Source: Longimicrobiales bacterium
Lineage (GTDB): Bacteria; Gemmatimonadota; Gemmatimonadetes; Longimicrobiales; Gaopeijiaceae
Assembly (NCBI GenBank): GCA_965248195.1
Contig: CBDFIQ010000001.1
Coordinates: 1,376,001-1,440,000, forward strand
DNA length: 64,000 nucleotides
Direction: 5' to 3'
In this document: positions 1 to 64,000 of the stretch, one piece after another
How positions within the stretch are numbered: position 1 is the first letter of the stretch
Layout of the letters: every line of letters begins with the position of its first letter
The notes under the pieces: model-generated
The model's input: only the letters and a program-made list of their open reading frames with translations
What the model was told of the DNA's origin: nothing
Database searches by the model: none
Position numbers and translations under genes: made by a program

Positions 1-136
1 GCCTCTTGAGCGATCAAGGCTAGTATCTGGGGACACGATGGGGGGCCGTTCTGTCTAGGTGCGATGGCTGGATGGGACGAACAGAGGGAAAGAACCGCCG
101 GGCTATTCATCGGCTTCTCACCTGCGTATCTTTTCG

Positions 137-502
137 ATGATGCGATCGATAATTCCGCTTGTTTGGTGCCTATCGGCGTGCGGCGGTGTTGAACCCGCCT
201 ACACCATCGAGCTGCTGAACGACTCGCTCCTCGATCCCATTCCAGCAGAGTATCCGGGGTGGTATCTCGACGTAGAATCCTGTCTCGCACAGCTTGGTGA
301 TTTCGACACGATCACGTGGTACGTGGCCGACGAGGTGTTCCTCAATGGCGAGCAGAAGGCGGGTTTCATCAAGTTCCCCAACAAGATTACCATGTTGGCT
401 GACGCCATTTACATCCAAAGCTCCGTCAAGCATGAGATGATCCACCATGTACTTCAGCGCACCGGGCTCCACGGCACGGACGTATTCGATAGGTGCTCAT
501 AG
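137..502 (+). CDS. Small putative lipoprotein with HExxH zinc-binding motif
   Basis: Lipobox-like LSAC after a hydrophobic stretch; HEMIH motif near the C-terminus; start taken at ATG 137. Confidence 0.55.
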   Translation: MMRSIIPLVWCLSACGGVEPAYTIELLNDSLLDPIPAEYPGWYLDVESCLAQLGDFDTITWYVADEVFLNGEQKAGFIKFPNKITMLADAIYIQSSVKHEMIHHVLQRTGLHGTDVFDRCS

Positions 503-563
503 CTAGTTTCTCCCGATGGTGCGCGGGCAAAGCAGCTTAGGCTTGGCGTTCAGGCGAGGTTGA

Positions 564-1343
564 ATGTTCCCGATACGAGACGACAATCCACAGATTCTGC
601 GGCCGTATGCCACGTACGCTATTGTGGCCTGCAACGCGTTGGCCTGGTTCTACTGGCAGGGTGCGGGCATGGAGCCAGCGCTCTCTACGTCGGTTTGTCG
701 TCTTGGCCTCATTCCAGGGGAGTTGCTTCAGAGGGTTCCGGCAGGGACTCAGTTCCCCGTCGGGCCGGGCGCGGTCTGCGTCACGGGCGATACTTCGACC
801 TGGCCGACGGCGATCACGTCGATGTTTCTGCACGGAGGGTGGTTCCATCTCATCGGTAACATGTGGTTCCTCTGGATCTTCGGTAACAACGTGGAAGATG
901 CGATGGGGCACCTTCGCTTCGTCGGGTTCTACCTGCTGTGCGGATTAGCCGCGGCGGGCCTCCAGATCGCCACGAATCCCGAATCGGCCGTACCGATGGT
1001 CGGGGCTTCAGGCGCGATTGGCGGTGTGATGGGTGCATACGTGCTTCTGTATCCGAGGGTACACGTGCACATGCTCATCTTCATCGGATTCTACATCACT
1101 ACGATTGCCGTTCCTGCGTTCCTGATGCTCGGCTATTGGTTCTTGTTGCAGTTCTTGGGCGGGCTGGGCACATTGGGCGCGCAGGGCGGCGGCGTCGCTT
1201 TTTGGGCGCACATCGGGGGTTTTGCCGCGGGCGCGATCCTGATCGCCTTCTTCCGCAACCCCCGTCTGTTGGCGCGGCATCCCTATTACGGCTGGCGACC
1301 ACAGAGGTCCCCAACGCAAAGCTGGCGGAAAATCTCCAGGTAG
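564..1343 (+). CDS. Rhomboid family intramembrane serine protease
   Basis: SMFLHGGWFHLIGNM, GASGAIGGVMGAY (catalytic Ser), AFWAHIGGF (catalytic His). Confidence 0.95.
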   Translation: MFPIRDDNPQILRPYATYAIVACNALAWFYWQGAGMEPALSTSVCRLGLIPGELLQRVPAGTQFPVGPGAVCVTGDTSTWPTAITSMFLHGGWFHLIGNMWFLWIFGNNVEDAMGHLRFVGFYLLCGLAAAGLQIATNPESAVPMVGASGAIGGVMGAYVLLYPRVHVHMLIFIGFYITTIAVPAFLMLGYWFLLQFLGGLGTLGAQGGGVAFWAHIGGFAAGAILIAFFRNPRLLARHPYYGWRPQRSPTQSWRKISR

Positions 1344-1673
1344 CGGCAAGTCTCCAGATAGTCGACAGAGGTTGTCGGCCAGGTAGACTGCCCACTCCAG
1401 TCGTCGCGCTACACGCTCATCGGGGCGACGTCACGTCAAGACCGCGATCAGCACAGCAGTCGTTGGTCGCTGTAGCCATGGTGATACCTGTGAGAGGACG
1501 CCGACCCGGGGGAGGCACACCGAGCGGTCCAATGTGAGGGGCGAGTCGCGGCCGGGCAAATCGGGGTTCGAGTCCCTGGCGGGGCACTCGGAAAGACAAG
1601 GGCTCGAACGGGCATGGAGCCGCGAGTGGAAGGCTGGTGCCAGTAAAATAGCGCTGCCGGAGCGTTGGGGACC

Positions 1674-1762
1674 GTGCGGGCGATCGGAACTCTCCGTATA
1701 ATAGTTTTGAATATTATTGTTGTTGGACGAACGGGTGGGTCGAGGTCACCGTCACCAACTGA
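1674..1762 (+). pseudogene. 3' remnant of a paralog of the gene at 17791-18732
   Basis: Translates VRAIGTLR/(2-nt frameshift)/NSFEYYCCWTNGWVEVTVTN* versus VQSIETLRNSFEYHCCFTNGWVEVTVTN*. Confidence 0.85.
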
Positions 1763-1776
1763 CCGGAGAGTTTCAG

Positions 1777-3165
1777 ATGAGTGGGACAAAAGGACTTCCG
1801 AATATTTGGGTAGCACTCTTTGGTGCCGTGCTCGCGGGAACGATGGCGTTGCCGCAGGCCGTCGCCGCGCAGGACGTAACCTACGCCGACGACGTTGCAG
1901 TCATCGTTCGGGACAACTGCGTGAGATGTCATCGGGCGGGCACGGCTGCGCCGATGGTGCTCGACACCTACGAGCAAGTAAGGGCGTTTGCGCCATTGAT
2001 CAAGAAGGCCGTGGAGACGCGGACGATGCCACCGGGCTGGTATATAGACCGGACCGTGGGGATCCAGGACTTCAAGAACGACCCGTCGCTCTCCGAGCGG
2101 GAGATCGAGACGATCGTCAATTGGGTGGACTCGGGCACGCCGGCGGGCAATCTGGCTCAGCTGCCGCCGCCGCGGGAGTGGCGGGCAGACCACGAGTATT
2201 GGCAGATCGAACAGGACTTCGATTGGGGGCCACCGGACATGATCATCACGTCGCCACCGTTCACGGTTCCTGCCAATAGCGGGGATCAGTGGTGGGAGCC
2301 GGACGTAGACGTGAATGATGTACTCGACACGCAGCTGACAGAGCGCAGGTGGGTCAGGGCGGTGGAGACGAGGCCCGCGGACACTGAGAGCGGATACGTC
2401 TTTCATCACGCCAACACGTTCCTCCGTAGGGAGGAGGTGGAGGACGTGGACGCCGGTGGGCGGCTTTCCGGCTCCGCGGTCGGAAAGAGAATGGACATGT
2501 ATCCGGAGGATTCCGGCAAGATGATCCTGCCCGACGACAAACTCCACTTTTCGCTGCACCTCTTCCCGATCGGGAGGGAAGTGGTCGACGCGCAAATCCA
2601 GGTGGGCGTTTGGTTATACCCAGAGGGAGAAAGGCCACAGTACTCCACGCCCGATGAGATTTCACACAATTCGGGTGAGGCGCGTGATCTAGGCCTGCCG
2701 CGATACACCGATCTGCTCATTCCGCCCCATGGATACCAGATGCTTCGGGGCAACTTTGTGCTCGAGGAGAACGCGCGGGTTCATAGCATACGCGGCCATA
2801 TGCACCTTCGAGGCGGATATCAGATGATGGAGGTGATCTATCCCGACGGCCGCCGGGAGGTCATCAACAAGATCGACTGGAACCATCTGTGGCACACCAC
2901 GCACATCTACGAGGATTGGGCGCAGCCCCTGTTGCCGAAGGGCACGGTGATCATCGCCACCGCCTTGCTGGACAATACGGCGGACAATCCATCCAACCCC
3001 GACCCTGACCAATGGGTGGTCTACGGAAGGAGGAGCGTGAGCGAGATGGCCCACACCCGTTTCGGGATGACCTACATCCCGGATGAGGACTTCGCAGAGA
3101 TGGTCGCGGAGCGGGAGCGGATCCTGAGGGAGCGGGCTCGGCCCGCCGCCGACGGCGGGGGATGA
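1777..3165 (+). CDS. Secreted c-type cytochrome fused to a copper type II (PHM/DBH-like) monooxygenase-like domain, copy 1
   Basis: Signal peptide; CVRCH heme motif; FHHA, GHMHLRG and SEMAH candidate Cu-ligand motifs; close paralog of 18747-20129. Confidence 0.75.
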   Translation: MSGTKGLPNIWVALFGAVLAGTMALPQAVAAQDVTYADDVAVIVRDNCVRCHRAGTAAPMVLDTYEQVRAFAPLIKKAVETRTMPPGWYIDRTVGIQDFKNDPSLSEREIETIVNWVDSGTPAGNLAQLPPPREWRADHEYWQIEQDFDWGPPDMIITSPPFTVPANSGDQWWEPDVDVNDVLDTQLTERRWVRAVETRPADTESGYVFHHANTFLRREEVEDVDAGGRLSGSAVGKRMDMYPEDSGKMILPDDKLHFSLHLFPIGREVVDAQIQVGVWLYPEGERPQYSTPDEISHNSGEARDLGLPRYTDLLIPPHGYQMLRGNFVLEENARVHSIRGHMHLRGGYQMMEVIYPDGRREVINKIDWNHLWHTTHIYEDWAQPLLPKGTVIIATALLDNTADNPSNPDPDQWVVYGRRSVSEMAHTRFGMTYIPDEDFAEMVAERERILRERARPAADGGG

Positions 3166-3339
3166 CCGAAGGCAGGAGGATGTAGGCGAGTAGGAGGGAA
3201 ACCTGCCCGGAGGGCAGGCAGGGCAGCGGTCCCGGGGAGCCCGGCGCGGATTCAGTTCGGCGTCGGGCTCTCTGCCATCGCGCTGGCCCCCCGGTCATCA
3301 TGGAAGCCGTCACACGTATTCGTTGTCAGACGTTATTCA

Positions 3340-3870
3340 ATGGGTAAACCCGTGCCCACGATGAACGCCGAGGCACCCATGGTTCAATATTCCGCACGCC
3401 CCGATCTATCCCGGACGCCCCGCGCCGCATCCGTTTTAGCCGCTATCCTCCTCCTCAGCTCGCTGGCTTGCGGCGGCTCGACCGGCCCCGAGGTGGATCG
3501 TTTGGGTGAGCAACGCGCGCTCTGGCAGGCTCTTGGCCTCAACGACTACACGTACGACGTGCAGCGGATCTGCTTTTGCCCCTTCAGGGAGGGAGTCCGG
3601 GTTACCGTGGTGGACGGCGCCGTAGCCGGAGCCACCGACCTGGCGACCGGAGAGGTGTTGGAGCCCAACGAGGAGCAGTGGTACCTGACGATCGACGACC
3701 TCTTCGCCCTCGTGCAGGACGCCTACGACCAGAACGCTCACGAGGTCCAGGTGGAGTTCGATCCGAGCCGTGGGTACCCAACCCGGATCTACATCGACTA
3801 CTCGGAGATGATCGCGGACGCGGAGTTGGGCTTCACGCTTTTGAGTGAGGTCCGGGCGTCGGAAGGCTGA
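3340..3870 (+). CDS. DUF6174-like lipoprotein
   Basis: Lipobox SLAC; YTYDVQRICFC and TIDDLF...FDPSRGYP...IADAE pattern; start uncertain. Confidence 0.75.
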   Translation: MGKPVPTMNAEAPMVQYSARPDLSRTPRAASVLAAILLLSSLACGGSTGPEVDRLGEQRALWQALGLNDYTYDVQRICFCPFREGVRVTVVDGAVAGATDLATGEVLEPNEEQWYLTIDDLFALVQDAYDQNAHEVQVEFDPSRGYPTRIYIDYSEMIADAELGFTLLSEVRASEG

Positions 3871-3967
3871 CGCTCACCGCCGAAGGCCCCCAGGCCCCTC
3901 GGGCCTCTTCGGTTCGAGTAAGGTGTTTATCCAAGGCATCGAACCTAAAGCCTCGTCATCCCCCAAC

Positions 3968-3994
3968 TGCAACGGTTCCGGAGATCGCTGCGTC
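3968..3994 (+). promoter_or_regulatory. Putative ECF sigma (auto)promoter TGCAAC-N17-CGTC
   Basis: -35 AAC and -10 CGT elements typical of ECF promoters, about 50 bp upstream of the ECF sigma gene. Confidence 0.65.
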
Positions 3995-4043
3995 AAACAG
4001 TCGGGAAACAGCGATACCCGAGCGCGACACGAGGACCCCGACT

Positions 4044-4583
4044 TTGAGCGAACAAGAACTGATCGAGCGGTCTCGCCAAGGCGAGCACATCGCATTCAGG
4101 GAGCTCTACGAAGCCAACGTCGATCGGATCTACCGCCTGACGTACCGAATGGCGGGTGACGACGATCTGGCTCGGGACTTCACGCAGGAGTCGTTCGTGC
4201 GAGCGTACGAGAAGCTCGACCAGTTCCGGGGGGACGCTTCGTTTTCCACTTGGCTTCACTCGATCGCGGTGTCGGTGACGCTCACAGGACTGAGAAAAAT
4301 CCAGCGGCATCGGAAGAGGGAACGGACGCTCGAAGAGACGCCCTACCTCACCGCATCGGCCACGACGCCGGAGCCGGACTTGGGGCGAAGGCTGAAGGAT
4401 GCGATAGATGGGCTTCCCGAGCTCTATCGGACGGTTTTCTTGATGCACGATCTCGAGGGATACAGCCACAACGAGATCGCCACCGCACTCGAGGTTGCGG
4501 AGGGCACGTCGAAGGCTCGTCTCTCCAGAGCGAGGGCCAAGCTGAGGGATATGCTGGGGGATTTTGCCCAGGAGTACGCGTGA
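4044..4583 (+). CDS. ECF (sigma-70 group 4) RNA polymerase sigma factor
   Basis: Region 2 (ARDFTQESFVRAY...FSTWLHSIA) and region 4 (EGYSHNEIA...GTSKARLSRAR). Confidence 0.95.
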   Translation: MSEQELIERSRQGEHIAFRELYEANVDRIYRLTYRMAGDDDLARDFTQESFVRAYEKLDQFRGDASFSTWLHSIAVSVTLTGLRKIQRHRKRERTLEETPYLTASATTPEPDLGRRLKDAIDGLPELYRTVFLMHDLEGYSHNEIATALEVAEGTSKARLSRARAKLRDMLGDFAQEYA

Positions 4584-4593
4584 GGAGCGACGG

Positions 4594-5385
4594 ATGAACG
4601 ACGATCACTGGAACGACCGGCTCGAGGGATTCCGGGAGCAGTACTACGCTCCCCCCGAGACGCCTCGGGATGACATCTGGCACGGCATCGAAGCCGCGCT
4701 GGAACAGGCGCCGCCAGAGGAGGTCCTCACGACCTTGGGAGAGGTATACCGGCGTCCCGCGGCGCCACGGGACGAGATGTGGGTCGCCATCGAAGCCGAG
4801 CTTGGCGCCGGACGGGAAGGCACCGACATCATCGCCATGGGTCCGGCTCGACGGAGCCCGACCCCAAGCAAGTCGGTCTGGCGTCGGCACTGGACGGTGT
4901 TGGCCACGGCCGCCGCCGCCCTGCTCGTCATGGGCATCGGACTCGGTCGGGTATCGGTGAATCGGTCCGGAACAGCCGTCGAGCCGGCGGAAGCGACCTC
5001 GGCGGAGGTGGCCTCGGCGGAGGTCCGTTCGGGCACGATGCGAGTGGCCGCCGCGGACCATTTCTCCCGGACGGAGTCCCTGCTCACGATGGTGAGCTCG
5101 GACGCACGAGCCGCTAGGGTGGACGCCGAGGTAGGACGGTGGGCGCGGACCCGGCTGCTGCAAACTCGCCTGCTGATGAACTCTTCGGCCGCGCAGGATC
5201 CGATGATCCTCGAGCTGATCGAAGATCTGGAGGTCGTCCTCATGCAAGTGGTTAGGCTGTCTCCCGAACTCGACGGGTCACGGAGCGGTGAGCTCGATTT
5301 GATCACCGAGGGTCTCGAGGACAACGACATCATGCTGCGGATCCGGGCGATTCTGCCCGCGGGATCCATTCAAGCCGGAATCTAG
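4594..5385 (+). CDS. Putative membrane anti-sigma factor
   Basis: Directly follows the ECF gene; single TM segment (AAAALLVMGIGLG); N-terminal motif duplicated (PRDDIWHGIEAAL / PRDEMWVAIEAEL). Confidence 0.7.
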   Translation: MNDDHWNDRLEGFREQYYAPPETPRDDIWHGIEAALEQAPPEEVLTTLGEVYRRPAAPRDEMWVAIEAELGAGREGTDIIAMGPARRSPTPSKSVWRRHWTVLATAAAALLVMGIGLGRVSVNRSGTAVEPAEATSAEVASAEVRSGTMRVAAADHFSRTESLLTMVSSDARAARVDAEVGRWARTRLLQTRLLMNSSAAQDPMILELIEDLEVVLMQVVRLSPELDGSRSGELDLITEGLEDNDIMLRIRAILPAGSIQAGI

Positions 5386-5393
5386 GAGGAATA

Positions 5394-6764
5394 ATGATGC
5401 CTACGGGCACAGGGGTGGTAATGATGCCTACGGCCACCCAGCTGATAATGACGGGGGTGGCTTTTCTGGCGACGATGGGACCGGCTCCTGCACGGGGAGC
5501 AGAGGCACCCGAGCTGGCGCCGGTCGTGCTCCAGGCAGATCCGGCGGACGATCTCTACCGTTCCGCACGGCGAGCCATCAACAATCGTGAGTTCCGTGAA
5601 GCGGCCCGGGTGTTCAATCGCCTGCGCCGCGAGCACCGGGCTTCGGTGTATGTGGGCGACTCGTACTACTGGGAGGCCTTCTCGCTCTTCCGGACCGGCG
5701 GCAATGACCGCATGGAGCGTGCGCTCGAGTTGCTCGGCACGCAGGCAGAGGATTTCGCGAACGCGTCCACGACCCCCGATGTGCCCTCACTCCGAGTCCA
5801 GATAGAGGGGGCGCTGGCCCAACTGGGAAACCCCGATGCCGGGCGCAGAGTCGCGGAGCAGGCCTCCCAGTCCTGCGAGTCCGAGGATCAGGAGCTCAGG
5901 ACCATGGCGCTGAGCGCGCTTCTCAACATGAACGCGGAGCGGGCAGTGCCGATCCTGAGGGAAGTGCTGGAGAGCCGGGATGAATGCTCGATCGAGCTGC
6001 GCCGCCAGGCCGTGTTCCTGGTCTCGCAGCACATGACCGACGAGACGGTGGACATCCTGCTGGACCTCGCTCACCGGAACCCGGATCCCGACCGCGAGGT
6101 GCGCGAGCAGGCAGTCTTCTGGCTCTCCCAGGTGGATTCGCCGGAGGCCGTCGACGCCCTCGAGGACATTCTCAGGACGTCCGACGATTCCGAGCTTCAG
6201 GAAAAGGCCATCTTCGCGCTCTCGCAGCACTCCGGCGCGCGCTCCACGGACATCCTCAAGGAGTACGCGGAGCGGACGGACGCCCCGCAGGAGCTGAGGG
6301 AGAACGCCATCTTCTGGCTCGGCCAGAGCCCGGGTGGAGGGGAGTATCTCATGGAGCTGTACTCCAGCGTGGATACGGACGCCCTGAAGGAGAGGATCAT
6401 CTTCGGGGTGTCCCAGTCAGGCACGAGGGCCGATGGGGATTGGCTGCTCGAGCGTGCCCTCGACGAGTCGGAGTCGATCGACATCCGCAAGAACGCCCTT
6501 TTCTGGGCGGGCCAGATGGGCATGGACGTGAGCATGCTCGCGGACTTGTACCTGAGCGTCGAGGACCGCGAGATGAAGGAGCAGATCATCTTCGCGCTCT
6601 CGCAGAGCCCGGACGAGCGCGAGGCGGCAGACCAGCTCATGGAGATCGCCAGGAGTGAGGAGGACTCCGACTTGAAGAGGAACGCGATCTTCTGGCTCGG
6701 CCAGATCGACGACCCGCGCGTGGCGGACTTCCTGCTGGAGGTCATCCGCAACGGGGGGGCATGA
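5394..6764 (+). CDS. Secreted HEAT-repeat protein
   Basis: Repeated RE.AVFWLSQ / EKAIFALSQ / ENAIFWLGQ units; in an operon with ECF and anti-sigma genes. Confidence 0.9.
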   Translation: MMPTGTGVVMMPTATQLIMTGVAFLATMGPAPARGAEAPELAPVVLQADPADDLYRSARRAINNREFREAARVFNRLRREHRASVYVGDSYYWEAFSLFRTGGNDRMERALELLGTQAEDFANASTTPDVPSLRVQIEGALAQLGNPDAGRRVAEQASQSCESEDQELRTMALSALLNMNAERAVPILREVLESRDECSIELRRQAVFLVSQHMTDETVDILLDLAHRNPDPDREVREQAVFWLSQVDSPEAVDALEDILRTSDDSELQEKAIFALSQHSGARSTDILKEYAERTDAPQELRENAIFWLGQSPGGGEYLMELYSSVDTDALKERIIFGVSQSGTRADGDWLLERALDESESIDIRKNALFWAGQMGMDVSMLADLYLSVEDREMKEQIIFALSQSPDEREAADQLMEIARSEEDSDLKRNAIFWLGQIDDPRVADFLLEVIRNGGA

Positions 6765-6799
6765 TGAGACGCGGCCTCGAGTAGGCACCCCCGGCTAGT

Positions 6800-7472
6800 T
6801 CACCGTGCGTCAAGCCATGCTGTGAGCTTTGATCTTTCGCGGACCAAACCATCCTGATTGAAGTGGTGAACACAATAATGCGCCCATGAATCTTCGAACG
6901 CCATTTCCAGATCACCCGTCACCGAGGGTCGTGCCCAGTCCGATTTCTGCGTAGGTAAACTCGAAACTGCCACTAGGGCGTGCCAGCGCAACGTGGAACG
7001 GTTGGCCGTTAAACTCGTTGATTATCGGTCTGCCGCTGCTCGTCATGATGCCCGGTATATCAACCCTTGCGGTTCTCAGTTCCCAGTTCGCTTCGAGACC
7101 TATCGGAAGAAACAATGTCTCGCAGAATTCCGAGCATGTGGACGCGAATACGGAGAAAAAATTGCTCAATGGTTCGCATGCGCCGCCCGAGACGATTGTT
7201 TCAAGTGCAACCCGTTGGGCCTCATCCGCGCGTTCGTCGATAACGATCAGGCGCTTTCCGTTTCCCTCCGCGATTTCCCCGGGCCACTTGTACAGCCCCG
7301 CCCACTTCAGCCCAGGGAGCGGCGTATCGTTGAAATGGCCTTCAGCGAGGTTGCCGACGAAGGCCGACTCACAATAGCCGTAGGTGCTCGCCAAGTTGAA
7401 CTGGCAACCGCAATTCACAGCGCAATTGCAGTTATCATAAGTTTCGCTCTTGAACAGCCATTGATCAGCCAT
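6800..7472 (-). pseudogene. DUF1326 family protein, frameshifted near 6926
   Basis: CNCAVNCGC...C motif, WPGEIAEGNG, DERADEAQR; the C-terminus (SVTGDLEMAFEDSWAHY...) continues in another frame after an extra C. Confidence 0.7.
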
Positions 7473-7749
7473 CTCGCAGATCTCCTCTAAGCCGTCATTT
7501 TGGGTAGGGTCAAGAGGATATGGTGGGACGTAACTGCTGTCCAGGACGACTTCCGTGGAGACCTGGGCGCGCTCCGGAATCAGACTGCGTTCAACATCCG
7601 AGAGCGGGCCGGTAGGCGCGAGCAGAAGCCCAGAATCCGGAGGAGGGCTTTCGGCCGTCGCCCTCATCCTATCTCTTGATGGCACTCGGTCGAGGCTGCA
7701 TTTCAGGCCGGGAGCTACAACTGGGAGGTCGCCGCAAGTGGGGTGGTGC

Positions 7750-10035
7750 ATGAGACGTCGCGGATATCTCGCCGGTTGGACTGCCACAGTCCTCCTTTCT
7801 CCGGCTGTTGCGAGCGCTCAGTCGATCGAAATCCACGGTCCGCCGGCCCCCACGGGCCGAGAGGTCGTCAGCTGGGACGCCGAGGGAAGAGCCACGGTGC
7901 GGGCGACCCGCGCACTGGTGCCCATGTCGATCGACGGGGTTCTGGACGAGCCCTTCTACCGCTCGACCGCCTCGATACCGAACCTCAAGCAGAGTCTGCC
8001 GACGCCCGGCGCGGAGCCGGCGGAGCGCACGGAGACGTGGATCGGATTCGACGACAACAACATCTATGTCGCCGCACGCCTCTGGGACTCAGCACCGGAG
8101 ACCGAGTGGACCGCGAACGAGATGCGGCGCGATGCGAGCACCATCCGGACGAACGACAACTTCGGAGTGTTCCTCGACACCTATTACGACCGTCGCAACT
8201 CGATCGGGCTCTACGTGACCCCGGTGGGCGGCTTCACAGACCTGCAGATGACGAACGAGGGCAGCCCCAATTTCGACTGGAACGCCGTCTGGGACATCCG
8301 CACGGGTCGCTTCGATGGTGGCTGGACCGTGGAAATCGCGATCCCCTTCAAGTCGCTTCGTTATCGAGCCATCCGAGAGCAGGTCTGGGGTTTGCAACTG
8401 CGGCGCTTCCACGTGCGCAACAACGAATGGAGTCACCTCACGACGCTTCCGTTGTCCGTCACGGGAAACGGCCCTTCGGCCATCTTGCGGATGTCGATGT
8501 ATGGAACGCTCGTCGGTGTCGAGGCGCCGGGGGCCAGCATGAATCTCGAAGTGAAGCCCTACGTGGTCTCCGGGCTCCAGACGGATCGGACCGCCAATCC
8601 CGTCGTGGACAACGAGACCCACGCCAGGGCGGGCCTGGACGTCAAGTACGGGATCACGGAGAATCTCACCGCCGATCTCACCTTCAACACCGACTTCGCG
8701 CAGGTCGAGGTGGACGAGCAGCAGGTCAACTTGACGCGCTTCAGCCTCTTCTTTCCCGAAAAAAGGGAGTTCTTCCTCGAGAGCCGGGGGAACTTCGAGT
8801 TCGGGAGGGGCGGGAGCAGGGGCGGCTTCGGTGGAGGCGGTGCTCCGACATTGTTCTACAGCCGACGGATCGGGCTCCAGAGTGGCCGGCTCATCCCGAT
8901 CATCGCCGGGGGGCGCGTGACGGGGAAGGTCGGCGCGTTCGACATTGGGCTGGTCAGCTTACAGACCGACGACGAGCCGAACGTGAGCGCCGAGTCGACG
9001 AACTTCAGCGTGGTGAGAGTTCGCCGCGATGTGTTCGCCCGCAGCAGCATCGGGGTCCTCTTCGGCAACCGGTCCGCCTCGCTGGTCTCCAGCGGCGCGA
9101 ACCAGACCTACGGCGCGGACGCCTCGTTCTCATTCCTTCAGGACGCTTATCTATCGGGGTACTACGCCGGGACCGCCACGGAAGGCCTCAACGGGCACGA
9201 CCAAAGCTACCGGGCGCAAATGAGCTATGACGGTGATCTCTGGGGGGCGCGGCTCGACCATCTGCTGGTGGGTGACGACTTCAATCCGGAGATCGGGTTC
9301 GTGCGACGTGGCGGGTTCCGGCAGTCCGCTGCCTCCGCCTACTGGAGTCCCCGTCCCGGGGTCCGTTGGATACGGCAGCTCAGCTTCTCGGGGAGCTTCG
9401 ACTATTTCGAGAATGATCGGGCCGGGTTCGTGGAGAGCCGCAATGGAGGCGGGCACTTCAGCATCGAGCTCGAGAACAGTGACCGGTTCTTCGCGGGCGT
9501 ATCCGACAGGTACGAGAACCTCCCGGTGGCTACCGGGATTTCTGGCGCCACGATCCCCGCCGGCCGGTACTCGTTCCGTGACGTTCAGGTGGGCTACACC
9601 TTCGGCTCGCAGCGACGAATTTCTGCCGGGCTATCGGTGCGCCGGGGCACGTTCTACACGGGCGAGATCACGTCGGTTAGCCTGAGTCGCGGTAGGATCG
9701 AAGTGCTGCCGCAGCTGTCCGTCGAACCAGGTATCACACTCAACTGGCTCGACCTCCCGGATCAGCAGACGTTCGCCGGCGAGTTCAATCAGCACGTGGT
9801 CACGACGCGCATCACGTATAGTTTGACGCCCCGCACCTTCTTGAGCGGCCTCGTGCAGTACAATTCGCGGGGCGACCTGCTCAGCGGCAACTTCCGTCTG
9901 CGCTGGGAGTGGGCTCCCGGCAGCGAGCTCTTCCTGGTCTACACGGAGGAGCGCTTCACGGAGACCCTCGACCGATGGGGGGACTTGGAGAACCGAGGCC
10001 TGGTGATCAAAGTGAACCGGCTGCTGAGGTTCTGA
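7750..10035 (+). CDS. CBM9-like / DUF5916 outer-membrane protein
   Basis: IDGVLDE, DWNAVW...GGWTVEIAIPFKSLRY, NTDFAQVEVDEQQVNLTRFSLFFPEKREFFLE; ends in Phe. Confidence 0.88.
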   Translation: MRRRGYLAGWTATVLLSPAVASAQSIEIHGPPAPTGREVVSWDAEGRATVRATRALVPMSIDGVLDEPFYRSTASIPNLKQSLPTPGAEPAERTETWIGFDDNNIYVAARLWDSAPETEWTANEMRRDASTIRTNDNFGVFLDTYYDRRNSIGLYVTPVGGFTDLQMTNEGSPNFDWNAVWDIRTGRFDGGWTVEIAIPFKSLRYRAIREQVWGLQLRRFHVRNNEWSHLTTLPLSVTGNGPSAILRMSMYGTLVGVEAPGASMNLEVKPYVVSGLQTDRTANPVVDNETHARAGLDVKYGITENLTADLTFNTDFAQVEVDEQQVNLTRFSLFFPEKREFFLESRGNFEFGRGGSRGGFGGGGAPTLFYSRRIGLQSGRLIPIIAGGRVTGKVGAFDIGLVSLQTDDEPNVSAESTNFSVVRVRRDVFARSSIGVLFGNRSASLVSSGANQTYGADASFSFLQDAYLSGYYAGTATEGLNGHDQSYRAQMSYDGDLWGARLDHLLVGDDFNPEIGFVRRGGFRQSAASAYWSPRPGVRWIRQLSFSGSFDYFENDRAGFVESRNGGGHFSIELENSDRFFAGVSDRYENLPVATGISGATIPAGRYSFRDVQVGYTFGSQRRISAGLSVRRGTFYTGEITSVSLSRGRIEVLPQLSVEPGITLNWLDLPDQQTFAGEFNQHVVTTRITYSLTPRTFLSGLVQYNSRGDLLSGNFRLRWEWAPGSELFLVYTEERFTETLDRWGDLENRGLVIKVNRLLRF

Positions 10036-10115
10036 CTGAGGCTTCTTCAGCCCGTCTCACCAGGGACTGGCCCGCGCCATTGCTGTTGCAGTGTGGCGAC
10101 TGGAGCCGCCCCGCA

Positions 10116-10215
10116 GCTTCATCCACGCCCCCCACGAGGGGGGGGCGACCAATACGAGCAACAAGGCCATCACCAAGGCACCGTTTCAATCCACGCCCCC
10201 CACTAGGGGGGCGAC
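10116..10215 (-). CRISPR. Type I-C mini-array: repeat (10183-10215), 33-nt spacer (10150-10182), degenerate repeat (10116-10149)
   Basis: Minus-strand repeat GTCGCCCCCCTAGTGGGGGGCGTGGATTGAAAC (I-C type hairpin, ATTGAAAC end); spacer GGTGCCTTGGTGATGGCCTTGTTGCTCGTATTG; second repeat GTCGCCCCCCCCTCGTGGGGGGCGTGGATGAAGC; 14 bp downstream of the cas7 stop. Confidence 0.93.
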
Positions 10216-10229
10216 TACTGCGTACACGC

Positions 10230-11084
10230 CTACTTCTCCAGCACCGTAACCCCATCAGGAATCCGGCTACCGTCCAGACTCACGTCGTAGTCGGCGTAGG
10301 ACCGAGGCACGTCAACGCCCTCCCGCTTCTGGATGATCAAGGCCTCGAACAGCTGGTGGGACGGCGCATTACCCAACGCGTCATCGTGCTCGAACACGAG
10401 GAGACGCCATTTGGCCATACTGCCTGGTGGACGGGCAGCCGACTGATCGAACTGGAACGCTCTATCGAGGGCCTGCCAGACCAGCTCGAGGTCCTCCTCG
10501 TCAAACCCCGTCTGATCCGCCAGGAAAGGATTCACGAAGCCGTGCGCCCGGTAGATGGCGTAAGGTACCGTGAACTTGCGGCCCATCGTCCGCTCCTTCT
10601 CCAAGTCCTTCACATTCGTCACGGAGCTACGCGTGATCGCATGCTCACTAGTTACGATCGGGTCGATCGACCGGGCGAAGGAAAGCTGAACCGGCCCACG
10701 GACCTGCCCACAGTTCACCTCAGTGCTCATCACTGCGCCAAACGTGCGGATGTCAAAGAAGTTGTGGCACATGAAGTCGGTGAGTGCCTGCGCCTTCTTC
10801 TGGTCCTTGGGGAGTCTCCTGGAGACCGGCTTCTCCCCAACGTGTTCGTATGCACGCTCATGGGTGTTGTTGAGCACGGCCTTGTCGGTGAAGTAGATCT
10901 CATGCCGCGGCTCGCTCGTTTTCGTGAGCGCCACGAAGTTACGAATCTTCCGCTTGAGGCAAACGTCGGTCACCAGTCCCTGCCCGGTCTCCGCGTCGAT
11001 GCGGGGGAGGTTCCCGGCATCGGGGTCCCCATTGGGGTTGGCATCGGTTACGTCGAACACGAAAATGAAGTCGTAGCGCTTCAT
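10230..11084 (-). CDS. cas7c: Type I-C Cascade backbone Cas7c/Csd2
   Basis: NPNGDPDAGNLPRID, TDVCLKRKIRN, FFDIRTFGAV, GQVRGPVQ, RTMGRK motifs. Confidence 0.97.
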   Translation of the reverse strand: MKRYDFIFVFDVTDANPNGDPDAGNLPRIDAETGQGLVTDVCLKRKIRNFVALTKTSEPRHEIYFTDKAVLNNTHERAYEHVGEKPVSRRLPKDQKKAQALTDFMCHNFFDIRTFGAVMSTEVNCGQVRGPVQLSFARSIDPIVTSEHAITRSSVTNVKDLEKERTMGRKFTVPYAIYRAHGFVNPFLADQTGFDEEDLELVWQALDRAFQFDQSAARPPGSMAKWRLLVFEHDDALGNAPSHQLFEALIIQKREGVDVPRSYADYDVSLDGSRIPDGVTVLEK

Positions 11085-12877
11085 GCGGCTGAGTTTGCTT
11101 CCGAGTTTTCGTTGCTCCTTCGCTTTGTGTAGAGAGCTCTCGTCTGGTGGTAGTACCCGAGGGCAAACAGGCCCTGTTCGTTGAGATTGAAATGAGCCGG
11201 AAAGCCATCGAGAGGATCGAGCACTTCCTGAAGGAGTCGCTCTCGGTTTGTTCGATGACCCCCATCCAGCTTCGCTAGATGGTGCTGGTAGGTGCGTAGC
11301 AAACGTGGGAAGACCGTACGGGGCATCGCCGCCGCCGAGCTGTAATAGCTGCCTCGGATCGTGTTGTTCAGCTTTCGGCCCAGGGCGTCCTTTTGAGTCT
11401 TCTCGATGGCCGCGAACGCTCGACCGAGCCGATACGCCGGGCTGGTGTTCTCCAAGTCCAGGCTCATACTCACCTCCTGGTGTTTGTTGCGGACGAGGTA
11501 CCCCTTGAGGACACAGGCACGGGGGTAATTGATCAAACGGTCGGTGTGGATTCGTCGAACTACGGCGCTGAACAGGCCCTGGGGATACGGGACGCCCTGA
11601 AGCACGGCCCGAAGGAGTGGGCCGGCAAGAACCGGAGGGATCTTCTCTCGGTCCGGCTTGCCCTGCTTGGTCGGACAGGTCTGGTCCAACAACATGCCGT
11701 ACGACGGAAATTCCGGATCCGCCCGTCGTTTTCCAGAAGCGGGCTGGGGCTCTGTGCCGCTATCATCGTGATGCTTCTTGAGGTTGTCGAGGAGATCGCG
11801 CACTGTACCCTGATGAAAGGACCGCACCGATATGCGAGCCGCATTCGGTGCGAGTCCCAACAGATAAAAGCCGGTTCTATCGGGGTCCTCATCGAGGGCT
11901 CCGTACCCACGTCCCGAGCGTAGAGCCCTCAAGAACATCTCGAACCTCGACTTCATGGCCTCGTCCTGAACGTCGCCGCCACTCGAACCGCGGCGGAGGT
12001 ATTGCGCGAGGCAATCCTCGACGGCACTCGGCTTGTCCGTCCAGAACACCACCGTGGTGGCTCCGAGTTGGATGCGGTGCTTGTCCCGCATCGGGCCTTC
12101 GAGAAGGGCGTTGAGGCCCGTGGCATACCGGAAAGCAGCTGATTCGGAGACGGGTGCGTTGTGGCTCTGCGTTTTGCCGAAGGACTCGTAAGCCCCTTCG
12201 TTGAACGAGACGAGGGTGGCGCCTGCGGACTGTGCGCCCGCTACGCCCTTGATCTTCGGGGAATGCGTCTTGGCCACCGGGCCGTATTCACCGGTAACGA
12301 GGCACTGGGCCTCAAAGTCCTCGGACCTTTCCTTCGTGTGGCTGGCCCACCAGGCTCTTACTTCCGGCACGTCATGGACGTAGCCGAGGTCGCCTTGGAT
12401 CTGGAAAACGCCGAACCCGGTGTTGGTGTGCTCCAGCACCGGAAACTGAGCAACGACATCATGGCCCGCAGCGGGATTCCAGTTGGTCAAGAAAGCACAC
12501 ACCGCAGAAAAAGTCGGCGCGTCGATCTCGGTATTCAGTCGGAGGTGCCGATCCCGAAACCCTTCGAAGGCTCTTAGCGCACGGGCACGCTTCTTGGGAT
12601 CGGCATCGTACCCCAGGAGGTAGGCCGTGTTGTCCCAGAGGAAACCGGGGTTGATTCCCGATCCGGAAGACTTCGCCTGCCCGGGCACGAGGACGCGTTG
12701 GGGGCGGAGCTTGCCCGCTTCGTTCTGCCGCGCGTCCTGAATGTCGAAGAGAGTCCCGTCGGGCCGCAGGACGATCTTGAAAGTGATCTTCTGCACGCTG
12801 TGGCCGAATGGAGGGATTTTGTAAGTGGTATCTTCGCTCAAACGATCATAGAGCGCGACCAGTGACTGTAGGATCAT
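11081..12877 (-). CDS. cas8c: Type I-C Cascade large subunit Cas8c/Csd1
   Basis: MILQSLVALYDRL, FLWDNTAYLLG, CLVTGE, LVSFN, LGLAPNAARISVR; internal MSLD start typical of Cas11c; EQGLFALGYYHQ. Confidence 0.97.
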   Translation of the reverse strand: MILQSLVALYDRLSEDTTYKIPPFGHSVQKITFKIVLRPDGTLFDIQDARQNEAGKLRPQRVLVPGQAKSSGSGINPGFLWDNTAYLLGYDADPKKRARALRAFEGFRDRHLRLNTEIDAPTFSAVCAFLTNWNPAAGHDVVAQFPVLEHTNTGFGVFQIQGDLGYVHDVPEVRAWWASHTKERSEDFEAQCLVTGEYGPVAKTHSPKIKGVAGAQSAGATLVSFNEGAYESFGKTQSHNAPVSESAAFRYATGLNALLEGPMRDKHRIQLGATTVVFWTDKPSAVEDCLAQYLRRGSSGGDVQDEAMKSRFEMFLRALRSGRGYGALDEDPDRTGFYLLGLAPNAARISVRSFHQGTVRDLLDNLKKHHDDSGTEPQPASGKRRADPEFPSYGMLLDQTCPTKQGKPDREKIPPVLAGPLLRAVLQGVPYPQGLFSAVVRRIHTDRLINYPRACVLKGYLVRNKHQEVSMSLDLENTSPAYRLGRAFAAIEKTQKDALGRKLNNTIRGSYYSSAAAMPRTVFPRLLRTYQHHLAKLDGGHRTNRERLLQEVLDPLDGFPAHFNLNEQGLFALGYYHQTRALYTKRRSNENSEANSAA

Positions 12878-12880
12878 GGC

Positions 12881-13597
12881 TCAGGCCCTGGCGCTCTCGA
12901 GCGCCGGGACGTCGAGCACACCGTCCTGCAATATCGCTCGGAAAAATCGCGGCTGAGCTGTCACCCGCCGTCCCTGACTGGACTCGATGACGGCACCTTT
13001 TGGATCCGGAATGAAAAGGTGATCGTGGAACAGGAACCCCAGATCCTTTGCGCCCCTCAACTCCGTGGGACACCCAGGAAACGAATCAAGGAGCTCAAAG
13101 CTCGCAGGGAACTCCCTGCACCCCAGGTAGGGGTGATGGAAGTACTGTCCCTTCCTGCCACGTCGCTTGAAGGTGTCCAGGTGCTTGGCCTCGGGGTTCG
13201 TTGTCCCAGCCTCCCCCTTGTCCGTCAGCTCCACGTGTGCCTGGATTCCGTAGGACACGTCCCGAAGTAGCAGGGCGGCTCTCTGCTGGCGGTGTTCGTC
13301 AACGGCCATGCCCAATCGCCCAGCACCAGCTTTCATTGCCGCCTCGACGCCAGACTTGCCCCGCATGGGGATCTTCGCGTCGATCTCGTTTCGCCGAATC
13401 TGCGTGCGCCGGATGGGAGCCAACACATGAATCCGGTCAACGACCCACCGCATTTCCGGTTTCCAGTAGATCGCCTCGAGAATGCCACGTGCCGCGCTGG
13501 GGGTCAGGATGTCGTAGGAAACCCGCTCCACTTTCATTTCAGGGCGGTTGAACGAAGCCAGATCCCCCCAAACCCTCAATCGCACGCCATAGGCCAT
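12881..13597 (-). CDS. cas5c: Type I-C Cas5c (Cas5d) pre-crRNA endoribonuclease
   Basis: VWGDLASFNRPEMKVERVSYDILTPSAARGILEAIYWKP, AKH, PYLGCREF; start at 13597 or 13609. Confidence 0.97.
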   Translation of the reverse strand: MAYGVRLRVWGDLASFNRPEMKVERVSYDILTPSAARGILEAIYWKPEMRWVVDRIHVLAPIRRTQIRRNEIDAKIPMRGKSGVEAAMKAGAGRLGMAVDEHRQQRAALLLRDVSYGIQAHVELTDKGEAGTTNPEAKHLDTFKRRGRKGQYFHHPYLGCREFPASFELLDSFPGCPTELRGAKDLGFLFHDHLFIPDPKGAVIESSQGRRVTAQPRFFRAILQDGVLDVPALESARA

Positions 13598-13707
13598 ACT
13601 GGACCCCATTCCCTCATCATCCCCACCACCCCGTCGTCACATGGTCGCCCGCACGTGGTCTCCTCCCGTCGCCGCGGTGGGGCCGCTTACGAGGGGATAC
13701 CTACTAA

Positions 13708-13734
13708 GACGTAGGGAAGGACGGGAAAGTTGCA
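13708..13734 (-). promoter_or_regulatory. Putative ECF-type promoter TGCAAC-N17-CGTC upstream of cas5c, overlapped by palindrome CCTAC-N6-GTAGG (13700-13715)
   Basis: Minus strand reads cTGCAACtttcccgtccttccctaCGTCttag; same boxes and spacing as 3968-3994. Confidence 0.55.
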
Positions 13735-13897
13735 GGAACGGGTCGAGGAGGGGCGGCTGCGGCGCGCCCGGCTAGAGGATGCTAGTCCCTCAGCTTAGTG
13801 CGGGAGCAGGCGGGATCGGGGACCTAGAGGCTCTACTTCACAGGAATTGCTGCAGTCGTGGCCAACAGGTCGTAGAGGATGGACATCTGGCAGTTCA

Positions 13898-15244
13898 TTA
13901 CCCTCTGAACGTAATGGGGACTTCGATCCATACGGCAACCGGCTCGGTTCCGTTCATAGCCGGGGTGAACCGCAAAACGTCCGCGACCCTGAGGGCAGCT
14001 TCGTCCAACTGCGCCCGGCCTGAAGTCCGGGAAACTCTCGCGTCCCCGACCACGCCGTCGTCGGAAATGAAGAACCAAACCCTCACCGTCCCACCGATTC
14101 CGGCATCCCGAAGCGCAGCGGGATACTCCCGCATCAGGGCTGCCTGGACCTCTTCCCGGTTTGTGATCTCCGGCCGGACGGTCATAGGTGTGAACACAGG
14201 ACCCGCCTGGACTGCCGCCGCGTCTCGCGACTCCACCTGAAGTGGCTCGGGGCTTGTCGTGGGCGCCGACTGACTCGCTGGCGGCTCGACCTCGACGATT
14301 GGCGGGTCCGCTTCTCCCGCCACCGGACTCGTCGGGGGGGCCATGGGCGGATCCACAGCACACGAAGCCACCACGAGCAGTGCTGCGAGCAGTGTCAGTC
14401 CGACGGTACGCGTGTACCGGGGGTCGCGAGTGTCGGTCATGGCAAGGATCCTCTGTTCGATCGATGGGATCGGGCGAGCGAAAGCCAGCGCGCTCAACCG
14501 TGAGGCCGTGCCTCGAGCGCCGATCTCAACAAGAAGCCTGGCGTACCGCTTCACGTCCGCCAATCGGTTAAGGACGCGATGGTCACAGTCGATCTCGATG
14601 GCCAGGCGAAGCCGGTGAACCTGCCACCAGAGAGGGAGGTTCCACGGAAGGAGCGTCAGAAGAAGAAGAGAGAGGCCTGCCAGGCGCGTATCGCCCGCGT
14701 TACAGTGCTCCCCTTCGTGCTGGAGCATCAACTCTTGCTCCCGCGGTGGCATGCCAAACGCCCAGCGCGGCATCACGATCACCGATCGGATCCATCCCAC
14801 GACGCCGGGGCCGAGGTCTTCCGAAACCAGAACGTCCCGGCCATGGAGTTCCGACGGCGTCCAAGTGGACCGGTCCGACCGAAGCCGCAGGTGGGCCCGC
14901 AGGAGGACCGCGGCAACCGCAAGAGTCAGCACCACCCAGCCTGCACCGAGCAGCGTGTCGAGGCCAATGCCGGAGGGTGACGCATCCGCCAACCGCGTAA
15001 TGGAGCCGACGACGGGGATCAGAAGAGCGTCGAGTGGAGTGGAGACGACCGTGCCAAGTGGGAGCGCAGAGGCCGGCGGACGTAGGATCGCGACGAGCGT
15101 ATAGCCGAACGACCCGGCCATCGCTCCAGCCCAGATCCAACGCGTGGGAAAAGCGAACACCCGAACGGCGCGTTCGAAGGCCCACGCCGCTAGTCCCAGA
15201 AGAAGGCTCACGCTCATCACATAGACCATCAGGCTCAATAGCAT
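13898..15244 (-). CDS. BlaR1-like M56 peptidase fused to a TonB C-terminal domain
   Basis: TM N-terminus, HEGEH, PWNLPLWW...EIDCD (M56); YPAALRDAGIGGTVRVWFFI...FTPAMNG..PVAVWIEVPITF (TonB_C). Confidence 0.92.
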   Translation of the reverse strand: MLLSLMVYVMSVSLLLGLAAWAFERAVRVFAFPTRWIWAGAMAGSFGYTLVAILRPPASALPLGTVVSTPLDALLIPVVGSITRLADASPSGIGLDTLLGAGWVVLTLAVAAVLLRAHLRLRSDRSTWTPSELHGRDVLVSEDLGPGVVGWIRSVIVMPRWAFGMPPREQELMLQHEGEHCNAGDTRLAGLSLLLLTLLPWNLPLWWQVHRLRLAIEIDCDHRVLNRLADVKRYARLLVEIGARGTASRLSALAFARPIPSIEQRILAMTDTRDPRYTRTVGLTLLAALLVVASCAVDPPMAPPTSPVAGEADPPIVEVEPPASQSAPTTSPEPLQVESRDAAAVQAGPVFTPMTVRPEITNREEVQAALMREYPAALRDAGIGGTVRVWFFISDDGVVGDARVSRTSGRAQLDEAALRVADVLRFTPAMNGTEPVAVWIEVPITFRG

Positions 15245-15633
15245 CAGTCTTCCTCCCCTTCCGAGCCCTCACCCAGACGCTCGTCGACGAGTTGGCGCAG
15301 CCGGTGGAGTTCCCGTTCGTCCATGCCACGGTCGGAAACGAGTTGGACCAGGAGCAACTCTGGCGAGCCCTTGAATACCTTCTTCACGAGCCGCCGTAGC
15401 TCCCGCCGGCCTGCCGCCGTCCAGTCCACGAGAGCGTAGTAACGGTAGGCCCGCCCCTCCGCCTCATGCCGCACATACCCCTTCTCCCTGAGCGTCCTCA
15501 GCACGGAGAGCACCGTCGTGTAGGCGAGGGGATCGCCCAATCGCTCCTGGACCTCTGCGACCGTTGCGGAGTCCAGATCCCAGAGGATGGACATCACGTC
15601 CAGTTCGCGGGGTGTGAAGGTGTCCGGCGGCAT
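15244..15633 (-). CDS. BlaI/MecI/CopY family repressor
   Basis: FTPRELDVMSILW...LAYTTVLSVLRTLREKGYV...GRAYRY. Confidence 0.95.
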   Translation of the reverse strand: MPPDTFTPRELDVMSILWDLDSATVAEVQERLGDPLAYTTVLSVLRTLREKGYVRHEAEGRAYRYYALVDWTAAGRRELRRLVKKVFKGSPELLLVQLVSDRGMDERELHRLRQLVDERLGEGSEGEED

Positions 15634-15646
15634 GATCCTACCCTTG

Positions 15647-15709
15647 TTACGGGAATTCTAGTAGCAACATGGGGATTGCCTCCGTCCCTGTCAACTAGAA
15701 AACCCGTAG
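15647..15709. promoter_or_regulatory. Inverted pair of putative BlaI-family operator boxes
   Basis: TTACGGGAATTCTAGT (15647-15662) versus reverse complement of ACTAGAAAACCCGTAG (15694-15709), 13/16 identical, directly upstream of the repressor. Confidence 0.5.
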
Positions 15710-15738
15710 ATGGATTCTCAACACACATCGATTACCAC

Positions 15739-15870
15739 GCAGAAATCCCCAGCCTCATCGCCGCTGTGGAGACCCACCCGGATGCGCCCTACAGTTCCAT
15801 GATAGAAGTGCTGGATGCGCTCCACTCCGCAAACGCCGAGCGTATCTCGCTCCAGATGCTGGAGAACTAG
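15739..15870 (+). pseudogene. C-terminal fragment of an ExbD/TolR biopolymer transporter
   Basis: LIAAVETHPDAPYSSMIEVLDAL..ANAERISL* resembles the ExbD C-terminus; no N-terminal TM segment. Confidence 0.6.
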
Positions 15871-15967
15871 GGGAGGCGCGATCAGAGGCGGCGGCATTTT
15901 CGAGGCTGAATGCTAGCATCCCCCGCTCGTTTGAAGGAAATCCAGCCGTAACTGCGTACATTCAGGT

Positions 15968-16885
15968 ATGCCTGCCCCTGTTATTTCGGTCTCTCATCTG
16001 GGAAAGAGCTACGGGTCCACCGTTGCCATGGACGATGTATCGCTTGAGATCCACAAGGGTGAGATCTTTGGCCTGATAGGTCCGAACGGCGCGGGGAAGA
16101 CGACTACGATGGAGTGTGTGGAAGGCCTGCGGAAGGCCGACAAAGGCACGATTTCGGTACTGGGCCTCGATCCGCGACGAGACGCCACTGCGCTTCAGCA
16201 TCGGATCGGCGTCCAGCATCAGGAGGCGCAACTCCAGAAGCGGATCAAGGTTTGGGAGGCCGTTGATCTGTGGTCCGCGCTCTACTCGCACGTTGTCGAC
16301 ACCGAAGCACTCCTGGCTCGACTCGGTCTCGAAGCCAAGCGGAACGCCTGGTTCATGACGCTCTCAGGAGGCCAGAAGCAGAGACTTTTTATTGCGTTGG
16401 CCATGATCCACGATCCCGAAGTGCTCTTCCTGGACGAGGTGACCACGGGACTCGATCCGCAGGCTCGTCGCGCTATCTGGGGACTGATCACGGGCATCCG
16501 GGAGCGCGGCAAGACGGTCTTCCTTACCACACACCTGATGGAGGAAGCGGAACGCCTTTGCGACCGCGTGGCGATCATCGACCACGGCCGGTTGGTCGAG
16601 GTCGGGACACCGGCGGACTTGGTCGAGAAGCACTGCCCGGAACGGGGTGTGGTGTTCACGAGCGTCGGGACCGGCGCGGCCGAGTGTTTGGCTGGGGTAC
16701 CTTCAGTTGTATCGGCGGCGAGTGAGGGGCGCACCCACACGCTTCGGGGCGAGGGTGACGACTTCGTGACCGACGTCATCAACTTCATTGCTCGCGAGGG
16801 CATTCGGGTCGAGGGGTTCCGTACAGAGATTCCTACTCTTGAAGACGTTTTCCTGAAGCTCACTGGCCACGGAATCAGGGACTGA
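15968..16885 (+). CDS. ABC-2 type exporter ATP-binding protein
   Basis: GPNGAGKTT, LSGGQKQR, LFLDE, TTHLMEEAE. Confidence 0.95.
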   Translation: MPAPVISVSHLGKSYGSTVAMDDVSLEIHKGEIFGLIGPNGAGKTTTMECVEGLRKADKGTISVLGLDPRRDATALQHRIGVQHQEAQLQKRIKVWEAVDLWSALYSHVVDTEALLARLGLEAKRNAWFMTLSGGQKQRLFIALAMIHDPEVLFLDEVTTGLDPQARRAIWGLITGIRERGKTVFLTTHLMEEAERLCDRVAIIDHGRLVEVGTPADLVEKHCPERGVVFTSVGTGAAECLAGVPSVVSAASEGRTHTLRGEGDDFVTDVINFIAREGIRVEGFRTEIPTLEDVFLKLTGHGIRD

Positions 16886-16888
16886 CCG

Positions 16889-17632
16889 ATGCTGAACGGA
16901 TTCTGGAAGCTGACTTGGGTCGAGACCAAAGTCTTCACGAGGGAGCCGATGGGATTCGTGGTGAGCCTCGCCCTGCCGGTGATCCTCTTCATCCTTCTGG
17001 GGCGGTCCATGAGCTTCGGCCAGCTGGAGACCACCCCCGCGGCTCAGGCTCCGTTCAACCTGCCGATCCTGTTCGCGCTCATCATCGCCCTCCAGGCGGT
17101 AGCTTCGCTCGTCGTGATCATCTCGATCTACAGGGAAGGAGGGATCCTCAAGCGCCTCCGGGCCACGCCGCTTTCCCCCGTGACGATCCTGAGCGCTCAC
17201 GTGTTCGTCAAGCTCGCCTTCACGTTGGTCAGTTTGGGGCTTCTGGTCTTGGCCGGGCGGCAGTTCTTCCCCGGTGCGATGGACGTGCACTTGCCCAGCT
17301 TCACGGCGGCTCTCCTACTGAGCACGCTGAGCATTCTCTCGCTCGGCTTCGTGATTGCCAGTCTCGTTCCCACGGCTCGGTTTGCCCGGCCGATCGTTGC
17401 GGGATTCCTTTATCCGATGATCGCGTTGTCGGGTCTGTTCTTTCCCGTCGAACGGCTCCCGTCCCCGCTTCAGGTCGTCGCGCAGGGGCTCCCCACCACA
17501 CACGCCGTCTCGCTCATGCAGGGGATCTGGGACGGCTCGGGTTGGGGTGCGCACTGGGGGAGCGTGGTGGGGTTGATTCTCGTGTTCGGGGTTTGCACCG
17601 GGCTTTCGACGAAGGTCTTTCGTTGGGAGTGA
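16889..17632 (+). CDS. ABC-2 type exporter permease
   Basis: Multiple TM segments; YREGGILKRLRATP; SGLFFPVERLP; ends FRWE. Confidence 0.92.
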   Translation: MLNGFWKLTWVETKVFTREPMGFVVSLALPVILFILLGRSMSFGQLETTPAAQAPFNLPILFALIIALQAVASLVVIISIYREGGILKRLRATPLSPVTILSAHVFVKLAFTLVSLGLLVLAGRQFFPGAMDVHLPSFTAALLLSTLSILSLGFVIASLVPTARFARPIVAGFLYPMIALSGLFFPVERLPSPLQVVAQGLPTTHAVSLMQGIWDGSGWGAHWGSVVGLILVFGVCTGLSTKVFRWE

Positions 17633-17790
17633 CTCCCGCGGCCAATGCCGTACCAGAGCAGTAGGTCCGGAAAGCACTCCTTTCGCCTCGTCCGCGGGTC
17701 GGTTACAATACGTACGTGAGGCTACCGCAGTTGTTCGGCGACGCGAAGCGCGCCTGTCGAACAACTGTAATTGGGAGAAGAGGCAAGGCG

Positions 17791-18732
17791 ATGCAACGAG
17801 CCCGTTTTGTAGCGATAGTCGTGGTTCTGGGCGCCACGTTCGGCGCGGAATCCTGGCAGCCACTGGAAGCTCAGGACCCGGCGGATTGTCGGACCCCGCG
17901 AGCGTCTTGCGACGGCTTCGATCGTTTTAGTCTATTCCCCGCGAACACCCCGACTTGGTCGCCGCAGATGATCCGCGATTCAGGCCGGCCGATCGTGCCC
18001 GTCTTCGAAGGTTGGTTTCAGAATGAGGACGGCACCTACACGCTCTCCTTCGGCTACGCCAGCATGAACCTCGAGGAAGCGCTCCACATCCCGCTTGGGC
18101 CGGACAACTTCATTGAGCCGAGCGAGTTCGACGGGGGCCAGCCCACGTACTTCAAGGAAATTCACCGGCGCATTCGCCGGCCGTGGAACAGTTTCATGAT
18201 CACGGTTCCCGCGGACTTCGGAGATCAACGCGTCGTCTGGACACTGCGAAATCACGGGCAGACGTATTCCACCCCCGGGCACGTGATGTCTCCCCACTAC
18301 ATCATAGAGAACCCAATAGCGCCTGCGAGGTACCTGCAAGGGACCGCCAGCGGCTACGCGCCGCTGCTCCGTTTCGACCCGGCCGATCCTTGGGTACAAG
18401 GCCTCGGCGGGACCCGGACGGGTCCGCTCACCGCGAGAGTCGGCGAACCACTGGCGATCTCTGCCTGGGTGAATTCGGGCGAAACACTGTACGAGGGGCC
18501 AGAGAGCTGGCTGTACTGGATGCACTATTCAGGGCCCGGCGAAGTGACTTTCAGCGAAGACGAGGTCGAAGTCCCATTAACTGAGGGCGAGGGAATGGGC
18601 ATGACGAGCGTTACATTTAGTGAAGCGGGGGATTACGTGCTGCTCGTGCAGTCGATCGAAACCCTCCGTAACAGCTTTGAATACCATTGTTGCTTTACCA
18701 ATGGGTGGGTCGAGGTCACCGTCACCAACTGA
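17791..18732 (+). CDS. Conserved hypothetical secreted protein, upstream partner of the cytochrome/monooxygenase gene
   Basis: Signal peptide; SGRPIVPVFEGW...FGY...IPLGPDNFIEP...GQPTYF; C-terminal CC-x-TN motif. Confidence 0.8.
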   Translation: MQRARFVAIVVVLGATFGAESWQPLEAQDPADCRTPRASCDGFDRFSLFPANTPTWSPQMIRDSGRPIVPVFEGWFQNEDGTYTLSFGYASMNLEEALHIPLGPDNFIEPSEFDGGQPTYFKEIHRRIRRPWNSFMITVPADFGDQRVVWTLRNHGQTYSTPGHVMSPHYIIENPIAPARYLQGTASGYAPLLRFDPADPWVQGLGGTRTGPLTARVGEPLAISAWVNSGETLYEGPESWLYWMHYSGPGEVTFSEDEVEVPLTEGEGMGMTSVTFSEAGDYVLLVQSIETLRNSFEYHCCFTNGWVEVTVTN

Positions 18733-18746
18733 CCGGAGAATTTCAC

Positions 18747-20129
18747 ATGAGTAGAACGAAAGGTCTTCCGAATATCTGGGTAGCGCTCGCAGGCGCCGTG
18801 CTCGCTGGAACGGTGGCGTGGCCGCAGGCCGTCACCGCGCAGGACGTAAACTACACCCGCGACGTTGCACCCATCGTTCAGGAGAACTGTGTGAGGTGTC
18901 ATCGGGCGGGCACGGCTGCGCCGATGGTGCTCGACACCTACGAGCAAGTAAGGGCCTTTGCGCCATTGATCAAGCACTCGGTGCAGACGCGGACGATGCC
19001 ACCGGGCTGGTATATCGACCGGACCGTGGGGATCCAGGACTTCAAGAACAACCCGGCGCTCTCGGATCAGGAGATCGAGACGATCGCCAGTTGGGTGGAC
19101 TCGGGCATGGCGCCGGGCGACCTGTCGCAGCTGCCGGCGCCGGTTGAGTGGCGGGCAGACCACGAGTATTGGCAACTCGAGCAGGACCAGGGTTGGGGGC
19201 CACCGGACATGATCATCACGTCGCCACCGTTCACGGTTCCCGCCAATAGCGGCGATCAGTGGTGGGAGCCGGACGCAGCCCTAACTGATGTAATGGACGC
19301 GGAGCTAATAGCAAACAGGTGGGTCAGGGCGGTGGAGACGAGGCCCGCGGACTCTGAGAGCGGATACGTCTTTCATCACGCCAACACGAGTCTCTTTCGG
19401 CTCGATGACGACGAACGGCGCGGGGGGCTTTCCTCCTCCGCGGTCGGAAAAAGAACGGACATGTATCCGGAGGATGCCGGCAAGCTGATCCGGCCCGGCG
19501 ACCAGATCCACTTTTCGATGCACCTCTTCCCGATCGGGAGGGAAGTGGTCGACGCCATGATCCAAGTGGGCGTTTGGCTCTACCCAGAGGGAGAAGAGCC
19601 AAAGTACGCCACGAACGACGAGACTTCACACAATTCGGGTGAGAGTCGTGATCTAGGCCTGCCGCGATACACCGATCTGCTCATTCCGCCCCATGGATAC
19701 CAGATGTTGCGTGGCAACTTTGTGCTCGAGCGGAACGCGCGGGTTCATAGCATACGCGGCCATATGCACCTTCGAGGCGGGTATCAGATGATGGAGGCGA
19801 TCTATCCCGACGGCCGCCGGGAGGTGATCAACAAGATCGACTGGAACCATCTGTGGCACACCACGCACATCTACGAAGATTGGGCGCAGCCTCTGTTGCC
19901 GAAGGGCACGGTTATCATCGCCACCTCCTTGCTGGACAATACGGCGGACAATCCATCCAATCCCGACCCTGACCAATGGGTGGTCTACGGGAGGAGGAGC
20001 GTGAGCGAGATGGCCCACATCCGTTTCGGGATCACCTGGATCCCGGATGAGGACTTCGAGCAGATGGTCGCCGAGCGGGAGCGGCTCCTGAGGGACCGGG
20101 CCCGGCCCGCCGCCGACGGCGGGGGATGA
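18747..20129 (+). CDS. Secreted c-type cytochrome fused to a copper type II monooxygenase-like domain, copy 2
   Basis: CVRCH, FHHA, GHMHLRG, SEMAH; paralog of 1777-3165. Confidence 0.75.
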   Translation: MSRTKGLPNIWVALAGAVLAGTVAWPQAVTAQDVNYTRDVAPIVQENCVRCHRAGTAAPMVLDTYEQVRAFAPLIKHSVQTRTMPPGWYIDRTVGIQDFKNNPALSDQEIETIASWVDSGMAPGDLSQLPAPVEWRADHEYWQLEQDQGWGPPDMIITSPPFTVPANSGDQWWEPDAALTDVMDAELIANRWVRAVETRPADSESGYVFHHANTSLFRLDDDERRGGLSSSAVGKRTDMYPEDAGKLIRPGDQIHFSMHLFPIGREVVDAMIQVGVWLYPEGEEPKYATNDETSHNSGESRDLGLPRYTDLLIPPHGYQMLRGNFVLERNARVHSIRGHMHLRGGYQMMEAIYPDGRREVINKIDWNHLWHTTHIYEDWAQPLLPKGTVIIATSLLDNTADNPSNPDPDQWVVYGRRSVSEMAHIRFGITWIPDEDFEQMVAERERLLRDRARPAADGGG

Positions 20130-20301
20130 CCGCAGGCAGGAGGATGTAGGCGAGAGCCCGGCGCGGATTCAGTTCGGCGTCGGGCTCTCTGATTTTCTGC
20201 CCGCTGAGCTATTTCCCGCGCTCGCTCTTGGGATGGTGAGGTCAGCGCGCTTGCAGCGCCGGTTAGGGCGCTTGCAGCGCCAGACGCCTTAGACGCATCT
20301 T

Positions 20302-22140
20302 GTGCTTCATGATCGATCCCGTGTCCCTTGTGAATGCAACCGCTTGAGACGCTCGTCAAAGTATCTCGTCTCCGCCTTCGTAGGACTGGCCGCCGGACTC
20401 TGCGCGATCGCGGGGATGGTGTTGGGTCCCGGCCGCGGGTCCCTCATGACGGTGCCTCCGGTGGCGGATCCGGGCTGGCCGGGGGAGTGGGCACCCGCCC
20501 TTGTTCCTGCCTCCGCCGGGCAGGAATTAGCCTTTACAAGTTTGCTGGGCCTCCTAACAGTGGCGCTTCTGCTAGCTGCCGGCGCCGCCCTGGTATGTGG
20601 TGTCCTGCTCCTGGCGGAGGAGCGCATTGCTGCGACGCGGTCCGTGGCCATCGAGTCTGCGCTTGGCATCGATCGATGGCGTCTTACGCTCCAGCTCGTG
20701 CGGGATGTCGGAGTCCGGGGGCGTAGGGCCGGTGTTGTGGCGCTGGGCGTGGTGCTTTTTTGTGGCCTCGGCATCCGGGTCACCTGGCCGGCCCAGGTGC
20801 TCGGATGGTCTTGGCTCGATGGGGCGTTGACGTTCGGCGCGGTCGTGGCTGCCACGGGGGTCGTAATCGCGACAGCGGTTCTTCCCGGACTCGCGATCTG
20901 GAGGCACAGGCGGCTATTTCTTTTCCTTTCTCGGCAAAGCTCCAGCCTACCGGATCGAGGGGAGTCGTTCGGGCGGGACGTAGCGGTGGTCTGCCAGATT
21001 GCCGTCGCCGTCTCGGTACTCGTGTTGATCGGTGGGCTCGTCGGCTCGAGTCCGGAGCGCGCTGGAGTGGACGCTCTGGGAGAAGACACGATCGCAATCC
21101 CGGTGGAGGTTGCGGCGTCCACCCCGGCGCCGTCGCGTACCCGGCTGTACGAATCACTCCTGGCTGGGTTGGCAGAGCGGCCCGACGTCGAGGCGGAGAG
21201 CATCGCTAGTTCCGGTGCGCTGCTTGGCTTGGGAGCCAACGGTGTGGTGGTGGCTCAATGCGGGCGATGCATCATCGGGTTGATTCCTGTGCCCTTCCTG
21301 AACGCCACGGCCGACCATCACGCGGTGGGGCCGGGCTTCTTCGGGTTGGTCGGCTATGAAATCGTCAGCGGTCGTGAGTTTACGCCTGCCGATGTCTTGG
21401 GCTCCGACCGAGTGGCGATCGTCAACAGGAGCTTTGCCAACAGGTATTTCGAGCGGGGGGATCCGCTCGGGAGAGGCATCCAGGTCGGCGGCCCGCGTGG
21501 AGATTGGTTCGACGTCATCGGCGTCGTGGAGGAGCCCCGGGCCGTGGCGATGGGGGCGCGGTCCTCACAACGGCCGACGCTATATCTGTCTGCGCTCCAG
21601 GTGCCTCCGACCCGGGCCACCTTGATCGTCCGGCCGAGCTCTTCCTCGGCCGCGGACGTTGAACGCCTGGCTGCTCTGATACCTCTCGGTGTGGCTTCAG
21701 GCCCACCGAGTACGGTTGCCAACATCCGGAGGACGTCCTGGGCTCCTCTTTCATGGCTGAGACAGGCGCTCCTGGCCGTGGCGGCTATCGCCCTTTTCGT
21801 TGTGGTGGCCGCGGTGCGAGCGGTGATGCGTGTGTCGGTGGAGCGTACCGCAGCAGAGATCGGCCTTCGCATGGCCGTCGGGGCCACCCCCGCGAGAATC
21901 AGGGCACTCGTGATTCGTCGATCCCTCAATCGTCTCGGCTGGGGTACCGTTATCGGCCTTTTCTTTGGGCTGGTTTTCTTGGGCAGACTCCAGCTCGTGA
22001 TCCCGGAAATCTCGCCTCCACCGATTGAGTGGGTTTTGGTCTGGACGTCGTTCCTGTCTCTCGTCGCGGTGTGGGGCGCCTGGGGCCCGGCCAGGGATTC
22101 GGCGAGCCAAGACCCTGCCCGGGTGCTATCCAGGGGATAG
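20302..22140 (+). CDS. MacB/FtsX-like ABC permease (start uncertain, possibly 5'-truncated)
   Basis: VGPGFF...GREFT...VAIVNRSFA, VIGVV, EIGLRMAVGATP. Confidence 0.75.
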   Translation: MLHDRSRVPCECNRLRRSSKYLVSAFVGLAAGLCAIAGMVLGPGRGSLMTVPPVADPGWPGEWAPALVPASAGQELAFTSLLGLLTVALLLAAGAALVCGVLLLAEERIAATRSVAIESALGIDRWRLTLQLVRDVGVRGRRAGVVALGVVLFCGLGIRVTWPAQVLGWSWLDGALTFGAVVAATGVVIATAVLPGLAIWRHRRLFLFLSRQSSSLPDRGESFGRDVAVVCQIAVAVSVLVLIGGLVGSSPERAGVDALGEDTIAIPVEVAASTPAPSRTRLYESLLAGLAERPDVEAESIASSGALLGLGANGVVVAQCGRCIIGLIPVPFLNATADHHAVGPGFFGLVGYEIVSGREFTPADVLGSDRVAIVNRSFANRYFERGDPLGRGIQVGGPRGDWFDVIGVVEEPRAVAMGARSSQRPTLYLSALQVPPTRATLIVRPSSSSAADVERLAALIPLGVASGPPSTVANIRRTSWAPLSWLRQALLAVAAIALFVVVAAVRAVMRVSVERTAAEIGLRMAVGATPARIRALVIRRSLNRLGWGTVIGLFFGLVFLGRLQLVIPEISPPPIEWVLVWTSFLSLVAVWGAWGPARDSASQDPARVLSRG

Positions 22141-22148
22141 TCGTCGCA

Positions 22149-23165
22149 ATGGGCCTTTGCTTTTCCTTCCCTCGTTGGCGGATCGGAAATAGGAATCGAA
22201 CGTGGGTTACTACGCTCTGTCTCGTCACAGCCGTAGCCGGCGCCTGCACGGAGCCAAGCAACGCACGGGGTTGGGAGTGCGTCGCGCCGGCCAACGCCGG
22301 CGGGGGGTGGGACCTCACGTGTCGGTCGGTCGGTCGCGTCTTCTCCGAGTTGGGCCTATCACCTGGTCTCGTTCGCACGACGAATCTGCCTGGTGCCGGA
22401 GGTGGGGTCGCCTTCGCCCGGATGGTCTCGCAGCGCGGTGACGATCCGAACGTCCTGATCGCGGCGAGCCCTTCGACCACTCTTCGGCTCGCGCAGGGGC
22501 AGTACGGCCCGCTCACCGTGGACGATGTCCGGTGGATCGGGGCGCTCGGCGCCGAGTACGGCGTGTTGGCCGTCGCCGCGAACGCACCTTTTCGGACCCT
22601 GGACGACCTCTTGGCCGCGTGGCGGCGGGATCCGGCGAGCGCCGTCGTGAGCGGCGGCTCGGCGGTCGCGGGTCAGGACCACATGAAGGTGCTGCTGCTC
22701 GCTCACCGCGCCGGGATCGACCCCCGTCGTATACGTTACGTGCCCTTCGACGGAGGCGGCGAAGCGATGACAGCACTCCTAGGGGACTTCGTGCAAGTCT
22801 TTTCGGGCGAAGGGTCCGAGGTGGAAGGGCAGGTCGACGCGGGACGACTGCGCGTGCTCGTGGTGCTTTCTCCGGAGCGACTCGAGGGTCCGCTAGCTTC
22901 GGTGCCCACAGCACGGGAGTCCGGTATCGATGTCACCTGGGTGACGTGGCGCGGCTTCTACGTACCGGGTGAGATCGACGACGGGCAGTACGATCGCTGG
23001 GTCGACGTCCTGGATCGCGTCGGCCAGTCGAATGCTTGGGAGGAGGCTCGGGCGGTGACCCGGCTGCAGCCGTTCTTCCTTGTCGGGGACGAGTTCGCCG
23101 CGTTCGTGCGAGCGCAAGTCGGGGACTTCCAGGAGATGTCGCGGGAGATCGGCTTGATCCCATGA
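22149..23165 (+). CDS. tctC: Tripartite tricarboxylate transporter substrate-binding protein
   Basis: APANAGGGWDLTCR, NLPGAGG, YVPFDGGGEAMTALLG, WRGFY. Confidence 0.92.
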   Translation: MGLCFSFPRWRIGNRNRTWVTTLCLVTAVAGACTEPSNARGWECVAPANAGGGWDLTCRSVGRVFSELGLSPGLVRTTNLPGAGGGVAFARMVSQRGDDPNVLIAASPSTTLRLAQGQYGPLTVDDVRWIGALGAEYGVLAVAANAPFRTLDDLLAAWRRDPASAVVSGGSAVAGQDHMKVLLLAHRAGIDPRRIRYVPFDGGGEAMTALLGDFVQVFSGEGSEVEGQVDAGRLRVLVVLSPERLEGPLASVPTARESGIDVTWVTWRGFYVPGEIDDGQYDRWVDVLDRVGQSNAWEEARAVTRLQPFFLVGDEFAAFVRAQVGDFQEMSREIGLIP

Positions 23166-23599
23166 CGAGGGATCGCGTTCCCGGCCTTCTGCTGGCTATC
23201 GCTGGTGCGGCCGCGGGGCTCGAGGCCACGACCTTCGACGTCAACTTCATGACGGATCCGGTAGGGCCCAAGGCGCTACCGTACCTCGCGGCGCTCACTC
23301 TGGTTTTCGCGGGCCTCCACGCAGCGGCGCGGCCGCAGAGCGATACCCGTTGGCCGTCCCGGCAGATGTTCTGGAAGCTCGCTGGAGCGACGGGTGCGTT
23401 CCTGCTGTACGCGGTCGCGCTCGGGTTTCTTGGGTTCTTCCTCTCTACGACGCTTGTCGTCGCAGCGCTTTCGCACCTGTATGGGGCCTCACCTCGGCGC
23501 GGCGTCCCCGCCGCCGCGCTGCTTTCGGCCGGGCTCTTGCTGCTTTTCGTCCAGATTCTGGCACTTCCCTTACCGATCGGTGAGCTGTGGATTCGCTGA
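23162..23599 (+). CDS. tctB: Tripartite tricarboxylate transporter small permease
   Basis: DPVGPKALP, about 4 TM segments, LPLPIG; between tctC and tctA. Confidence 0.88.
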   Translation: MTRDRVPGLLLAIAGAAAGLEATTFDVNFMTDPVGPKALPYLAALTLVFAGLHAAARPQSDTRWPSRQMFWKLAGATGAFLLYAVALGFLGFFLSTTLVVAALSHLYGASPRRGVPAAALLSAGLLLLFVQILALPLPIGELWIR

Positions 23600-25101
23600 G
23601 CCACCTCGCCGGGGGCTTCGCCATCGCCCTTCAGCCGTTGAACCTGGGACTGGTGTTCGGTGGCGTGTTGGTCGGGACGTTCGTCGGAATGTTGCCGGGA
23701 ATCGGGCCGATCAACGCGATCGCGATCCTCATCCCGATAACGTTTACCATGGGCCTCCCGCCAGAATCCGCGCTGATCCTGTTGGTCGGCATCTACTACG
23801 GATCGCAGTATGGAAACTCCATCAGCACGATCCTCCTCAATGTTCCGGGAACCGCATCGGCAGTCGTCACAGCGATCGACGGGTACGCGCTGACCAGGGC
23901 AGGCCGGGGAGGGCCTGCGCTGGCGATGGCGGCGGTCGCATCGTTCGTTGGAGGGACCTGCTCTGTTTTCGCCCTCGTGCTCTTCGCCCCTGTGCTCTCC
24001 GGCTGGGCAATCCGCTTCGGGCCGGCCGAATACTTCGCACTCATGGTCTTCGCCTTCTCGGCGCTCTCGAGCTTTTCGGGCGGCAGCTTGATTCGCGGCC
24101 TCGCTGCAACCGCCTTCGGCCTCTGGCTCGCGACGGTGGGGCTGGACCCGAACAGTGGGATCCCTCGTTACACATTCGGGCAGGTTCAACTCCTCGACGG
24201 CATGGACTTCGTCGTCGTGACGATCGGCCTTTTCGCCGTAAGCGAAGTCCTGCACCTCCTCGAGGAGACCGAGCGCGGCCAGGAAGTCGTCGCCACTTAC
24301 GGGAGCGTCATGCTCACGATCGGGGAGCTCGGCCAGTCTGCCTGGTCGATGATCCGGGGCAGCGTGCTCGGCTTCCTGGTTGGCGTCCTGCCGGGAGCGG
24401 GCGGCACGATCGCCTCCTTCCTGGCGTACAGCACGGAGCAGCGGATCGCGGGCCCGGAAGGTCGTTTCGGTCAAGGAGACATGCGCGGGGTTGCCGCGCC
24501 CGGTGCTGCGGACAACGCCGCCGCGAACGGGGCGATGATCCCGCTTCTCACGCTCGGCGTGCCGGGGAGCGGCACGACAGCCGTGCTGCTCGGAGCCCTC
24601 CTCGGCCTGGGCATAACACCCGGACCGCTGCTGATTCAAGAGCAGCCCGACATCTTCTGGGGCCTCGCAGCGTCCATGTACGTCGGAAACGTCCTCCTGC
24701 TGCTCCTCAACCTCCCCCTGGTCGGGATCTTCGTCCGGGCGCTGACGCTGCCCCGGTGGTTCCTAATCCCAGGCGTCGCCGCACTCGCCTTCGTCGCCGT
24801 GTACGCCGTGAACGGTAGCTCGTTCGACCTCGTCCTGATGACGCTCTTCGGGGTCGCCGGGTACCTCATGCGCAAGCTCCACTTCCCCCTCGCTCCGGTC
24901 GTGCTGGGACTTGTGCTCGGGCCCCTGATGGAGAGGAATTTGCGTCGCGCCATGGCTTTGTCGGGCGGAGAGTGGAGCGTACTCTTCGATTCCGGTATCG
25001 CGATCACGCTCTGGGGTCTCGCGCTGGCGAGCCTCGTGCTCCCCACCATCCTCAAGCGGTGGTCGAACGATAGGCCCGCAGACGCTTCGCGGCTTGGCTA
25101 G
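23587..25101 (+). CDS. tctA: Tripartite tricarboxylate transporter large permease
   Basis: GMLPGIG, YYGSQYG..I..ILLNVPG, IPLLTLGVPGS. Confidence 0.95.
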   Translation: MDSLSHLAGGFAIALQPLNLGLVFGGVLVGTFVGMLPGIGPINAIAILIPITFTMGLPPESALILLVGIYYGSQYGNSISTILLNVPGTASAVVTAIDGYALTRAGRGGPALAMAAVASFVGGTCSVFALVLFAPVLSGWAIRFGPAEYFALMVFAFSALSSFSGGSLIRGLAATAFGLWLATVGLDPNSGIPRYTFGQVQLLDGMDFVVVTIGLFAVSEVLHLLEETERGQEVVATYGSVMLTIGELGQSAWSMIRGSVLGFLVGVLPGAGGTIASFLAYSTEQRIAGPEGRFGQGDMRGVAAPGAADNAAANGAMIPLLTLGVPGSGTTAVLLGALLGLGITPGPLLIQEQPDIFWGLAASMYVGNVLLLLLNLPLVGIFVRALTLPRWFLIPGVAALAFVAVYAVNGSSFDLVLMTLFGVAGYLMRKLHFPLAPVVLGLVLGPLMERNLRRAMALSGGEWSVLFDSGIAITLWGLALASLVLPTILKRWSNDRPADASRLG

Positions 25102-25125
25102 TTCGACCTAAGCACCCCCCGCTGC

Positions 25126-25566
25126 CTACCGCCTGCAGCTGCTCTCGGCGGGCGTCAAGAAAGAGAGGTCGTACTTGAGCGTGCCCCCCGGCTCGAGTCT
25201 GACCCGCCAGTGCAAGCTCTCCCCTAAGTGAACCGGCCAGGCGAGCTGCGAATCCATCCCGACCGGATCGAACTCGAGCATGACTTTTCCGACCGCTTTT
25301 GGAATCGGTATACAATTGCGGCCACCGGTGGCCGTTCCCAGCCTGAAGCCGTTCAGACGGACCGCGATGTGATCGCCCGAGGCGTTCTCCACGAGAAGCG
25401 TGGGGATCCGCGAGTCGGAACGGCTGGTGCGGTCCAGTCTCGAGATCGGAGCCGAGCCCTCATCCCTCCCGGGGAAACCTTCCAGGCGGGCGGATCCTCC
25501 GGCTGTTGCGCACGCGCTCGAGAAAAAGATCAGGTACACTGCCAGTGGGACTCCACGTCCACTCAT
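25126..25566 (-). CDS. Hypothetical lipoprotein
   Basis: GGAGG upstream of MSGRG; lipobox SSAC. Confidence 0.55.
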   Translation of the reverse strand: MSGRGVPLAVYLIFFSSACATAGGSARLEGFPGRDEGSAPISRLDRTSRSDSRIPTLLVENASGDHIAVRLNGFRLGTATGGRNCIPIPKAVGKVMLEFDPVGMDSQLAWPVHLGESLHWRVRLEPGGTLKYDLSFLTPAESSCRR

Positions 25567-25808
25567 CTTCCACCTCCCTGTTGTCCCTGCGCCCATTCAG
25601 GGGCGCTTCGATGCCCGGGTCCCCCGACCCGGTCAATACCAGTACGAGCTCGATACGCTCGCGGGGTTGCACGAGTGGACCCGCGACCCAAGGCTCGGAT
25701 GCTCTTCTTTCCCCCACTTCATCGTCGTCATCCTCCCAGACGGTCACCCAGTCGCCACGTGGTCTCGGACCCACTCGTGCTCCCAAAGCTCCTCACTTGC
25801 AGACCCGC

Positions 25809-25856
25809 CATTGTATCGGTACATTGTATCGGTTAATGTTGGATATTGTGTCGGGT
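25809..25856. promoter_or_regulatory. Direct repeats CATTGTATCGGT x2 plus ATTGTGTCGGGT; putative MocR-family operator
   Basis: AT-rich repeated boxes in the divergent intergenic region upstream of the MocR gene. Confidence 0.6.
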
Positions 25857-25908
25857 CAAGAACCGTATATGCGGTACATTTCGCTGTCAATAGGCGAGGA
25901 ATATTACC

Positions 25909-27309
25909 ATGACAATGTGGAAGCCAGAGATCGAAGACGGAGCTCCGCGCTACATCGCCATCGCCGACGCGATCGGGCGTGACGTGGCCGGCGGCGTCCT
26001 GGCTGAAGGGACGCGGCTTCCGACGCATCGCGAGCTCGCGGAGGCGCTCGGGATGTGGGTGGGGACCGTGACCCGAGGGTATGCCGAGGCGCAACGCCGC
26101 GGACTCACGGCCGGTGAGGTCGGCCGTGGAACCTTCGTCCGCACCCGGCCGGAGCCCGAGGACTTCGGCTGGCGCGACGCCGCCCAGGAAGATGCGGGGA
26201 GCGGAGTGATCGACATGAGTCTCGCCTGCCCATGGGTCCCGCCCGACGGTGAAGAGGGCCGACTGCTAGCGCAGACGTTGACGCAGGTGGCGGCGTCCCG
26301 ATCCCTGGACGAGCTGATGTGTTACGAGGCCTCGTCAGCGCTTCCCCGCCACCGCGCCGTTGCGGCGAAGTGGCTAGGTGAGTTGGGGCTACCTGTCTCG
26401 CCCGAAAGGATCGTCGTCACGAACGGGGCCCAGCACGCCATGACGGTTATCCTGGCGGCGCTGCTGCGGGCAGGAGACACGCTGATGACGGCCGAGCTGA
26501 CGTATCCGGGGCTCAAAGCGGTGGCGCAGATGCTGGGTCTCAACGTCCGCGGCGTGCCCATGGATGACGAGGGCATCGTGCCCGACGCGCTCGACACCAT
26601 GTGCGCGGAGTCACCGGCGCAGGCCCTCTATTGTGTTCCGACTATCCAGAACCCTACCGGAGCGACGATGTCGGAGGAGCGCCGAAGGAGTGTCGCCGAA
26701 GTCGCACGAAAACACGATCTGATCGTCGTCGAGGACGAGATTGACGTGGCGCTCGCGGATGAGCGCATCACGCCGATCGCCACATTCGCGCCCGAGCGCA
26801 CGCTGCACATCACGACGCTCACCAAGTGGGCCACGTTCGGTCTCCGTATCGGATTCATCGCCACGCCGGAGGGAGCGGTCGAGCGGATCCGCTCGGGAGT
26901 CCGGTCGAGCCTTTGGATGCCGGCACCGCTCATGACCGAGATTGCCACACGCTGGATCACGGACGGTACCGCCGAGCGGCTGGCCCAGCGCAAACTCGAG
27001 GAGCTCGAGGCGAGGCACGAGATCGTGCGCGAAGTGCTGGGGCGCCAAAGCGTCGACGCCCACCCACGCTCGCTCCACGTCTGGGTCCACCTGCCGGAGC
27101 CGCTTCGGAGTGACGAGTGTGTCGCACAGGCCAGGCAACGCGGTGTGTTGATCGCTGGGGCGGAGGCCTTCGCCGTCGGGCGCGACGTACCGCACGCCGT
27201 GCGAGTCTCCATCGCTGCCGTGCCGCATCGAGAGGACGTTCGGCGGGGCCTGAATGTCCTCGCGGAGATCCTCGATGGTATCACCGACCCGTGCGTCGAG
27301 ATCCTGTGA
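25909..27309 (+). CDS. MocR/GabR-family PLP-dependent transcriptional regulator
   Basis: N-terminal GntR HTH (LPTHRELAEAL...GEVGRGTFV) plus class I aminotransferase domain (TNGAQHA, QNPTG, GLRIG). Confidence 0.95.
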   Translation: MTMWKPEIEDGAPRYIAIADAIGRDVAGGVLAEGTRLPTHRELAEALGMWVGTVTRGYAEAQRRGLTAGEVGRGTFVRTRPEPEDFGWRDAAQEDAGSGVIDMSLACPWVPPDGEEGRLLAQTLTQVAASRSLDELMCYEASSALPRHRAVAAKWLGELGLPVSPERIVVTNGAQHAMTVILAALLRAGDTLMTAELTYPGLKAVAQMLGLNVRGVPMDDEGIVPDALDTMCAESPAQALYCVPTIQNPTGATMSEERRRSVAEVARKHDLIVVEDEIDVALADERITPIATFAPERTLHITTLTKWATFGLRIGFIATPEGAVERIRSGVRSSLWMPAPLMTEIATRWITDGTAERLAQRKLEELEARHEIVREVLGRQSVDAHPRSLHVWVHLPEPLRSDECVAQARQRGVLIAGAEAFAVGRDVPHAVRVSIAAVPHREDVRRGLNVLAEILDGITDPCVEIL

Positions 27310-27364
27310 GTCGCGCCTCCAGAAAGAGAAGGTGGGCGAGGGCGTTCAAGCTGCTCACCTCCGT

Positions 27365-28426
27365 TCAGCGCTGGTTTCGAGCCGCCTGTCTTTCTTGGTA
27401 ACGTGCGCCGCGAAGGATGTTCGAGAGAGCGTAGTTTCCCTCATGACACGCATACTCGTAGAGCACGTCCTCGAACTTTCTGAAGTCCATCTCGCCGCCC
27501 CACAGCTCGGTGTACGTGGTGGGATCGTCGATCGTGAACTCGTAGTTGATGATTCTCTCGTCGACGCGGGTGAAGCGCTCGATCACCTTCAATTCGTCCG
27601 TGGGGTAGATCCCACGGAGTGTGTGAAGGGGATGGAAATTGGTGGTCTCGACCACGAGCGTATTACCCTCCCAGCGACCCCAGGAATCGCCCATCCACGG
27701 ACGCACGTAATCGGGCAGCGGTTCTCTCTCTAGCTTGATGATCCGTGCGTCGTGGACCACCTCGGCGTAGATCAACACGTAGTCCGCCGTCTGCACGATC
27801 GTGTAGTTGTTGTTGTAGCCGGCGTTCGGCAGCATGGGCGGCCCGGCGTTCTGGTCGAACAACAGACATCGCTCGATCAGTGGTCGAAGCTCGGGGTGGT
27901 CGAACTGCCCGAACTGGCCCCTGAACTCGCCGCGCTCCTGCTCGCGCCGGCGCCCCTCGGGGCTGAGCTGGGGCCTGCGGCCGTCGGGCGGAACCGTGAT
28001 TATCGAGCTTCTGGGCTCGCCGTTGACGACCACCACCTGGCCACCCCGATCGTAGTAGATCTCGTTGTAGCTTCGGCCGATTCGGCCGGTTATCGGCGGT
28101 GGGGGGCGGTTCGGGTCGCTCGGCTGGGAGCCCACCCTGACCCGTTCCGCGAACCTGCCCTCGATCGTCTCGACCTCTTCCGGGGTCAAGACCGCGCCTT
28201 GACCTTGGGGTCGCTCCATAGGGGTGAGCGTCCCGTTGGTCCAGTTTCCTTGGAGGTCCGGATGACCATACGGAGTCCGAGGTACGACCCAACGTTGAGC
28301 CGCGGCGGGGGAGTGAACGCCTGCCGCAGCGGGGGAGAGAACGCCTGCCGCAGCGGGGGAGAGAACGCCTGCCGCAGCGGTCGCAAGGCACAGACCAAGA
28401 AGCGAGGTCGAGTATCGCGTGCCCAT
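27365..28426 (-). CDS. Conserved hypothetical secreted protein
   Basis: PRTPYGHPDLQGNW, WMGDSWGRWEGNTLVVETTNF, YEYACHEGNY. Confidence 0.85.
   Translation of the reverse strand: MGTRYSTSLLGLCLATAAAGVLSPAAAGVLSPAAAGVHSPAAAQRWVVPRTPYGHPDLQGNWTNGTLTPMERPQGQGAVLTPEEVETIEGRFAERVRVGSQPSDPNRPPPPITGRIGRSYNEIYYDRGGQVVVVNGEPRSSIITVPPDGRRPQLSPEGRRREQERGEFRGQFGQFDHPELRPLIERCLLFDQNAGPPMLPNAGYNNNYTIVQTADYVLIYAEVVHDARIIKLEREPLPDYVRPWMGDSWGRWEGNTLVVETTNFHPLHTLRGIYPTDELKVIERFTRVDERIINYEFTIDDPTTYTELWGGEMDFRKFEDVLYEYACHEGNYALSNILRGARYQERQAARNQR
28302..28380. repeat. 24-bp tandem repeat x3 in the signal peptide (AAAGVLSP units)
   Basis: gcagcgggggagagaacgcctgcc-type units in tandem. Confidence 0.9.
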
Positions 28427-28601
28427 CTCACGGCCCTCCAGTCGCTGGGATTCCTACGTGGGATTCCCGCTCATGAACTCTGCCACAATAGCCCTTGGCA
28501 CACGACTTCGCTCGTCGAGGTCCCGAGTGAGGCCCCCTCCGTTGATGGAGCCGGGTGCCGCCTTGGACGTGGAGAGCGACGCGCTCCCGACCCTTCGCGT
28601 T

Positions 28602-30548
28602 CTATCGAAGGCTCAAGGCGATGAATTCCGCGTGACCGTTCGCCTCCCCGACCGCGACGACGACGTACTGCCTCCCGTCTGCCATGTAGGTCATCGGAGC
28701 CCCGGAGGTGCCGGCCGGTAGCTCCATTTCCCACAGCACCTCCCCGGTGTCCTTGTCGTAGGCCCGAAACATCTTGCCCCCGGCGAACCGGGGCATCGCC
28801 ACCATGCTCGGTGACCCCTCTCCGATGAACAGCAGCGTCTTGGTCAGCAACGGAGCGGGCCGACCGGGGACACCGAGCTTGGGGAGGTCGAGGCCCTGCA
28901 GCGCCTCATGGTCGCGAGGACCCTCACCGTTCGGCACCATCCACACGTGCTCGCCTCTGTTGAGGTCGATCGCCGTGATGCGACCCCACGGCGGCTTCAC
29001 GATCGGCAGCCCTTGGGGCCCCTGCACGCTCCGTGGCGGTCCTCTCACGTAGCGGAAATTCGACGAATCCGGGTCTGGCTCGACGAGTGCCGCCACGATC
29101 GGTGCGGTAATAGACGGCACGTAGAGAATCTGCGTCTCGGGGTCGACGGCCGCACCGTTCCAATCCGCGCCACCGACCCAGCCGGGCAGCTGAACGGTCC
29201 CCTGGGTGGCGTCCGCTTCGTCGCCGCGCACGGACGGGGGTGTGAACAGCGGCCCATACACATAATCATTGAGGATCTCGATCGCCTCGGCACGAAGCTC
29301 AGGAGTGAAATCGACGAGGTCGTCAGCCGTGATGCCCTGCCGCTCGAAAGGCGCAGGCTTGGTCGGAAACGGCTGCGTGGGCGAGGTGCGCTCGCCCTGA
29401 ACGGTCGACTGAGGGACCGCCCGCTCTTCGATCGGCCACACCGGTTCTCCAGTGAGGCGGTCGAACACGTAGGCGAAGCCTTGCTTGGTGACCTGCACCA
29501 CTGCCTTGATCGGTCGCTCGTCGACCGTGATGTCGACCAAATTTGGCGCCGCGGGGTTGTCGTAGTCCCACAAGCCGTGATGAACCATTTGGAAGTGCCA
29601 CACACGCTGACCCGTCGCGCATTGGAGAGCGACGAGACTCTCGGCGAAGAGGTTGTCGCCAAGTCGGTGCCCTCCGTACCAGTCGTTCGTCGGGGTGCTC
29701 ACGGGCAGATACACGTAACCCAGTTCCTCGTCGGCGCTCATCAGCGTCCAGACGTTGGCATTTCCACTGTATTCCCACGACCCACCCTCCCAGGTCTCGT
29801 TTCCGACATCTCCCGGCTGAGGAACTGGGTTGAATCGCCAGCGTAGCTGCCCGGTGTTGACGTGGTAGCCCCTCACGTACCCGGGCGTCATCTCCTGCCG
29901 GGTGGGGTTGTCGGACATCGCGGCTCCCACAATGACCACGTCTCCACAGACCAGCGGAGCGGCATTCCAGCGGTACTGCTCGATCAGCGGCCCCATGTCT
30001 CGACGCAGATCGACTTTTCCATCTTCACCGAATTCTCGATGCAGCCCACCGGTCTCGGGATCGAGAGCGACCAAGTGCTCGCCACTGACCAGAAGGAGTC
30101 GCTCCCGGGACCCGTCCGTCCAATACGCAAGACCGCGTGTGGCCCGCGCTCGCTCTCCACCCGTCCCCTCGGCCAGGGAGTTGTAGACCCAAAGCGTCTC
30201 TCCGGTGACCGGATCGATCGCGGCCGCCTGGCCGAGATTCGTGCTGGTGTACAGCGCGTTCCCCACCTTCAGTGGCGTCGCCAACAGGAGGTTGTTGAAT
30301 CTGAGCTCGGGATTTTCCGCCTGACGCTGATAGTCCACCGACTCCCACCTCCAGACCACTTGGAGATTCTGCACGTTGGTCTCGTCGATGGCGTCGAGGG
30401 ACGAGTATTTGGTGCTACCGGCGTCTCCGCCGTAGCTTTGCCACTCCCCGTTCTGAGCGCCCCGTTGGCCGAAGGCAGGCGAGGCAGGCAAGGCCACGCC
30501 AAGCACTGCCATCCACAGAATCGATCGTCTCAGAAGCTGTCGCACCAT
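28602..30548 (-). CDS. PQQ-dependent (quinoprotein glucose-type) dehydrogenase
   Basis: YGGDAGSTKYS, WHFQMVHHGLWDYD, GGADWNGAAVDP, KPPWGRITAIDL, PMTYMADGRQYVV. Confidence 0.92.
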   Translation of the reverse strand: MVRQLLRRSILWMAVLGVALPASPAFGQRGAQNGEWQSYGGDAGSTKYSSLDAIDETNVQNLQVVWRWESVDYQRQAENPELRFNNLLLATPLKVGNALYTSTNLGQAAAIDPVTGETLWVYNSLAEGTGGERARATRGLAYWTDGSRERLLLVSGEHLVALDPETGGLHREFGEDGKVDLRRDMGPLIEQYRWNAAPLVCGDVVIVGAAMSDNPTRQEMTPGYVRGYHVNTGQLRWRFNPVPQPGDVGNETWEGGSWEYSGNANVWTLMSADEELGYVYLPVSTPTNDWYGGHRLGDNLFAESLVALQCATGQRVWHFQMVHHGLWDYDNPAAPNLVDITVDERPIKAVVQVTKQGFAYVFDRLTGEPVWPIEERAVPQSTVQGERTSPTQPFPTKPAPFERQGITADDLVDFTPELRAEAIEILNDYVYGPLFTPPSVRGDEADATQGTVQLPGWVGGADWNGAAVDPETQILYVPSITAPIVAALVEPDPDSSNFRYVRGPPRSVQGPQGLPIVKPPWGRITAIDLNRGEHVWMVPNGEGPRDHEALQGLDLPKLGVPGRPAPLLTKTLLFIGEGSPSMVAMPRFAGGKMFRAYDKDTGEVLWEMELPAGTSGAPMTYMADGRQYVVVAVGEANGHAEFIALSLR

Positions 30549-30554
30549 GGTGTG

Positions 30555-30614
30555 TCCCTCTACACGGTAGCGGCCTTCTAGGGCTGCGTTGAGGCCGGTG
30601 ACTGGGTCAGTCAT
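30555..30614 (-). pseudogene. N-terminal remnant of a Ser/Thr protein kinase, in frame with the PQQ dehydrogenase
   Basis: MTDPVTGLNAALEGRYRVE resembles the start of Gemmatimonadota Hanks kinases (...LNAALEGRYRIERELGEGGM), recognised from memory. Confidence 0.6.
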
Positions 30615-30778
30615 GGCGGACAAGATGCGTCTATGGCGTGTCGGGTGGCAAGAAGATACCCCCACCACCAGCGCGCGAGAAACTCCATACGCGGGGCTTT
30701 TGCCACGGGCTGCTGGCAGGCATCTTGGGCCTCTACTCGCCGCAACGTTTCTATCGTGTACAGGGGAGGACATTCACC

Positions 30779-32059
30779 ATGCCTGCATCGATGACCCGGC
30801 GTCAACTGATTCAGGGACTCGCCGTCATGGCACCGGCAGCGGCGGTCGTGACCAGCAGACCGGTCGGTCGGTCGCTGATGGCAGCCGGCATCGGTGCACC
30901 TGCCGCCCTACAGACCAATGAGATCGGACCGCTGGCCGCCGACGTGCTGCCGGACGGTGTTCGTTCACGATTCGTGGACAACATCAACGGTCTCCGTGTC
31001 CATGTGCTGGAGGCCGGTTTCGAGGGAAGGGGCCGACCAGGCCTGCTGCTGCTCCACGGCTTTCCCGAGCTGGCCTACAGCTGGCGGAACGTGATGGTGC
31101 CGCTGGCCGAGGCCGGGTATCACGTCATGGCACCCGATCTACGAGGGTACGGGCGCACGACCGGATGGGATGACGACTACGACGGCGACCTCGCCTCGTT
31201 CCGGCGGCTGAACGTCGTTCGCGACGTACTGGGGCTCGTCTCCGCCTTCGGGTATCGCTCGCTGCCGGTGATCGGGCACGACTTCGGTTCGCCGGTCGCT
31301 GCCTGGTGTGCCATCGTGCGGCCCGACGTGTTCACCTCGGTCGCCTTGATGAGCGCGCCCTTCGGCGGAACCGCGTCGCTGCCCTTCGACACAGCCAACA
31401 ATCCGCCGCCCCCGTCGTCTCCGGGCTACAATCTGGCCACGGAAATGGCCAGACTCCCGCGTCCGCGCAAGCATTACCAGCAATACTACAGGACTCGCGA
31501 GGCCAACGAGAACATGTGGCACCCGCCCCAGGGGCTGCATGCGTTCATCAGGGGCTACTACCACTACAAGAGTGCCGACTGGTCCGACAACAGGCCCTTC
31601 CGGCTCGCGTCGCGCACGGCCGCTGAGATGGCTCAGATGCCCACCTACTACATCATGGATCTGAGCGACGGCATGGCTGAGACCGTAGCCAAGAACATGC
31701 CTGATGCGGCCCAGATCGCTGCAAACACGTGGCTGCCGGACCGCGAGCTTCAGGTCTATACCGAGGAGTATGGCCGCACCGGTTTCCAGGGCGGTCTGAA
31801 TCACTATCGATCGGGCGGTATCGGCGCCCCGGAGCAGCAGCTCTTCGCGGGCCGGACCATCGATCAGCCGTCGCTCTTCATCGCGGGCGCGAGCGACTGG
31901 GGCAGCTATCAAAACCCGGGCGCGCTGGAGCGGATGCAGAACGAGGCCTGCACCGACATGCGGGCCGTGCACATGGTGGACGGCGCCGGTCACTGGGTGC
32001 AGCAGGAGCAGCCCGAGGAAACGAGCCGCCTGTTGATCGAGTTTCTGAGGGGCGTGTAG
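30779..32059 (+). CDS. Tat-exported alpha/beta hydrolase (epoxide hydrolase-like)
   Basis: TRRQLI Tat motif; HGFPE, GHDFG, GHWVQQE. Confidence 0.92.
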   Translation: MPASMTRRQLIQGLAVMAPAAAVVTSRPVGRSLMAAGIGAPAALQTNEIGPLAADVLPDGVRSRFVDNINGLRVHVLEAGFEGRGRPGLLLLHGFPELAYSWRNVMVPLAEAGYHVMAPDLRGYGRTTGWDDDYDGDLASFRRLNVVRDVLGLVSAFGYRSLPVIGHDFGSPVAAWCAIVRPDVFTSVALMSAPFGGTASLPFDTANNPPPPSSPGYNLATEMARLPRPRKHYQQYYRTREANENMWHPPQGLHAFIRGYYHYKSADWSDNRPFRLASRTAAEMAQMPTYYIMDLSDGMAETVAKNMPDAAQIAANTWLPDRELQVYTEEYGRTGFQGGLNHYRSGGIGAPEQQLFAGRTIDQPSLFIAGASDWGSYQNPGALERMQNEACTDMRAVHMVDGAGHWVQQEQPEETSRLLIEFLRGV

Positions 32060-32117
32060 GCTCCTGGTGTAGGCTCCTGAGGCTACCCCTTGCTGAGGAG
32101 CGTGTAAGCTCCTGCGG

Positions 32118-33296
32118 CTACTCCGCCTTGAGAAGGGCGACGGGATCGGTTCGGGAGGCCCGAAGGGCAGGGAAAAGGCTGGCCAGGACGGCGGTGGACA
32201 TCACCAGACCGATGACCACGACGTAGGTCGTGGCGTCGGTGGCGCTGACGCCGAACACCAGCCCCTGGAGAAGGCGTGAGGTGGCGAGAGCTGCGGCGGC
32301 GCCCAGAGCGGCACCAACCACCGTCACCCGCAGCCCCTCTCCCACGACCTCCCTGAAGACGTCCCCGCGGCTGGCCCCCAGCGCGAGGCGGATCCCCACC
32401 TCCGGACCCCGCTGGGCCACTGCGTAGCTGAGCACCCCATACACGCCGATCATCGCGAGCAGGATGGCGACTCCGGCGAACACGCCCAGAAGCGTGGCGG
32501 TGAAACGAGGTCGGGAAACGCTCTCCTCTACGATGGCCGTGAGGGGCTCCGCGCCGAAAAGCATCAACGCGGGATCCAACTCTTGGAGGACCCGTCGAGC
32601 TTCCGCAGCGAGCGCCGCCGACTCTCGGTCCGAACGGAGGAGAAGGGTCGCCTGGTTCCAGGGGATCTGGGCCATTGGGACGTAGATGGCCGGCTCGTTC
32701 GCCTGGTCCGGGCCACGAAAACGCTCGTCACCCATCACACCGACGACCCGCCAGCTCAGCCCCCAGAAGCGGATATCCCGGCCAACAGCGCCGGCCTCTC
32801 CAAAAAACTGGGATGCCGCGGTTTGGTTGATCACACCCACGTACGGCTCCCCCCTGGCATCTCCCTCTTCGATGGTTCGTCCTTCCAGGAGGGGGACTCG
32901 GACGACGTCGAGGTATCCCGGGGATATGAAGCGGGTCCGGATCTCCGGAAAGTCCCGGGACTCCGCCTCCCGCCCGGGGATGACGAACGAATTCGTGAAT
33001 CCCGGATCCAGGGGATGCTGGATCGCCAGCGTCGCGGCCTTGACGCCCGGGATCTGGCGGACCCTCTCGAGATAACGCCGGTGAAAGTCGTTGATCTCAG
33101 AATCCTCGGGGTACCGGCTGGTAGGAAGGGCATACTCCGCCTTCACGATGCCCGCGGTCGAGAAGCCCAAGTCCACTGATTGGAGCTCCCAGAAGCTGCG
33201 CACCAGGATTCCGGCGCCCACCACCAGGGTCACCGCCAGGGCGATCTCGGCTACCACCAACCCCGATCGGTAACGCCGCACCGCCCGGCCCCACCG
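32118..33296 (-). pseudogene. C-terminal half of an ADOP/MacB-type duplicated ABC permease
   Basis: Begins at RSGLVVAEIALA (normally mid-protein); GVYGVLSYAVAQR..EVGIRLALGA; ends DPVALLKAE; in-frame stop just upstream, no plausible RBS. Confidence 0.8.
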
Positions 33297-33797
33297 CTAG
33301 TGTACTTTGGTCCGGGGGATCCCACCTGGCAGGTTCACCTCAACTCGACGTGGACTCTGCTCGAAGACTGGCGCCTCTCGGTCACGCTCGACGCCCAGGG
33401 AGGAAACTGGCTGAACGGCGACTACATCGCAGGCCAGAACACTCGGCACGCGGAAAAGACGATCAAGCAGGACGACGCCATCTGGCAAGGTTTTCGTCTC
33501 TTCTCTCGCGATGGCCCCACGATGTACAGGGGTGATTTTCTCAAGCTCCGCGAGGTGTCTCTCCGATATACATTTCCGGCGTCCTTGGCAGGGAGTCTTG
33601 GTGCGTCCTCGGCTAACATTGTCGGGTCCGTGTACAATATCGCGACACTGTGGGCTAAAGATCGATTCACCCGGTTCGGCCAGTACATCTGGGATCAGGA
33701 GATGCAGGCGCCCAACTTCGAATACATGGGCCAGGTGCCTGGCGGGACGCCACCTCCCATGTCGCGTGCGACGGTGCGCGTGAACTTCGTCTTCTGA
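33297..33797 (+). pseudogene. C-terminal fragment of a SusC/RagA-like TonB-dependent receptor
   Basis: YFGPGDPTW...GDFLKLREVSLRY...VRVNFVF*, followed by a SusD-like gene; most of the barrel and the plug are missing. Confidence 0.8.
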
Positions 33798-33862
33798 TGA
33801 GCTCCTCGAGGCGAGAAAGGTCGAGCACACGGGACTCCAAAAAAAACGGGACGGATATACCG

Positions 33863-35218
33863 ATGACCGATACACATATGACAATCAGAGCGAACGGCAC
33901 GCGAATCGCCGAGGGGTCGCGATCCACATCGAGCAAGCGCCGGCTTGTCTTCCCGCTCTTGCTTCTCGGGCTGGCACCGCTGACGGCGTGTGGCCAGTTG
34001 GATGACCTGCTGCAGGCTGAGCTCCCCGGGCAGGTCGTCGACGAGGATCTCAACAGCCCGCTGCTGGCGGAGACTCTAGTTGCCGGGGCACAGGCGGATT
34101 TCGAGTGCGGGTATCAGGGGCACCTACTGGGCGTCGAAGCCGGCTTCGCCAACGTTTTTCATTACACCAATTTCCAGATCGAGATGATCCGGATCGCTAA
34201 CCGGCAAGCTCGGACCATCGAGCACGGGATAGGAGAGTGCACGAGCAACCGGGACCCGATCTGGTTCATCATGCAGCGCGGCCGAGCGCAAGCCGCGGAT
34301 GCGGCCCGTAGGATCCTGGAGGAGATGGACGCGGCAGAGGTGGACGACTTGGACTTCCTGGTCGGAAAGGCCTTCGCCTACGAGGGTTACGCCACCCAGA
34401 TTCTCTCCGAGGCCTGGTGCGAGATGGTGTTCGACGGGAGCGGGACCAGGGTTTCACGACTGGACGGCATGGCCCAAGCGGAAGCTCGATTCGACTTAGC
34501 CATCCAGCATTCCACGAGCGCGCTTTCCGGTTCGCGGGCGGCAGAGGCCCAGGACATCATAGATCTGGCGCTGGTCGGACGTGCCAGGTCCAGGCTGAAT
34601 CAGGGAGATCTGCCTGGGGCGCTCACCGACGCGCAAGCGGTGACTGCAGGCTTCGTCTACTACGCGACCTACGAGACGTCACCCGGACGCCGTGGGGGCA
34701 TGGTAGACAGACTCGAGGACGGCTTTGTCGTGCACGCACGCGACCGTAACTTGACGCTACCGTACGCCGGGGGGATGCCGGATCCAAGGGTCCCCATTGC
34801 CAGTATCGGACCCCATGACCTCACCGGAGTCGGAGAATGGTGGATCCAGACGAAGTACGCGGATGACGGAACGGACACGCCGTTCGCGAGTTGGCGGGAA
34901 GCGCAGCTCATGATCGCGGAGATCGACCCAGCCCAGTCCCTGGCCATCATCAACGTATTGCGCTCGGACCCCACCGGAATACACAGTGAACTGGATTCGA
35001 GCGCGTGGCCTCTGCCGGCCTACGGCGGCGGGACTGCCGCGGAAATCGCGGCCACGGTTATGGAGGAGCGACGGCGGGAGCTATTCCTGCAAGGAGTGCA
35101 GATGGGGGACGACCAGCGATCGGGTGACTTCTCGCATTGGGACACGGGCCAGAGCCTGGTCAATGCGCCCATTGGGACAATCACTTGCCTCCCCCTACCG
35201 GAGCTGGAGTTCCTTTAG
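33863..35218 (+). CDS. SusD/RagB-like lipoprotein
   Basis: Lipobox LTAC; GRARSRLNQG, SWREAQLMIAE, EERRRELFLQG. Confidence 0.85.
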   Translation: MTDTHMTIRANGTRIAEGSRSTSSKRRLVFPLLLLGLAPLTACGQLDDLLQAELPGQVVDEDLNSPLLAETLVAGAQADFECGYQGHLLGVEAGFANVFHYTNFQIEMIRIANRQARTIEHGIGECTSNRDPIWFIMQRGRAQAADAARRILEEMDAAEVDDLDFLVGKAFAYEGYATQILSEAWCEMVFDGSGTRVSRLDGMAQAEARFDLAIQHSTSALSGSRAAEAQDIIDLALVGRARSRLNQGDLPGALTDAQAVTAGFVYYATYETSPGRRGGMVDRLEDGFVVHARDRNLTLPYAGGMPDPRVPIASIGPHDLTGVGEWWIQTKYADDGTDTPFASWREAQLMIAEIDPAQSLAIINVLRSDPTGIHSELDSSAWPLPAYGGGTAAEIAATVMEERRRELFLQGVQMGDDQRSGDFSHWDTGQSLVNAPIGTITCLPLPELEFL

Positions 35219-35284
35219 ACGCGCAAATGTTTCCCTCCTGGGTAAAGAGGGGAAGAGACGATAAGAGGGGAAGAGACGAGTTGT

Positions 35285-36109
35285 GTGCCGGCGTGGACGA
35301 TGAGGCGGGCTCAGGGGTCTAGTTTGCTCAAAGTCCTGACGGTAGCTGTGGCGTCAGCCGTCGGGATTTTCCTCTCCGGCTCTCACTTCGCGGTTGAGGG
35401 CCAAGCGGGTGCATCTCTGACGGGCATCGTACTGCAGGAGGGGAGCGACCAACCGCTTCCCGGCGCCACGCTCGTGATTCTGGAGACGCGGCGATCGGTC
35501 GTGACTGATGACAACGGGGAGTTTTCCTTCCTCGAGCTTACACCGGGCGAGGTTGTGCTGAGAGCCGGTCTCGACGGCTATGCGTCTGTGGTGGAGTCGC
35601 TGGAGATCGCTTCGAACGAGGTAGGGTTCGTGCAGCTCAGGCTCCCGCCCCTCTTCGCGGCCCTGGATGAGATTTTCGTGATAGCCGAGGAAAGTTCACG
35701 TCGAGCCGGCTACCAGGAAGCGTCGGTCCAAAACGACGATGGCAATATTGGGACTGCAGCGGACCTCCTCGAAGGGAAGGTGCTCGGACTGGATCTTCGG
35801 CGAAACACGGGTGTGGCAGGTGGCGGAGCGAGAGTTCAGCTGCGCGGCCCGAGCTCCCTGTCCCTGAGCAACGAGCCTGTCATATACGTGGATGGGATTC
35901 GGATCTCTTCGCGGATCGGGAGCCTCGACTCCAGAAACTCCGCCGGCCTCCATGCGCTCGAAATGATTCCCGCCAGTGCCGTAGAGCGCATTCGTGTTCT
36001 CCGAGGTCCCTCGGCCGGGGCGCAGTATCAGGATGCGACTAACGGAGTGATCCTTATCGAGACACGCCAGGGTCGATCTGGCGACAGAGACGCTGGCGGA
36101 AGCAACTGA
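35285..36109 (+). CDS. Carboxypeptidase-regulatory-like domain plus TonB-receptor plug domain protein (no barrel)
   Basis: PLPGATL...TDDNGEF; LRGPSSL...EPVIYVDGIR; ERIRVLRGPSA..Y...NGVILIET. Confidence 0.8.
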   Translation: MPAWTMRRAQGSSLLKVLTVAVASAVGIFLSGSHFAVEGQAGASLTGIVLQEGSDQPLPGATLVILETRRSVVTDDNGEFSFLELTPGEVVLRAGLDGYASVVESLEIASNEVGFVQLRLPPLFAALDEIFVIAEESSRRAGYQEASVQNDDGNIGTAADLLEGKVLGLDLRRNTGVAGGGARVQLRGPSSLSLSNEPVIYVDGIRISSRIGSLDSRNSAGLHALEMIPASAVERIRVLRGPSAGAQYQDATNGVILIETRQGRSGDRDAGGSN

Positions 36110-36227
36110 GCACTGTCGCGGGCCACTATATTATTCGGCAACTTCAGGGGCTGACCCGGTTTGTTGGGCGACGGCCAAAGGCGAGAGGGTTCCTGAGGAG
36201 TGGCTGGGAAGAGGGAGCGGAGTTGGG

Positions 36228-36785
36228 TTATCGTCCCGAAACCATGAGATGCGCGCCGGACGTACCTGCCTCCATGAGCCAAAGCATGGCCGGACCGCGA
36301 GCAATCGGGAAGCCGAGGTCTCGGGTGGCGTAAGGCACGGCCACCACGGTGTGGGTTCGGTAATCCTGGGCGGAGTCCCCATACACGTGGTAGTAGATGC
36401 TTCCCCGTACAGACAAGGCACGAGTTCCGTCCGCCTCGGCCCGCTCGAAGCGAGCCAGGATTTCAGCCACTGTCCCTCCAGCGCTCTCGAAAGCATGGTT
36501 CTGCTCCAATCGCGGACGATTGGCTTCGGCGGTGCACTGGACGTCGAGGGGGGCCATTTGACCGGGACGGCCTTCATTGTCCCAGCAGATCAGGCCGTTG
36601 CTGCCCCCGCGGAGCGCCGCTGTGCTGCCGTCAGGACGGAGCTCGAGGATCGTCGCCTCGGCACGCAATGAGGCCGGCGCGGCGAGCAGCGTCTGCTCGA
36701 TATCTGCGTCAGCGGATTGGGCGCACAGGGCGGACGGCAGAAGAACTGCGGTGAAAGGGAGGAACAGTAGGCGCTTCATCAACAT
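36228..36785 (-). CDS. Hypothetical secreted protein
   Basis: GGAGG RBS, signal peptide, LLAAPASLRAEAT...GSNGLIC...WLMEAGTSGAHLMV. Confidence 0.75.
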   Translation of the reverse strand: MLMKRLLFLPFTAVLLPSALCAQSADADIEQTLLAAPASLRAEATILELRPDGSTAALRGGSNGLICWDNEGRPGQMAPLDVQCTAEANRPRLEQNHAFESAGGTVAEILARFERAEADGTRALSVRGSIYYHVYGDSAQDYRTHTVVAVPYATRDLGFPIARGPAMLWLMEAGTSGAHLMVSGR

Positions 36786-36867
36786 GGCCTCCGTTGGAAG
36801 GGTCTCATGATGGAGCTCGCCTCGATCTGCTCGCTGGCTCATAGGCTCCTAACCGCTCACTTGCCTT

Positions 36868-36929
36868 GCGGAGCATTGGCATCTACCGTGTGTACAGAGC
36901 GGAGCATTGGCATCTACCGTGTGTACAGA
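36868..36929. repeat. Perfect 31-bp tandem duplication
   Basis: GCGGAGCATTGGCATCTACCGTGTGTACAGA x2. Confidence 0.95.
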
Positions 36930-36969
36930 AAAGTGGCAGCCTGCAAACTTTCCCGATCCGGGGGTGACC

Positions 36970-38085
36970 ATGCGTAGCACGCGAGCGACCATAATGTTTC
37001 CGATTTTGGCGGGGCTGATGTTGGCGGGATCGCCGCTCGGCGCTCAAAAGGTGGAACGGCTCGACTCCTACGAGGGGGTCGCGATACGAATCCTGCAGAG
37101 CAACAATGCCGGAAACGTGCACGCCGTCATCGATCCGGCTCTGAACAAGGTCGTCGGGTACCTGGAGGGCTGTGCGCGGGCTCACAATATCTTCGCGCAT
37201 CCCGATGGGCTCTACTATTACTGCTCGAACGAAACAGAAAACACGCTCGACGTCTTCGATACGGTCACGTTGCAGCTGCTCGAGCAGCTCCCGCTCACGG
37301 CTCGTCCGAACAAGGCCGCCTACAACAAGTACAACCGTAAGATCTACGTGGGGATCGCTAGGGCGCCCTTTGTTGATGTATTCGATCTAGACACCCACGA
37401 GAAGCTTGGAAGCATCCCGGTGGCGACCGGGATTCACAACGTCTATGTGAGCCCGGATGGGAAGTGGGTGGTTGCCGGTTTGAACGGTCGGAGTGAGGGG
37501 TCTATTCAGGTCATCGACGCCAGCACCGATCAAGTGGTGAGGGAAATCTCGCTGGTCGCGCCCAGCGGTGTAATCCACCGCGTCCGGCCAATGATGTTCC
37601 TTGCCGCGGAGGACGGGTCGACGGACAAGATTCTCGCGCAAGGCGCCGCGGTCAACGGAGTGTTTGTGATCGACTGGGAGACAGGGGAGACGGAGCGAAT
37701 GCTCTACCCGCCGCGTCTGCCAGCGTGGAAGCAGAGCGCCGAAGCCAACCAGGGCGCTCCGATGCATGGCTTGGAAGTGCTGCCAGATCGCTCCGCAATC
37801 TGGGCGTCAAGCCGCTTGGATAGCCGAATCTACGGTTGGTCTCTTCCTGATTTCGAGTTCATCGGCGGGGTCGAGGTCGGGCCCGCGGCGAACTGGTTGA
37901 CGCCGACACCGGACAGTCGGTACATGTACGTGGCCGTCTCGGGCGCTGACTATACGGTGGCCGTCGACCTCCAGGAGCTCAAAGTGGTGGCGAGAATGAC
38001 GGTAGGCGCCGGACCCAAGCGCATTGACACGGCGGTCCTTCCGCTGGACCGCGTTGAGAACACGACGACCACTCAGGGCCCGTAG
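36970..38085 (+). CDS. Secreted YncE/YVTN-like beta-propeller protein, copy 1
   Basis: Signal peptide; HPDG, SPDGKW, TPDSRYMYV blades. Confidence 0.8.
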   Translation: MRSTRATIMFPILAGLMLAGSPLGAQKVERLDSYEGVAIRILQSNNAGNVHAVIDPALNKVVGYLEGCARAHNIFAHPDGLYYYCSNETENTLDVFDTVTLQLLEQLPLTARPNKAAYNKYNRKIYVGIARAPFVDVFDLDTHEKLGSIPVATGIHNVYVSPDGKWVVAGLNGRSEGSIQVIDASTDQVVREISLVAPSGVIHRVRPMMFLAAEDGSTDKILAQGAAVNGVFVIDWETGETERMLYPPRLPAWKQSAEANQGAPMHGLEVLPDRSAIWASSRLDSRIYGWSLPDFEFIGGVEVGPAANWLTPTPDSRYMYVAVSGADYTVAVDLQELKVVARMTVGAGPKRIDTAVLPLDRVENTTTTQGP

Positions 38086-38157
38086 TTTCTTCCGCTGGGA
38101 GCAGGCTGTCTGTGCCCAGAGTTGGGGCGTCGACCTAACACAGAGGTGGTGACAAGC

Positions 38158-39090
38158 ATGAACCTGAAGACTAGAGGGCGTGGTTTGGGGGGATGGGTGG
38201 CCGGCTTCTTCGTGCTTGCCGGCGTCGGCATTCTTGCTGGTCCTGGCCTGACCTCGGAAGGCTTGGGGTTGGCGGAGCCGCTACATGCATCCACAGGCCC
38301 GTCCACCAACGGTGCGACGCTTCAAGTTCCGTTCGACTTCTACCGGCAGAACGTCGAGCCACTGTTCCTGAGGCCTCGCGGCTACCCGGGGACGGTTGGC
38401 GGCCGCGCCGCATGTGTCATGTGCCACGTGTGGCAAACGAGCGTTCGTTTTTCCCTCGAGGAGCCGACCGAAACACCGGATGGAGGGGCCTGGACAGAGG
38501 AACAGTCTCGCCGGAACTTCGAGGTCGTGACCCAACTGGTCAACGCCTCCGACCCAGAGTCCAGCAGGTTTCTGCTGAAGCCGTTGGCGCCCGTGGCCGG
38601 CGGGCTAGTTCACACGGGCGGCAACTTCTGGGATTCTACTCAGGACCCCGAGTATCAAGTCGTACTCGACTGGATCCGTGCCCTCCCGGCGGCGGAGTTC
38701 ACGCCTGCCGACGTGCGGGTGGCCGTCGACTTCGAGTACTATCGCTCCTGCGTCCACCCGGGGGTGCTCAGTGTCGGGAATTACGGGCAGCTCTCGTGCA
38801 CGTCGTGTCATGCAGGCGGCTCGGCAGGGTTCGCCCCGGTCGGCGCCAGCGGTGGCGCGTTGACGGAGGCGGAAGCCCGACAGGGATTCCAGGTGCTCCA
38901 GAGACTGATCGTGCCTGGTGATCCCGAGCGGAGTCGCTTCTTGCTGAAGCCCCTGCACCCGGACGGTGGCGGTTCGTATGCCCACAACGGCGTGAGGCGG
39001 TGGCAGAACCGGAATAATCCGGAGTGGCAGACGCTTGCGGCGTGGGTTCGCGGGGAGGTGACTGGCAGCGAGTGTTCGCCGGTGTATTAG
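38158..39090 (+). CDS. Diheme c-type cytochrome with two internal repeats, copy 1
   Basis: CVMCH and CTSCH; repeated SRFLLKPL...GG..H.G...P E[YW]Q...W[IV] module. Confidence 0.8.
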   Translation: MNLKTRGRGLGGWVAGFFVLAGVGILAGPGLTSEGLGLAEPLHASTGPSTNGATLQVPFDFYRQNVEPLFLRPRGYPGTVGGRAACVMCHVWQTSVRFSLEEPTETPDGGAWTEEQSRRNFEVVTQLVNASDPESSRFLLKPLAPVAGGLVHTGGNFWDSTQDPEYQVVLDWIRALPAAEFTPADVRVAVDFEYYRSCVHPGVLSVGNYGQLSCTSCHAGGSAGFAPVGASGGALTEAEARQGFQVLQRLIVPGDPERSRFLLKPLHPDGGGSYAHNGVRRWQNRNNPEWQTLAAWVRGEVTGSECSPVY

Positions 39091-39109
39091 GCAGCAAGAG
39101 GCCGCCGGG

Positions 39110-40114
39110 TCAGTCCATGCCCGCCTGCTCCCTCACATACCGCGCTGCGTCCTCGTGCGTGGCGAACCAGACCTCTCCCTTTGCCTGCATGTGGTCGATC
39201 AGCCCCTCCAGCGCGACAATCCGTGAGCGGTGGCCGCTCACGTGCGGATGCATGGTGAGCAAGAACATTGTGCCCTCCTCCCAAGCCTTGTCGAACTCGT
39301 CGATCCATACCTGCATGACATCACGCGGATTCATGTAGCTGTTGCCACGCGGGTTGAAGAGCGGCGCATCGTCCAGAATCCACTCGACCGGAAGCTCCAC
39401 GACGCCGGTGGCCTCGCCGTCCTGCATGAGCTCATACGGACGGTCGTCGGCCATGAGCGAGCTCTCGTACAGGAAGCCCAGCTCACGGATGATCCGGAGC
39501 GTGTTGGGGCTGTGGTTCCACGACGGGGCCCGGTAGCCGACCGGCCGCTCGCCTGTGATCTCCTCCATGGCTTCCATAGCCTGGCGGAGCAGGCGCTCCT
39601 CTGTGGCGCCGTCGAGCGCGGTATTCAACTCGTGGATCCATCCGTGCACGCCGATCTCGTGCATGTCCGACCCCTTGATCACGTCGGCCTGTTCCGGGGC
39701 GAGCTTGAGACTCCAAGCCGGGAAGAAGAAGGTCGCCGGGATGTTCTCTCTGTCGAGCAGGCGCACGACGCGGGGTAGCGCGACGCGCGCCCCGTATTGG
39801 CCCTGCGATAGGGGGCCGATGCTGACACTTCCCGTGCGAAGCCCCTGGACTGTCTCGTTGTCCACATCGAAGGAGAGCAGGACCGCGACCCGCGCATCGC
39901 CCGGCCACGACTCCGGATTCAGGTCGCGGCCTGCGCGGACCTGATTCACGACGGCGCGGACGTACTCCTCCGACCAGTTCCACGGTTCGGCCGGGTCGGG
40001 TGTGGCCAGCGCCGGGGCGTCGGGGACCTGGCACGCTGCGGCATTGAGGCAGAGAACTACGGGTGCGAGGAGCAGCGTGCCCGTCCATCGGGGCGACGTA
40101 GTCTTCAGGTTCAT
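39110..40114 (-). CDS. Polysaccharide deacetylase family (PuuE/HpPgdA-like) lipoprotein
   Basis: SFDVD, HEIGVHGWIHE, GYRAPSW, LTMHPHVSG. Confidence 0.9.
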   Translation of the reverse strand: MNLKTTSPRWTGTLLLAPVVLCLNAAACQVPDAPALATPDPAEPWNWSEEYVRAVVNQVRAGRDLNPESWPGDARVAVLLSFDVDNETVQGLRTGSVSIGPLSQGQYGARVALPRVVRLLDRENIPATFFFPAWSLKLAPEQADVIKGSDMHEIGVHGWIHELNTALDGATEERLLRQAMEAMEEITGERPVGYRAPSWNHSPNTLRIIRELGFLYESSLMADDRPYELMQDGEATGVVELPVEWILDDAPLFNPRGNSYMNPRDVMQVWIDEFDKAWEEGTMFLLTMHPHVSGHRSRIVALEGLIDHMQAKGEVWFATHEDAARYVREQAGMD

Positions 40115-40131
40115 CGGACGACTCCGATTTG

Positions 40132-41142
40132 TCAGCGCAGAGGGGCGAACTTGAGCAGTTTCATTCCAGGGTTCTCTCCCCCGTACAAGTTGCCCCGAGC
40201 ATCCACCGCCACGGTCTCCGCCACCCTCGCGGTACCAGATTCCGGCACCGGAGCCCTGATGAAGGCTGACACGGATCCATCTCTCGCACTTCCGATCCGG
40301 ATGCCTTCGGCGAGGTCGGCCACATACAACATATCGTCCGGGGTGATGAAGAGCCCGCTCGGAGCCCCAAACTGCGTCCACGCGTCGATGAAGCCTCCAT
40401 CCTGGTCGAAGATCTGGATTCGCCGATTCCCCCGGTCAGCCACGAACAATCGTCCTCTGGAATCGAAAGCGAGACCGTGGGCACCATCCAGCTCACCGGG
40501 AGCCGTCCCTTTTTCTCCCCACTCCTTGATGAACGTGCCATCCTTCGAGAACTTCACGATCCGCATGTTCGTATCCATGCCGCTGTGTCCGTCGGCCACG
40601 AAGATGTCCCCGTTCGCCGCTATCGCGACATCAGACGGCCGATTGAGCGTGTTGGGTCCTTCGCCGGCAACACCGGGCTGGCCCAGGGTCAACACGAGCT
40701 CCCCATCTGGGTTGAACTTTAGAACCGTATGACCCCTTCCGCCTTCGCCACGGCCATCGGTCACGTACACGTTGCCCTCGTGGTCGAGGGCGAGACCGTG
40801 CGGGTAGAGGAACATCCCGGCACCGAAGCTTTGGACCAGCGTCCCGGAGGAGTCGAACTTCAGAATCGGTGAAACGTCCGATTCGGCGCATCCAGGGCCG
40901 TTGAAGTCACCGCATCGTTCCAATACCCACACGCTTTCTTGGTCGGGGTCCATCTCGACGCCGGTCGGGGCACCCCAGGTCCGTCCACTGGGCAGCCGAG
41001 CCCAGTCGTCCGCGCCTCGATAGGCATGGAGCACTGGACCCGATTGGCCGTAGGCCTCGCCAGACGGTATGCAAAGGCCCACCGCAAAAACAAACACGAA
41101 GGCGATCCCAAGAAAGTCATTCACTCGACCGGAAGGGCGCAT
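40132..41142 (-). CDS. NHL-repeat protein, peptidyl-alpha-hydroxyglycine lyase (PAL)-like
   Basis: PHGLALD, PSDVAIAANGDIFVADG, RIVKFSKDG, LFVADRGNRRIQIFDQ. Confidence 0.85.
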   Translation of the reverse strand: MRPSGRVNDFLGIAFVFVFAVGLCIPSGEAYGQSGPVLHAYRGADDWARLPSGRTWGAPTGVEMDPDQESVWVLERCGDFNGPGCAESDVSPILKFDSSGTLVQSFGAGMFLYPHGLALDHEGNVYVTDGRGEGGRGHTVLKFNPDGELVLTLGQPGVAGEGPNTLNRPSDVAIAANGDIFVADGHSGMDTNMRIVKFSKDGTFIKEWGEKGTAPGELDGAHGLAFDSRGRLFVADRGNRRIQIFDQDGGFIDAWTQFGAPSGLFITPDDMLYVADLAEGIRIGSARDGSVSAFIRAPVPESGTARVAETVAVDARGNLYGGENPGMKLLKFAPLR

Positions 41143-41298
41143 CGTGGAGCCTCCCCTGAAAAATAGTGAGTCACCCGGTAGGTGCCGGCCCCTTGCCGTT
41201 GCACCGTTCGTATGGTCAGCCTAGGCCATGGCGACGGCCGGAGCAACACCAGAGGCCTCGCCCCCGCAGATGGGTTCAAAAAATGAGTCAGATCTTGC

Positions 41299-42144
41299 CT
41301 ATCTCCCCGCGAGCCCCTCGGTGAGCTCGATACGGGTCCCCACCGGATCGACGATGACGGCTCGCTTGACGCCGAGCTCTGACTGTTCCTGGTAGGGAAC
41401 CTCGATCGTCACACCCTCACGTGCCAACCGCGCCAAAAGTCTCTCGAGTCCCTGAACCTCCAATCCGATCCGGTCGATCGCACGCCCGTCATTGGGGCTC
41501 CGCGCCGCCCGCACCGTCAGGAAGTCCAGCTCGGGGCCGGGGAATCCCGGACCTCCCGGAAACTCGGCGGAGAAGAACTGCCGTCTCATGGAGGCTGTAG
41601 CCCCGAAGGTGTGTACGTACCAAGCACGCAAGGCCTCGCCGTTGTCTACGAAGAAGTGAACGTGGTGAAGGGAAATCGGCACTCTGAGCTCGGGGGTTTC
41701 CGTAAACTCGATCTTCACCCCGTCCGGGAACTCTACGGTGAGCTGCCTCAGCCTGTCGTTCTCCGATACGATGGAGATGTCCTCGTCAACGACAAGTCCT
41801 CTTACCGCGACCAGATCGGGTACCAGGAAGCCGACGTGGTCCACGGACGCTCCGGCGGACCCGCCCGTGGGCTCTCCCTCGTTTACGACGAAGACAAGGC
41901 CAGGGACCCGGATCACGTCCCTCGAGCCGAGGGATGTGGTCCGAGCGCCGAACATCTCCCTCCAGAGTCTCTGGTGCTCGGCCGGTTCCCCTACCGTCAG
42001 GTGCACAGTGGCGAAGGAAACCCCACTGTCGTTGGGTGCCGCAAGTTGAGCCGCAAGCGGCGTGAGGACGGCCGCTGGCAGGAGGAGCAGCACAAGTGAA
42101 CTGAGAATTGCCCGGGTTCCATTTTCTCTGAACGCTTCACCCAT
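41299..42144 (-). CDS. Secreted two-domain VOC/glyoxalase family protein
   Basis: DHVGFLV, HHVHF, DPVGTRIELTEG; paralog of 59064-59879. Confidence 0.85.
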   Translation of the reverse strand: MGEAFRENGTRAILSSLVLLLLPAAVLTPLAAQLAAPNDSGVSFATVHLTVGEPAEHQRLWREMFGARTTSLGSRDVIRVPGLVFVVNEGEPTGGSAGASVDHVGFLVPDLVAVRGLVVDEDISIVSENDRLRQLTVEFPDGVKIEFTETPELRVPISLHHVHFFVDNGEALRAWYVHTFGATASMRRQFFSAEFPGGPGFPGPELDFLTVRAARSPNDGRAIDRIGLEVQGLERLLARLAREGVTIEVPYQEQSELGVKRAVIVDPVGTRIELTEGLAGR

Positions 42145-42341
42145 TCCGACCTCCTGATCTCTAACGGATTCCCAGCTTTGAGGAGAACCCAAGGTGGGTT
42201 ATCAGAGGGGAAGCGTGCAACAACCCACTGATCGCGTATGAGACGTGACGCCAAGACTGGCGGTTTGTTTCCGGCTGGGCCAGGTTAGGAGCCTGTCCTC
42301 ATGTGCAGGCTGAGCTTCCGTCACTCATCAGGGAGGTTTGG

Positions 42342-43451
42342 ATGTCGAACGCACGCCGCAACTATCGTAGAAGTTGTCTGCTTGCCGCGGGGATGCTGTG
42401 CCTCGCGGGGCCGTTAGCGGCCCAGATTCAGACTTCGCCGCTGGCGGGCCGGAGTGGGACGGCCGTCGTTATCGCGCAGACTAGCTCCGGCGGCTCCGAT
42501 ACTCACCTGATCGACCCCGTATCCAACGAGGTCATCGGCATCATCAAAGGCTTGGGCCTGCCACATGGCATTACGGTCAACCCCGAAGGCACCAAGTACT
42601 ACGTGACGAACGAGCACGACATCAGCGTTGACGTCGTCGACGCCCGCACCCTCCAAGTCATCAAGCGAATCCCGCTGGCTGCCCGGCCCAACAACATCGC
42701 CTCCAGCAGCCTGGCCCGTAAGGCATATGCCGCGATTGCCGGGGCTCCAATGGTCCAGGTCATCGACATGGATACCGATGAGATCGTGAAGAATATTCCC
42801 ACGGTGGGGGGGGTGCACAACACGTTCGCTACGCCCGACGGCAGATACATCGCCGCGGGCATGGTCGGGGCGCAGACGCTTTCGTTGATTGATACGAGCA
42901 CGGATGAGATCGCGTGGTCGCTTGGGCCGGAAGATATGACCGAGGGAGTGCGCCCCATGGGCTTCGAGACGAATTCGGACGGCTCGACCAGGCGGATCTT
43001 CGTGAACATATCCAGTCTCGAGGGCTTCGTGGTTGTGGATTTTGAGACGAGGGAGGTCGTGGACCGGATCGTGGCGCCGCTTGCCCCGCTGTCGAGGTAC
43101 AACCTCATCGGGGTTCGGAACTCTCTCGCTCACGGTATCGAGGTGCTCGCGGACCAGTCGGCCGTGTGGGTTGTTTCCCGTGTGTCGGGCAGGGTTGTTG
43201 GATGGACTCTTCCGGATCTCGAATGGATCGGGGACGTATACGTCGGCGTTTCATCTTGGCTTACGTCCACGCCGGACAGTCGGTACTTGTATGTCGCCTC
43301 AACGGGGCGCGACGAGACGGCTGTCGTAGACCTGGAAACGCTGACCGTCGTCGACCGAATCAAAGTCGGGGACTCGCCGAAGAGGATGCGGACCTTCTTT
43401 GTCCCGGAGGATGTGATTCGGATGACTCATCGCGCCGCGAGCGGGAGATGA
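42342..43451 (+). CDS. Secreted YncE/YVTN-like beta-propeller protein, copy 2
   Basis: Homologous to 36970-38085 (PLAARPNN, GVHN..TPDG, VRPM.F, HG.EVL.D.SA.W, TPDSRY). Confidence 0.8.
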   Translation: MSNARRNYRRSCLLAAGMLCLAGPLAAQIQTSPLAGRSGTAVVIAQTSSGGSDTHLIDPVSNEVIGIIKGLGLPHGITVNPEGTKYYVTNEHDISVDVVDARTLQVIKRIPLAARPNNIASSSLARKAYAAIAGAPMVQVIDMDTDEIVKNIPTVGGVHNTFATPDGRYIAAGMVGAQTLSLIDTSTDEIAWSLGPEDMTEGVRPMGFETNSDGSTRRIFVNISSLEGFVVVDFETREVVDRIVAPLAPLSRYNLIGVRNSLAHGIEVLADQSAVWVVSRVSGRVVGWTLPDLEWIGDVYVGVSSWLTSTPDSRYLYVASTGRDETAVVDLETLTVVDRIKVGDSPKRMRTFFVPEDVIRMTHRAASGR

Positions 43452-44392
43452 CCATGGGCAAGGCGACGCCCACGGCGGAGTGGCCTCGGAGGGTTCTCGC
43501 GATCTTATTCGTGTCGGCTGCCGCCGTGGCGCTCTCTGCCTTTGTGCTTGGAAGTGACGCGGGGCCCGTGGAGGCTGCACTCGACGCATCGTGGGCGCCC
43601 CCCCACGAGGCACAGAACGTGCTGAATTTCGAGTTCTATAGGGAAAACGTCGAACCGATCTTCATGACACGACATGGAGAGGGTGGGCTGGTCCCGGGCG
43701 CGTGTGTCATGTGTCATTCATGGCAGGTTGGGACTCCCTTTAAGCTCCAGCCATTACAACATGATGCTGGCGGTGATCCGTATTGGACCGAAGCGCGATC
43801 TCGCCACAACTTCGAGGTCGTTTCTCGTTTGGTCAGCCCCGGCTTCCCGCAGAACAGTCGTCTTCTTCGGAAGCCGCTCGCGACTGAAGCGGGAGGCACC
43901 GAATACCATGTCGGCGGCAAGTTTTGGGATTCCCAGGACGATCCGGAATGGCAGATCCTGGCCGAGTGGGTGGAATCCGCGTCGGCCCGTCCAGTAGCCG
44001 CCCGCCCGCCTCCGCCCCAAGTGGATTTCGACTTCTTCCGCAGTTGCGTGCAGCAGATATTTCTCAATCCGCGTGAAGGCGCTGTTCCTTGCACTACCTG
44101 CCACGCGGGGGGGTCGAGGGGTTTTGCTCCCCCCATTCCGGCAGGGCGCACGTATTGGAATGAAGAGGAATCGCGTCGGAATTTCGAGGTCGTAATGCGG
44201 TTTGTCACCGCTGGGTACCCGATGGAGAGCCTGTTTCTGCAGAATCCTCTTCATCCCGATGGAGGGGGGACGCCCATGCATGGTGGTGGGATACGATGGG
44301 AGTCCCAGGACGATCCGGAATGGCAGGAGCTGGCTGCATGGGTCAGAGGGGAGAACAGGGGCAGCACGTGCCCCGTGCCCCTTCAGTTCTGA
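43448..44392 (+). CDS. Diheme c-type cytochrome, copy 2
   Basis: CVMCH and CTTCH; SQDDPEWQ x2; ATGA overlap with the propeller gene. Confidence 0.8.
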   Translation: MTMGKATPTAEWPRRVLAILFVSAAAVALSAFVLGSDAGPVEAALDASWAPPHEAQNVLNFEFYRENVEPIFMTRHGEGGLVPGACVMCHSWQVGTPFKLQPLQHDAGGDPYWTEARSRHNFEVVSRLVSPGFPQNSRLLRKPLATEAGGTEYHVGGKFWDSQDDPEWQILAEWVESASARPVAARPPPPQVDFDFFRSCVQQIFLNPREGAVPCTTCHAGGSRGFAPPIPAGRTYWNEEESRRNFEVVMRFVTAGYPMESLFLQNPLHPDGGGTPMHGGGIRWESQDDPEWQELAAWVRGENRGSTCPVPLQF

Positions 44393-44433
44393 AACGCGTC
44401 GCTCCGCTGGCGCCTTAACCTCTCCACAGTTCG

Positions 44434-45894
44434 TTGTCGAGTAATCGCACGGGCGAGGGGGATCCAAGGCCTTCCCCGCCGGCGAAGCTTCGTCACCTCG
44501 TGGCAGGGCCGGCCGTCTTTGTGGTGTTGCTGCTCACGCCTCTGGATGGGCTTCCGCTCGAGACTCGCGGCGCCATGGGTCTGCTGGTTTGGATGGCCTG
44601 GTGGTGGATCACCCGACCTGTGCACCTGGCGGTCACAGGACTACTCCCACTCCCGGTCGCCGCTGTCTTCGGACTCGCGCCCATGGATGAGGTCGCGACC
44701 TCGTACTCCCAAGACACGATCCTTCTCCTTTTGGGCGCGAACATTCTGACGAGCGTCTGGACCCGATGGGGGCTCGATCGGAGAATCGGCCTCGCTTCGC
44801 TACTCGGAGTGGGGACCGATACCTCCAGGCAGATCCTCGTCTGGTTTCTGGTGAGCGCGGCCCTCTCGGGCATTCTCCCGAACACGATCGTCGCCGCCAC
44901 GTTGATCCCGATCGTCGTCGCGATGTTACGCTCCATCGGCATCGAGGACCTCTGGAACAGCCGCGTCGGCACGGCACTCGTAATCGCCGTGGCCTGGGGC
45001 ACGAGCGCGGGGGGGGCCGCGACGCCGCTCGGTGGCGCCCCGAATCTTTTGACCGTCGGCTTCATCGAGGAGTCAGTCACCGGTCAGGAATTCTTTTTCC
45101 TGACCTGGGTCATGCGACTCGCTCCGATCACCGCAGTGATCGTGCTCGTGATGTTTCTCTTCCTGCGGTTCGCGATGCGGCCGGAGGTCGCCACACTACC
45201 CGGCTCCAAGGACTATTTCCGGGAAGAGGTCCGGGCGCTGGGCCCCATGAAGACGGAGGAGAAGTGGGGGCTCGCCCTGTTCGCGGTGGCGGCGGCGCTC
45301 GCGTTCGGACGGCCCCTGTATGCGCAGCTGGTGCCCAGCCTCACGCCCGCGTTCGCGTTTGTTGCGATGGCCGTGGCGAGCTTCGCGATTCGTACGCGCG
45401 AGGGGCCGCTCATCACGTGGCCCTACGCGCAGGCGAACATGTATTGGGGCCTGTTCTATCTCTTCGCCGGAGGAATCGCCCTGGGCCGGATACTGAGTGG
45501 CTCGGGTGCCGCAGAGGCCTTCGCGAACGCGCTGGTGCCGTACGCCGGCTCGGGCGGCTTCACGGCCGTGCTCGTGTTCTCTCTTCTGACGATGGTGCTC
45601 ACACAAGTCACCAGCAACACGGCAGCCATCGCGATCGTCGTCCCCATCACCATCAGTACGTTCCAGTCGCTCGATCTGAATCCGATCCCGTTCGTCTATA
45701 TCGTCGCGGTGATCGGAAACTGTGGCTTCCTCCTTCCCTCGTCCGCTGGCGGACCCGCCGTAGCGGCGGGATACGGCGTGAACCTGCAGACGATGGCCGT
45801 CAAAGGTCTCTTCGCCTCACTTCTGGTGCTCGTGACTCTGGTGGTGTTGGGATACGCGCTGGCCAGGTGGTGGCCGGCATTCGGAGTTGCGTAA
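44434..45894 (+). CDS. SLC13/DASS family permease
   Basis: GGAATPLGGAPN, TQVTSNTAA, many TM segments; start uncertain. Confidence 0.88.
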   Translation: MSSNRTGEGDPRPSPPAKLRHLVAGPAVFVVLLLTPLDGLPLETRGAMGLLVWMAWWWITRPVHLAVTGLLPLPVAAVFGLAPMDEVATSYSQDTILLLLGANILTSVWTRWGLDRRIGLASLLGVGTDTSRQILVWFLVSAALSGILPNTIVAATLIPIVVAMLRSIGIEDLWNSRVGTALVIAVAWGTSAGGAATPLGGAPNLLTVGFIEESVTGQEFFFLTWVMRLAPITAVIVLVMFLFLRFAMRPEVATLPGSKDYFREEVRALGPMKTEEKWGLALFAVAAALAFGRPLYAQLVPSLTPAFAFVAMAVASFAIRTREGPLITWPYAQANMYWGLFYLFAGGIALGRILSGSGAAEAFANALVPYAGSGGFTAVLVFSLLTMVLTQVTSNTAAIAIVVPITISTFQSLDLNPIPFVYIVAVIGNCGFLLPSSAGGPAVAAGYGVNLQTMAVKGLFASLLVLVTLVVLGYALARWWPAFGVA

Positions 45895-46202
45895 TCCGAG
45901 GCAGTGGGCCACGCGATCTGTCCTTGATGCCTCCGTGCTCCGCGCCCGAAAGCTTGCCATCTCTGTCTTGGCAGCTGCACCAGGGGACCCTGCACCGATT
46001 CATTCGACATCTCGACGATGACGGCCTCGGGTTGCCTGGCGCGATCTCAGTGAATCGGAAAGGAACCCGTGTGCGAACTTGACTCTGCGAGGGCCCACCT
46101 GAGGTGCCTCCACCGCACCCAGCCAATCGATCACCACGCCTTCCACGAAGATGCTCGGCCAGGGGATCTGACGGATCAATTGGCATCCGCACGAACTCTG
46201 TT

Positions 46203-46766
46203 CTACCTCCCGACAGGGACCCGGCGCCGCAGCTCGCCGTGGAAGTTCGTGATGACCTTCAGCGTGAAGTTGGGCTCGAAGCGCTGGGGATTGTAGAGGG
46301 TGAGGAATCGCTCGCGATCGGGTGAGAGGGACACGTCGTATCCGGCCTGATTGACAAACGGACCGCGGAACACCTCTTGCGGCGTGCCCGCCTCGAACTC
46401 GGAGCTCAGGCGCACGTCCACGGCATAGAACCGGGTCCCGGCCCTGTAGAAGAGCACGGGTTCGGTCGGGTGCCACATCGCCTCCGCCAGTCCAGTACCC
46501 GACGAAATCAGGCGGCTCGGTCCCGGGCCGGGGAACGGGCTCACATAGACTTCGTACCGTCCGGACTGATCGGACATGTGGGCGATCCACTCCCCGTCGG
46601 GCGAGAAGACTAGGCGCGCGCCATCAGGAGACAGGGCTAGCGATTAGCCGGCGGCCATCGGGGCGTCCCCGGGCAGCACGAGGTCGAGCCGAGAAGAGGG
46701 CCGAAGCGGCATCTCGATGCTACGCTGGGTCCACAGCCTCCAGAGAGCCACGCCGGCCACCACTGA
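46203..46766 (-). pseudogene. Internally deleted remnant of the TolB-like propeller C-terminus of a Ser/Thr kinase
   Basis: VVAGVALWRLW...RLDLVLP...G*SLALSPDGARLVFSPDGEWIAHMSDQSGRYEVYVSPFPGPG...VITNFHGELRRRVP; internal TAA at 46644-46646. Confidence 0.7.
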
Positions 46767-46845
46767 GGTGTGAAAGTCCACGTCTGACATTCCCCAAATG
46801 TCGCCGTAGCCTCAAAGCATTCCGTCCATCTCCAGGAGGAAACTC

Positions 46846-49800
46846 ATGTATCGACTCAATTGTTCGTATGTGATCCGAGGCCTGGGCGCGGGTGCGATGG
46901 CCTTCTTGCTCGTAGTGCCGAGTATCGGCGCGCAGCAGGGCGGTACCGTCACTGGTCGGATACTGGACGCGCGGACCGGGGCGCCGTTGGCGGCGGCCCA
47001 GATCTTCATCTCCGCATTGGATTTGGGCGGCCTGACGCAACAGAACGGCCGCTATCTACTCCAAAACGTGCCTGCGGGCACCCACACGCTGACCGTGGCC
47101 CGCATCGGGTACCGGACGGTAGATGCGCAGGTCTTGGTCGGTGGCGGTCAAACGGTCGAGCAGAATTTCGACCTCGCCGAGGAAGCCCTGGCGCTCGACG
47201 AGATAATCGTCACGGGTACCCCCGGCGGCACTCAGCGGCGCGCCATCGGGAACACGGTCCAGCAGGTGGACGCGAGTGTGATCGCCCAGGACGTCGCCAT
47301 CACGAACTTCCAGGACTTGCTGACCGCACGGAGCACCGGCCTCCGGTTCACCGCGCGGGTAGGCAGCGTGGGTGCCGGCGGGCAGATCATGATCCGGGGC
47401 GCCGGAAGCTTCGACAACGAGCGCAGTGAGCCCCTCATCTACGTTGACGGTATCCGGGTCAACAACTCCTCCCAGGTCGGGCCGGCAACGGGAGAAGGGA
47501 GACTCTCGTCCGCCCTCAACGACTTCAACCCCGAGGATGTCGAGAGCATCGAGATTATCAAGGGACCGGCCGCCGCAAGCCTTTACGGAACCGAGGCGTC
47601 GGCGGGCGTGATCCAGATCATCACGAAGAGGGGACAGCAGGGCGCGCCCCAGTTCAACGTCTCTGTGCGCCAGGGGGTCAACTGGCTGCCCAACCCGGCT
47701 GGCCAGGTAGGCACGCAATGGACGTGCCCCACGGATTCGAGCCCCGGCCCGGTCGAATGTGAGAACGAGGCGGACCTCGTCTCGTACAACATGTACGACG
47801 AGAGCACCCGCTACATTCGCGAGGGCTACTTCGACTGGCCCACCCCGAACCTCTATCAGTACGGTCACAGCCAGAGTTACAACGTGGACGTTCGGGGAGG
47901 GGCGGAGTCGATCCGGTACTTCCTTTCGGCCAACGTCGACGATGAGGAAGGCATCGTCTGGTTCAACACAAACGAGGTGGTCCGGCTGCGCGCTAACATC
48001 GGCCTGATCTTGAGTGAGAACCTCTCCCTCGACGTCTCCACGGGGTACACGGACGGCGATACGAGGTACGCGCTGCCTGTCGGGGGCGACGGCGGCATCT
48101 GGCAGGATCTGCTCTGGTCCAACGGATTCTTCTTGGACCGTGTCACGCCGTTCTCCGATATCGAGGGTGCCCCCCGCACGGGCGGCTATCAGGAGCACCT
48201 GCCTACGGACGTCGCGGAGGTTGAGGCCACCCGGGACTTCGCCCGCTTCACAGGATCGGCGACGATGAGCTTCAACATCGATGACTTTTCCGTGGGAAGG
48301 CTCGGGACCCTCGGGATTTCGCAGCGGCTGGTCGCCGGCATCGACCGGGGATGGGACGTCAACCGGGAGTTCTACCCTCTGGAAGACGGCATCGTGCCTG
48401 AGCACCTGACGCAGTTTACGGACGAATGGGATAATGTCTTTACCGAGACGTTGGAGGGCGAGTTGGTCTACGAGCGGCCCATCCAAACGAATACCAGCCT
48501 CGACTACTCGCTCACGGCGGACCTGAACGTGAACGAGACGTGGCGCTTCCGGACGTCGGCCGGAGTCCAGTACTACGTGGATAAGCGGGACTTCTTCTCG
48601 AACTCCGGAAACGGGTTCGCCTCGACGCTGTCGACCACGATCAACCAGATTTCCCAGTCCCAGATAAGGACCTCGTTTGAGCTCATCGAAAACAAGTCCC
48701 TGGGCTTCTACGTCCAGGAGGAGGTGGGCTGGAACGATCGGCTCTTCGTGACGGGTGCCGTGCGTTTCGACGACAACTCGACTTTCGGCGTCGACGCCCC
48801 GGCACAGAGATACCCGAAGGTGTCGGGCACGTGGGTGATTTCCGAGGAGGCCTTCTGGAACTTCGACTTCGTGAGCTCACTCCGGCTGCGAGGGGCGTGG
48901 GGGAAGGCCGGTCGCCAGCCGAATTCCACTTCAAGCCAGAACATCTACATAGCGATTCCCGGGCCGGGCGGAGCCGCGGCCATCCGGCCGGAGAGCCCGG
49001 GCAACCCGGGAATCGAGCCGGAGGTGAGCACCGAGATCGAGTTGGGGTTCGACTTCGCCATACTGGACGATCGGATCTCGGGCCAGTTCACGAACTACCA
49101 GAGGAAGGACGAGCAGGCGTTGCTCGGGGTGGATATCGACCCCAGCTTCGGCTTCCCGGGTTCGGTCCAGCAGAACGTGGGCCGGATCGACAACTGGGGC
49201 TGGGAGGCGCTGCTGAGTGCCCGGCTCTACGAGAGCGGGAGCCTCACCTTCGACCTCGACCTTACCGCCGACTACACGAACAACGAGATCAAGTCCCTGG
49301 GCAACTTCCCGGGTTCGGAAAGAATCAGGATCGGCTACCCATATCCGAACTACATCGTAGACAACTTGATTACGCGGGCGGAGTTCGACCCTGCCGGCGA
49401 GTACGCGAACGTATTCAACAGGAATCTGAATGGGTGGTGCGACCCAGGGGTCCCGACGGGCCCGACCTCTCAGCACGGACTGGTGCCCGGCGGCGATGAG
49501 GTGCCCTGCCAGGACGCCCAGAACCCGATAATCCTGGCCGGGGGGGCGTTCGTAAACCACACATTCACTGTGGCGCCCAGGGTCGGCCTACTCGGGGGCG
49601 ACCTCCAGATCTTCGCGCTGGCGGAGGGTCAGTACGGCCGGACTCACCAGGATAGAGCCCATCTGTGGAGCCACGCCTACAGGAACTCGATGGCCACCAG
49701 GCTCGAAAACATCCCCACCTTTGCGCTCAACGAACGGATCAACGGAAACAGCCCGGCCTGGGGTAAAGGCCTTTTCAAAGCGGACTTTTGGAAGCTGCGT

Positions 49801-50037
49801 GAAGTCGGCGCCCGGTACACGGTTCCCGAGTCGCTGGTCCAGAAGATCGGGGGCGAGCGGGCTTCCTTCAGTTTCTCGGCGCGCAACCTCTGGACGATAT
49901 GGCGGTTGGAGGACAACCTCACGGGCGTGGTGCTCAGCGATCCCGAAACTGGGGATCCGGGCGACCTCGATAGCGGCGGCGTCTACTCCACGCCGCCTAT
50001 GGCCAGCGTGCACATGACGGTACGGATCGCCTTCTGA
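46846..50037 (+). CDS. SusC/RagA-like TonB-dependent outer-membrane receptor
   Basis: GGAGG RBS; CarboxypepD_reg-like N-terminus; LDEIIVTG; plug (PEDVESIEIIKGPAAASLYG...GVIQIITK); NPGIEPE; ends in Phe. Confidence 0.93.
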   Translation: MYRLNCSYVIRGLGAGAMAFLLVVPSIGAQQGGTVTGRILDARTGAPLAAAQIFISALDLGGLTQQNGRYLLQNVPAGTHTLTVARIGYRTVDAQVLVGGGQTVEQNFDLAEEALALDEIIVTGTPGGTQRRAIGNTVQQVDASVIAQDVAITNFQDLLTARSTGLRFTARVGSVGAGGQIMIRGAGSFDNERSEPLIYVDGIRVNNSSQVGPATGEGRLSSALNDFNPEDVESIEIIKGPAAASLYGTEASAGVIQIITKRGQQGAPQFNVSVRQGVNWLPNPAGQVGTQWTCPTDSSPGPVECENEADLVSYNMYDESTRYIREGYFDWPTPNLYQYGHSQSYNVDVRGGAESIRYFLSANVDDEEGIVWFNTNEVVRLRANIGLILSENLSLDVSTGYTDGDTRYALPVGGDGGIWQDLLWSNGFFLDRVTPFSDIEGAPRTGGYQEHLPTDVAEVEATRDFARFTGSATMSFNIDDFSVGRLGTLGISQRLVAGIDRGWDVNREFYPLEDGIVPEHLTQFTDEWDNVFTETLEGELVYERPIQTNTSLDYSLTADLNVNETWRFRTSAGVQYYVDKRDFFSNSGNGFASTLSTTINQISQSQIRTSFELIENKSLGFYVQEEVGWNDRLFVTGAVRFDDNSTFGVDAPAQRYPKVSGTWVISEEAFWNFDFVSSLRLRGAWGKAGRQPNSTSSQNIYIAIPGPGGAAAIRPESPGNPGIEPEVSTEIELGFDFAILDDRISGQFTNYQRKDEQALLGVDIDPSFGFPGSVQQNVGRIDNWGWEALLSARLYESGSLTFDLDLTADYTNNEIKSLGNFPGSERIRIGYPYPNYIVDNLITRAEFDPAGEYANVFNRNLNGWCDPGVPTGPTSQHGLVPGGDEVPCQDAQNPIILAGGAFVNHTFTVAPRVGLLGGDLQIFALAEGQYGRTHQDRAHLWSHAYRNSMATRLENIPTFALNERINGNSPAWGKGLFKADFWKLREVGARYTVPESLVQKIGGERASFSFSARNLWTIWRLEDNLTGVVLSDPETGDPGDLDSGGVYSTPPMASVHMTVRIAF

Positions 50038-50077
50038 TTGTTCTGCGAATGCGACATCAGCGATAAGACAATACGAC

Positions 50078-51706
50078 ATGAGCGATAAGACTATGACTAT
50101 GCAACTAGAAAGTAGGACTACTAGGAGGGCCGCCTTCGGGCTGATCCTCGGCCTGTCGCTGGGAGCGCTGAGCGCCTGCGACAGCCTGCTGGAGGTGGAT
50201 TTGCCCCACCTGCTCACGGACGCTGCGCTCGGGCCTGACGGCACGGCCGAGACCCAGGTCAACTCGGCTATCGCCCTCTTCGAGTGCGGGTCTTCCGCCT
50301 TCGCCAATTTTGCGCTCGGTCACGAGGACGTATTGGAGCAGGTTGCCGGTTCCGGGAGGAATCTGCACAGATTCGACCCCAACCCCGGGGGCGGCGACTG
50401 TGACAGCGCTTCAAATGACCGTAGCTTTTTCGACCAGATCGCGGGCGCTCGGGCGCTGCTCACAACCGCGCCGGAGCGACTCGTCGCCACGGCGGAGGGC
50501 ACAGGTAGCGGGGTCTACGACCGGATACAGGACGAATGGAACCTCGGGCAACCGGGGGAGAGGCTCTCGGCGATCGCCGCCATCTACGTGGCTGCCTCCC
50601 TCGATCTCTTCGGGGAGTTCATGTGCGAGGCGTCCATCGATGGCAGCGACCTTATGACACCGACCGACGTACTCGACCTAGCGGAGGAGTGGATCACGGA
50701 CCGAGCGCTGGTGCACATCGGCAACTTCGGAGACTTTACGATGCCCTTCGGCATCGCGAGCAGCGCCACGACCATGGCGATGGGGCTCCGGGCCCGGATC
50801 CGTTGGGCGAACGGCGATCTAGCGGGCGCCGCAGCTGACGCAGCGACCGTACCCGATGACTTCACCGCCTGGGTCACCCGTGAGACCGGCTCGACGCGGA
50901 GGAACAAAACCTATCACAGCGCACGGGCGAATGGCTTCAGCGGCATGTACGGGATCATCGACTGGTGGCTCCCGGGAATCCGACGGCCGAATCCGGTGAC
51001 GGGCGTAGCTTGGCCCAACCCCATCCCGTTCACCGGCTACATCTTCCTGGGCATCATGCCGGACGGACGTGCGCTCGAGGCCGGCAACCTTCCCGTCCGG
51101 TGGGCGGAGGAAATTCGGGACATCAACGACGACCCGATTCCGCTGGGTAACGGTGCGGTCGTGGATACCCGGGTCCCGCACATCAAGAAGCCGATCCAGG
51201 GCCCGGAGCCCCGGGAAGTCCCCGACAACTACGCGTCCGAGGACGAGAACGAGCCATTGGTGTTGTGGCGGGAGATGCGCCTCATCGAGGCCGATTTCGC
51301 GCTCTCGCAGGGAAATCTACAGGGGGTCATCGACATTGTGAACGCTCTCCGGGTCTTTCACAACCTCCTCCCGATCTCGGGTGCGTACCTGGCGACGCTA
51401 CAGGCCGACGCCGACGAGGTCCGCTACATGCTCCTCGAGGAGAGGCGGAGGGAGCTCTTCGCCTCCTCAGGCCGGTACTGGTCGACGAAGATTCAGAATA
51501 CGGACCTGCTCTGGTTCCCCAGACGCCAGGGACAGACGCCGTTCAATACCTACGACTTGCTCGGCGGGGTCCGCCTGCTGTTCGACCCTGACACGTACCT
51601 TCTCAACCCCCACTTCGTCGAGCGGGGCGGCAACGACGCTCGGACCACCGGCTGTACCTCGTTGCCGATGAGCCAGGAACCCGTGGGACCCTTCACAAGT
51701 AACTGA
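50078..51706 (+). CDS. SusD/RagB-like lipoprotein
   Basis: Lipobox LSAC; WREMRLIEA, EERRRELF; follows the SusC-like gene. Confidence 0.85.
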   Translation: MSDKTMTMQLESRTTRRAAFGLILGLSLGALSACDSLLEVDLPHLLTDAALGPDGTAETQVNSAIALFECGSSAFANFALGHEDVLEQVAGSGRNLHRFDPNPGGGDCDSASNDRSFFDQIAGARALLTTAPERLVATAEGTGSGVYDRIQDEWNLGQPGERLSAIAAIYVAASLDLFGEFMCEASIDGSDLMTPTDVLDLAEEWITDRALVHIGNFGDFTMPFGIASSATTMAMGLRARIRWANGDLAGAAADAATVPDDFTAWVTRETGSTRRNKTYHSARANGFSGMYGIIDWWLPGIRRPNPVTGVAWPNPIPFTGYIFLGIMPDGRALEAGNLPVRWAEEIRDINDDPIPLGNGAVVDTRVPHIKKPIQGPEPREVPDNYASEDENEPLVLWREMRLIEADFALSQGNLQGVIDIVNALRVFHNLLPISGAYLATLQADADEVRYMLLEERRRELFASSGRYWSTKIQNTDLLWFPRRQGQTPFNTYDLLGGVRLLFDPDTYLLNPHFVERGGNDARTTGCTSLPMSQEPVGPFTSN

Positions 51707-51743
51707 AGGCCTGACGGTGGTGTGACGGAAAAGTGCCGGAACG

Positions 51744-51773
51744 GGGCTCGGGGGCAGCGCTGCCCCCGAGCCC
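51744..51773. terminator. Perfect 30-bp GC-rich palindrome after the SusD-like gene (terminator/stability hairpin)
   Basis: GGGCTCGGGGGCAGCGCTGCCCCCGAGCCC equals its own reverse complement; weak U-tract follows. Confidence 0.5.
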
Positions 51774-51868
51774 GGCTTGTTGGTGGGCCAGGCATGCCCT
51801 GTGTCTTGTGTCTGGAGTGAGAGTCTCTAGACCAAACTTCCGGGACCAGCCTCGAGGGAAACACCGCT

Positions 51869-51943
51869 GACGTCGAACTCCTGACGATCGCGGCCGAGGG
51901 CCGGCTGTCGGAGCCGGGCGTCCTCGAGCGACAGGTGGACCGC
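51869..51943 (+). pseudogene. Short internal fragment of a DUF1592-like domain gene
   Basis: DVELLTIAAEGRLSEPGVLERQVDR resembles PD.ELL..A..G.L..P.VL..QV.RM. Confidence 0.5.
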
Positions 51944-52022
51944 GGCTCGGCGCAATCTTTAGGAGGGGCTCAGCCGTGTCGGCTCGGCTTGTCGCCCCTT
52001 CCTTGGGTAGTATATTAGTAGT

Positions 52023-52289
52023 ATGAAAGTGAAGACATCTATCACACTCTCCGAAGATCTCCTGAACGAGGTGGATCGAGCCGCCGGGTCCGAATCACGC
52101 TCTACTTTCATCGAGGGCGTGCTCAGGGGCTTCCTTCGGAGACGGGCGCTCAATCAGGAACAGGACCGGGACCGGGGAATTCTCGATCGTGTTGCGGAGG
52201 CGTTGAACGAAGAGGCATTTGACGTGCTCCAGTACCAAACCACGTGGCTCGAGGGGGTAGACGAGGTCCCTGAGGGATCGGAAGGATGA
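52023..52289 (+). CDS. Ribbon-helix-helix antitoxin
   Basis: [16 protein letters not shown].....[21 protein letters not shown] overlap with the toxin gene. Confidence 0.85.
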
Positions 52290-52609
52290 GGAGGGGCGAG
52301 TTCTACCGAGTGCGGAGGCCCGACGGAGAAAAGCGCGATTCCCGAGTCTACGTGGTCGTTAGCCGGCAGGCCCTAGTCGACTCGCGTTTCGCTACCGTAG
52401 TCTGTGCGCCCATCTACTCACGGGGCGATGGGCTCTCCACCCAGGTTCCGGTTGGGCCTGATCAAGGCCTGAAGCACGATTCGTGGATCATGTGCGACAA
52501 CCTCGTGAGCGTTCAGAAGGCGCGGCTGACTGACTACGTCGGTTCCCTGACCGGGGTGCTCGCCTCCAAGCTAAATCGCGCCTTGAGGAGTGCCTTGGAC
52601 CTACTTTGA
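52286..52609 (+). CDS. mazF: PemK/MazF family toxin
   Basis: MRRGEFY...RVYVVVSRQ...VVCAPI...GLKHDS.IMCDNL.SV.K..L...VGSL. Confidence 0.88.
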
Positions 52610-52782
52610 GTACTGGGAGGCGAGGTCGGCTCGATCCGAAGGGCACGGCGGACGGGCACGATGGTCGCAATTCAAGGGGACCGAAGTCTCTTTCCTTGCG
52701 TGACGAGCAGGAAACCACATATTCTTGCCCGAACAACCCCCGATCTGCGGTTTCGCGAGAGGGGGATCAAGGCGAGGTGTTA

Positions 52783-55383
52783 ATGCGCGCACTCCAGACG
52801 TCCGTCGGTCTGATTCCCGCTGCGTTCCTGGTGGTCACGGTCGTGACGGCCACCGGCGCCGAAGCCCAGAATCCCGCCACATTCACCAGCGACATCCGAC
52901 CCATCATGGAGCGGAGCTGCTGGGGCTGTCATGGTGACGAGTTCCAGCGGTCCGGTCTCGACCTGCGTACCCGCGATGACGCGATTTTGGGAGGCATAAG
53001 CGGCCCCGCGATCGTGCCCGGACGCGCCGAAGAGAGTCTGTTCTACCGGATGATAGCGGGGCTCGATGAGCCCCTGATGCCGAGGGATGGTCCGTCCTTG
53101 ACCACGGCCGAGATCGCCGCGGTGCGGGCGTGGATCGATGGCGGTGCGCACTGGGACGAGGGACCGACTGTGGCCGTGGCCGCGGATGCGGTCGAGGAAC
53201 TTCCCCCCGGAGCTCGCGAGGCCTGGGCCTTCCAGCTCCCGGTGCAGGGTACCGTTCCCACGGCATCACCGTTCGAGCATCCCATCGATCGTTTCCTCGA
53301 GCAGACGCGCCAGGCCCAGGGCCTAACCGCGGCGCCGCATGCCGATCGCCGCACGCTGCTCAGGCGCGCGCACCTCGATCTGATCGGGTTGCCGCCCACG
53401 CCAGAGGAAACCGCGGAGTTCCTGGCCGACCCGAGGTCCGACGCGTGGGAGCGTGTGATCGAGCGGCTCCTTGCTTCCCCACACTACGGCGAGCGTTGGG
53501 GACGCCACTGGCTCGACGTAGCGCGCTACGCGGACTCGGACGGCTTCGAGCAGGACTACGACCGACCCAACGCGTGGCGATATCGCGACTACGTCATTTC
53601 CGCGTTCAATGACGACAAACCCTTCGACCGGTTCATTGTAGAGCAGATCGCCGGCGACGAGCTCGACTGGGCAACCGACGAGACCCGAATCGCCACCGGC
53701 TTCCTGCGCGCCGGTCCCCGCGTGCACTTCCGTGAGAAAGACAACCCGGAGCGGCGGTACGAGTACCTGGACGACATCCTCGCCACGCTCGGCCGCGGAG
53801 TGCTCGGGCTGACGGTTCAGTGCGCGCGCTGCCACGATCACAAGTTCGATCCGATTCTCCAGACCGACTACTACCGTCTGGCGACGTCCATCTTTGGATA
53901 CGTCGAAACCGAGTATCCGCTGCTCCCGCGCGCGGAGGGCGAGGCGTACCGGGCGAAGATCGCGGACATCGCTGAGCGGCAACGCGTTCTGAGAGATCAG
54001 GTGGCCGAGATCGAAGCGCCCTACCGCGAGCGACTGAAGATCGAGCGCCTGGAACGCGAATTTCCTGCGGATGTGCTGCGCGCGGTGCAGAAGCCCGAGA
54101 GCGAGCGCACGCCGGGAGAGAAGCTCCTCGCCGATCAGGTTCTCTCCCTCGGTGTGTCCGGGGCGCTCGTGGCCGCGGCGCTGACACCGGAAGATGCCGC
54201 CCGACAGAAAGCGTTGATTGATGGCATCGCCGACGTGGAGCAGGAGCGGCCTGCACGGCCGCCCATGGCCGACATCGTGACCGACGGAGACCACCGATTC
54301 ACTCCGGACGGGCCCGGCGACGAGATCATCGGCTGTCCAGAGTGCCGCACGCCTCCGGACACGCCCGGCAGCTACTTGCACGAGGGTCCGGGACGGTACG
54401 AGGTGCCGACGAGTAACCTTCTCATCCGCGGCGATCCCTTCAGCCTGGGACCGGTGATGTCGCCTGGCTTCGTGAAGGTCGCGACCTACGGCGATCCGCC
54501 GACGGAGATTTCGCGGCCTGACGGGCGCACGTCCGGCCGCCGCCTGGCGCTCGCGGAGTGGCTGACCTCCGAGGGGAACCCGCTGACGGCACGCGTGCTG
54601 GTGAACCGGATTTGGCACCATCACTTCGGACGCGGCATCGTCGCAACGCTCGACAACTTCGGAGCGGTCGGCGATCCTCCGACCCATCCCGAGCTCCTCG
54701 ACTGGATGGCGATCGAGTTCGCGAGCAACGGCTGGAGCATCAAGCAGATGCACCGCTTGATGATGACCTCCGAGGCCTACCAGATGGCGTCTGCGTACGA
54801 GGATGCGGGCAACATCGCCAACGATCCGGAGAACTTCAGCCTCTGGCGCTTCCGCATTCGGCGGCTCGAGACCGAGATATTGAGAGACGCCATCATGGCT
54901 TCGAGCGGAGGCATCGACCTCACCGTCGGCGGACCGCCCGTGTTCCCATACGTACCCGAGGAGATCCTGGCGGGTCAGGCGCACGGTCGCTGGGACAACC
55001 AGCCGGACGGCCCCGCCGTATGGCGCCGCAGCGTCTACGTCTATCGACGTCGTTCGCTGGTCTTTCCGTTCTTCGAGACGTTCGACCTCCCCGACCAGGG
55101 CGTGACGACGGCTGCTCGCAACGTGTCCACGGTGGCCACGCAGGCGCTGACCCTTCTCAACAATCCGTTCGTGCTCGGGCAGGCCGGCATGTTCGCGGAG
55201 CGACTGGAGAGGGAGGCGCCGAACGACGTGGCGGGGCAGGTCGATCTAGCGTACCGCATCGCGTTGGCGAGGTCTCCCACGGAAGCGGAGGCGGAGATCG
55301 GCGGTCATTTCGTCGCGGAGCGGTCCCTGGTGGATCTAACACACGTGATATTCAACTTGAGCGAGTTCCTCTACCTGAGGTGA
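52783..55383 (+). CDS. PSD1 / planctomycete cytochrome c protein (DUF1549 + DUF1553)
   Basis: CWGCH; SPHYGERWGRHWLDVARYADS; CARCHDHKFDPI; NPLTARVLVNRIW; PTHPELLDW. Confidence 0.93.
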   Translation: MRALQTSVGLIPAAFLVVTVVTATGAEAQNPATFTSDIRPIMERSCWGCHGDEFQRSGLDLRTRDDAILGGISGPAIVPGRAEESLFYRMIAGLDEPLMPRDGPSLTTAEIAAVRAWIDGGAHWDEGPTVAVAADAVEELPPGAREAWAFQLPVQGTVPTASPFEHPIDRFLEQTRQAQGLTAAPHADRRTLLRRAHLDLIGLPPTPEETAEFLADPRSDAWERVIERLLASPHYGERWGRHWLDVARYADSDGFEQDYDRPNAWRYRDYVISAFNDDKPFDRFIVEQIAGDELDWATDETRIATGFLRAGPRVHFREKDNPERRYEYLDDILATLGRGVLGLTVQCARCHDHKFDPILQTDYYRLATSIFGYVETEYPLLPRAEGEAYRAKIADIAERQRVLRDQVAEIEAPYRERLKIERLEREFPADVLRAVQKPESERTPGEKLLADQVLSLGVSGALVAAALTPEDAARQKALIDGIADVEQERPARPPMADIVTDGDHRFTPDGPGDEIIGCPECRTPPDTPGSYLHEGPGRYEVPTSNLLIRGDPFSLGPVMSPGFVKVATYGDPPTEISRPDGRTSGRRLALAEWLTSEGNPLTARVLVNRIWHHHFGRGIVATLDNFGAVGDPPTHPELLDWMAIEFASNGWSIKQMHRLMMTSEAYQMASAYEDAGNIANDPENFSLWRFRIRRLETEILRDAIMASSGGIDLTVGGPPVFPYVPEEILAGQAHGRWDNQPDGPAVWRRSVYVYRRRSLVFPFFETFDLPDQGVTTAARNVSTVATQALTLLNNPFVLGQAGMFAERLEREAPNDVAGQVDLAYRIALARSPTEAEAEIGGHFVAERSLVDLTHVIFNLSEFLYLR

Positions 55384-55386
55384 GGC

Positions 55387-56889
55387 ATGGGTCATCAGTG
55401 CCATAAACACGAGAAGACGTTTTGGTCGCGTCGCGACTTCCTCTTTCAGTCGGGCGGCGGGATAGCTGGATTGGCGTTCGCCAATCTACTCGAACACGAG
55501 GGACTGCTGGCGGCCGAGCGGGCGGGGCTGACGGGGGTCCCGCAAGTCCCCGGGCCGTGTGATGAAGCTGTACCGGGCAACCCGTTCGCGCCGAGGGCGC
55601 CGCACTTTGCTCCACGCGCCACCGCCGTGATCTCGCTTTTCATGAGCGGCGGAGTAAGCCACGTCGACACCTTCGATCCGAAGCCGGCGCTCACGAGGTA
55701 CGCGGGGCAGCCGCTGGACAGCCACATCGATGGAAACATCGTCGTCCGTCAGGGCTACCCGGGTCCGTTGATGCCGAGCCCGTTTTCGTTCGACCGCTAC
55801 GGTGAGAGCGGGATCGAGGTATCCGAGATCTTTCCCCACATCGCGAAGCACGTCGACGAGATCGCCTTCATACGCTCGGTGTACGGGCGATCGAACGATC
55901 ACGTCCAGGCGACGTACGAGATGCAGACCGGCCAGATCCGCATGGGCTTTCCGAGTGTGGGCTCGTGGGTGACGTACGGTCTCGGGTCGGAGAGCTCGAG
56001 CTTGCCGGCCTTCGTCGTGATGACCGACTATCGGGGCGGTCCCCTCGGTGGTCCCAACGACTGGGCCGCTGGCTTCATGCCGGCGAGCTACCAGGGCACG
56101 CAGTTCCGAGCCTCCGGGGACCCGATCGTTGACCTGGAGCCCCCTCAAGGGATGACGCCGGAGGCGCAACGCGCTCGCCTGGACGTGCTGGCGAAGCTGA
56201 ACGAGATGGACATGGAAAAGCATCCCGGCAACTCCGAGCTCGCGGCTCGCATCTCGTCGTACGAGCTCGCCTACCGGATGCAAGGTTGTGCTCCGGAGGC
56301 AATCGACGTGTCGTCGGAGTCCGAGTTGACGAAGAAGCTCTACGGTCTCGACAACGAAATCACCGAACCATTCGGGCGGCAGTGCCTGATGGCGCGGCGG
56401 CTCGTCGAGCGCGGCGTCCGCTTCGTGCAGCTCTTCCAGGGCGGCCTCGGCAATCAGAACACCGACACGTGGGATGCCCACAGCAACCTCGTGGAGAATC
56501 ACACACAGCACGCCGCCGAGTCGGATCTCCCGATCGCCGGCCTGTTGACGGACCTCAAGGCGCGCGGGCTCCTGGATACGACGCTCATCGTGTGGCACGC
56601 GGAATTTGGACGGATGCCGATCTCGCAGCGTGGCGTAGGCCGCGACCATAACCCCGGCGCCATGACGGCTTGGATGGCCGGCGCGGGAATCCGCGGCGGG
56701 CAAGTCATCGGTGCAACCGACGATTTCGGCTACAAGGCTCTGGAACAGCCCGTCTCGGCGCACGACCTGCACGCGACCATGCTCCACCTGCTGGGCATGG
56801 ACCATGAGGAGCTGACGTACCGATTCAGTGGCCGCGACATGCGGCTCACGGACGTGGCCGGCACGCTGATACCGCAGATCGTCGGCTGA
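55387..56889 (+). CDS. DUF1501 domain protein (Tat substrate)
   Basis: SRRDFL; FMSGGVSHVDTFDPKP; ARRLVERGVRFVQ; EFGRMP; GRDHNP. Confidence 0.93.
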   Translation: MGHQCHKHEKTFWSRRDFLFQSGGGIAGLAFANLLEHEGLLAAERAGLTGVPQVPGPCDEAVPGNPFAPRAPHFAPRATAVISLFMSGGVSHVDTFDPKPALTRYAGQPLDSHIDGNIVVRQGYPGPLMPSPFSFDRYGESGIEVSEIFPHIAKHVDEIAFIRSVYGRSNDHVQATYEMQTGQIRMGFPSVGSWVTYGLGSESSSLPAFVVMTDYRGGPLGGPNDWAAGFMPASYQGTQFRASGDPIVDLEPPQGMTPEAQRARLDVLAKLNEMDMEKHPGNSELAARISSYELAYRMQGCAPEAIDVSSESELTKKLYGLDNEITEPFGRQCLMARRLVERGVRFVQLFQGGLGNQNTDTWDAHSNLVENHTQHAAESDLPIAGLLTDLKARGLLDTTLIVWHAEFGRMPISQRGVGRDHNPGAMTAWMAGAGIRGGQVIGATDDFGYKALEQPVSAHDLHATMLHLLGMDHEELTYRFSGRDMRLTDVAGTLIPQIVG

Positions 56890-57023
56890 AGGGGGGCCGT
56901 GCTCTTCGAGCCGAAGGCCTAGCACTTTTCCGTCCTCGAAAGTTGTTGCCTCACCGTGAGTCACACCGTAGCGTTTTCTTAAGGTCGGAGAGTCACCTCG
57001 GAGAGTCCTGAAGTGGGGCCGCA

Positions 57024-57290
57024 TTGTCCATCGTAACCATCTTGATTTTCGCCTTTGGGTTCGGAGGCATCGCCGGCGGATTGGTTCATTTGGTCAGTCG
57101 CATCCGCCGTGAGGTGATGGTCAGGAGCGACGAACGGTTCGCCGCGGGCGCCCTGTGCCGGGTCCGGGTCCTTGATGCTCAACTTGCGGGCACGCTCGCC
57201 AGCATCTCCAAGCTCGAGTCGAGGGCTTCGAATGGGGAGGGTCGGGTGATCCACTCTCCTTCGGCATTCGGTGGGAGCCCACATGGGTAG
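57024..57290 (+). CDS. Small TM plus coiled-coil protein 1
   Basis: TTG start (uncertain); similar to the next two ORFs. Confidence 0.55.
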   Translation: MSIVTILIFAFGFGGIAGGLVHLVSRIRREVMVRSDERFAAGALCRVRVLDAQLAGTLASISKLESRASNGEGRVIHSPSAFGGSPHG

Positions 57291-57555
57291 CAAGTTGCTC
57301 CTCATGCTCGCCAACCTCGCTCTTGCAGGTGGCATCATCGGGGGCTGGGCTTGCTTTGCCAGCGAGATCCGTCGTCGCGTGTGGGTTTCGAACGAGGACG
57401 AGCGTGCGGCCGTGGCACTCGACGAGGTCGAGGCCTTGGAAGCGCGATTGGAAAGCGCCCAGCGGCGGATTGCCACGCTCAGGGAGGGGGCCATGCATCA
57501 CGGGAGTGGCGAGCGAGAGCCGCGCGAGACGGCGATGGCATGCCAGAATGATTGA
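57283..57555 (+). CDS. Small TM plus coiled-coil protein 2
   Basis: GGIIGGW...IRR...DERAAVALDEVEALEARL. Confidence 0.65.
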   Translation: MGSKLLLMLANLALAGGIIGGWACFASEIRRRVWVSNEDERAAVALDEVEALEARLESAQRRIATLREGAMHHGSGEREPRETAMACQND

Positions 57556-57793
57556 GGAGACGCTGTTTTTTATTGTTGCCAACGGCCTGATAGGCGGCTG
57601 GCTCCACATGATCCTTCGGATCCGGCGTCACCGGGCCGTCAAGAGGGACGAAGAGCTCGCCCGGTCGGCCCTCGATCGGATCCGGGCTCTTGAACTGGAT
57701 CTGGAGGCCGCCATCGCGACCGTCGCTGAGCTCGAGCTCTCGCCCACGCCTTCCAACAATCCTTCTGCAGGTTCGGCTCTTCGCTTGCTTTGA
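57548..57793 (+). CDS. Small TM plus coiled-coil protein 3
   Basis: GLIGGWLH..RIRR...DEELARSALDRIRALELDL. Confidence 0.65.
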   Translation: MIEETLFFIVANGLIGGWLHMILRIRRHRAVKRDEELARSALDRIRALELDLEAAIATVAELELSPTPSNNPSAGSALRLL

Positions 57794-57851
57794 TCTTCGC
57801 TTGCTGTGAACGACGATCAAGCAGTCTCTACGAACGGAGCTGTCAGGAGGC

Positions 57852-58883
57852 CTACCCGCCCATCCCCAGCACCTCCTTGGGCATGTGCATGCTCACCAGA
57901 TAGTGCGGCATGTCCACCACTTCCGAGATCTTGAGGTCGCCGGCCAGGGAAGCCAGGACGTAGGCGTCGGACCGACCCATGCCGTGCTCGGCAACCAGAT
58001 AGTCGATCATGAACAAGGTGGCCTTTCTCGTGGCCTCGTCGATGGTAGTGCCGAAAGCCGTCACGGCGTAGTACTCGTCGGTCTCGTACTCGGGCTCCTG
58101 AAGCGCCCGCCCCCCCTTGATGACGTTCAGCTCGTAGACGATACGCATTGGCGCCTCTACCGCCGTGCCCGACACCTCACCGTTTCCCTGAACCGCGTGT
58201 GCGTCACCGATGGAAAAGAGCGCCCCCGCCACGAAGACCGGGAAGTAGACGGTGGTCCCGGCCGTCATGTGGCGGTTGTCCATGTTGCCCCCGTTGGCGC
58301 GTGGGGGAATCGTGACCAGGAGTGAGTCGGTGTCGGGGGCCACGCCCATCACGCCCGCGAACGGCGCCAGAGGTAGCCGGATACGGTCGCTGAAGACGGC
58401 ATGCGTCGCGTCGGGCCCGAGCTCGAAGAGCTTCAGGTAGGGCTCGGTGAACACGTCCGCCAGGAACCCGAACCCCGGTACGATCGCGGCCCATCCCCAG
58501 TCCCCCACCTCGATGTCATGGAGCGTCACAGCCAGGACGTCGCCAGGCTCTGCTCCCTCCACGTAGACCGGCCCGGTGAGCGCGTGGATGCGGTCGAAGT
58601 CCAGGGTAGCAACGTCCGCCACAGTCGACTCCATCGACAGCTGGCCTCCCGTGGCCTCCTGCGTGAAGACCTCCACCACGCTTCCGGACGGGACCGTCAG
58701 CACGGGCGGAATCGTTCGACTCCAGCGTGCGTGGGTGTTTTCAGCGGCCAGGGTGAATTGTGGCTCGGGCACCGGGTCGCCGGCCGCGGCCTGAGGCTCC
58801 TCACCGGCACGGGCGCAGGCCGCCGCTCCTAGGGCGAAAAAGATGAGACAACCGGCACGATGCAGACGAACGCTGATCGCCAT
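57852..58883 (-). CDS. Acetamidase/formamidase family lipoprotein
   Basis: HALTGPVYVEGAEPGD, PPRANGGNMD, GDAHAVQGNGEVSGTAVE. Confidence 0.92.
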   Translation of the reverse strand: MAISVRLHRAGCLIFFALGAAACARAGEEPQAAAGDPVPEPQFTLAAENTHARWSRTIPPVLTVPSGSVVEVFTQEATGGQLSMESTVADVATLDFDRIHALTGPVYVEGAEPGDVLAVTLHDIEVGDWGWAAIVPGFGFLADVFTEPYLKLFELGPDATHAVFSDRIRLPLAPFAGVMGVAPDTDSLLVTIPPRANGGNMDNRHMTAGTTVYFPVFVAGALFSIGDAHAVQGNGEVSGTAVEAPMRIVYELNVIKGGRALQEPEYETDEYYAVTAFGTTIDEATRKATLFMIDYLVAEHGMGRSDAYVLASLAGDLKISEVVDMPHYLVSMHMPKEVLGMGG

Positions 58884-59063
58884 GGGACCTCCTCGATCCG
58901 GTGGGAGTGGTCGACGGCAGAAACTAAGCTGCTTATCGAGGTGGATGCCAACGGCGGTGCGTGCGTCGTACCTTGCTGATGGCCGTGAGGACACCCATCT
59001 TACCGGCCGTTCCCGCTCCCGAAGATAGCGCTGTGGCGCTTGGCCAAAGAGGAGGATCGAAAC

Positions 59064-59879
59064 ATGAAGCTGCTACTGACCGCCGTTGCGATACTGTCGC
59101 TCGTCTCGCCAGCGTACGCCCAGCTCGCGCCCGTAAACGACATGGGGGTGACGTATGGTCATGTCCATCTGAACGTCGCAGACATCGATGCGAGCATGCT
59201 GCTATTCGCGGAGCATTTTGGTGGGGAGATCGTCGTCAAGGGTTCACTCCATACTGTGAAATTCCCCAATTTCCTACTGGCTTTCTCAGGGAATGAGCCC
59301 ACTAGTGGGTCCGGCGGCACGGTGATGGACCACTTTGGCTTTAAGGTCCGTGACATCGAGCCTGTCCTGGCGGGTTGGCAGGCGGCTGGTTTGGAGACGC
59401 AGGAGCCGTTTGTCGGAGCCGAGGGGTACCAGAATGCTTTTGTGATTACCCCGGAGGGGCTACGGGTGGAGCTACAGGAAGATCCCCAGCTGCCAATGAA
59501 GGCAATTGGGTATCACATCCACTTTTGGACTGACCAGTCCGAGACTACATCCGAGAGCTTAATGAACTGGTACGCCGATCACTTCGGTGCCGAGATCCAC
59601 CCTAGGGGCCGGATCCAGACTAGTGCGAACGTACCTGGCATGAACCTTAGCTTCGGCAATTGCAGTGGGGGGGGTTGTACGCCCACTCAGGGTACCGCGA
59701 TCGATCACGTCGGCTTTGAGGTCGACAATCTCGAAGAGTTCGTCGCACAGCTGCAGGCGCGGGGTGTCGAGTTCACGACCCCGTATCGCTACATCGAAAG
59801 CCTTGAGCTGGGCATCGCGTACTTTGTGGATCCTGCAGGCGTCCGCGTCGAGCTGACGGAGGGCTACGACGCGTACTGA
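59064..59879 (+). CDS. Secreted two-domain VOC/glyoxalase family protein
   Basis: GGAGG RBS; signal peptide; GHVHL, DHFGF, HIHF, DHVGFEV, DPAGVRVELTEG. Confidence 0.88.
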   Translation: MKLLLTAVAILSLVSPAYAQLAPVNDMGVTYGHVHLNVADIDASMLLFAEHFGGEIVVKGSLHTVKFPNFLLAFSGNEPTSGSGGTVMDHFGFKVRDIEPVLAGWQAAGLETQEPFVGAEGYQNAFVITPEGLRVELQEDPQLPMKAIGYHIHFWTDQSETTSESLMNWYADHFGAEIHPRGRIQTSANVPGMNLSFGNCSGGGCTPTQGTAIDHVGFEVDNLEEFVAQLQARGVEFTTPYRYIESLELGIAYFVDPAGVRVELTEGYDAY

Positions 59880-60026
59880 CGCGAGGGGCGGGCACGGTGG
59901 ACTCGGCTGCGGACCTCACAAGAACTCGGTCCGCGGCCGTTTCCCTCGCCCCACATGGATGTTCCCCTCCTGATCGTCGGAGCACAAAGGCCGCCGGTCG
60001 GGATCGAGACCGCTTCGGAGGATCCG

Positions 60027-61118
60027 GTGCGGAAGCTGACTTGGCTATTCGTCCTCATTCTGATGCTCGGCATGGGTGTGTCGACGCCTGCGGCCCCCCA
60101 AGCCACACCCCCGGGCGTGCTGCGAGCCGACTTCCTCTTCGACAGCGCGCCATTTCCGAGCGTCCACGCCTCGACGATCGTCGAGGCTGGTGAAGGTCTC
60201 GTTGCGGCGTGGTTCGGCGGCACGCGTGAGGGTGCGCAGGACGTGGGCATCTGGATGTCGAGGCAGATGGCTGGCGAGTGGACCGAGCCGTTCGAGGTGG
60301 CCACCGGAGTCCAGCCCGACGCCACTCGCTATCCGTGCTGGAACCCGGTGTTGTTCGCGGCGCCTGATGGCGTAGTGACGTTGTTCTACAAGGTGGGTCC
60401 CAGCCCGAGACGGTGGTGGGGCGTGGCCCGCACTTCTCAGGACGGCGGACGAACCTGGAGCGAGGCGAAGCGGTTGCCCGAGGGCATCCTCGGTCCGATC
60501 AAGAACAAGCCGGTGCGACTCGTCGACGGGTCGATCATCAGCCCGAGCAGCACCGAAACGGATGAGCGTCCGAGCGCCTGGCGCATTCACTTCGAGCGGA
60601 CCATCGACGGGGGCCGGTCATGGAGTGTGGTGCGCCCTCCCGCTGCTTTGGACGGAGCGGAGATCCAGGCGATCCAGCCCAGCATTCTGATCCATCCTGG
60701 GGGCCGGCTGCAGGCTGTGGGCCGTTCGCAACAGGGACGCGTGTTCGAGACCTGGTCAGACGATGATGGACGAAGCTGGAGTCCGGTCACGCTAACGGTG
60801 CTTCCCAACCCGAGCTCGGGGATCGATGCGGTGACACTCAGCAGCGGACGTCACCTGATCGTCTACAACCACACGGCCCGGGGGCGCTCGCCGTTGAACG
60901 TCGCGGTCTCGCAGGACGGCCTGACCTGGGAGGCGGCGCTCGTGCTGGAGCGTGAGGTAGGCGAGTACTCGTACCCGGCCGTGATCCAGACTTCGGACGG
61001 CCTCGTGCACATCAGCTACACCTGGCGGCGCGAACGCATCAAGCACGTGGTTATCGATCCGACTGAGCTCGTGTCGGTCCCGATGGCCGAAGGGGAGTGG
61101 CCCACGGACGTTCGGTGA
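60027..61118 (+). CDS. BNR/Asp-box sialidase-like protein
   Basis: [51 protein letters not shown]. Confidence 0.9.
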
Positions 61119-61192
61119 CCGGGGCTGAAAAGCATCCAACTTTCAGATTGTTGCCCACTGAAAGTCGCGCGGGGGAAACAGCGGGGGAAACA

Positions 61193-62164
61193 GTGGAGTC
61201 ACGCACACGAGCAATTTTGTTCTCGGCGTTGATCCTCATCGCCTCGGCATGCGGGCGAGCGGATCGCGACGTGGCCGTCGAGCGGGACGTCCGCATCGTC
61301 GTCGTGACCCACGGCCAATCGTCCGATCCGTTTTGGTCGGTCGTCGCCAACGGCGTCCGCGATGCGGCCTTGGACCTGGGCGTCCGAGTCGAGTATCAGG
61401 CGCCGGGCAGCTTCGACATGGTCGAGATGAACGACCTCATCGACGCGGCCGTGGCGTCGAGGCCGAACGGACTCGTGGTCTCGATCCCGGACCCGGACGC
61501 ACTGTCGTCCGCGATCCGTGCCGCCCTGGATGCGGGCCTCCCAGTCATCTCCATCAACTCGGGGGCCGACGTGTATCGAGAGCTCGGTGTCCTGGCGCAC
61601 CTCGGCCAGCCCGAGTACGACGCGGGCTTCGCGGGCGGCGCTCGCATGGCGGCGGCGGGCGTCTCCAAGGCGTTATGCGTGAACCACGAGGTTGGCAACG
61701 CCGCTTTGGATGTTCGCTGCCAGGGGTTTGCGGACGCGCTCGGAGACGCCGGGGGATCAGTCGACGTGCTGGCGGTCGATCTGGCCGACCCGGACGACAC
61801 ACAGCAGCGAGTCGCCGGCGCTCTCTCCGCGGATCGCGGAATCGACGGGATCCTCACTCTCGGCCCCGCCGGCGCCGCGCCGACCCTTGCGGCGCTGAGG
61901 GAGACCGCCGGGGCGGGTGAAGTCGTTTTCGCCACGTTCGATCTGTCACCCAGCGTGCTCGAAGCCGTGCGGGACGGCGAGATGCTATTCGCGATCGACC
62001 AACAGCAATATCTGCAGGGGTACCTCGCGATCGTGCTCATGACGAACTTCATAGAGATCGGTGGAGTTCCCGGGGGCGGCAGCGCGATCGCCACCGGCCC
62101 CGGTTTCGTTACCGCGGAGACGGCCGCGGATGTAATCGCTCTTTCAGAGAGCGGCGTGCGGTGA
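61193..62164 (+). CDS. Sugar (inositol-like) ABC transporter substrate-binding lipoprotein
   Basis: [26 protein letters not shown]; lipobox ASAC; start uncertain. Confidence 0.9.
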
Positions 62165-63162
62165 CTCCAGAGATCAGCGTCGTCAGACGCTTGCTCATCC
62201 GGCCGGAGCTCGGCGCGGTGGCCGGCGCCGTGTTGATCTGGGTCTTCTTCGCCACGGTCGCCGGCGAGCCCTTCCGCAGCGTCGCGGGGACCGCCTCCTA
62301 CCTCAACGCCGCGGCTCCCCTCGGGATTCTCGCGGTGGCCGTCTCCCTGCTCATGATCGGGGGGGAGTTCGATCTCTCGGTGGGCTCGATCATCGGGGCC
62401 GCTGGCATGTCGCTCATGTTGCTGACGAACCACTTCGGCTGGCCGTTCTGGGCGGCCGCCAGTGTCACCGCCGCTTTGAGCCTGGCAATCGGTTTCGGCA
62501 ACGGCTACCTGGTCGTCCGCACGGGCTTGCCTTCCTTCATCGTGACGCTGGGCACCCTCTTCATCGTCCGAGGCCTGACCATCGGCATCACCAGACAACT
62601 CAGCGGGCGGACGCAACTCGGGGGCCTGGACGAGGCGGGTGGATTCGAGTCGGCCTCGGTCTTCTTCGGGAGCGACCTCATCGGGCCCTTCCGTGTCTCG
62701 ATCTTATGGTGGATCGGGCTCGCCGCCGTGGCAACCTGGGTGCTACTGCGCACGCCCTACGGCAACTGGATTCTAGGGGCGGGCGGTGCCCCAGACGCGG
62801 CTCGGAACATGGGTGTGCCCGTCGAGCGCGTGAAGATCAGCCTGTTCATGACGACGGCCGGGGCCGCATGTCTCGTCGCGATCGTACAGGCCGTGCGCTT
62901 TACGGGCGCGGATGTGCTGCGCGGGGAGCTTCAGGAATTCCGCGCCATCATCGCCGTGGTCATCGGCGGCACTCTACTCACGGGCGGCTACGGCTCGGCT
63001 GTCGGGGCGGTGTTCGGTGCTCTCATCTTCGGGATGGTGCGGCAGGGGATCGTGATGACCGGTGTCGACGCCGACTGGTTCCAGGTTTTTCTTGGAGCGA
63101 CACTCGTGGTCGCCGTGATCTTCAACGATTTCGTTCGGAAGAAGGCGACCGAGACACCATGA
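62161..63162 (+). CDS. Sugar ABC transporter permease
   Basis: [34 protein letters not shown]. Confidence 0.93.
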
Positions 63163-63809
63163 GCCACCTCGCCCCTCGCCTGCTCGAGGTCCGGAACGTG
63201 TCGAAGTATTTCGGCAACCTGACGGCATTGGACGATGCGTCGATGTCGGTGCGGGCCGGTCAGGTGACCTGTCTTCTCGGCGACAACGGGGCCGGAAAGT
63301 CCACCTTGGTCAAGATCCTTTCCGGGGCACTCAGGCCTTCGGCCGGCCGGTACGAAGTAGGAGGTGAATCGGTCCACTTCGCCTCGCCTCTCGACGCCCG
63401 CGAGCGGGGAATCGCCACGGTGTACCAGGATCTGGCGATGATCCCGCTCCTGAGCGTGTGGCGCAACTTCTTCCTCGGCTCGGAGCCCACTAGAGGATGG
63501 GGACCGTTCAAGCGCATCGACGTGAAGCGGTGCGACCGGATTGCACGCGAGGCACTCGAAGACATGGGGATCGAAGTCCACGATTCCGCGCGCGCCGTGG
63601 GGACGCTCTCGGGTGGTGAACGCCAGTCGGTAGCCGTCGCTCGGGCAGTCTATTTCGGCGCCAAGATACTCATCCTCGACGAGCCGACCGCCGCGCTCGG
63701 CGTCAAGCAGGCCGGAATCGTGCTCCGCTACATCACGCAGGCGAAGGAGAGCGGCATCGGCGTCGTCTTCGTGACGCACAACCCCTATCACGCCTATCCC
63801 ATCGGCGAC
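63159..63809 (+). pseudogene. Sugar ABC ATP-binding protein interrupted near its 3' end by an IS
   Basis: [24 protein letters not shown]; similarity stops abruptly after HAYPIGD. Confidence 0.8.
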
Positions 63810-64000
63810 GGTAGTGTCCCTAGATTTGTGTAAAAGCGGATAAGCTGGACAGGAGGGAAAGAAAAACGGAAGCTCCTCTGTTGTTGTTCACTGTCACATG
63901 AACCCGGGAGTCCGGGTCTGCAGAGCAGGCTCGGAACCGGAGAGGAGCTTCCGATGCAAGAGATTGTGGAGATCGGTCGGGCCACGCAAGACGAGCTACG
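63810..64000 (+). mobile_element. Left end of a probable IS256-family insertion sequence; putative transposase starts at 63954 and runs off the window
   Basis: GGTAGTGTCCCTAGATTTGTGTAAA resembles IS256-family terminal repeats; abrupt gene truncation and GC drop; RBS GAGGAG plus ATG. Confidence 0.6.

Follow-up and report, generated by a model that had tools for sequence, protein, structure and literature searches.

The window, meaning the whole stretch of 64,000 nucleotides that was analysed, carries on its minus strand the genes cas5c, cas8c (with an internal cas11 start) and cas7c, followed by a mini-array with a single spacer. The cas operon consists of these three open reading frames only, and its features were delimited as follows.

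13734..13616, minus strand: promoter-like element and 5' leader upstream of cas5c, with TGCAAC (13734-13729), 17 nt, and CGTC (13711-13708)
13609..12881, minus strand: cas5c, predicted pre-crRNA endonuclease subunit (PF09704, E 7e-39)
12877..11081, minus strand: cas8c (Csd1), large subunit (PF09709, E 3e-164, profile positions 1-559 of 559)
11467..11081, minus strand: predicted internal cas11c frame, whose ATG at 11467 is Met471 of Cas8c, with AGGAGGTG at 11478-11471
11084..10230, minus strand: cas7c (Csd2), backbone subunit (PF05107, E 5e-99)
10215->10183, minus strand: CRISPR repeat 1, 33 nt, a canonical I-C repeat with 3' end ATTGAAAC; predicted source of the 5' handle
10182->10150, minus strand: single spacer (guide), 33 nt
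10149->10116, minus strand: repeat 2, degenerate, its stem run longer by two C and its 3' end, which reads GATGAAGC, both shortened and altered

A preliminary description of this DNA held that cas5c, cas8c and cas7c were full length and tightly coupled, and the open reading frames and Pfam matches agreed, as did a gap of 3 nt between cas5 and cas8c and an overlap of 4 nt between cas8c and cas7. In line with its sister proteins of 238 aa, cas5c is likely to start in truth at position 13597, with an ATG. Its product matched the type I-C Cas5 of Desulfovibrio vulgaris (8dex_A, 'pre-crRNA processing endonuclease', E 1e-64); the tyrosine in AIYWKP and the lysine-histidine pair, both reported at the outset, were present and aligned with AIHWKP and KH of the D. 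vulgaris protein. With these processing motifs intact, Cas5c is predicted to process pre-crRNA without Cas6. The Cas8c product matched type I-C Cas8c chains in the PDB (E 6e-111), and the Cas11 chain 7kha_K aligned to its residues 472-588; the AGGAGGTG ahead of the internal cas11c ATG is a Shine-Dalgarno sequence. Conserved columns were violated at 5 of 118 positions in Cas8c (rank 28 of 56) and at 3 of 100 in Cas7c (rank 25 of 51), and phylogenetic analysis placed Cas8c as the sister of the L009 protein, on a branch of ordinary length. There was neither an excess of changes at conserved columns nor a long branch.

Where cas3 would usually be found, 288 nt separated cas5 from an upstream gene with M56/BlaR1 and TonB_C domains (Pfam), very close to the intergenic region of roughly 290 bp and the BlaR1/TonB gene first described. 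The 300-nt upstream region held no remnant of cas3. Along 119 nt, the element at 13616..13734 shared 86% identity with the sequence just upstream of a DUF5916/CBM9 gene (C1:141118), and nhmmer found no third copy in the genome. A sigma-70 scan of the element found nothing; by its resemblance to the consensus of such promoters, it may be an ECF-sigma-type promoter. Two Pfam scans, the first of 9 hand-chosen ORFs at 5394-16885 (E at most 1e-3) and the second of 18 ORFs in window positions 1-30000 (E at most 1e-5, leaving out a short greedy ORF at 6993-7490), found no transposase, TniQ/TnsABC, DinG or nuclease family near the locus. The initial statement that neither tniQ/tnsABC nor another effector adjoined the locus was therefore upheld, while the 'many decayed neighbours' also mentioned were not seen, 25 long ORFs being tiled across the first 30 kb.

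The array began 14 nt past the cas7 stop codon with no leader between, and the sequence of repeat, spacer and degenerate repeat was as originally reported. Repeat 1 was identical at 31 of 33 positions to the array repeat of L009, the nearest full I-C locus, and provided the sole Rfam match in 9900-14000 (CRISPR-DR9, E 1e-3, 29.4 bits, under the gathering score of 45). This I-C-type hairpin repeat, with its 3' ATTGAAAC, ran in the same orientation as the cas genes. Both repeats folded as hairpins, at -19.5 kcal/mol for repeat 1 and -18.4 kcal/mol for repeat 2. In contigs of the sequencing runs X7 and X8 (below simply X7 and X8), which came from two other studies and were about 98% identical to the locus, repeat 2 was without the two extra bases, was one base longer and read ...GGATTGAAGC; repeat 2 here had gained two indels relative to that form.

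The partners of a complete system were sought throughout the genome (two contigs totalling 4.86 Mb; marker completeness 91.8%). The Cas1 profile PF01867 and the Cas3 profile PF18019 each gave 0 matches, and the Cas3 profile TIGR01587 gave only two helicase matches, which scored 26 and 23 bits where the cut-off is 102. When the genome was searched by tblastn with three I-C Cas3 proteins and with I-C Cas1, Cas2 and Cas4, no match was found. Nor was there a second array genome-wide: the only copies of the repeat were the two at the locus, and other periodic repeats were tandem or LRR-type coding repeats. The view that the locus is self-contained was thus sustained by the absence of cas3, cas1, cas2, cas4 and any other array from the genome, and a Cascade without Cas3 could bind DNA and not cut it.

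Since repeats are hard to assemble, and given the completeness and the two contigs noted above, a long array might have collapsed, or a chimeric join might have removed cas3 and cas1. This we consider scarcely credible, because the structure recurred in other assemblies. A contig of 4058 nt from run X1, produced by an independent assembler, covered 9549-13606 with 0 differences, and X7 and X8 shared the same two junctions and the same single-spacer array. X8 spanned 9273-13286, reaching from the end of the DUF5916 gene across the array, cas7 and cas8c as far as cas5, with 85 substitutions and 27 gap letters (+15, +9, +1 and -2); as all 27 were accounted for, X8 contained no extra spacer units. 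X7 linked BlaR1 (14628) to cas8c (12148), and a cas3 gene would not fit into its 139 surplus letters. Moreover, with their different loops the two repeats would not collapse together. The possibility of misassembly or a collapsed array, raised in the preliminary description, was thereby contradicted and, on this comparison of contigs, the locus is neither a fresh nor a misassembled deletion.

Comparison with related loci indicates that a canonical I-C system gave rise to the locus. In the nearest homologue, with 63% Cas8c identity, cas3 adjoins cas5, and the same holds for 57 of 59 informative related loci. The locus itself was not found in any of the 11 same-genus genomes (0 of 11). Full loci in relatives, together with absence from all 11 congeners, point to a lineage-specific reduction and not to an established clade; a clade of loci lacking cas3, as envisaged beforehand, did not emerge. 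Recent deletion from a complete locus had been named as the contrary case. Its premise was correct, in that the nearest relatives do carry full loci, but those relatives are only 63-76% identical.

Sister strains allowed the fate of the genes after the loss of cas3 to be considered. Among the 40 differences listed in the strain comparison (468 further differences were counted), all eight that fell within cas7 or cas8c were synonymous third-position changes, and the two indels in cas8c were both multiples of 3 and in frame. The sister proteins differed at 3-10 of 238 residues for Cas5, about 2% for Cas8c and 4-9 of 284 for Cas7. Against a neutral expectation of about 4.5% at about 2.1% nucleotide divergence, this would place omega near 0.2, which is rough arithmetic based on the differences as listed, from proteins and contigs that cannot be paired by sister strain. 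Several disrupted copies were also observed. In the Cas5 cluster (22 members), 14 of 15 listed members were full length and one was truncated; in 3 of 9 Cas8c cluster members the last 55 residues or so (the Cas11 part) had been swapped for sequence absent from the host genome; one sister copy of Cas8c had a terminal frameshift; and 1 of 15 listed Cas7 members was fused to foreign sequence. The shared architecture, along with the synonymous and in-frame changes among those listed, argues for selection after the loss of cas3. The locus is probably best seen as a Cascade-only remnant kept by selection as a DNA binder, a reading that we favour at just under an even chance.

The spacer matched SusC-like genes of its own genome at 25-27 of 33 positions; three of these genes had a TTC PAM at the match, and TTC is given as the canonical I-C PAM in the cited portion of PMC5602111. 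Among 1000 shuffled spacers the maximum with TTC was 24, and 0 of 1000 reached 25/33; judged by this comparison, the homology of the spacer to the genus-typical SusC-like TonB receptor family is certain, and its source is the signal-peptide part of that family's coding sequence. The best matches within the genome were 27/33 and 26/33, none being perfect. The candidate target, C2:635280-635312, matched at 26/33 with its first 17 nt perfect and a TTC PAM, and was the only site in the genome to combine a TTC PAM with a seed of at least 11 nt. It corresponds to codons 14-24, which are signal-peptide codons, of a SusC-like TonB-dependent receptor gene that heads a susC/susD pair. Congener orthologues matched the spacer at 27-29/33 with TTC PAMs (29/33 in G006), most of these copies having a seed mismatch at position 3, and the 17-nt seed differed from the consensus of the SusC-like family by about one synonymous base. 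Since the spacer fits the family consensus better than it fits the host gene, the match may reflect origin, not function. No match to the spacer was found in phage and plasmid collections.

The crRNA would have the sense of the mRNA and pair with the template strand, at a site within the coding region; the only sigma-70-like promoter lies about 230 nt upstream of it. Transcription is repressed by Cascade even when Cas3 is missing (PMC4288209; PMC10120712); in type I-E, guides of this orientation were repressive only when they bound close to the footprint of RNA polymerase (PMC4288209). According to the cited part of PMC8501985, CreA guides need no more than nucleotides 1-5 and 7-11 to be paired for repression. 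A mini-array guide of the CreA, CreR or crlRNA type would repress the cas promoter or an adjacent small toxin gene, and the form of the array fits, with two repeats, one degenerate, around one spacer in a cas locus; such elements are described as widespread in the cited passages of PMC10120712 and PMC8501985. Those of types I-B, I-D, I-E, I-F1 and V-A share with this locus the single spacer and the two repeats, one of them degenerate, as well as partial PAM-proximal complementarity to host DNA that Cascade would not cut (PMC8501985; PMC10120712; bioRxiv 10.1101/2023.03.10.532045, in the passages cited). The known ones, as far as these passages describe them, adjoin a complete system, target a promoter in or near the cas locus and have short guides. 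Here, by contrast, the array is the sole one, the guide has its full length of 33 nt and the candidate site falls inside a coding sequence of the other contig. Within C1:1384000-1393000 (window 8000-17000, +/-4.5 kb), no site combined TTC with a seed of at least 7, which contradicts a local regulator, and no complete immune system remains for one to regulate or guard. We hold this role to be very improbable.

An immune role without cutting was also considered: the complex might block or mark DNA from related Gemmatimonadaceae, or recruit an unrelated nuclease or helicase in trans, in the manner of type IV-A. The matches of congener orthologues with TTC PAMs and the apparent selection on the genes are consistent with this, and type IV-A3 silences without a nuclease in the cited part of bioRxiv 10.1101/2023.06.23.546257. 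Like the present locus, type IV-A has a class 1 effector with neither a cutting enzyme nor an adaptation module, and binds or silences; type IV differs, within the scope of the same source, in its own Csf proteins, DinG helicase, plasmid-borne location and multi-spacer arrays, none of which were seen here (Pfam scans). The position 3 seed mismatch of most congener copies weighs against interference, as does the lack of DinG, nuclease or transposition genes among the adjacent ORFs scanned and of any Cas3-like protein in the genome. A single, unchanging spacer directed at a housekeeping-type gene of the chromosome would be poor defence, and we regard such a role as unlikely.

Decay after autoimmunity is a stronger alternative. 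A complete I-C system would have taken its spacer from a SusC-like gene of its own or a close relative's genome; self-targeting would have selected for loss of cas3, later deletions would have removed the adaptation genes, the leader and the other spacers, and the leftover genes would be without a role and in the course of being lost. Stern and colleagues reportedly observed, in 2010, that lost cas genes and degenerate repeats accompany self-targeting spacers. A review says likewise in its cited portion (PMC6990116), and the locus conforms to this classic pattern: the spacer has its homologues in a chromosomal gene family of the genus and no match in the phage and plasmid collections, the genome has lost cas3 together with the adaptation genes, the repeat next to the spacer has degenerated, further than in X7 and X8, sister strains carry independent disruptions and relatives have full loci. 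However, the simplest escape from self-targeting is loss of the spacer, and here the sole spacer was retained. Strains diverged by about 2% share the junctions, yet their listed coding changes were synonymous and their indels in frame, where relaxed genes should show nonsynonymous and frameshift changes; conserved columns and branch length were normal. As the genome has no perfect copy of the spacer, a self-origin also needs later divergence of the target, or gene conversion. We judge decay of this kind a real possibility, some way short of an even chance.

Retention as a DNA binder would imply the following history, in which expression, crRNA processing, binding and any repression are what we infer from the arrangement of the locus. 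A canonical locus, ordered cas3-cas5-cas8c-cas7-cas4-cas1-cas2-array, would have been acquired horizontally by this Gemmatimonadaceae species and would then have lost its leader, the cas3 and adaptation genes and every spacer but one. That the only spacer kept is self-matching is not expected of a random leftover. One transcription unit, probably starting from the host-type promoter/leader copy upstream of cas5c, would read through into the repeat-spacer-repeat, and Cas5c would cut at the base of each repeat hairpin. The one crRNA that results would carry the 33-nt guide between an 11-nt 5' handle derived from repeat 1 and the hairpin of repeat 2. Cascade (Cas5c, Cas8c, Cas11c and Cas7c) would assemble on this single crRNA; without Cas3 it would bind and leave the DNA uncut, and growth of the array would be impossible. 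Most likely the complex is still made, and purifying selection has maintained it for RNA-guided DNA binding; bound at the SusC-like site, it would form a roadblock to transcription, though probably a weak one.

In Myxococcus xanthus, DevT, DevR and DevS of the dev operon are type I-C Cas8c, Cas7 and Cas5 with a developmental role, so that type I-C Cascade proteins have already been credited with non-immune regulation. Unlike the present locus, dev retains a long array alongside the other cas genes, and it is not known to have a defined guide-target pair. Canonical type I-C (D. vulgaris and Bacillus halodurans; PDB 7kha, 8dex) resembles the locus in its Cas5c, Cas8c with internal Cas11c start and Cas7c, and in the 33-nt repeat with a G+C hairpin ending in ATTGAAAC, the 33-nt spacer and the TTC PAM at the best target; it differs in having cas3, cas4, cas1, cas2 and a leader, where here there is one spacer 14 nt from cas7. 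A Cas3-less type I-C system with a Cas8-Cas5 fusion was suggested to 'function as a DNA binder' by Altae-Tran et al. 2023 (PMC10910872, in the cited passage); unlike in that system, as described there, Cas8c and Cas5c are here separate and ordinary proteins. The preliminary description had proposed an operon exapted to make one fixed-guide DNA-binding complex. Its intact parts and the architecture shared among strains speak for this, while the lack of a cas3-less clade, the broken sister copies and the weakly repressing orientation speak against it; on the present comparisons, the system may have been exapted for a non-immune role. The locus may thus be either a natural silencer aimed at one of the cell's own nutrient-receptor genes or a remnant in slow decay.

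Three close-packed minus-strand genes made up the coding part of the locus, each matching its Pfam profile over the full length:

13609..12881, minus strand, cas5c (E = 7e-39)
12877..11081, minus strand, cas8c (E = 3e-164)
11084..10230, minus strand, cas7c (E = 5e-99)

Sister proteins of 238 aa point to the ATG at 13597 as the likely true start of cas5c. Repeat 1 (33 nt, 3' end ATTGAAAC) began 14 nt past the cas7 stop and was followed by a 33-nt spacer and by repeat 2, which had two additional C in the stem run and a changed 3' end; the expected hairpin fold was present in both repeats. The three Pfam matches and the repeat-spacer-repeat reading therefore bore out the preliminary description of Cascade genes with a single-spacer mini-array 14 nt past cas7. 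Repeat 1 was identical at 31 of 33 positions to the array repeat of L009, the nearest full type I-C locus, and gave the sole Rfam match in the cas region (CRISPR-DR9, under the gathering score). The upstream neighbours, on the same strand, were a BlaI repressor and an M56/BlaR1-TonB_C gene, while the downstream neighbour was a convergent DUF5916/CBM9 gene. Cas5c was closely homologous to the solved 'pre-crRNA processing endonuclease' of Desulfovibrio vulgaris (E = 1e-64), and the AIYWKP motif and Lys-His pair, noted earlier as signs of crRNA maturation, aligned to AIHWKP and KH in that protein. The internal small-subunit (Cas11c) start typical of type I-C is intact in cas8c, since the solved Cas11c chain aligned with Cas8c residues 472–588 and AGGAGGTG preceded Met471.

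The remainder of a type I-C system was sought across the genome (4.86 Mb, two contigs, marker completeness 91.8%). The Cas1 (PF01867) and Cas3_HD (PF18019) profiles had no matches genome-wide, and the only matches to cas3_core (TIGR01587) were a pair of generic helicases that scored 26 and 23 bits, below the cut-off of 102. A tblastn search of the genome with three Cas3 and two Cas1 proteins, together with Cas2 and Cas4, all taken from related I-C loci, matched only the cas5 and cas7 of the window. The CRISPR repeat occurred twice in the genome, both times in the mini-array, and a genome scan for 20-mers recurring at 50–90 nt returned solely tandem or leucine-rich-repeat-type coding repeats. 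One 72-nt periodic repeat on the second contig (C2:45446–46321; self-identity 0.57–0.67) was CRISPR-like at first, and was rejected as its unit apparently reads as opposite-strand leucine-rich-repeat coding sequence. Hence the whole-genome search that had been proposed for cas3, cas1, cas2 and other I-C arrays found none by profile, tblastn or repeat scan. No Cas3 remnant was detected by blastx in the 300 nt upstream of cas5 (best E = 0.7). Among the best 120 of 8000 scored candidates for homologues of the L009 Cas3, only one was on a contig equal in length to a sister-strain contig; this was a JGI contig of 7554 nt, whereas the sister contig of that size is from Logan, and the agreement is probably coincidence. 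Transposase, TniQ, DinG and nuclease families were absent by Pfam from nine hand-picked ORFs at 5394–16885 (E <= 1e-3) and from 18 ORFs of window 1–30000 (E <= 1e-5), one short greedy ORF (6993–7490) being left out of these scans, in agreement with the earlier observation that no tniQ/tnsABC or other effector is adjacent.

Cas8c was detected in none of 11 same-genus genomes and in 3 of 60 relatives overall, a count that includes the unpublished G056. Synteny with the congener genomes G005 and G006 was confined to BlaI/BlaR1 (13860–15715). Seventy related loci were gathered, 37 from genome_contigs and 33 from metagenome_contigs. The best Cas8c relative was L009, from a Gemmatimonadota MAG, with 63% identity (Cas5, 75%; Cas7, 76%); no closer Cas8c was found in scans of the two collections, from which records very near the window may be excluded. 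The cas3 gene adjoined cas5 in 33/37 and 24/33 of these loci respectively. Of the 13 loci without it, 11 were cut by a contig end, while L022 and L044 had at least 9 kb of upstream DNA without cas3; the cas3 side was canonical in 57 of 59 informative loci. Both L009 and L018 displayed the order cas3-cas5-cas8c-cas7-cas4-cas1-cas2-array by Pfam (cas4 of L009 by tblastn only). A Cas8c phylogeny (56 rows, near full-length matches only, quick IQ-TREE search) placed the window as sister of L009 with support of 99, and its terminal branch was ordinary (0.39 vs 0.47). Given the full loci in relatives and this position in the tree, the locus is a reduced canonical I-C system and not part of a distinct cas3-less clade. 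The idea that loci with a mini-array and no cas3 might form a clade was thereby contradicted, the sister locus being complete. The nearest relatives do carry full loci, which had been named beforehand as a finding that would point to a recent deletion, but these relatives are distant and 'recent' is not implied.

A second, independent Cascade-only I-C locus was observed in a Magnetococcales MAG (PDZV01000034.1; L044:9273–13150). This comprised cas5-cas8c-cas7, with no cas3, cas4, cas1 or cas2 within 16 kb, and approximately seven repeats directly past the cas7 stop, which retained the 3' handle GCGCGGATTGAAAC and had short spacers; the repeat stems varied, each nonetheless being self-complementary. 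Its Cas8c branch was long (1.16, compared with 0.24 in the sister L030), the MAG also encoded a further Cas3 and additional Cas1 genes, and a BLAST comparison of the array with its own genome produced no convincing self-target. Another partly reduced form, from Persicirhabdus sediminis (L016:6872–14200), had cas3 and the Cascade genes without cas4 or cas1, and kept a 138-nt cas2-like remnant and an array of 6–8 repeats.

Four public sequencing runs containing the stretch were compared over window positions 7000–17000. A 4058-nt contig from X1, which is probably the source sample, covered 9549–13606 with zero differences. A 4037-nt contig from X8, a run of another study, spanned 9273–13286 and differed by 85 substitutions (2.1%); all of the 27 gap letters were explained by gains of 15 and 9 nt in cas8c, a gain of 1 nt at 10120 and a loss of 2 nt at 10138, and therefore this strain has the same single-spacer array and the same neighbour junction. 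In X7, from a third study, a contig running from BlaR1 (14628) to cas8c (12148) was longer by only 139 letters, inserted immediately ahead of the cas5 start, which leaves no space for cas3. Because the X7 and X8 contigs show the same junctions, the reduced architecture is older than the split of lineages approximately 2% apart and is not a fresh deletion. Misassembly or collapse of a longer array was ruled against, since the X1, X7 and X8 contigs reproduced the junctions and X8 the single-spacer array. Repeat 2 in X7 and X8 was nearer to the canonical repeat, lacking the two extra bases and ending ...GGATTGAAGC; the form in the window genome, common to run X4, is the more decayed. A strain-specific insertion in X7 added 1925 letters at 15742/15747, immediately upstream of BlaI. 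Summed contig depth at 7334–7667 and 8670–9003 was 10–400x that of neighbouring bins; these stretches of the DUF5916 gene, the start region included, are common to many paralogues or organisms in the samples, and congeners gave many short, highly similar matches to residues 2–30 of the DUF5916 ORF.

In crRNA sense, the spacer had four matches of 25–27/33 in the genome, three of them with a TTC PAM. Each fell in the codons for the signal peptide of a SusC-like TonB-dependent receptor, the four genes being paralogues; the best match with TTC among 1000 shuffled spacers was 24. TTC is given as the canonical I-C PAM, and 33–37 nt as the length of native I-C spacers, in PMC5602111. The only place in the genome combining TTC with a seed of at least 11 nt was C2:635280–635312, where 26/33 positions matched; nucleotides 1–17 were perfect and mismatches fell at positions 18, 19, 24, 25, 27, 31 and 32. 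This site corresponds to codons 14–24 of a gene whose 1059-aa product has CarboxypepD_reg, Plug and beta-barrel domains, and a SusD-like gene comes after it, the pair occupying C2:635241–640039. Orthologues in other Gemmatimonadaceae had the N-terminus ...FGALVMALLLVV, one orthologous protein agreed with 10/11 spacer-encoded residues, and two copies in congener G006 matched at 29/33 with TTC and a seed mismatch at position 3. The matches in the own genome, in orthologues and in G006 show that the spacer was captured from a genus-typical SusC-like gene family, the source being a gene of its own lineage or of a relative. A known phage or plasmid source was rejected, as there was no exact match in viral_contigs and only chance-level matches in phage and plasmid collections (E >= 0.3). 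The spacer was also absent, at up to 3 mismatches, from 313 other genomes of the family. The host's own target copy is unusual, for it retains the entire seed although its PAM-distal part is off the family consensus. The 90% cluster of the target protein contained no orthologue from a sister strain. Within the window, a SusC-like paralogue starting near 46864 matched the spacer at 25/33 (46885–46917, plus strand), and, having CTG in the PAM place and seed mismatches, is not a predicted target.

Cascade without Cas3 is reported to repress transcription (PMC4288209; PMC10120712), and CreA guides to require pairing at nucleotides 1–5 and 7–11 only (PMC8501985). Because CreA guides require so little pairing, a PAM and 17-nt seed would, by analogy, be ample for binding at the candidate site. 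The crRNA reads in the same sense as the mRNA and would therefore pair with the template strand, and the site is some 230 nt past the single sigma-70-like promoter of the target gene. For type I-E, repression in this orientation is described only close to the polymerase footprint (PMC4288209); by that behaviour, the orientation and distance suggest that any repression may be weak. The target gene leader (C2:635018–635145; L083:5018–5145 in the extracted stretch) included a sigma-70-like promoter and, approximately 75 nt past it and upstream of the start codon, a G+C hairpin then a T-run, which may be an attenuator.

A sigma-70 scan found no such promoter upstream of cas5. An element at 13734–13616 shared 86% identity with the sequence immediately preceding a DUF5916/CBM9 gene at C1:141118, on the contig that carries the window. 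This element of approximately 120 nt had only two copies in the genome (13616–13734 and C1:141009–141130, i.e., L084:1009–1130) and no Rfam match; the similarity started exactly at TGCAAC, with CGTC 17 nt on, and ended just before the start codon. TGCAAC-N17-CGTC resembles ECF-sigma promoters. The element may be an ECF-type promoter with a conserved leader, and the cas operon thus appears to lie behind a host-type promoter and leader. Since 14 nt separate cas7 and repeat 1, the array could be transcribed by read-through only. The RNA-type runs X19–X21 contained 0.07–0.17 of the sequence words of the stretch.

Among 40 listed strain differences (468 further differences accompany them), all 8 in cas7 and cas8c were synonymous and at third positions; synonymous changes made up 5/6 in the DUF5916 gene, 0/3 in BlaR1 and 1/3 in BlaI. 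Both indels within cas genes were multiples of three. Clusters at 90% identity contained 22 Cas5, 9 Cas8c and 17 Cas7 members, and near sisters differed from the window at 3–10/238 residues in Cas5, approximately 2% in Cas8c and 4–9/284 in Cas7, where approximately 4.5% amino-acid differences are expected under neutrality at approximately 2.1% nucleotide divergence. This gives a rough omega near 0.2, from proteins and contigs not paired by strain. This rough omega and the synonymous changes listed in cas7 and cas8c speak for constraint, in the direction of the proposed dN/dS test (<1). Departures from conserved columns (kept in at least 90% of homologues) numbered 4/73 in Cas5 (rank 52 of 63), 5/118 in Cas8c (rank 28 of 56) and 3/100 in Cas7 (rank 25 of 51); the window proteins depart no more than typical homologues.

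Broken copies were also found. In 3/9 Cas8c cluster members, everything past residue ~545 was swapped for sequence encoded nowhere in the window's genome, which destroys the Cas11 part; one Cas8c member had a frameshift at its extreme end, one of 15 listed Cas5 members was truncated and one of 15 listed Cas7 members was fused to foreign sequence. The module has been under constraint, yet some strains can dispense with it. Its anatomy and its descent from a full locus are secure, and for its present state two readings run close. The broken copies agree with a decaying scar of self-targeting, for which a spacer of self origin, the loss of cas3 and a degenerate repeat next to the spacer form a classic pattern, and the target orientation is poor; we regard this as a possible explanation, somewhat short of the one that we tentatively prefer. 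The latter, which we put a little below an even chance, is that the module still functions and is kept by selection as an RNA-guided DNA binder, which would most probably act at the SusC-like gene. It is favoured by constraint persisting past the loss of cas3, by the intact processing and assembly features, and by the self-match of the sole retained spacer, whose loss would be the easiest escape from self-targeting. Repression of that specific SusC-like gene, a narrower claim within this reading, is considered rather unlikely. A local regulator of the CreTA/CreR type was contradicted, as no site with a TTC PAM and a seed of at least 7 nt was found at window positions 8000–17000.

Cascade without Cas3 is in standard use as an engineered means of gene silencing, and the locus may be likened in mode of action to such CRISPRi and to natural crlRNA/CreA guides. 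It differs from a complete type I-C system in having no Cas3 and no adaptation module, and from known regulatory mini-arrays in having no local promoter target and no companion immune system; as far as PMC8501985 and PMC10120712 describe them, the latter act locally within complete systems. According to the 2020 review of Wimmer and Beisel, nuclease-dead CRISPR regulators of natural origin 'have not been reported'; the review calls for screens for that combination (PMC6990116). No later type I example was found in a literature search of main texts outside subscription; one incomplete I-C locus without Cas3 is mentioned as a possible DNA binder (PMC10910872), and silencing is described for type IV-A (bioRxiv 10.1101/2023.06.23.546257).

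In its fullest form, the preferred interpretation would be a natural, chromosomally fixed CRISPRi, in which the nuclease and memory genes were shed and one guide under a host-type promoter tunes a susC/susD uptake operon, under purifying selection across strains; this we consider doubtful. SusC-like outer-membrane receptors are often phage entry points, so that silencing could itself protect. The locus offers a concrete guide-target pair with a defined PAM, seed and gene, and sister strains carry both intact and broken versions. If it is a mere remnant, the locus still records one way in which CRISPR systems decay, with effector genes surviving the loss of the nuclease under apparent constraint; if the regulatory interpretation is true, no earlier case of a catalytically dead type I system regulating a distant chromosomal gene would have been documented.

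Follow-up and report, generated by a model that had tools for sequence, protein, structure and literature searches.

Whether a CRISPR spacer that matches its own genome serves regulation or marks autoimmunity is an old open question, and the natural type I regulation known to us (CreA, CreR) serves the CRISPR locus itself. In E. coli, Cascade was reported to become a repressor on deletion of cas3, with moderate silencing of about 5-fold at sites within open reading frames, and in the available text of the two reports the strand preference of this silencing is not the same (PMC4288209, PMC4288158). Partial complementarity is presented as the rule for regulatory mini-arrays in the accessible part of a preprint (bioRxiv 10.1101/2023.03.03.530964). 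It has also been reported, in the available sections of one article, that dCas12f-sigmaE guides with matches of 13-14 bp act at susCD operons in Bacteroidetes (PMC13472631). For type I-C systems, the PAM is given as TTC, located 5' of the protospacer on the spacer-like strand, in the accessible text of PMC5602111. Cas3-less derivatives of type I systems are represented by type I-C CASTs and HNH variants in the available part of a classification (PMC12669027), and by an incomplete type I-C system with a Cas8-Cas5 fusion, which is said to "function as a DNA binder" in the accessible text of its description (PMC10910872). A full-text literature search, limited to the portions of the sources that were available, returned no stand-alone Cascade with a named host-gene target; supplements may list similar loci.

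The locus described here lies in a 64,000-nt window (the whole stretch of DNA that was analysed, to which positions without a contig prefix refer) of a Longimicrobiales genome. The host is a soil/sediment-type bacterium, and the genome comprises 4.86 Mb in two contigs, here called C1 and C2, with a completeness of 91.8% by marker genes. Its role is most likely that of a natural, RNA-guided brake on genes, as opposed to immunity. In the specific form that we tentatively favour, at somewhat less than an even chance, it is an exapted nuclease-free type I-C Cascade that binds the 5' ends of susC genes and damps their transcription.

Structure and relatives of the Cas3-less locus

On the minus strand, the locus carries the three effector genes of a type I-C Cascade, all of them full length against Pfam and NCBIfam models. 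The gene cas5c (12881..13609; 242 aa), which encodes the pre-crRNA endonuclease subunit, matched PF09704 (E=7e-39) and TIGR01876 (153 bits, cut-off 85). The gene cas8c/csd1 (11081..12877; 598 aa), which encodes the large subunit and PAM reader, matched PF09709 (E=3e-164) and TIGR01863 (475 bits, cut-off 219), and has the same length as its canonical sister in locus L063. The backbone subunit is encoded by cas7/csd2 (10230..11084; 284 aa), which matched PF05107 (E=5e-99) and TIGR02589 (356 bits, cut-off 182). No conserved internal Met column, as would indicate Cas11c, was present in the Cas8c alignment.

A mini-array of two repeats, one of them degenerate, is located inside the cas locus on the same strand. 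Because only a 14-nt linker (10216..10229) without a leader separates the cas7 stop codon from the first repeat, the array is probably co-transcribed with cas5-8-7. Repeat A (10183..10215) is a regular 33-nt type I-C repeat with a predicted hairpin, is the sole copy in the genome within 3 mismatches, and is near-identical to the repeats of relatives in the family. It is followed by the single spacer of 33 nt (10150..10182; crRNA sense on the minus strand), which is unique in the window. Repeat B (10115..10149) is of the terminal type; its predicted hairpin is preserved and contains two additional C in this genome, and its last ~7 nt are degenerate, as are the terminal repeats of canonical arrays in L012 and L083. 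The GC hairpin and the ATTGAAAC 3' end of the type I-C repeat were found together with 5'-TTC beside the protospacers: TTC, which was taken as the PAM from the available text of PMC5602111 and not derived within this clade, stands directly 5' of three of the four sites in this genome and of 9 of the 12 copies in the genus that match the spacer at 24/33 or better.

Upstream of cas5, a 288-nt gap is followed by the co-directional genes blaI and blaR1, the latter with a TonB_C domain; downstream of the array lies a convergent DUF5916 gene that ends at 10035. The insert measures 3.9 kb and sits between the ends of two ordinary chromosomal genes. Cas-free orthologues of the DUF5916 gene and of blaI-blaR1 exist in the genus, though not adjacent to each other, and no empty insertion site could be reconstructed from the genus synteny of the two flanking genes. 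Scans for sigma-70 promoters and for terminators returned no usable prediction for either susC or cas. Only three public runs that are possibly RNA contain parts of the locus, each a small share.

The remaining components of a type I-C system were searched for in the whole genome. No match was found to Cas1 (PF01867), Cas2 (PF09827) or the Cas3 HD domain (PF18019), and the best score against cas3_core (TIGR01587) was 26 bits, compared with a cut-off of 102. As tblastn queries, the Cas3, Cas4, Cas1 and Cas2 proteins of L063, the nearest canonical system, found nothing in the genome, whereas its Cas5, Cas8c and Cas7 matched this locus, Cas8c with 63% identity. Contigs of other strains also join blaR1 to cas5 without an intervening cas3, so the Cascade is free of Cas3, as had been originally predicted. 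The genome therefore contains neither a detectable Cas1-Cas2(-Cas4) adaptation module nor a second, interference-competent system with Cas3 and an ordinary array, and a crude k-mer screen for other arrays returned solely repeats with periods in multiples of 3, which resemble coding tandem repeats.

The nearest relative of the locus is a canonical Gemmatimonadota type I-C system (the L063 locus, with the 63% Cas8c identity given above), and in canonical relatives cas4-cas1-cas2 and a leader stand between cas7 and the array. Type I-C Cas7 was found in 0 of the 11 other species of the genus; since the locus is confined to one species-level lineage, it has no deep conservation. Within the family, Cas8c occurs in 7 of 150 other genomes, with cas3 beside cas5 in all seven; the cas3-5-8-7-4-1-2 set is complete in six of these loci, and in five of the six the array continues up to a contig end; the seventh locus ends after cas7 at a contig end. 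The 37 loci collected from GTDB genomes are canonical where the flanks allow a decision, except L098 and, in part, L076 (no cas3 in 9 kb upstream) and L070 (without cas4 and cas1). None of 33 metagenome loci is closer than 59% identity, and all of them are canonical where the flanks allow. L098 is a Cas3-less type I-C locus in a Magnetococcales MAG; when its array was compared with the genome that carries it by BLAST, the only matches were at chance level, in the repeat parts, and it is neutral toward a regulatory reading, giving neither support nor opposition. With the canonical layout in nearly all relatives, the Cas3-less state is rare and derived. The proteins themselves keep every column that is invariant in 29 canonical relatives (Cas5c 47/47, Cas8c 57/57, Cas7 62/62; 166/166 together), and in a concatenated tree of 31 taxa, built without 7 of the 37 loci, each of which has an incomplete protein among the three, the terminal branch of this genome is 0.338, compared with 0.320 for the canonical sister.

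Spacer matches in susC genes

The spacer was compared with both strands of the whole 4.86-Mb genome by a Hamming scan. With the spacer itself excluded, the smooth background of matches ends at 22/33 (15 sites) and is followed by four outliers at 25, 25, 26 and 27/33, where a log-linear extrapolation of the tail gives about 0.26, 0.06 and 0.016 expected sites at 25, 26 and 27 matches. Every one of the four outliers covers codons 14-24 in a gene for a SusC/RagA receptor, which places it at +40 to +72 relative to the ATG; the ATG is 39 nt upstream, and an identical stretch of 12 bases comes after the site. Because the same codons of paralogous genes are matched at all four sites, the resemblance is due to homology and not to chance.

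Three of the four sites have TTC as the 5' flank. The site at C2:641335 (27/33) differs from the spacer at positions 3, 7, 14, 21, 27 and 31, and at the first three of these the guide T stands against a target C, which gives a U:G opposition in the hybrid. The site at C2:635280 (26/33) is perfect over the first 17 nt and has its mismatches at positions 18, 19, 24, 25, 27, 31 and 32. The third site is at C1:294634 on the minus strand (25/33). The fourth, at 46885..46917 of the window on the plus strand (C1:1422885; 25/33), is flanked by CTG, so it lacks a PAM, and it has six mismatches within positions 3-11; judged from these features it is probably not bound. This last site was the one reported in the original prediction, with 25/33 ungapped identity, 20/22 over positions 12-33, an in-frame start 39 nt after the ATG at 46846 and a CTG flank, and all of these values were reproduced. 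The suspicion that this copy is not the direct target gained support as well, as C2:641335 and C2:635280 match better and both carry TTC. The further proposal that a susC paralog elsewhere in the genome is the target held in so far as TTC-flanked sites do exist at paralog starts (27/33, 26/33 and 25/33), but none of them is near-perfect.

A near-perfect self target was accordingly rejected as a candidate, every extant paralog having at least 6 mismatches and the best reaching 27/33 and 26/33. A foreign target was rejected too. A phage or plasmid protospacer with a PAM, which had been named beforehand among the findings that would speak against a host target, was looked for and did not appear: phage and plasmid collections gave chance-level spacer matches only (E >= 0.3), and a pattern scan of IMG/VR gave 0 matches. 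When contiguous PAM-proximal matches were counted at every genomic TTC, with every sixth position skipped, C2:635280 alone reached 18 positions and the runner-up TTC site reached 10. The genome-wide scan for TTC plus seed matched the susC site at C2:635280 alone. It found nothing near the cas operon, neither at the cas promoter nor at the promoter of a neighbouring toxin gene, where CreR-like autoregulation would call for a PAM-flanked partial match, and that candidate was rejected.

The susC gene of the window (46846..50037, plus strand) encodes a SusC/RagA-family TonB-dependent receptor of 1063 aa with CarbopepD_reg, Plug and barrel domains in Pfam and 381 bits against TIGR04056 (cut-off 368). 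Three target receptors are intact, with CarboxypepD_reg, Plug and barrel domains and TIGR04056 scores of 372, 408 and 381 bits against the same cut-off of 368; the copy at C1:294k is frameshifted into ORFs of 154 and 749 aa. Each intact receptor is followed by an ORF of 530-546 aa, and because only one of these has a SusD_RagB match, a weak one (25.8 bits, cut-off 23.1), a SusD-like partner is partly confirmed. The paralogous proteins are 50-53% identical, but the first few hundred bases of their genes are 83-90% identical as DNA.

Copies of susC with the conserved stretch after the site were found in 7 of 12 genomes of the genus, 17 copies in all. Twelve of these match the spacer at 24-29/33, nine of the twelve with TTC, and the best is in genome G312 (29/33 with TTC). 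The spacer reads GTA at its positions 28-30, as does each of the four copies in this genome, whereas the eight matching copies of other species read GTG; the guide therefore came from this lineage's own susC genes. It was acquired from this gene family in a PAM-dependent manner while Cas1, Cas2 and Cas4 could still be used. None of the extant copies is the exact source: the PAM-proximal half of the spacer equals C2:635280, and the distal half is nearest to the window copy and to C2:641335.

The protospacer is also unusually variable among the copies of this genome. In a post hoc test on few sequences, 12 of 33 columns were variable among the three TTC-bearing copies, compared with 27 of 189 in the flank (Fisher p=0.005), and 16 of 33 compared with 26 of 150 when the window copy was included (p=0.0004); in the Cascade-free G312, which has three tandem copies, the same comparison gave 2 of 33 and 10 of 189 (p=0.69). 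Between species, the protospacer segment is not less conserved than its flanks. This divergence hot spot fits either a past escape from self-targeting or a tuning of binding strength.

Strain variation and competing readings

About half of the 31-mers of the locus are present in public runs from eight other studies. Contigs (not reads) of four runs from four of these studies (X4, X7, X8 and X9) were aligned to 9500-14300. A 4037-nt contig of X8 spans the array, cas7 and cas8c and has its ends in the DUF5916 gene and in cas5, and contigs of X7 and X9 reach from cas8c across cas5 into blaR1, so that the Cas3-less, adaptation-free layout is common to strains about 2% diverged. As X7, X8 and X9 carry the same variant, about three lineages were compared. 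The substitution counts rest on the 40 listed of the 179 differences over this 4.8-kb stretch. Among the listed substitutions, 25 fall in the cas genes, 17 of them synonymous and 8 non-synonymous (two of the 8 in one codon), which corresponds to a pN/pS of about 0.15 for those listed; the neutral expectation is 1:3.2, and the binomial p is 4e-6. The listed indels between strains in cas8c are of 15, 9 and 9 nt, and listed indels of 1-2 nt within 10036-13894 occur only in the region of repeat B and in the cas5-blaR1 gap, both non-coding. The shared layout, the low pN/pS and the in-frame indels together argue that the nuclease-free Cascade is under selection; on these sequence comparisons, it appears to be maintained by purifying selection.

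The mini-array of these strains bears on a question raised with the original prediction, whether spacers at orthologous loci also match susC 5' regions. Within strains about 2% diverged, which is the scope of this comparison, the same spacer is present with two PAM-distal substitutions: T to G at 10152 (crRNA position 31) in X4, X7 and X8, and C to T at 10156 (crRNA position 27) in X7 and X8. Both changes bring the spacer nearer to C2:641335 as it reads in this genome, and positions 1-26 show no change among the differences listed. These changes carry no statistical weight, since 2/33 is about the neutral rate of the adjacent non-coding stretch (6/76). In X7 and X8, the stem of repeat B is without the two extra bases.

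In the favoured reading, that of an RNA-guided brake on susC, cas5c, cas8c and cas7 would be transcribed together with the one-spacer mini-array, and Cas5c would excise a single crRNA whose 5' handle would come from repeat A and whose 3' hairpin would come from repeat B. The crRNA-Cascade complex would base-pair with the template strand between +40 and +72, counted from the susC ATG, with the PAM on the promoter side, facing the oncoming RNA polymerase; because the crRNA is in the mRNA sense, it would be unable to pair with the transcript. The strongest site would be that of the susC gene at C2:635241 (a PAM and an unbroken match through base 17, which counts as 18 positions when position 18 is skipped), and the gene at C2:641296 and the frameshifted C1:294k copy would offer weaker ones. 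Lacking Cas3, the bound complex would be unable to cut, and its effect would be a graded transcriptional brake on the susC receptor operons, for which a polymerase roadblock would be a plausible mechanism. We infer crRNA maturation, susC binding, repression and a physiological role. Binding to susC is the most economical function because the Cascade is apparently under selection, its crRNA is the only one, and the only non-chance matches of this crRNA are at susC 5' ends.

Several facts speak against this reading. No target matches over the full length, the best total being 27/33; of the three PAM-bearing sites, two are mismatched in the seed at positions 3 and 7, with oppositions of the U:G type that may or may not be tolerated; and the best site pairs over positions 1-17 or 1-18 only, which would form an R-loop that may be too short to stall RNA polymerase. 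The sites lie within coding sequence and not in the promoter, and the locus is limited to one species-level lineage. Neutral collapse of an array would also leave a spacer between a regular and a terminal-type repeat, the strain difference of 2/33 in the spacer is about the neutral rate, and the pN/pS comes from the listed substitutions only, with three of the four runs belonging to the same variant lineage.

Some of these facts would be explained if the locus were the scar of an autoimmune accident, in which a self-spacer was taken up by mistake, cas3 and then the adaptation genes and other spacers were lost, and an inert leftover remained. We consider this, the main rival, rather unlikely. 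Accidental acquisition would indeed give a self-derived spacer with a PAM, and the at least six mismatches in all extant targets, the divergence hot spot in the protospacer, the missing PAM of the window copy and the frameshift in the C1:294k copy all fit an escape from self-targeting; the last spacer is expected to remain after a neutral collapse of the array, and the occurrence in a single lineage agrees with such a history. However, an inert leftover should decay, whereas strains about 2% diverged have the Cas3-less layout in common, 17 synonymous stand against 8 non-synonymous changes among the listed substitutions, the cas8c indels are in frame only, 166/166 invariant residues are kept and the branch is not lengthened. 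Furthermore, one inactivating event suffices for escape, whereas here cas3 on the upstream side, cas4-cas1-cas2 and the leader on the downstream side, and all other spacers are gone, and exactly the Cascade and a self-matching guide remain.

The retention of the Cascade would also be accounted for if it were functional but susC were not its operative target, so that it would act by binding alone on incoming DNA, for example that of close relatives or of elements with a susC-like 5' end, or would use an unknown partner, and the chromosomal matches would be side effects. This possibility seems improbable. In its favour, purifying selection appears to act on the Cascade and yet no perfect chromosomal target exists, the genus contains, in other species, orthologues that are closer to the spacer than the copies of this genome (29/33 with TTC in G312), and nuclease-free interference by binding is mentioned for type IV and for subtypes V-C and V-M in the accessible part of bioRxiv 10.1101/2023.03.03.530964. 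Against it, phage, plasmid and IMG/VR collections hold no match, the species-specific GTA codon ties the guide to the genome's own copies, and a one-spacer system without adaptation genes would be a poor defence. The genes beside the locus, DUF5916 on one side and blaI-blaR1 on the other, also include no candidate for a partner.

CASTs are typically Cas3-less Cascades with short arrays, and in this respect the locus resembles them. That the locus is a CAST, or an RNA-guided mobile element of another kind, that arose from type I-C, with the guide marking a homing site, is nevertheless close to refuted, although a type I-C-derived CAST variety is mentioned in the available part of the 2025 classification (PMC12669027): a Pfam scan of 56 window ORFs, 18 of them without a match at the thresholds used, showed no Tn7-like or Mu-like gene (transposase, TnsC or TniQ family) linked to the Cas3-less effector, the 3.9-kb insert sits between the ends of two ordinary chromosomal genes, and the matches lie inside the coding sequences of four paralogs and not beside an attachment site.

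The brake on susC, as the preferred reading, can be extended. The locus would then represent the first case in nature of a type I "CRISPRi" regulon that stands alone, kept by selection solely for one self-derived guide with graded complementarity to susC genes, a proposal that is possible but on the doubtful side. The graded pairing (a PAM with 17 matching bases at one site, or 18 positions with position 18 skipped; seed mismatches of the wobble type at two sites; loss of the PAM at the remaining one) would translate into differing expression levels of the receptors. The outer-membrane nutrient receptors that would be targeted may also serve as phage receptors, and the position directly downstream of the blaI-blaR1(TonB_C) sensor pair could place the locus under envelope signalling.

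Comparison with known systems

With canonical type I-C systems (cas3-cas5-cas8c-cas7-cas4-cas1-cas2 and an array), the locus shares the Cas5c/Cas8c/Cas7 families, the repeat and the PAM orientation; it differs from them in the absence of the leader, of cas3, cas4, cas1 and cas2, and of every spacer except a single one. The Cas3-less type I-C derivative of PMC10910872 is similar in that it was proposed as a DNA binder only, but the subunits here are separate and of canonical length, and the host target of this locus can be named; none is given in the available text on that system. Engineered type I-E CRISPRi likewise uses a Cas3-free Cascade and a PAM, and there transcription is lowered; that system is man-made, of type I-E and directed at perfect matches, and the present locus would be a natural I-C equivalent of the E. 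coli arrangement with mismatched targets.

CreR and CreA guides are close in array design. As far as the accessible parts of the sources describe them (bioRxiv 10.1101/2023.03.10.532045, PMC8501985, bioRxiv 10.1101/2023.03.03.530964), they have in common with this locus a two-repeat mini-array within the cas locus, a crRNA-like guide, partial PAM-proximal pairing and the use of Cascade as a repressor, which is proposed here. They belong, in those same texts, to complete Cas3-bearing systems and are directed at the cas promoter or at an adjacent toxin promoter. Here, in contrast, Cas3, the adaptation genes and the ordinary array are gone, the guide is of full length (33 nt), and the matches lie far away, in the 5' coding end of host transporter genes. 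With the immune functions gone, the Cascade apparently under purifying selection and the sole guide on host transporter genes, regulation becomes directly testable in this locus. A compact three-gene type I-C Cascade that is naturally free of Cas3 may also be attractive in practice as a scaffold for repressors.

In its targets, the locus resembles dCas12f-sigmaE, which, in the available text of PMC13472631, is an exapted, nuclease-dead effector with short host matches (13-14 bp) at susCD operons. That system is of class 2, works with a sigma factor, has targets upstream of genes and activates them (PMC13472631, accessible sections), whereas a class 1 Cascade without a linked sigma factor is found here, the targets are inside the gene start and repression is expected. 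If the susC brake is true, the locus would stand beside the dCas12f-sigmaE control of susCD operons as a case that arose independently, in class 1 and in a different phylum, and it would suggest that RNA-guided control of outer-membrane uptake evolved more than once.

Similarity among susC 5' ends

The susC paralogs of the source genome (G000, contigs C1 and C2) share merely 50-53% identity at the protein level, whereas DNA identity is 83-90% over the upstream region and the first ~300 nt, as obtained by comparing C2:634980-635579 with C2:641076-641634, C1:294366-294755 and window 46896-47184. The gap between the two levels points to gene conversion or to a constraint that the 5' ends have in common. 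In addition, a GC palindrome, GGCCCRCTCCCGGGCC, was found at 7180-7200 of the extracted locus L017, with counterparts at the same place 5' of the other susC copies. It lies ~45-60 nt 5' of the susC ATG, and its conservation extends from the G000 paralogs to several species of the genus; it may represent an operator or 5'-UTR hairpin common to the susC family.

The copy at C1:294k, which holds one of the PAM-bearing spacer-like sites, is split on the minus strand (L018:4233-6805, corresponding to G000 C1:292233-294805) into two ORFs, an N-terminal one of 154 aa and another of 749 aa; either a frameshift or a misassembly accounts for the split, which affects that site. Two short stand-alone ORFs, of 274 aa (window 35285-36109, plus strand) and 247 aa (L017:12247-12990, minus strand), encode no more of a TonB-dependent receptor than its CarboxypepD_reg and Plug domains, the barrel being absent, and one of them is located between the two tandem susCD pairs.

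Genes next to the cas operon and susC

The cas operon is immediately preceded, on the same strand, by a gene pair (window 13898-15633, minus strand) in which a blaI-like repressor comes first and a BlaR1 M56 peptidase fused to a TonB C-terminal domain second. The orthologues of this pair in other species of the genus (73-86% identity) are not adjoined by cas genes. A Planctomycete-type gene pair, in which PSCyt1/PSCyt2/PSD1 (DUF1549/DUF1553) is followed by DUF1501, was located at window 52606-56889 (plus strand), 2.6 kb 3' of the window's susC and its trailing 542-aa ORF.

A second type I-C locus without Cas3

Another Cas3-less type I-C locus was present in a Magnetococcales MAG (L098:8273-12110, contig PDZV01000034.1), with housekeeping genes on either side; adaptation genes were absent as well. 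Directly after cas5-cas8c-cas7, six repeat-like units follow with a period of 58-63 nt, in which the 3' handle GCGCGGATTGAAAC is kept, the hairpins are different and the spacers are irregular and short. A BLAST search of this array against its own genome gave no convincing target. The branch of L098 has twice the length of the one leading to its canonical sister, L084.
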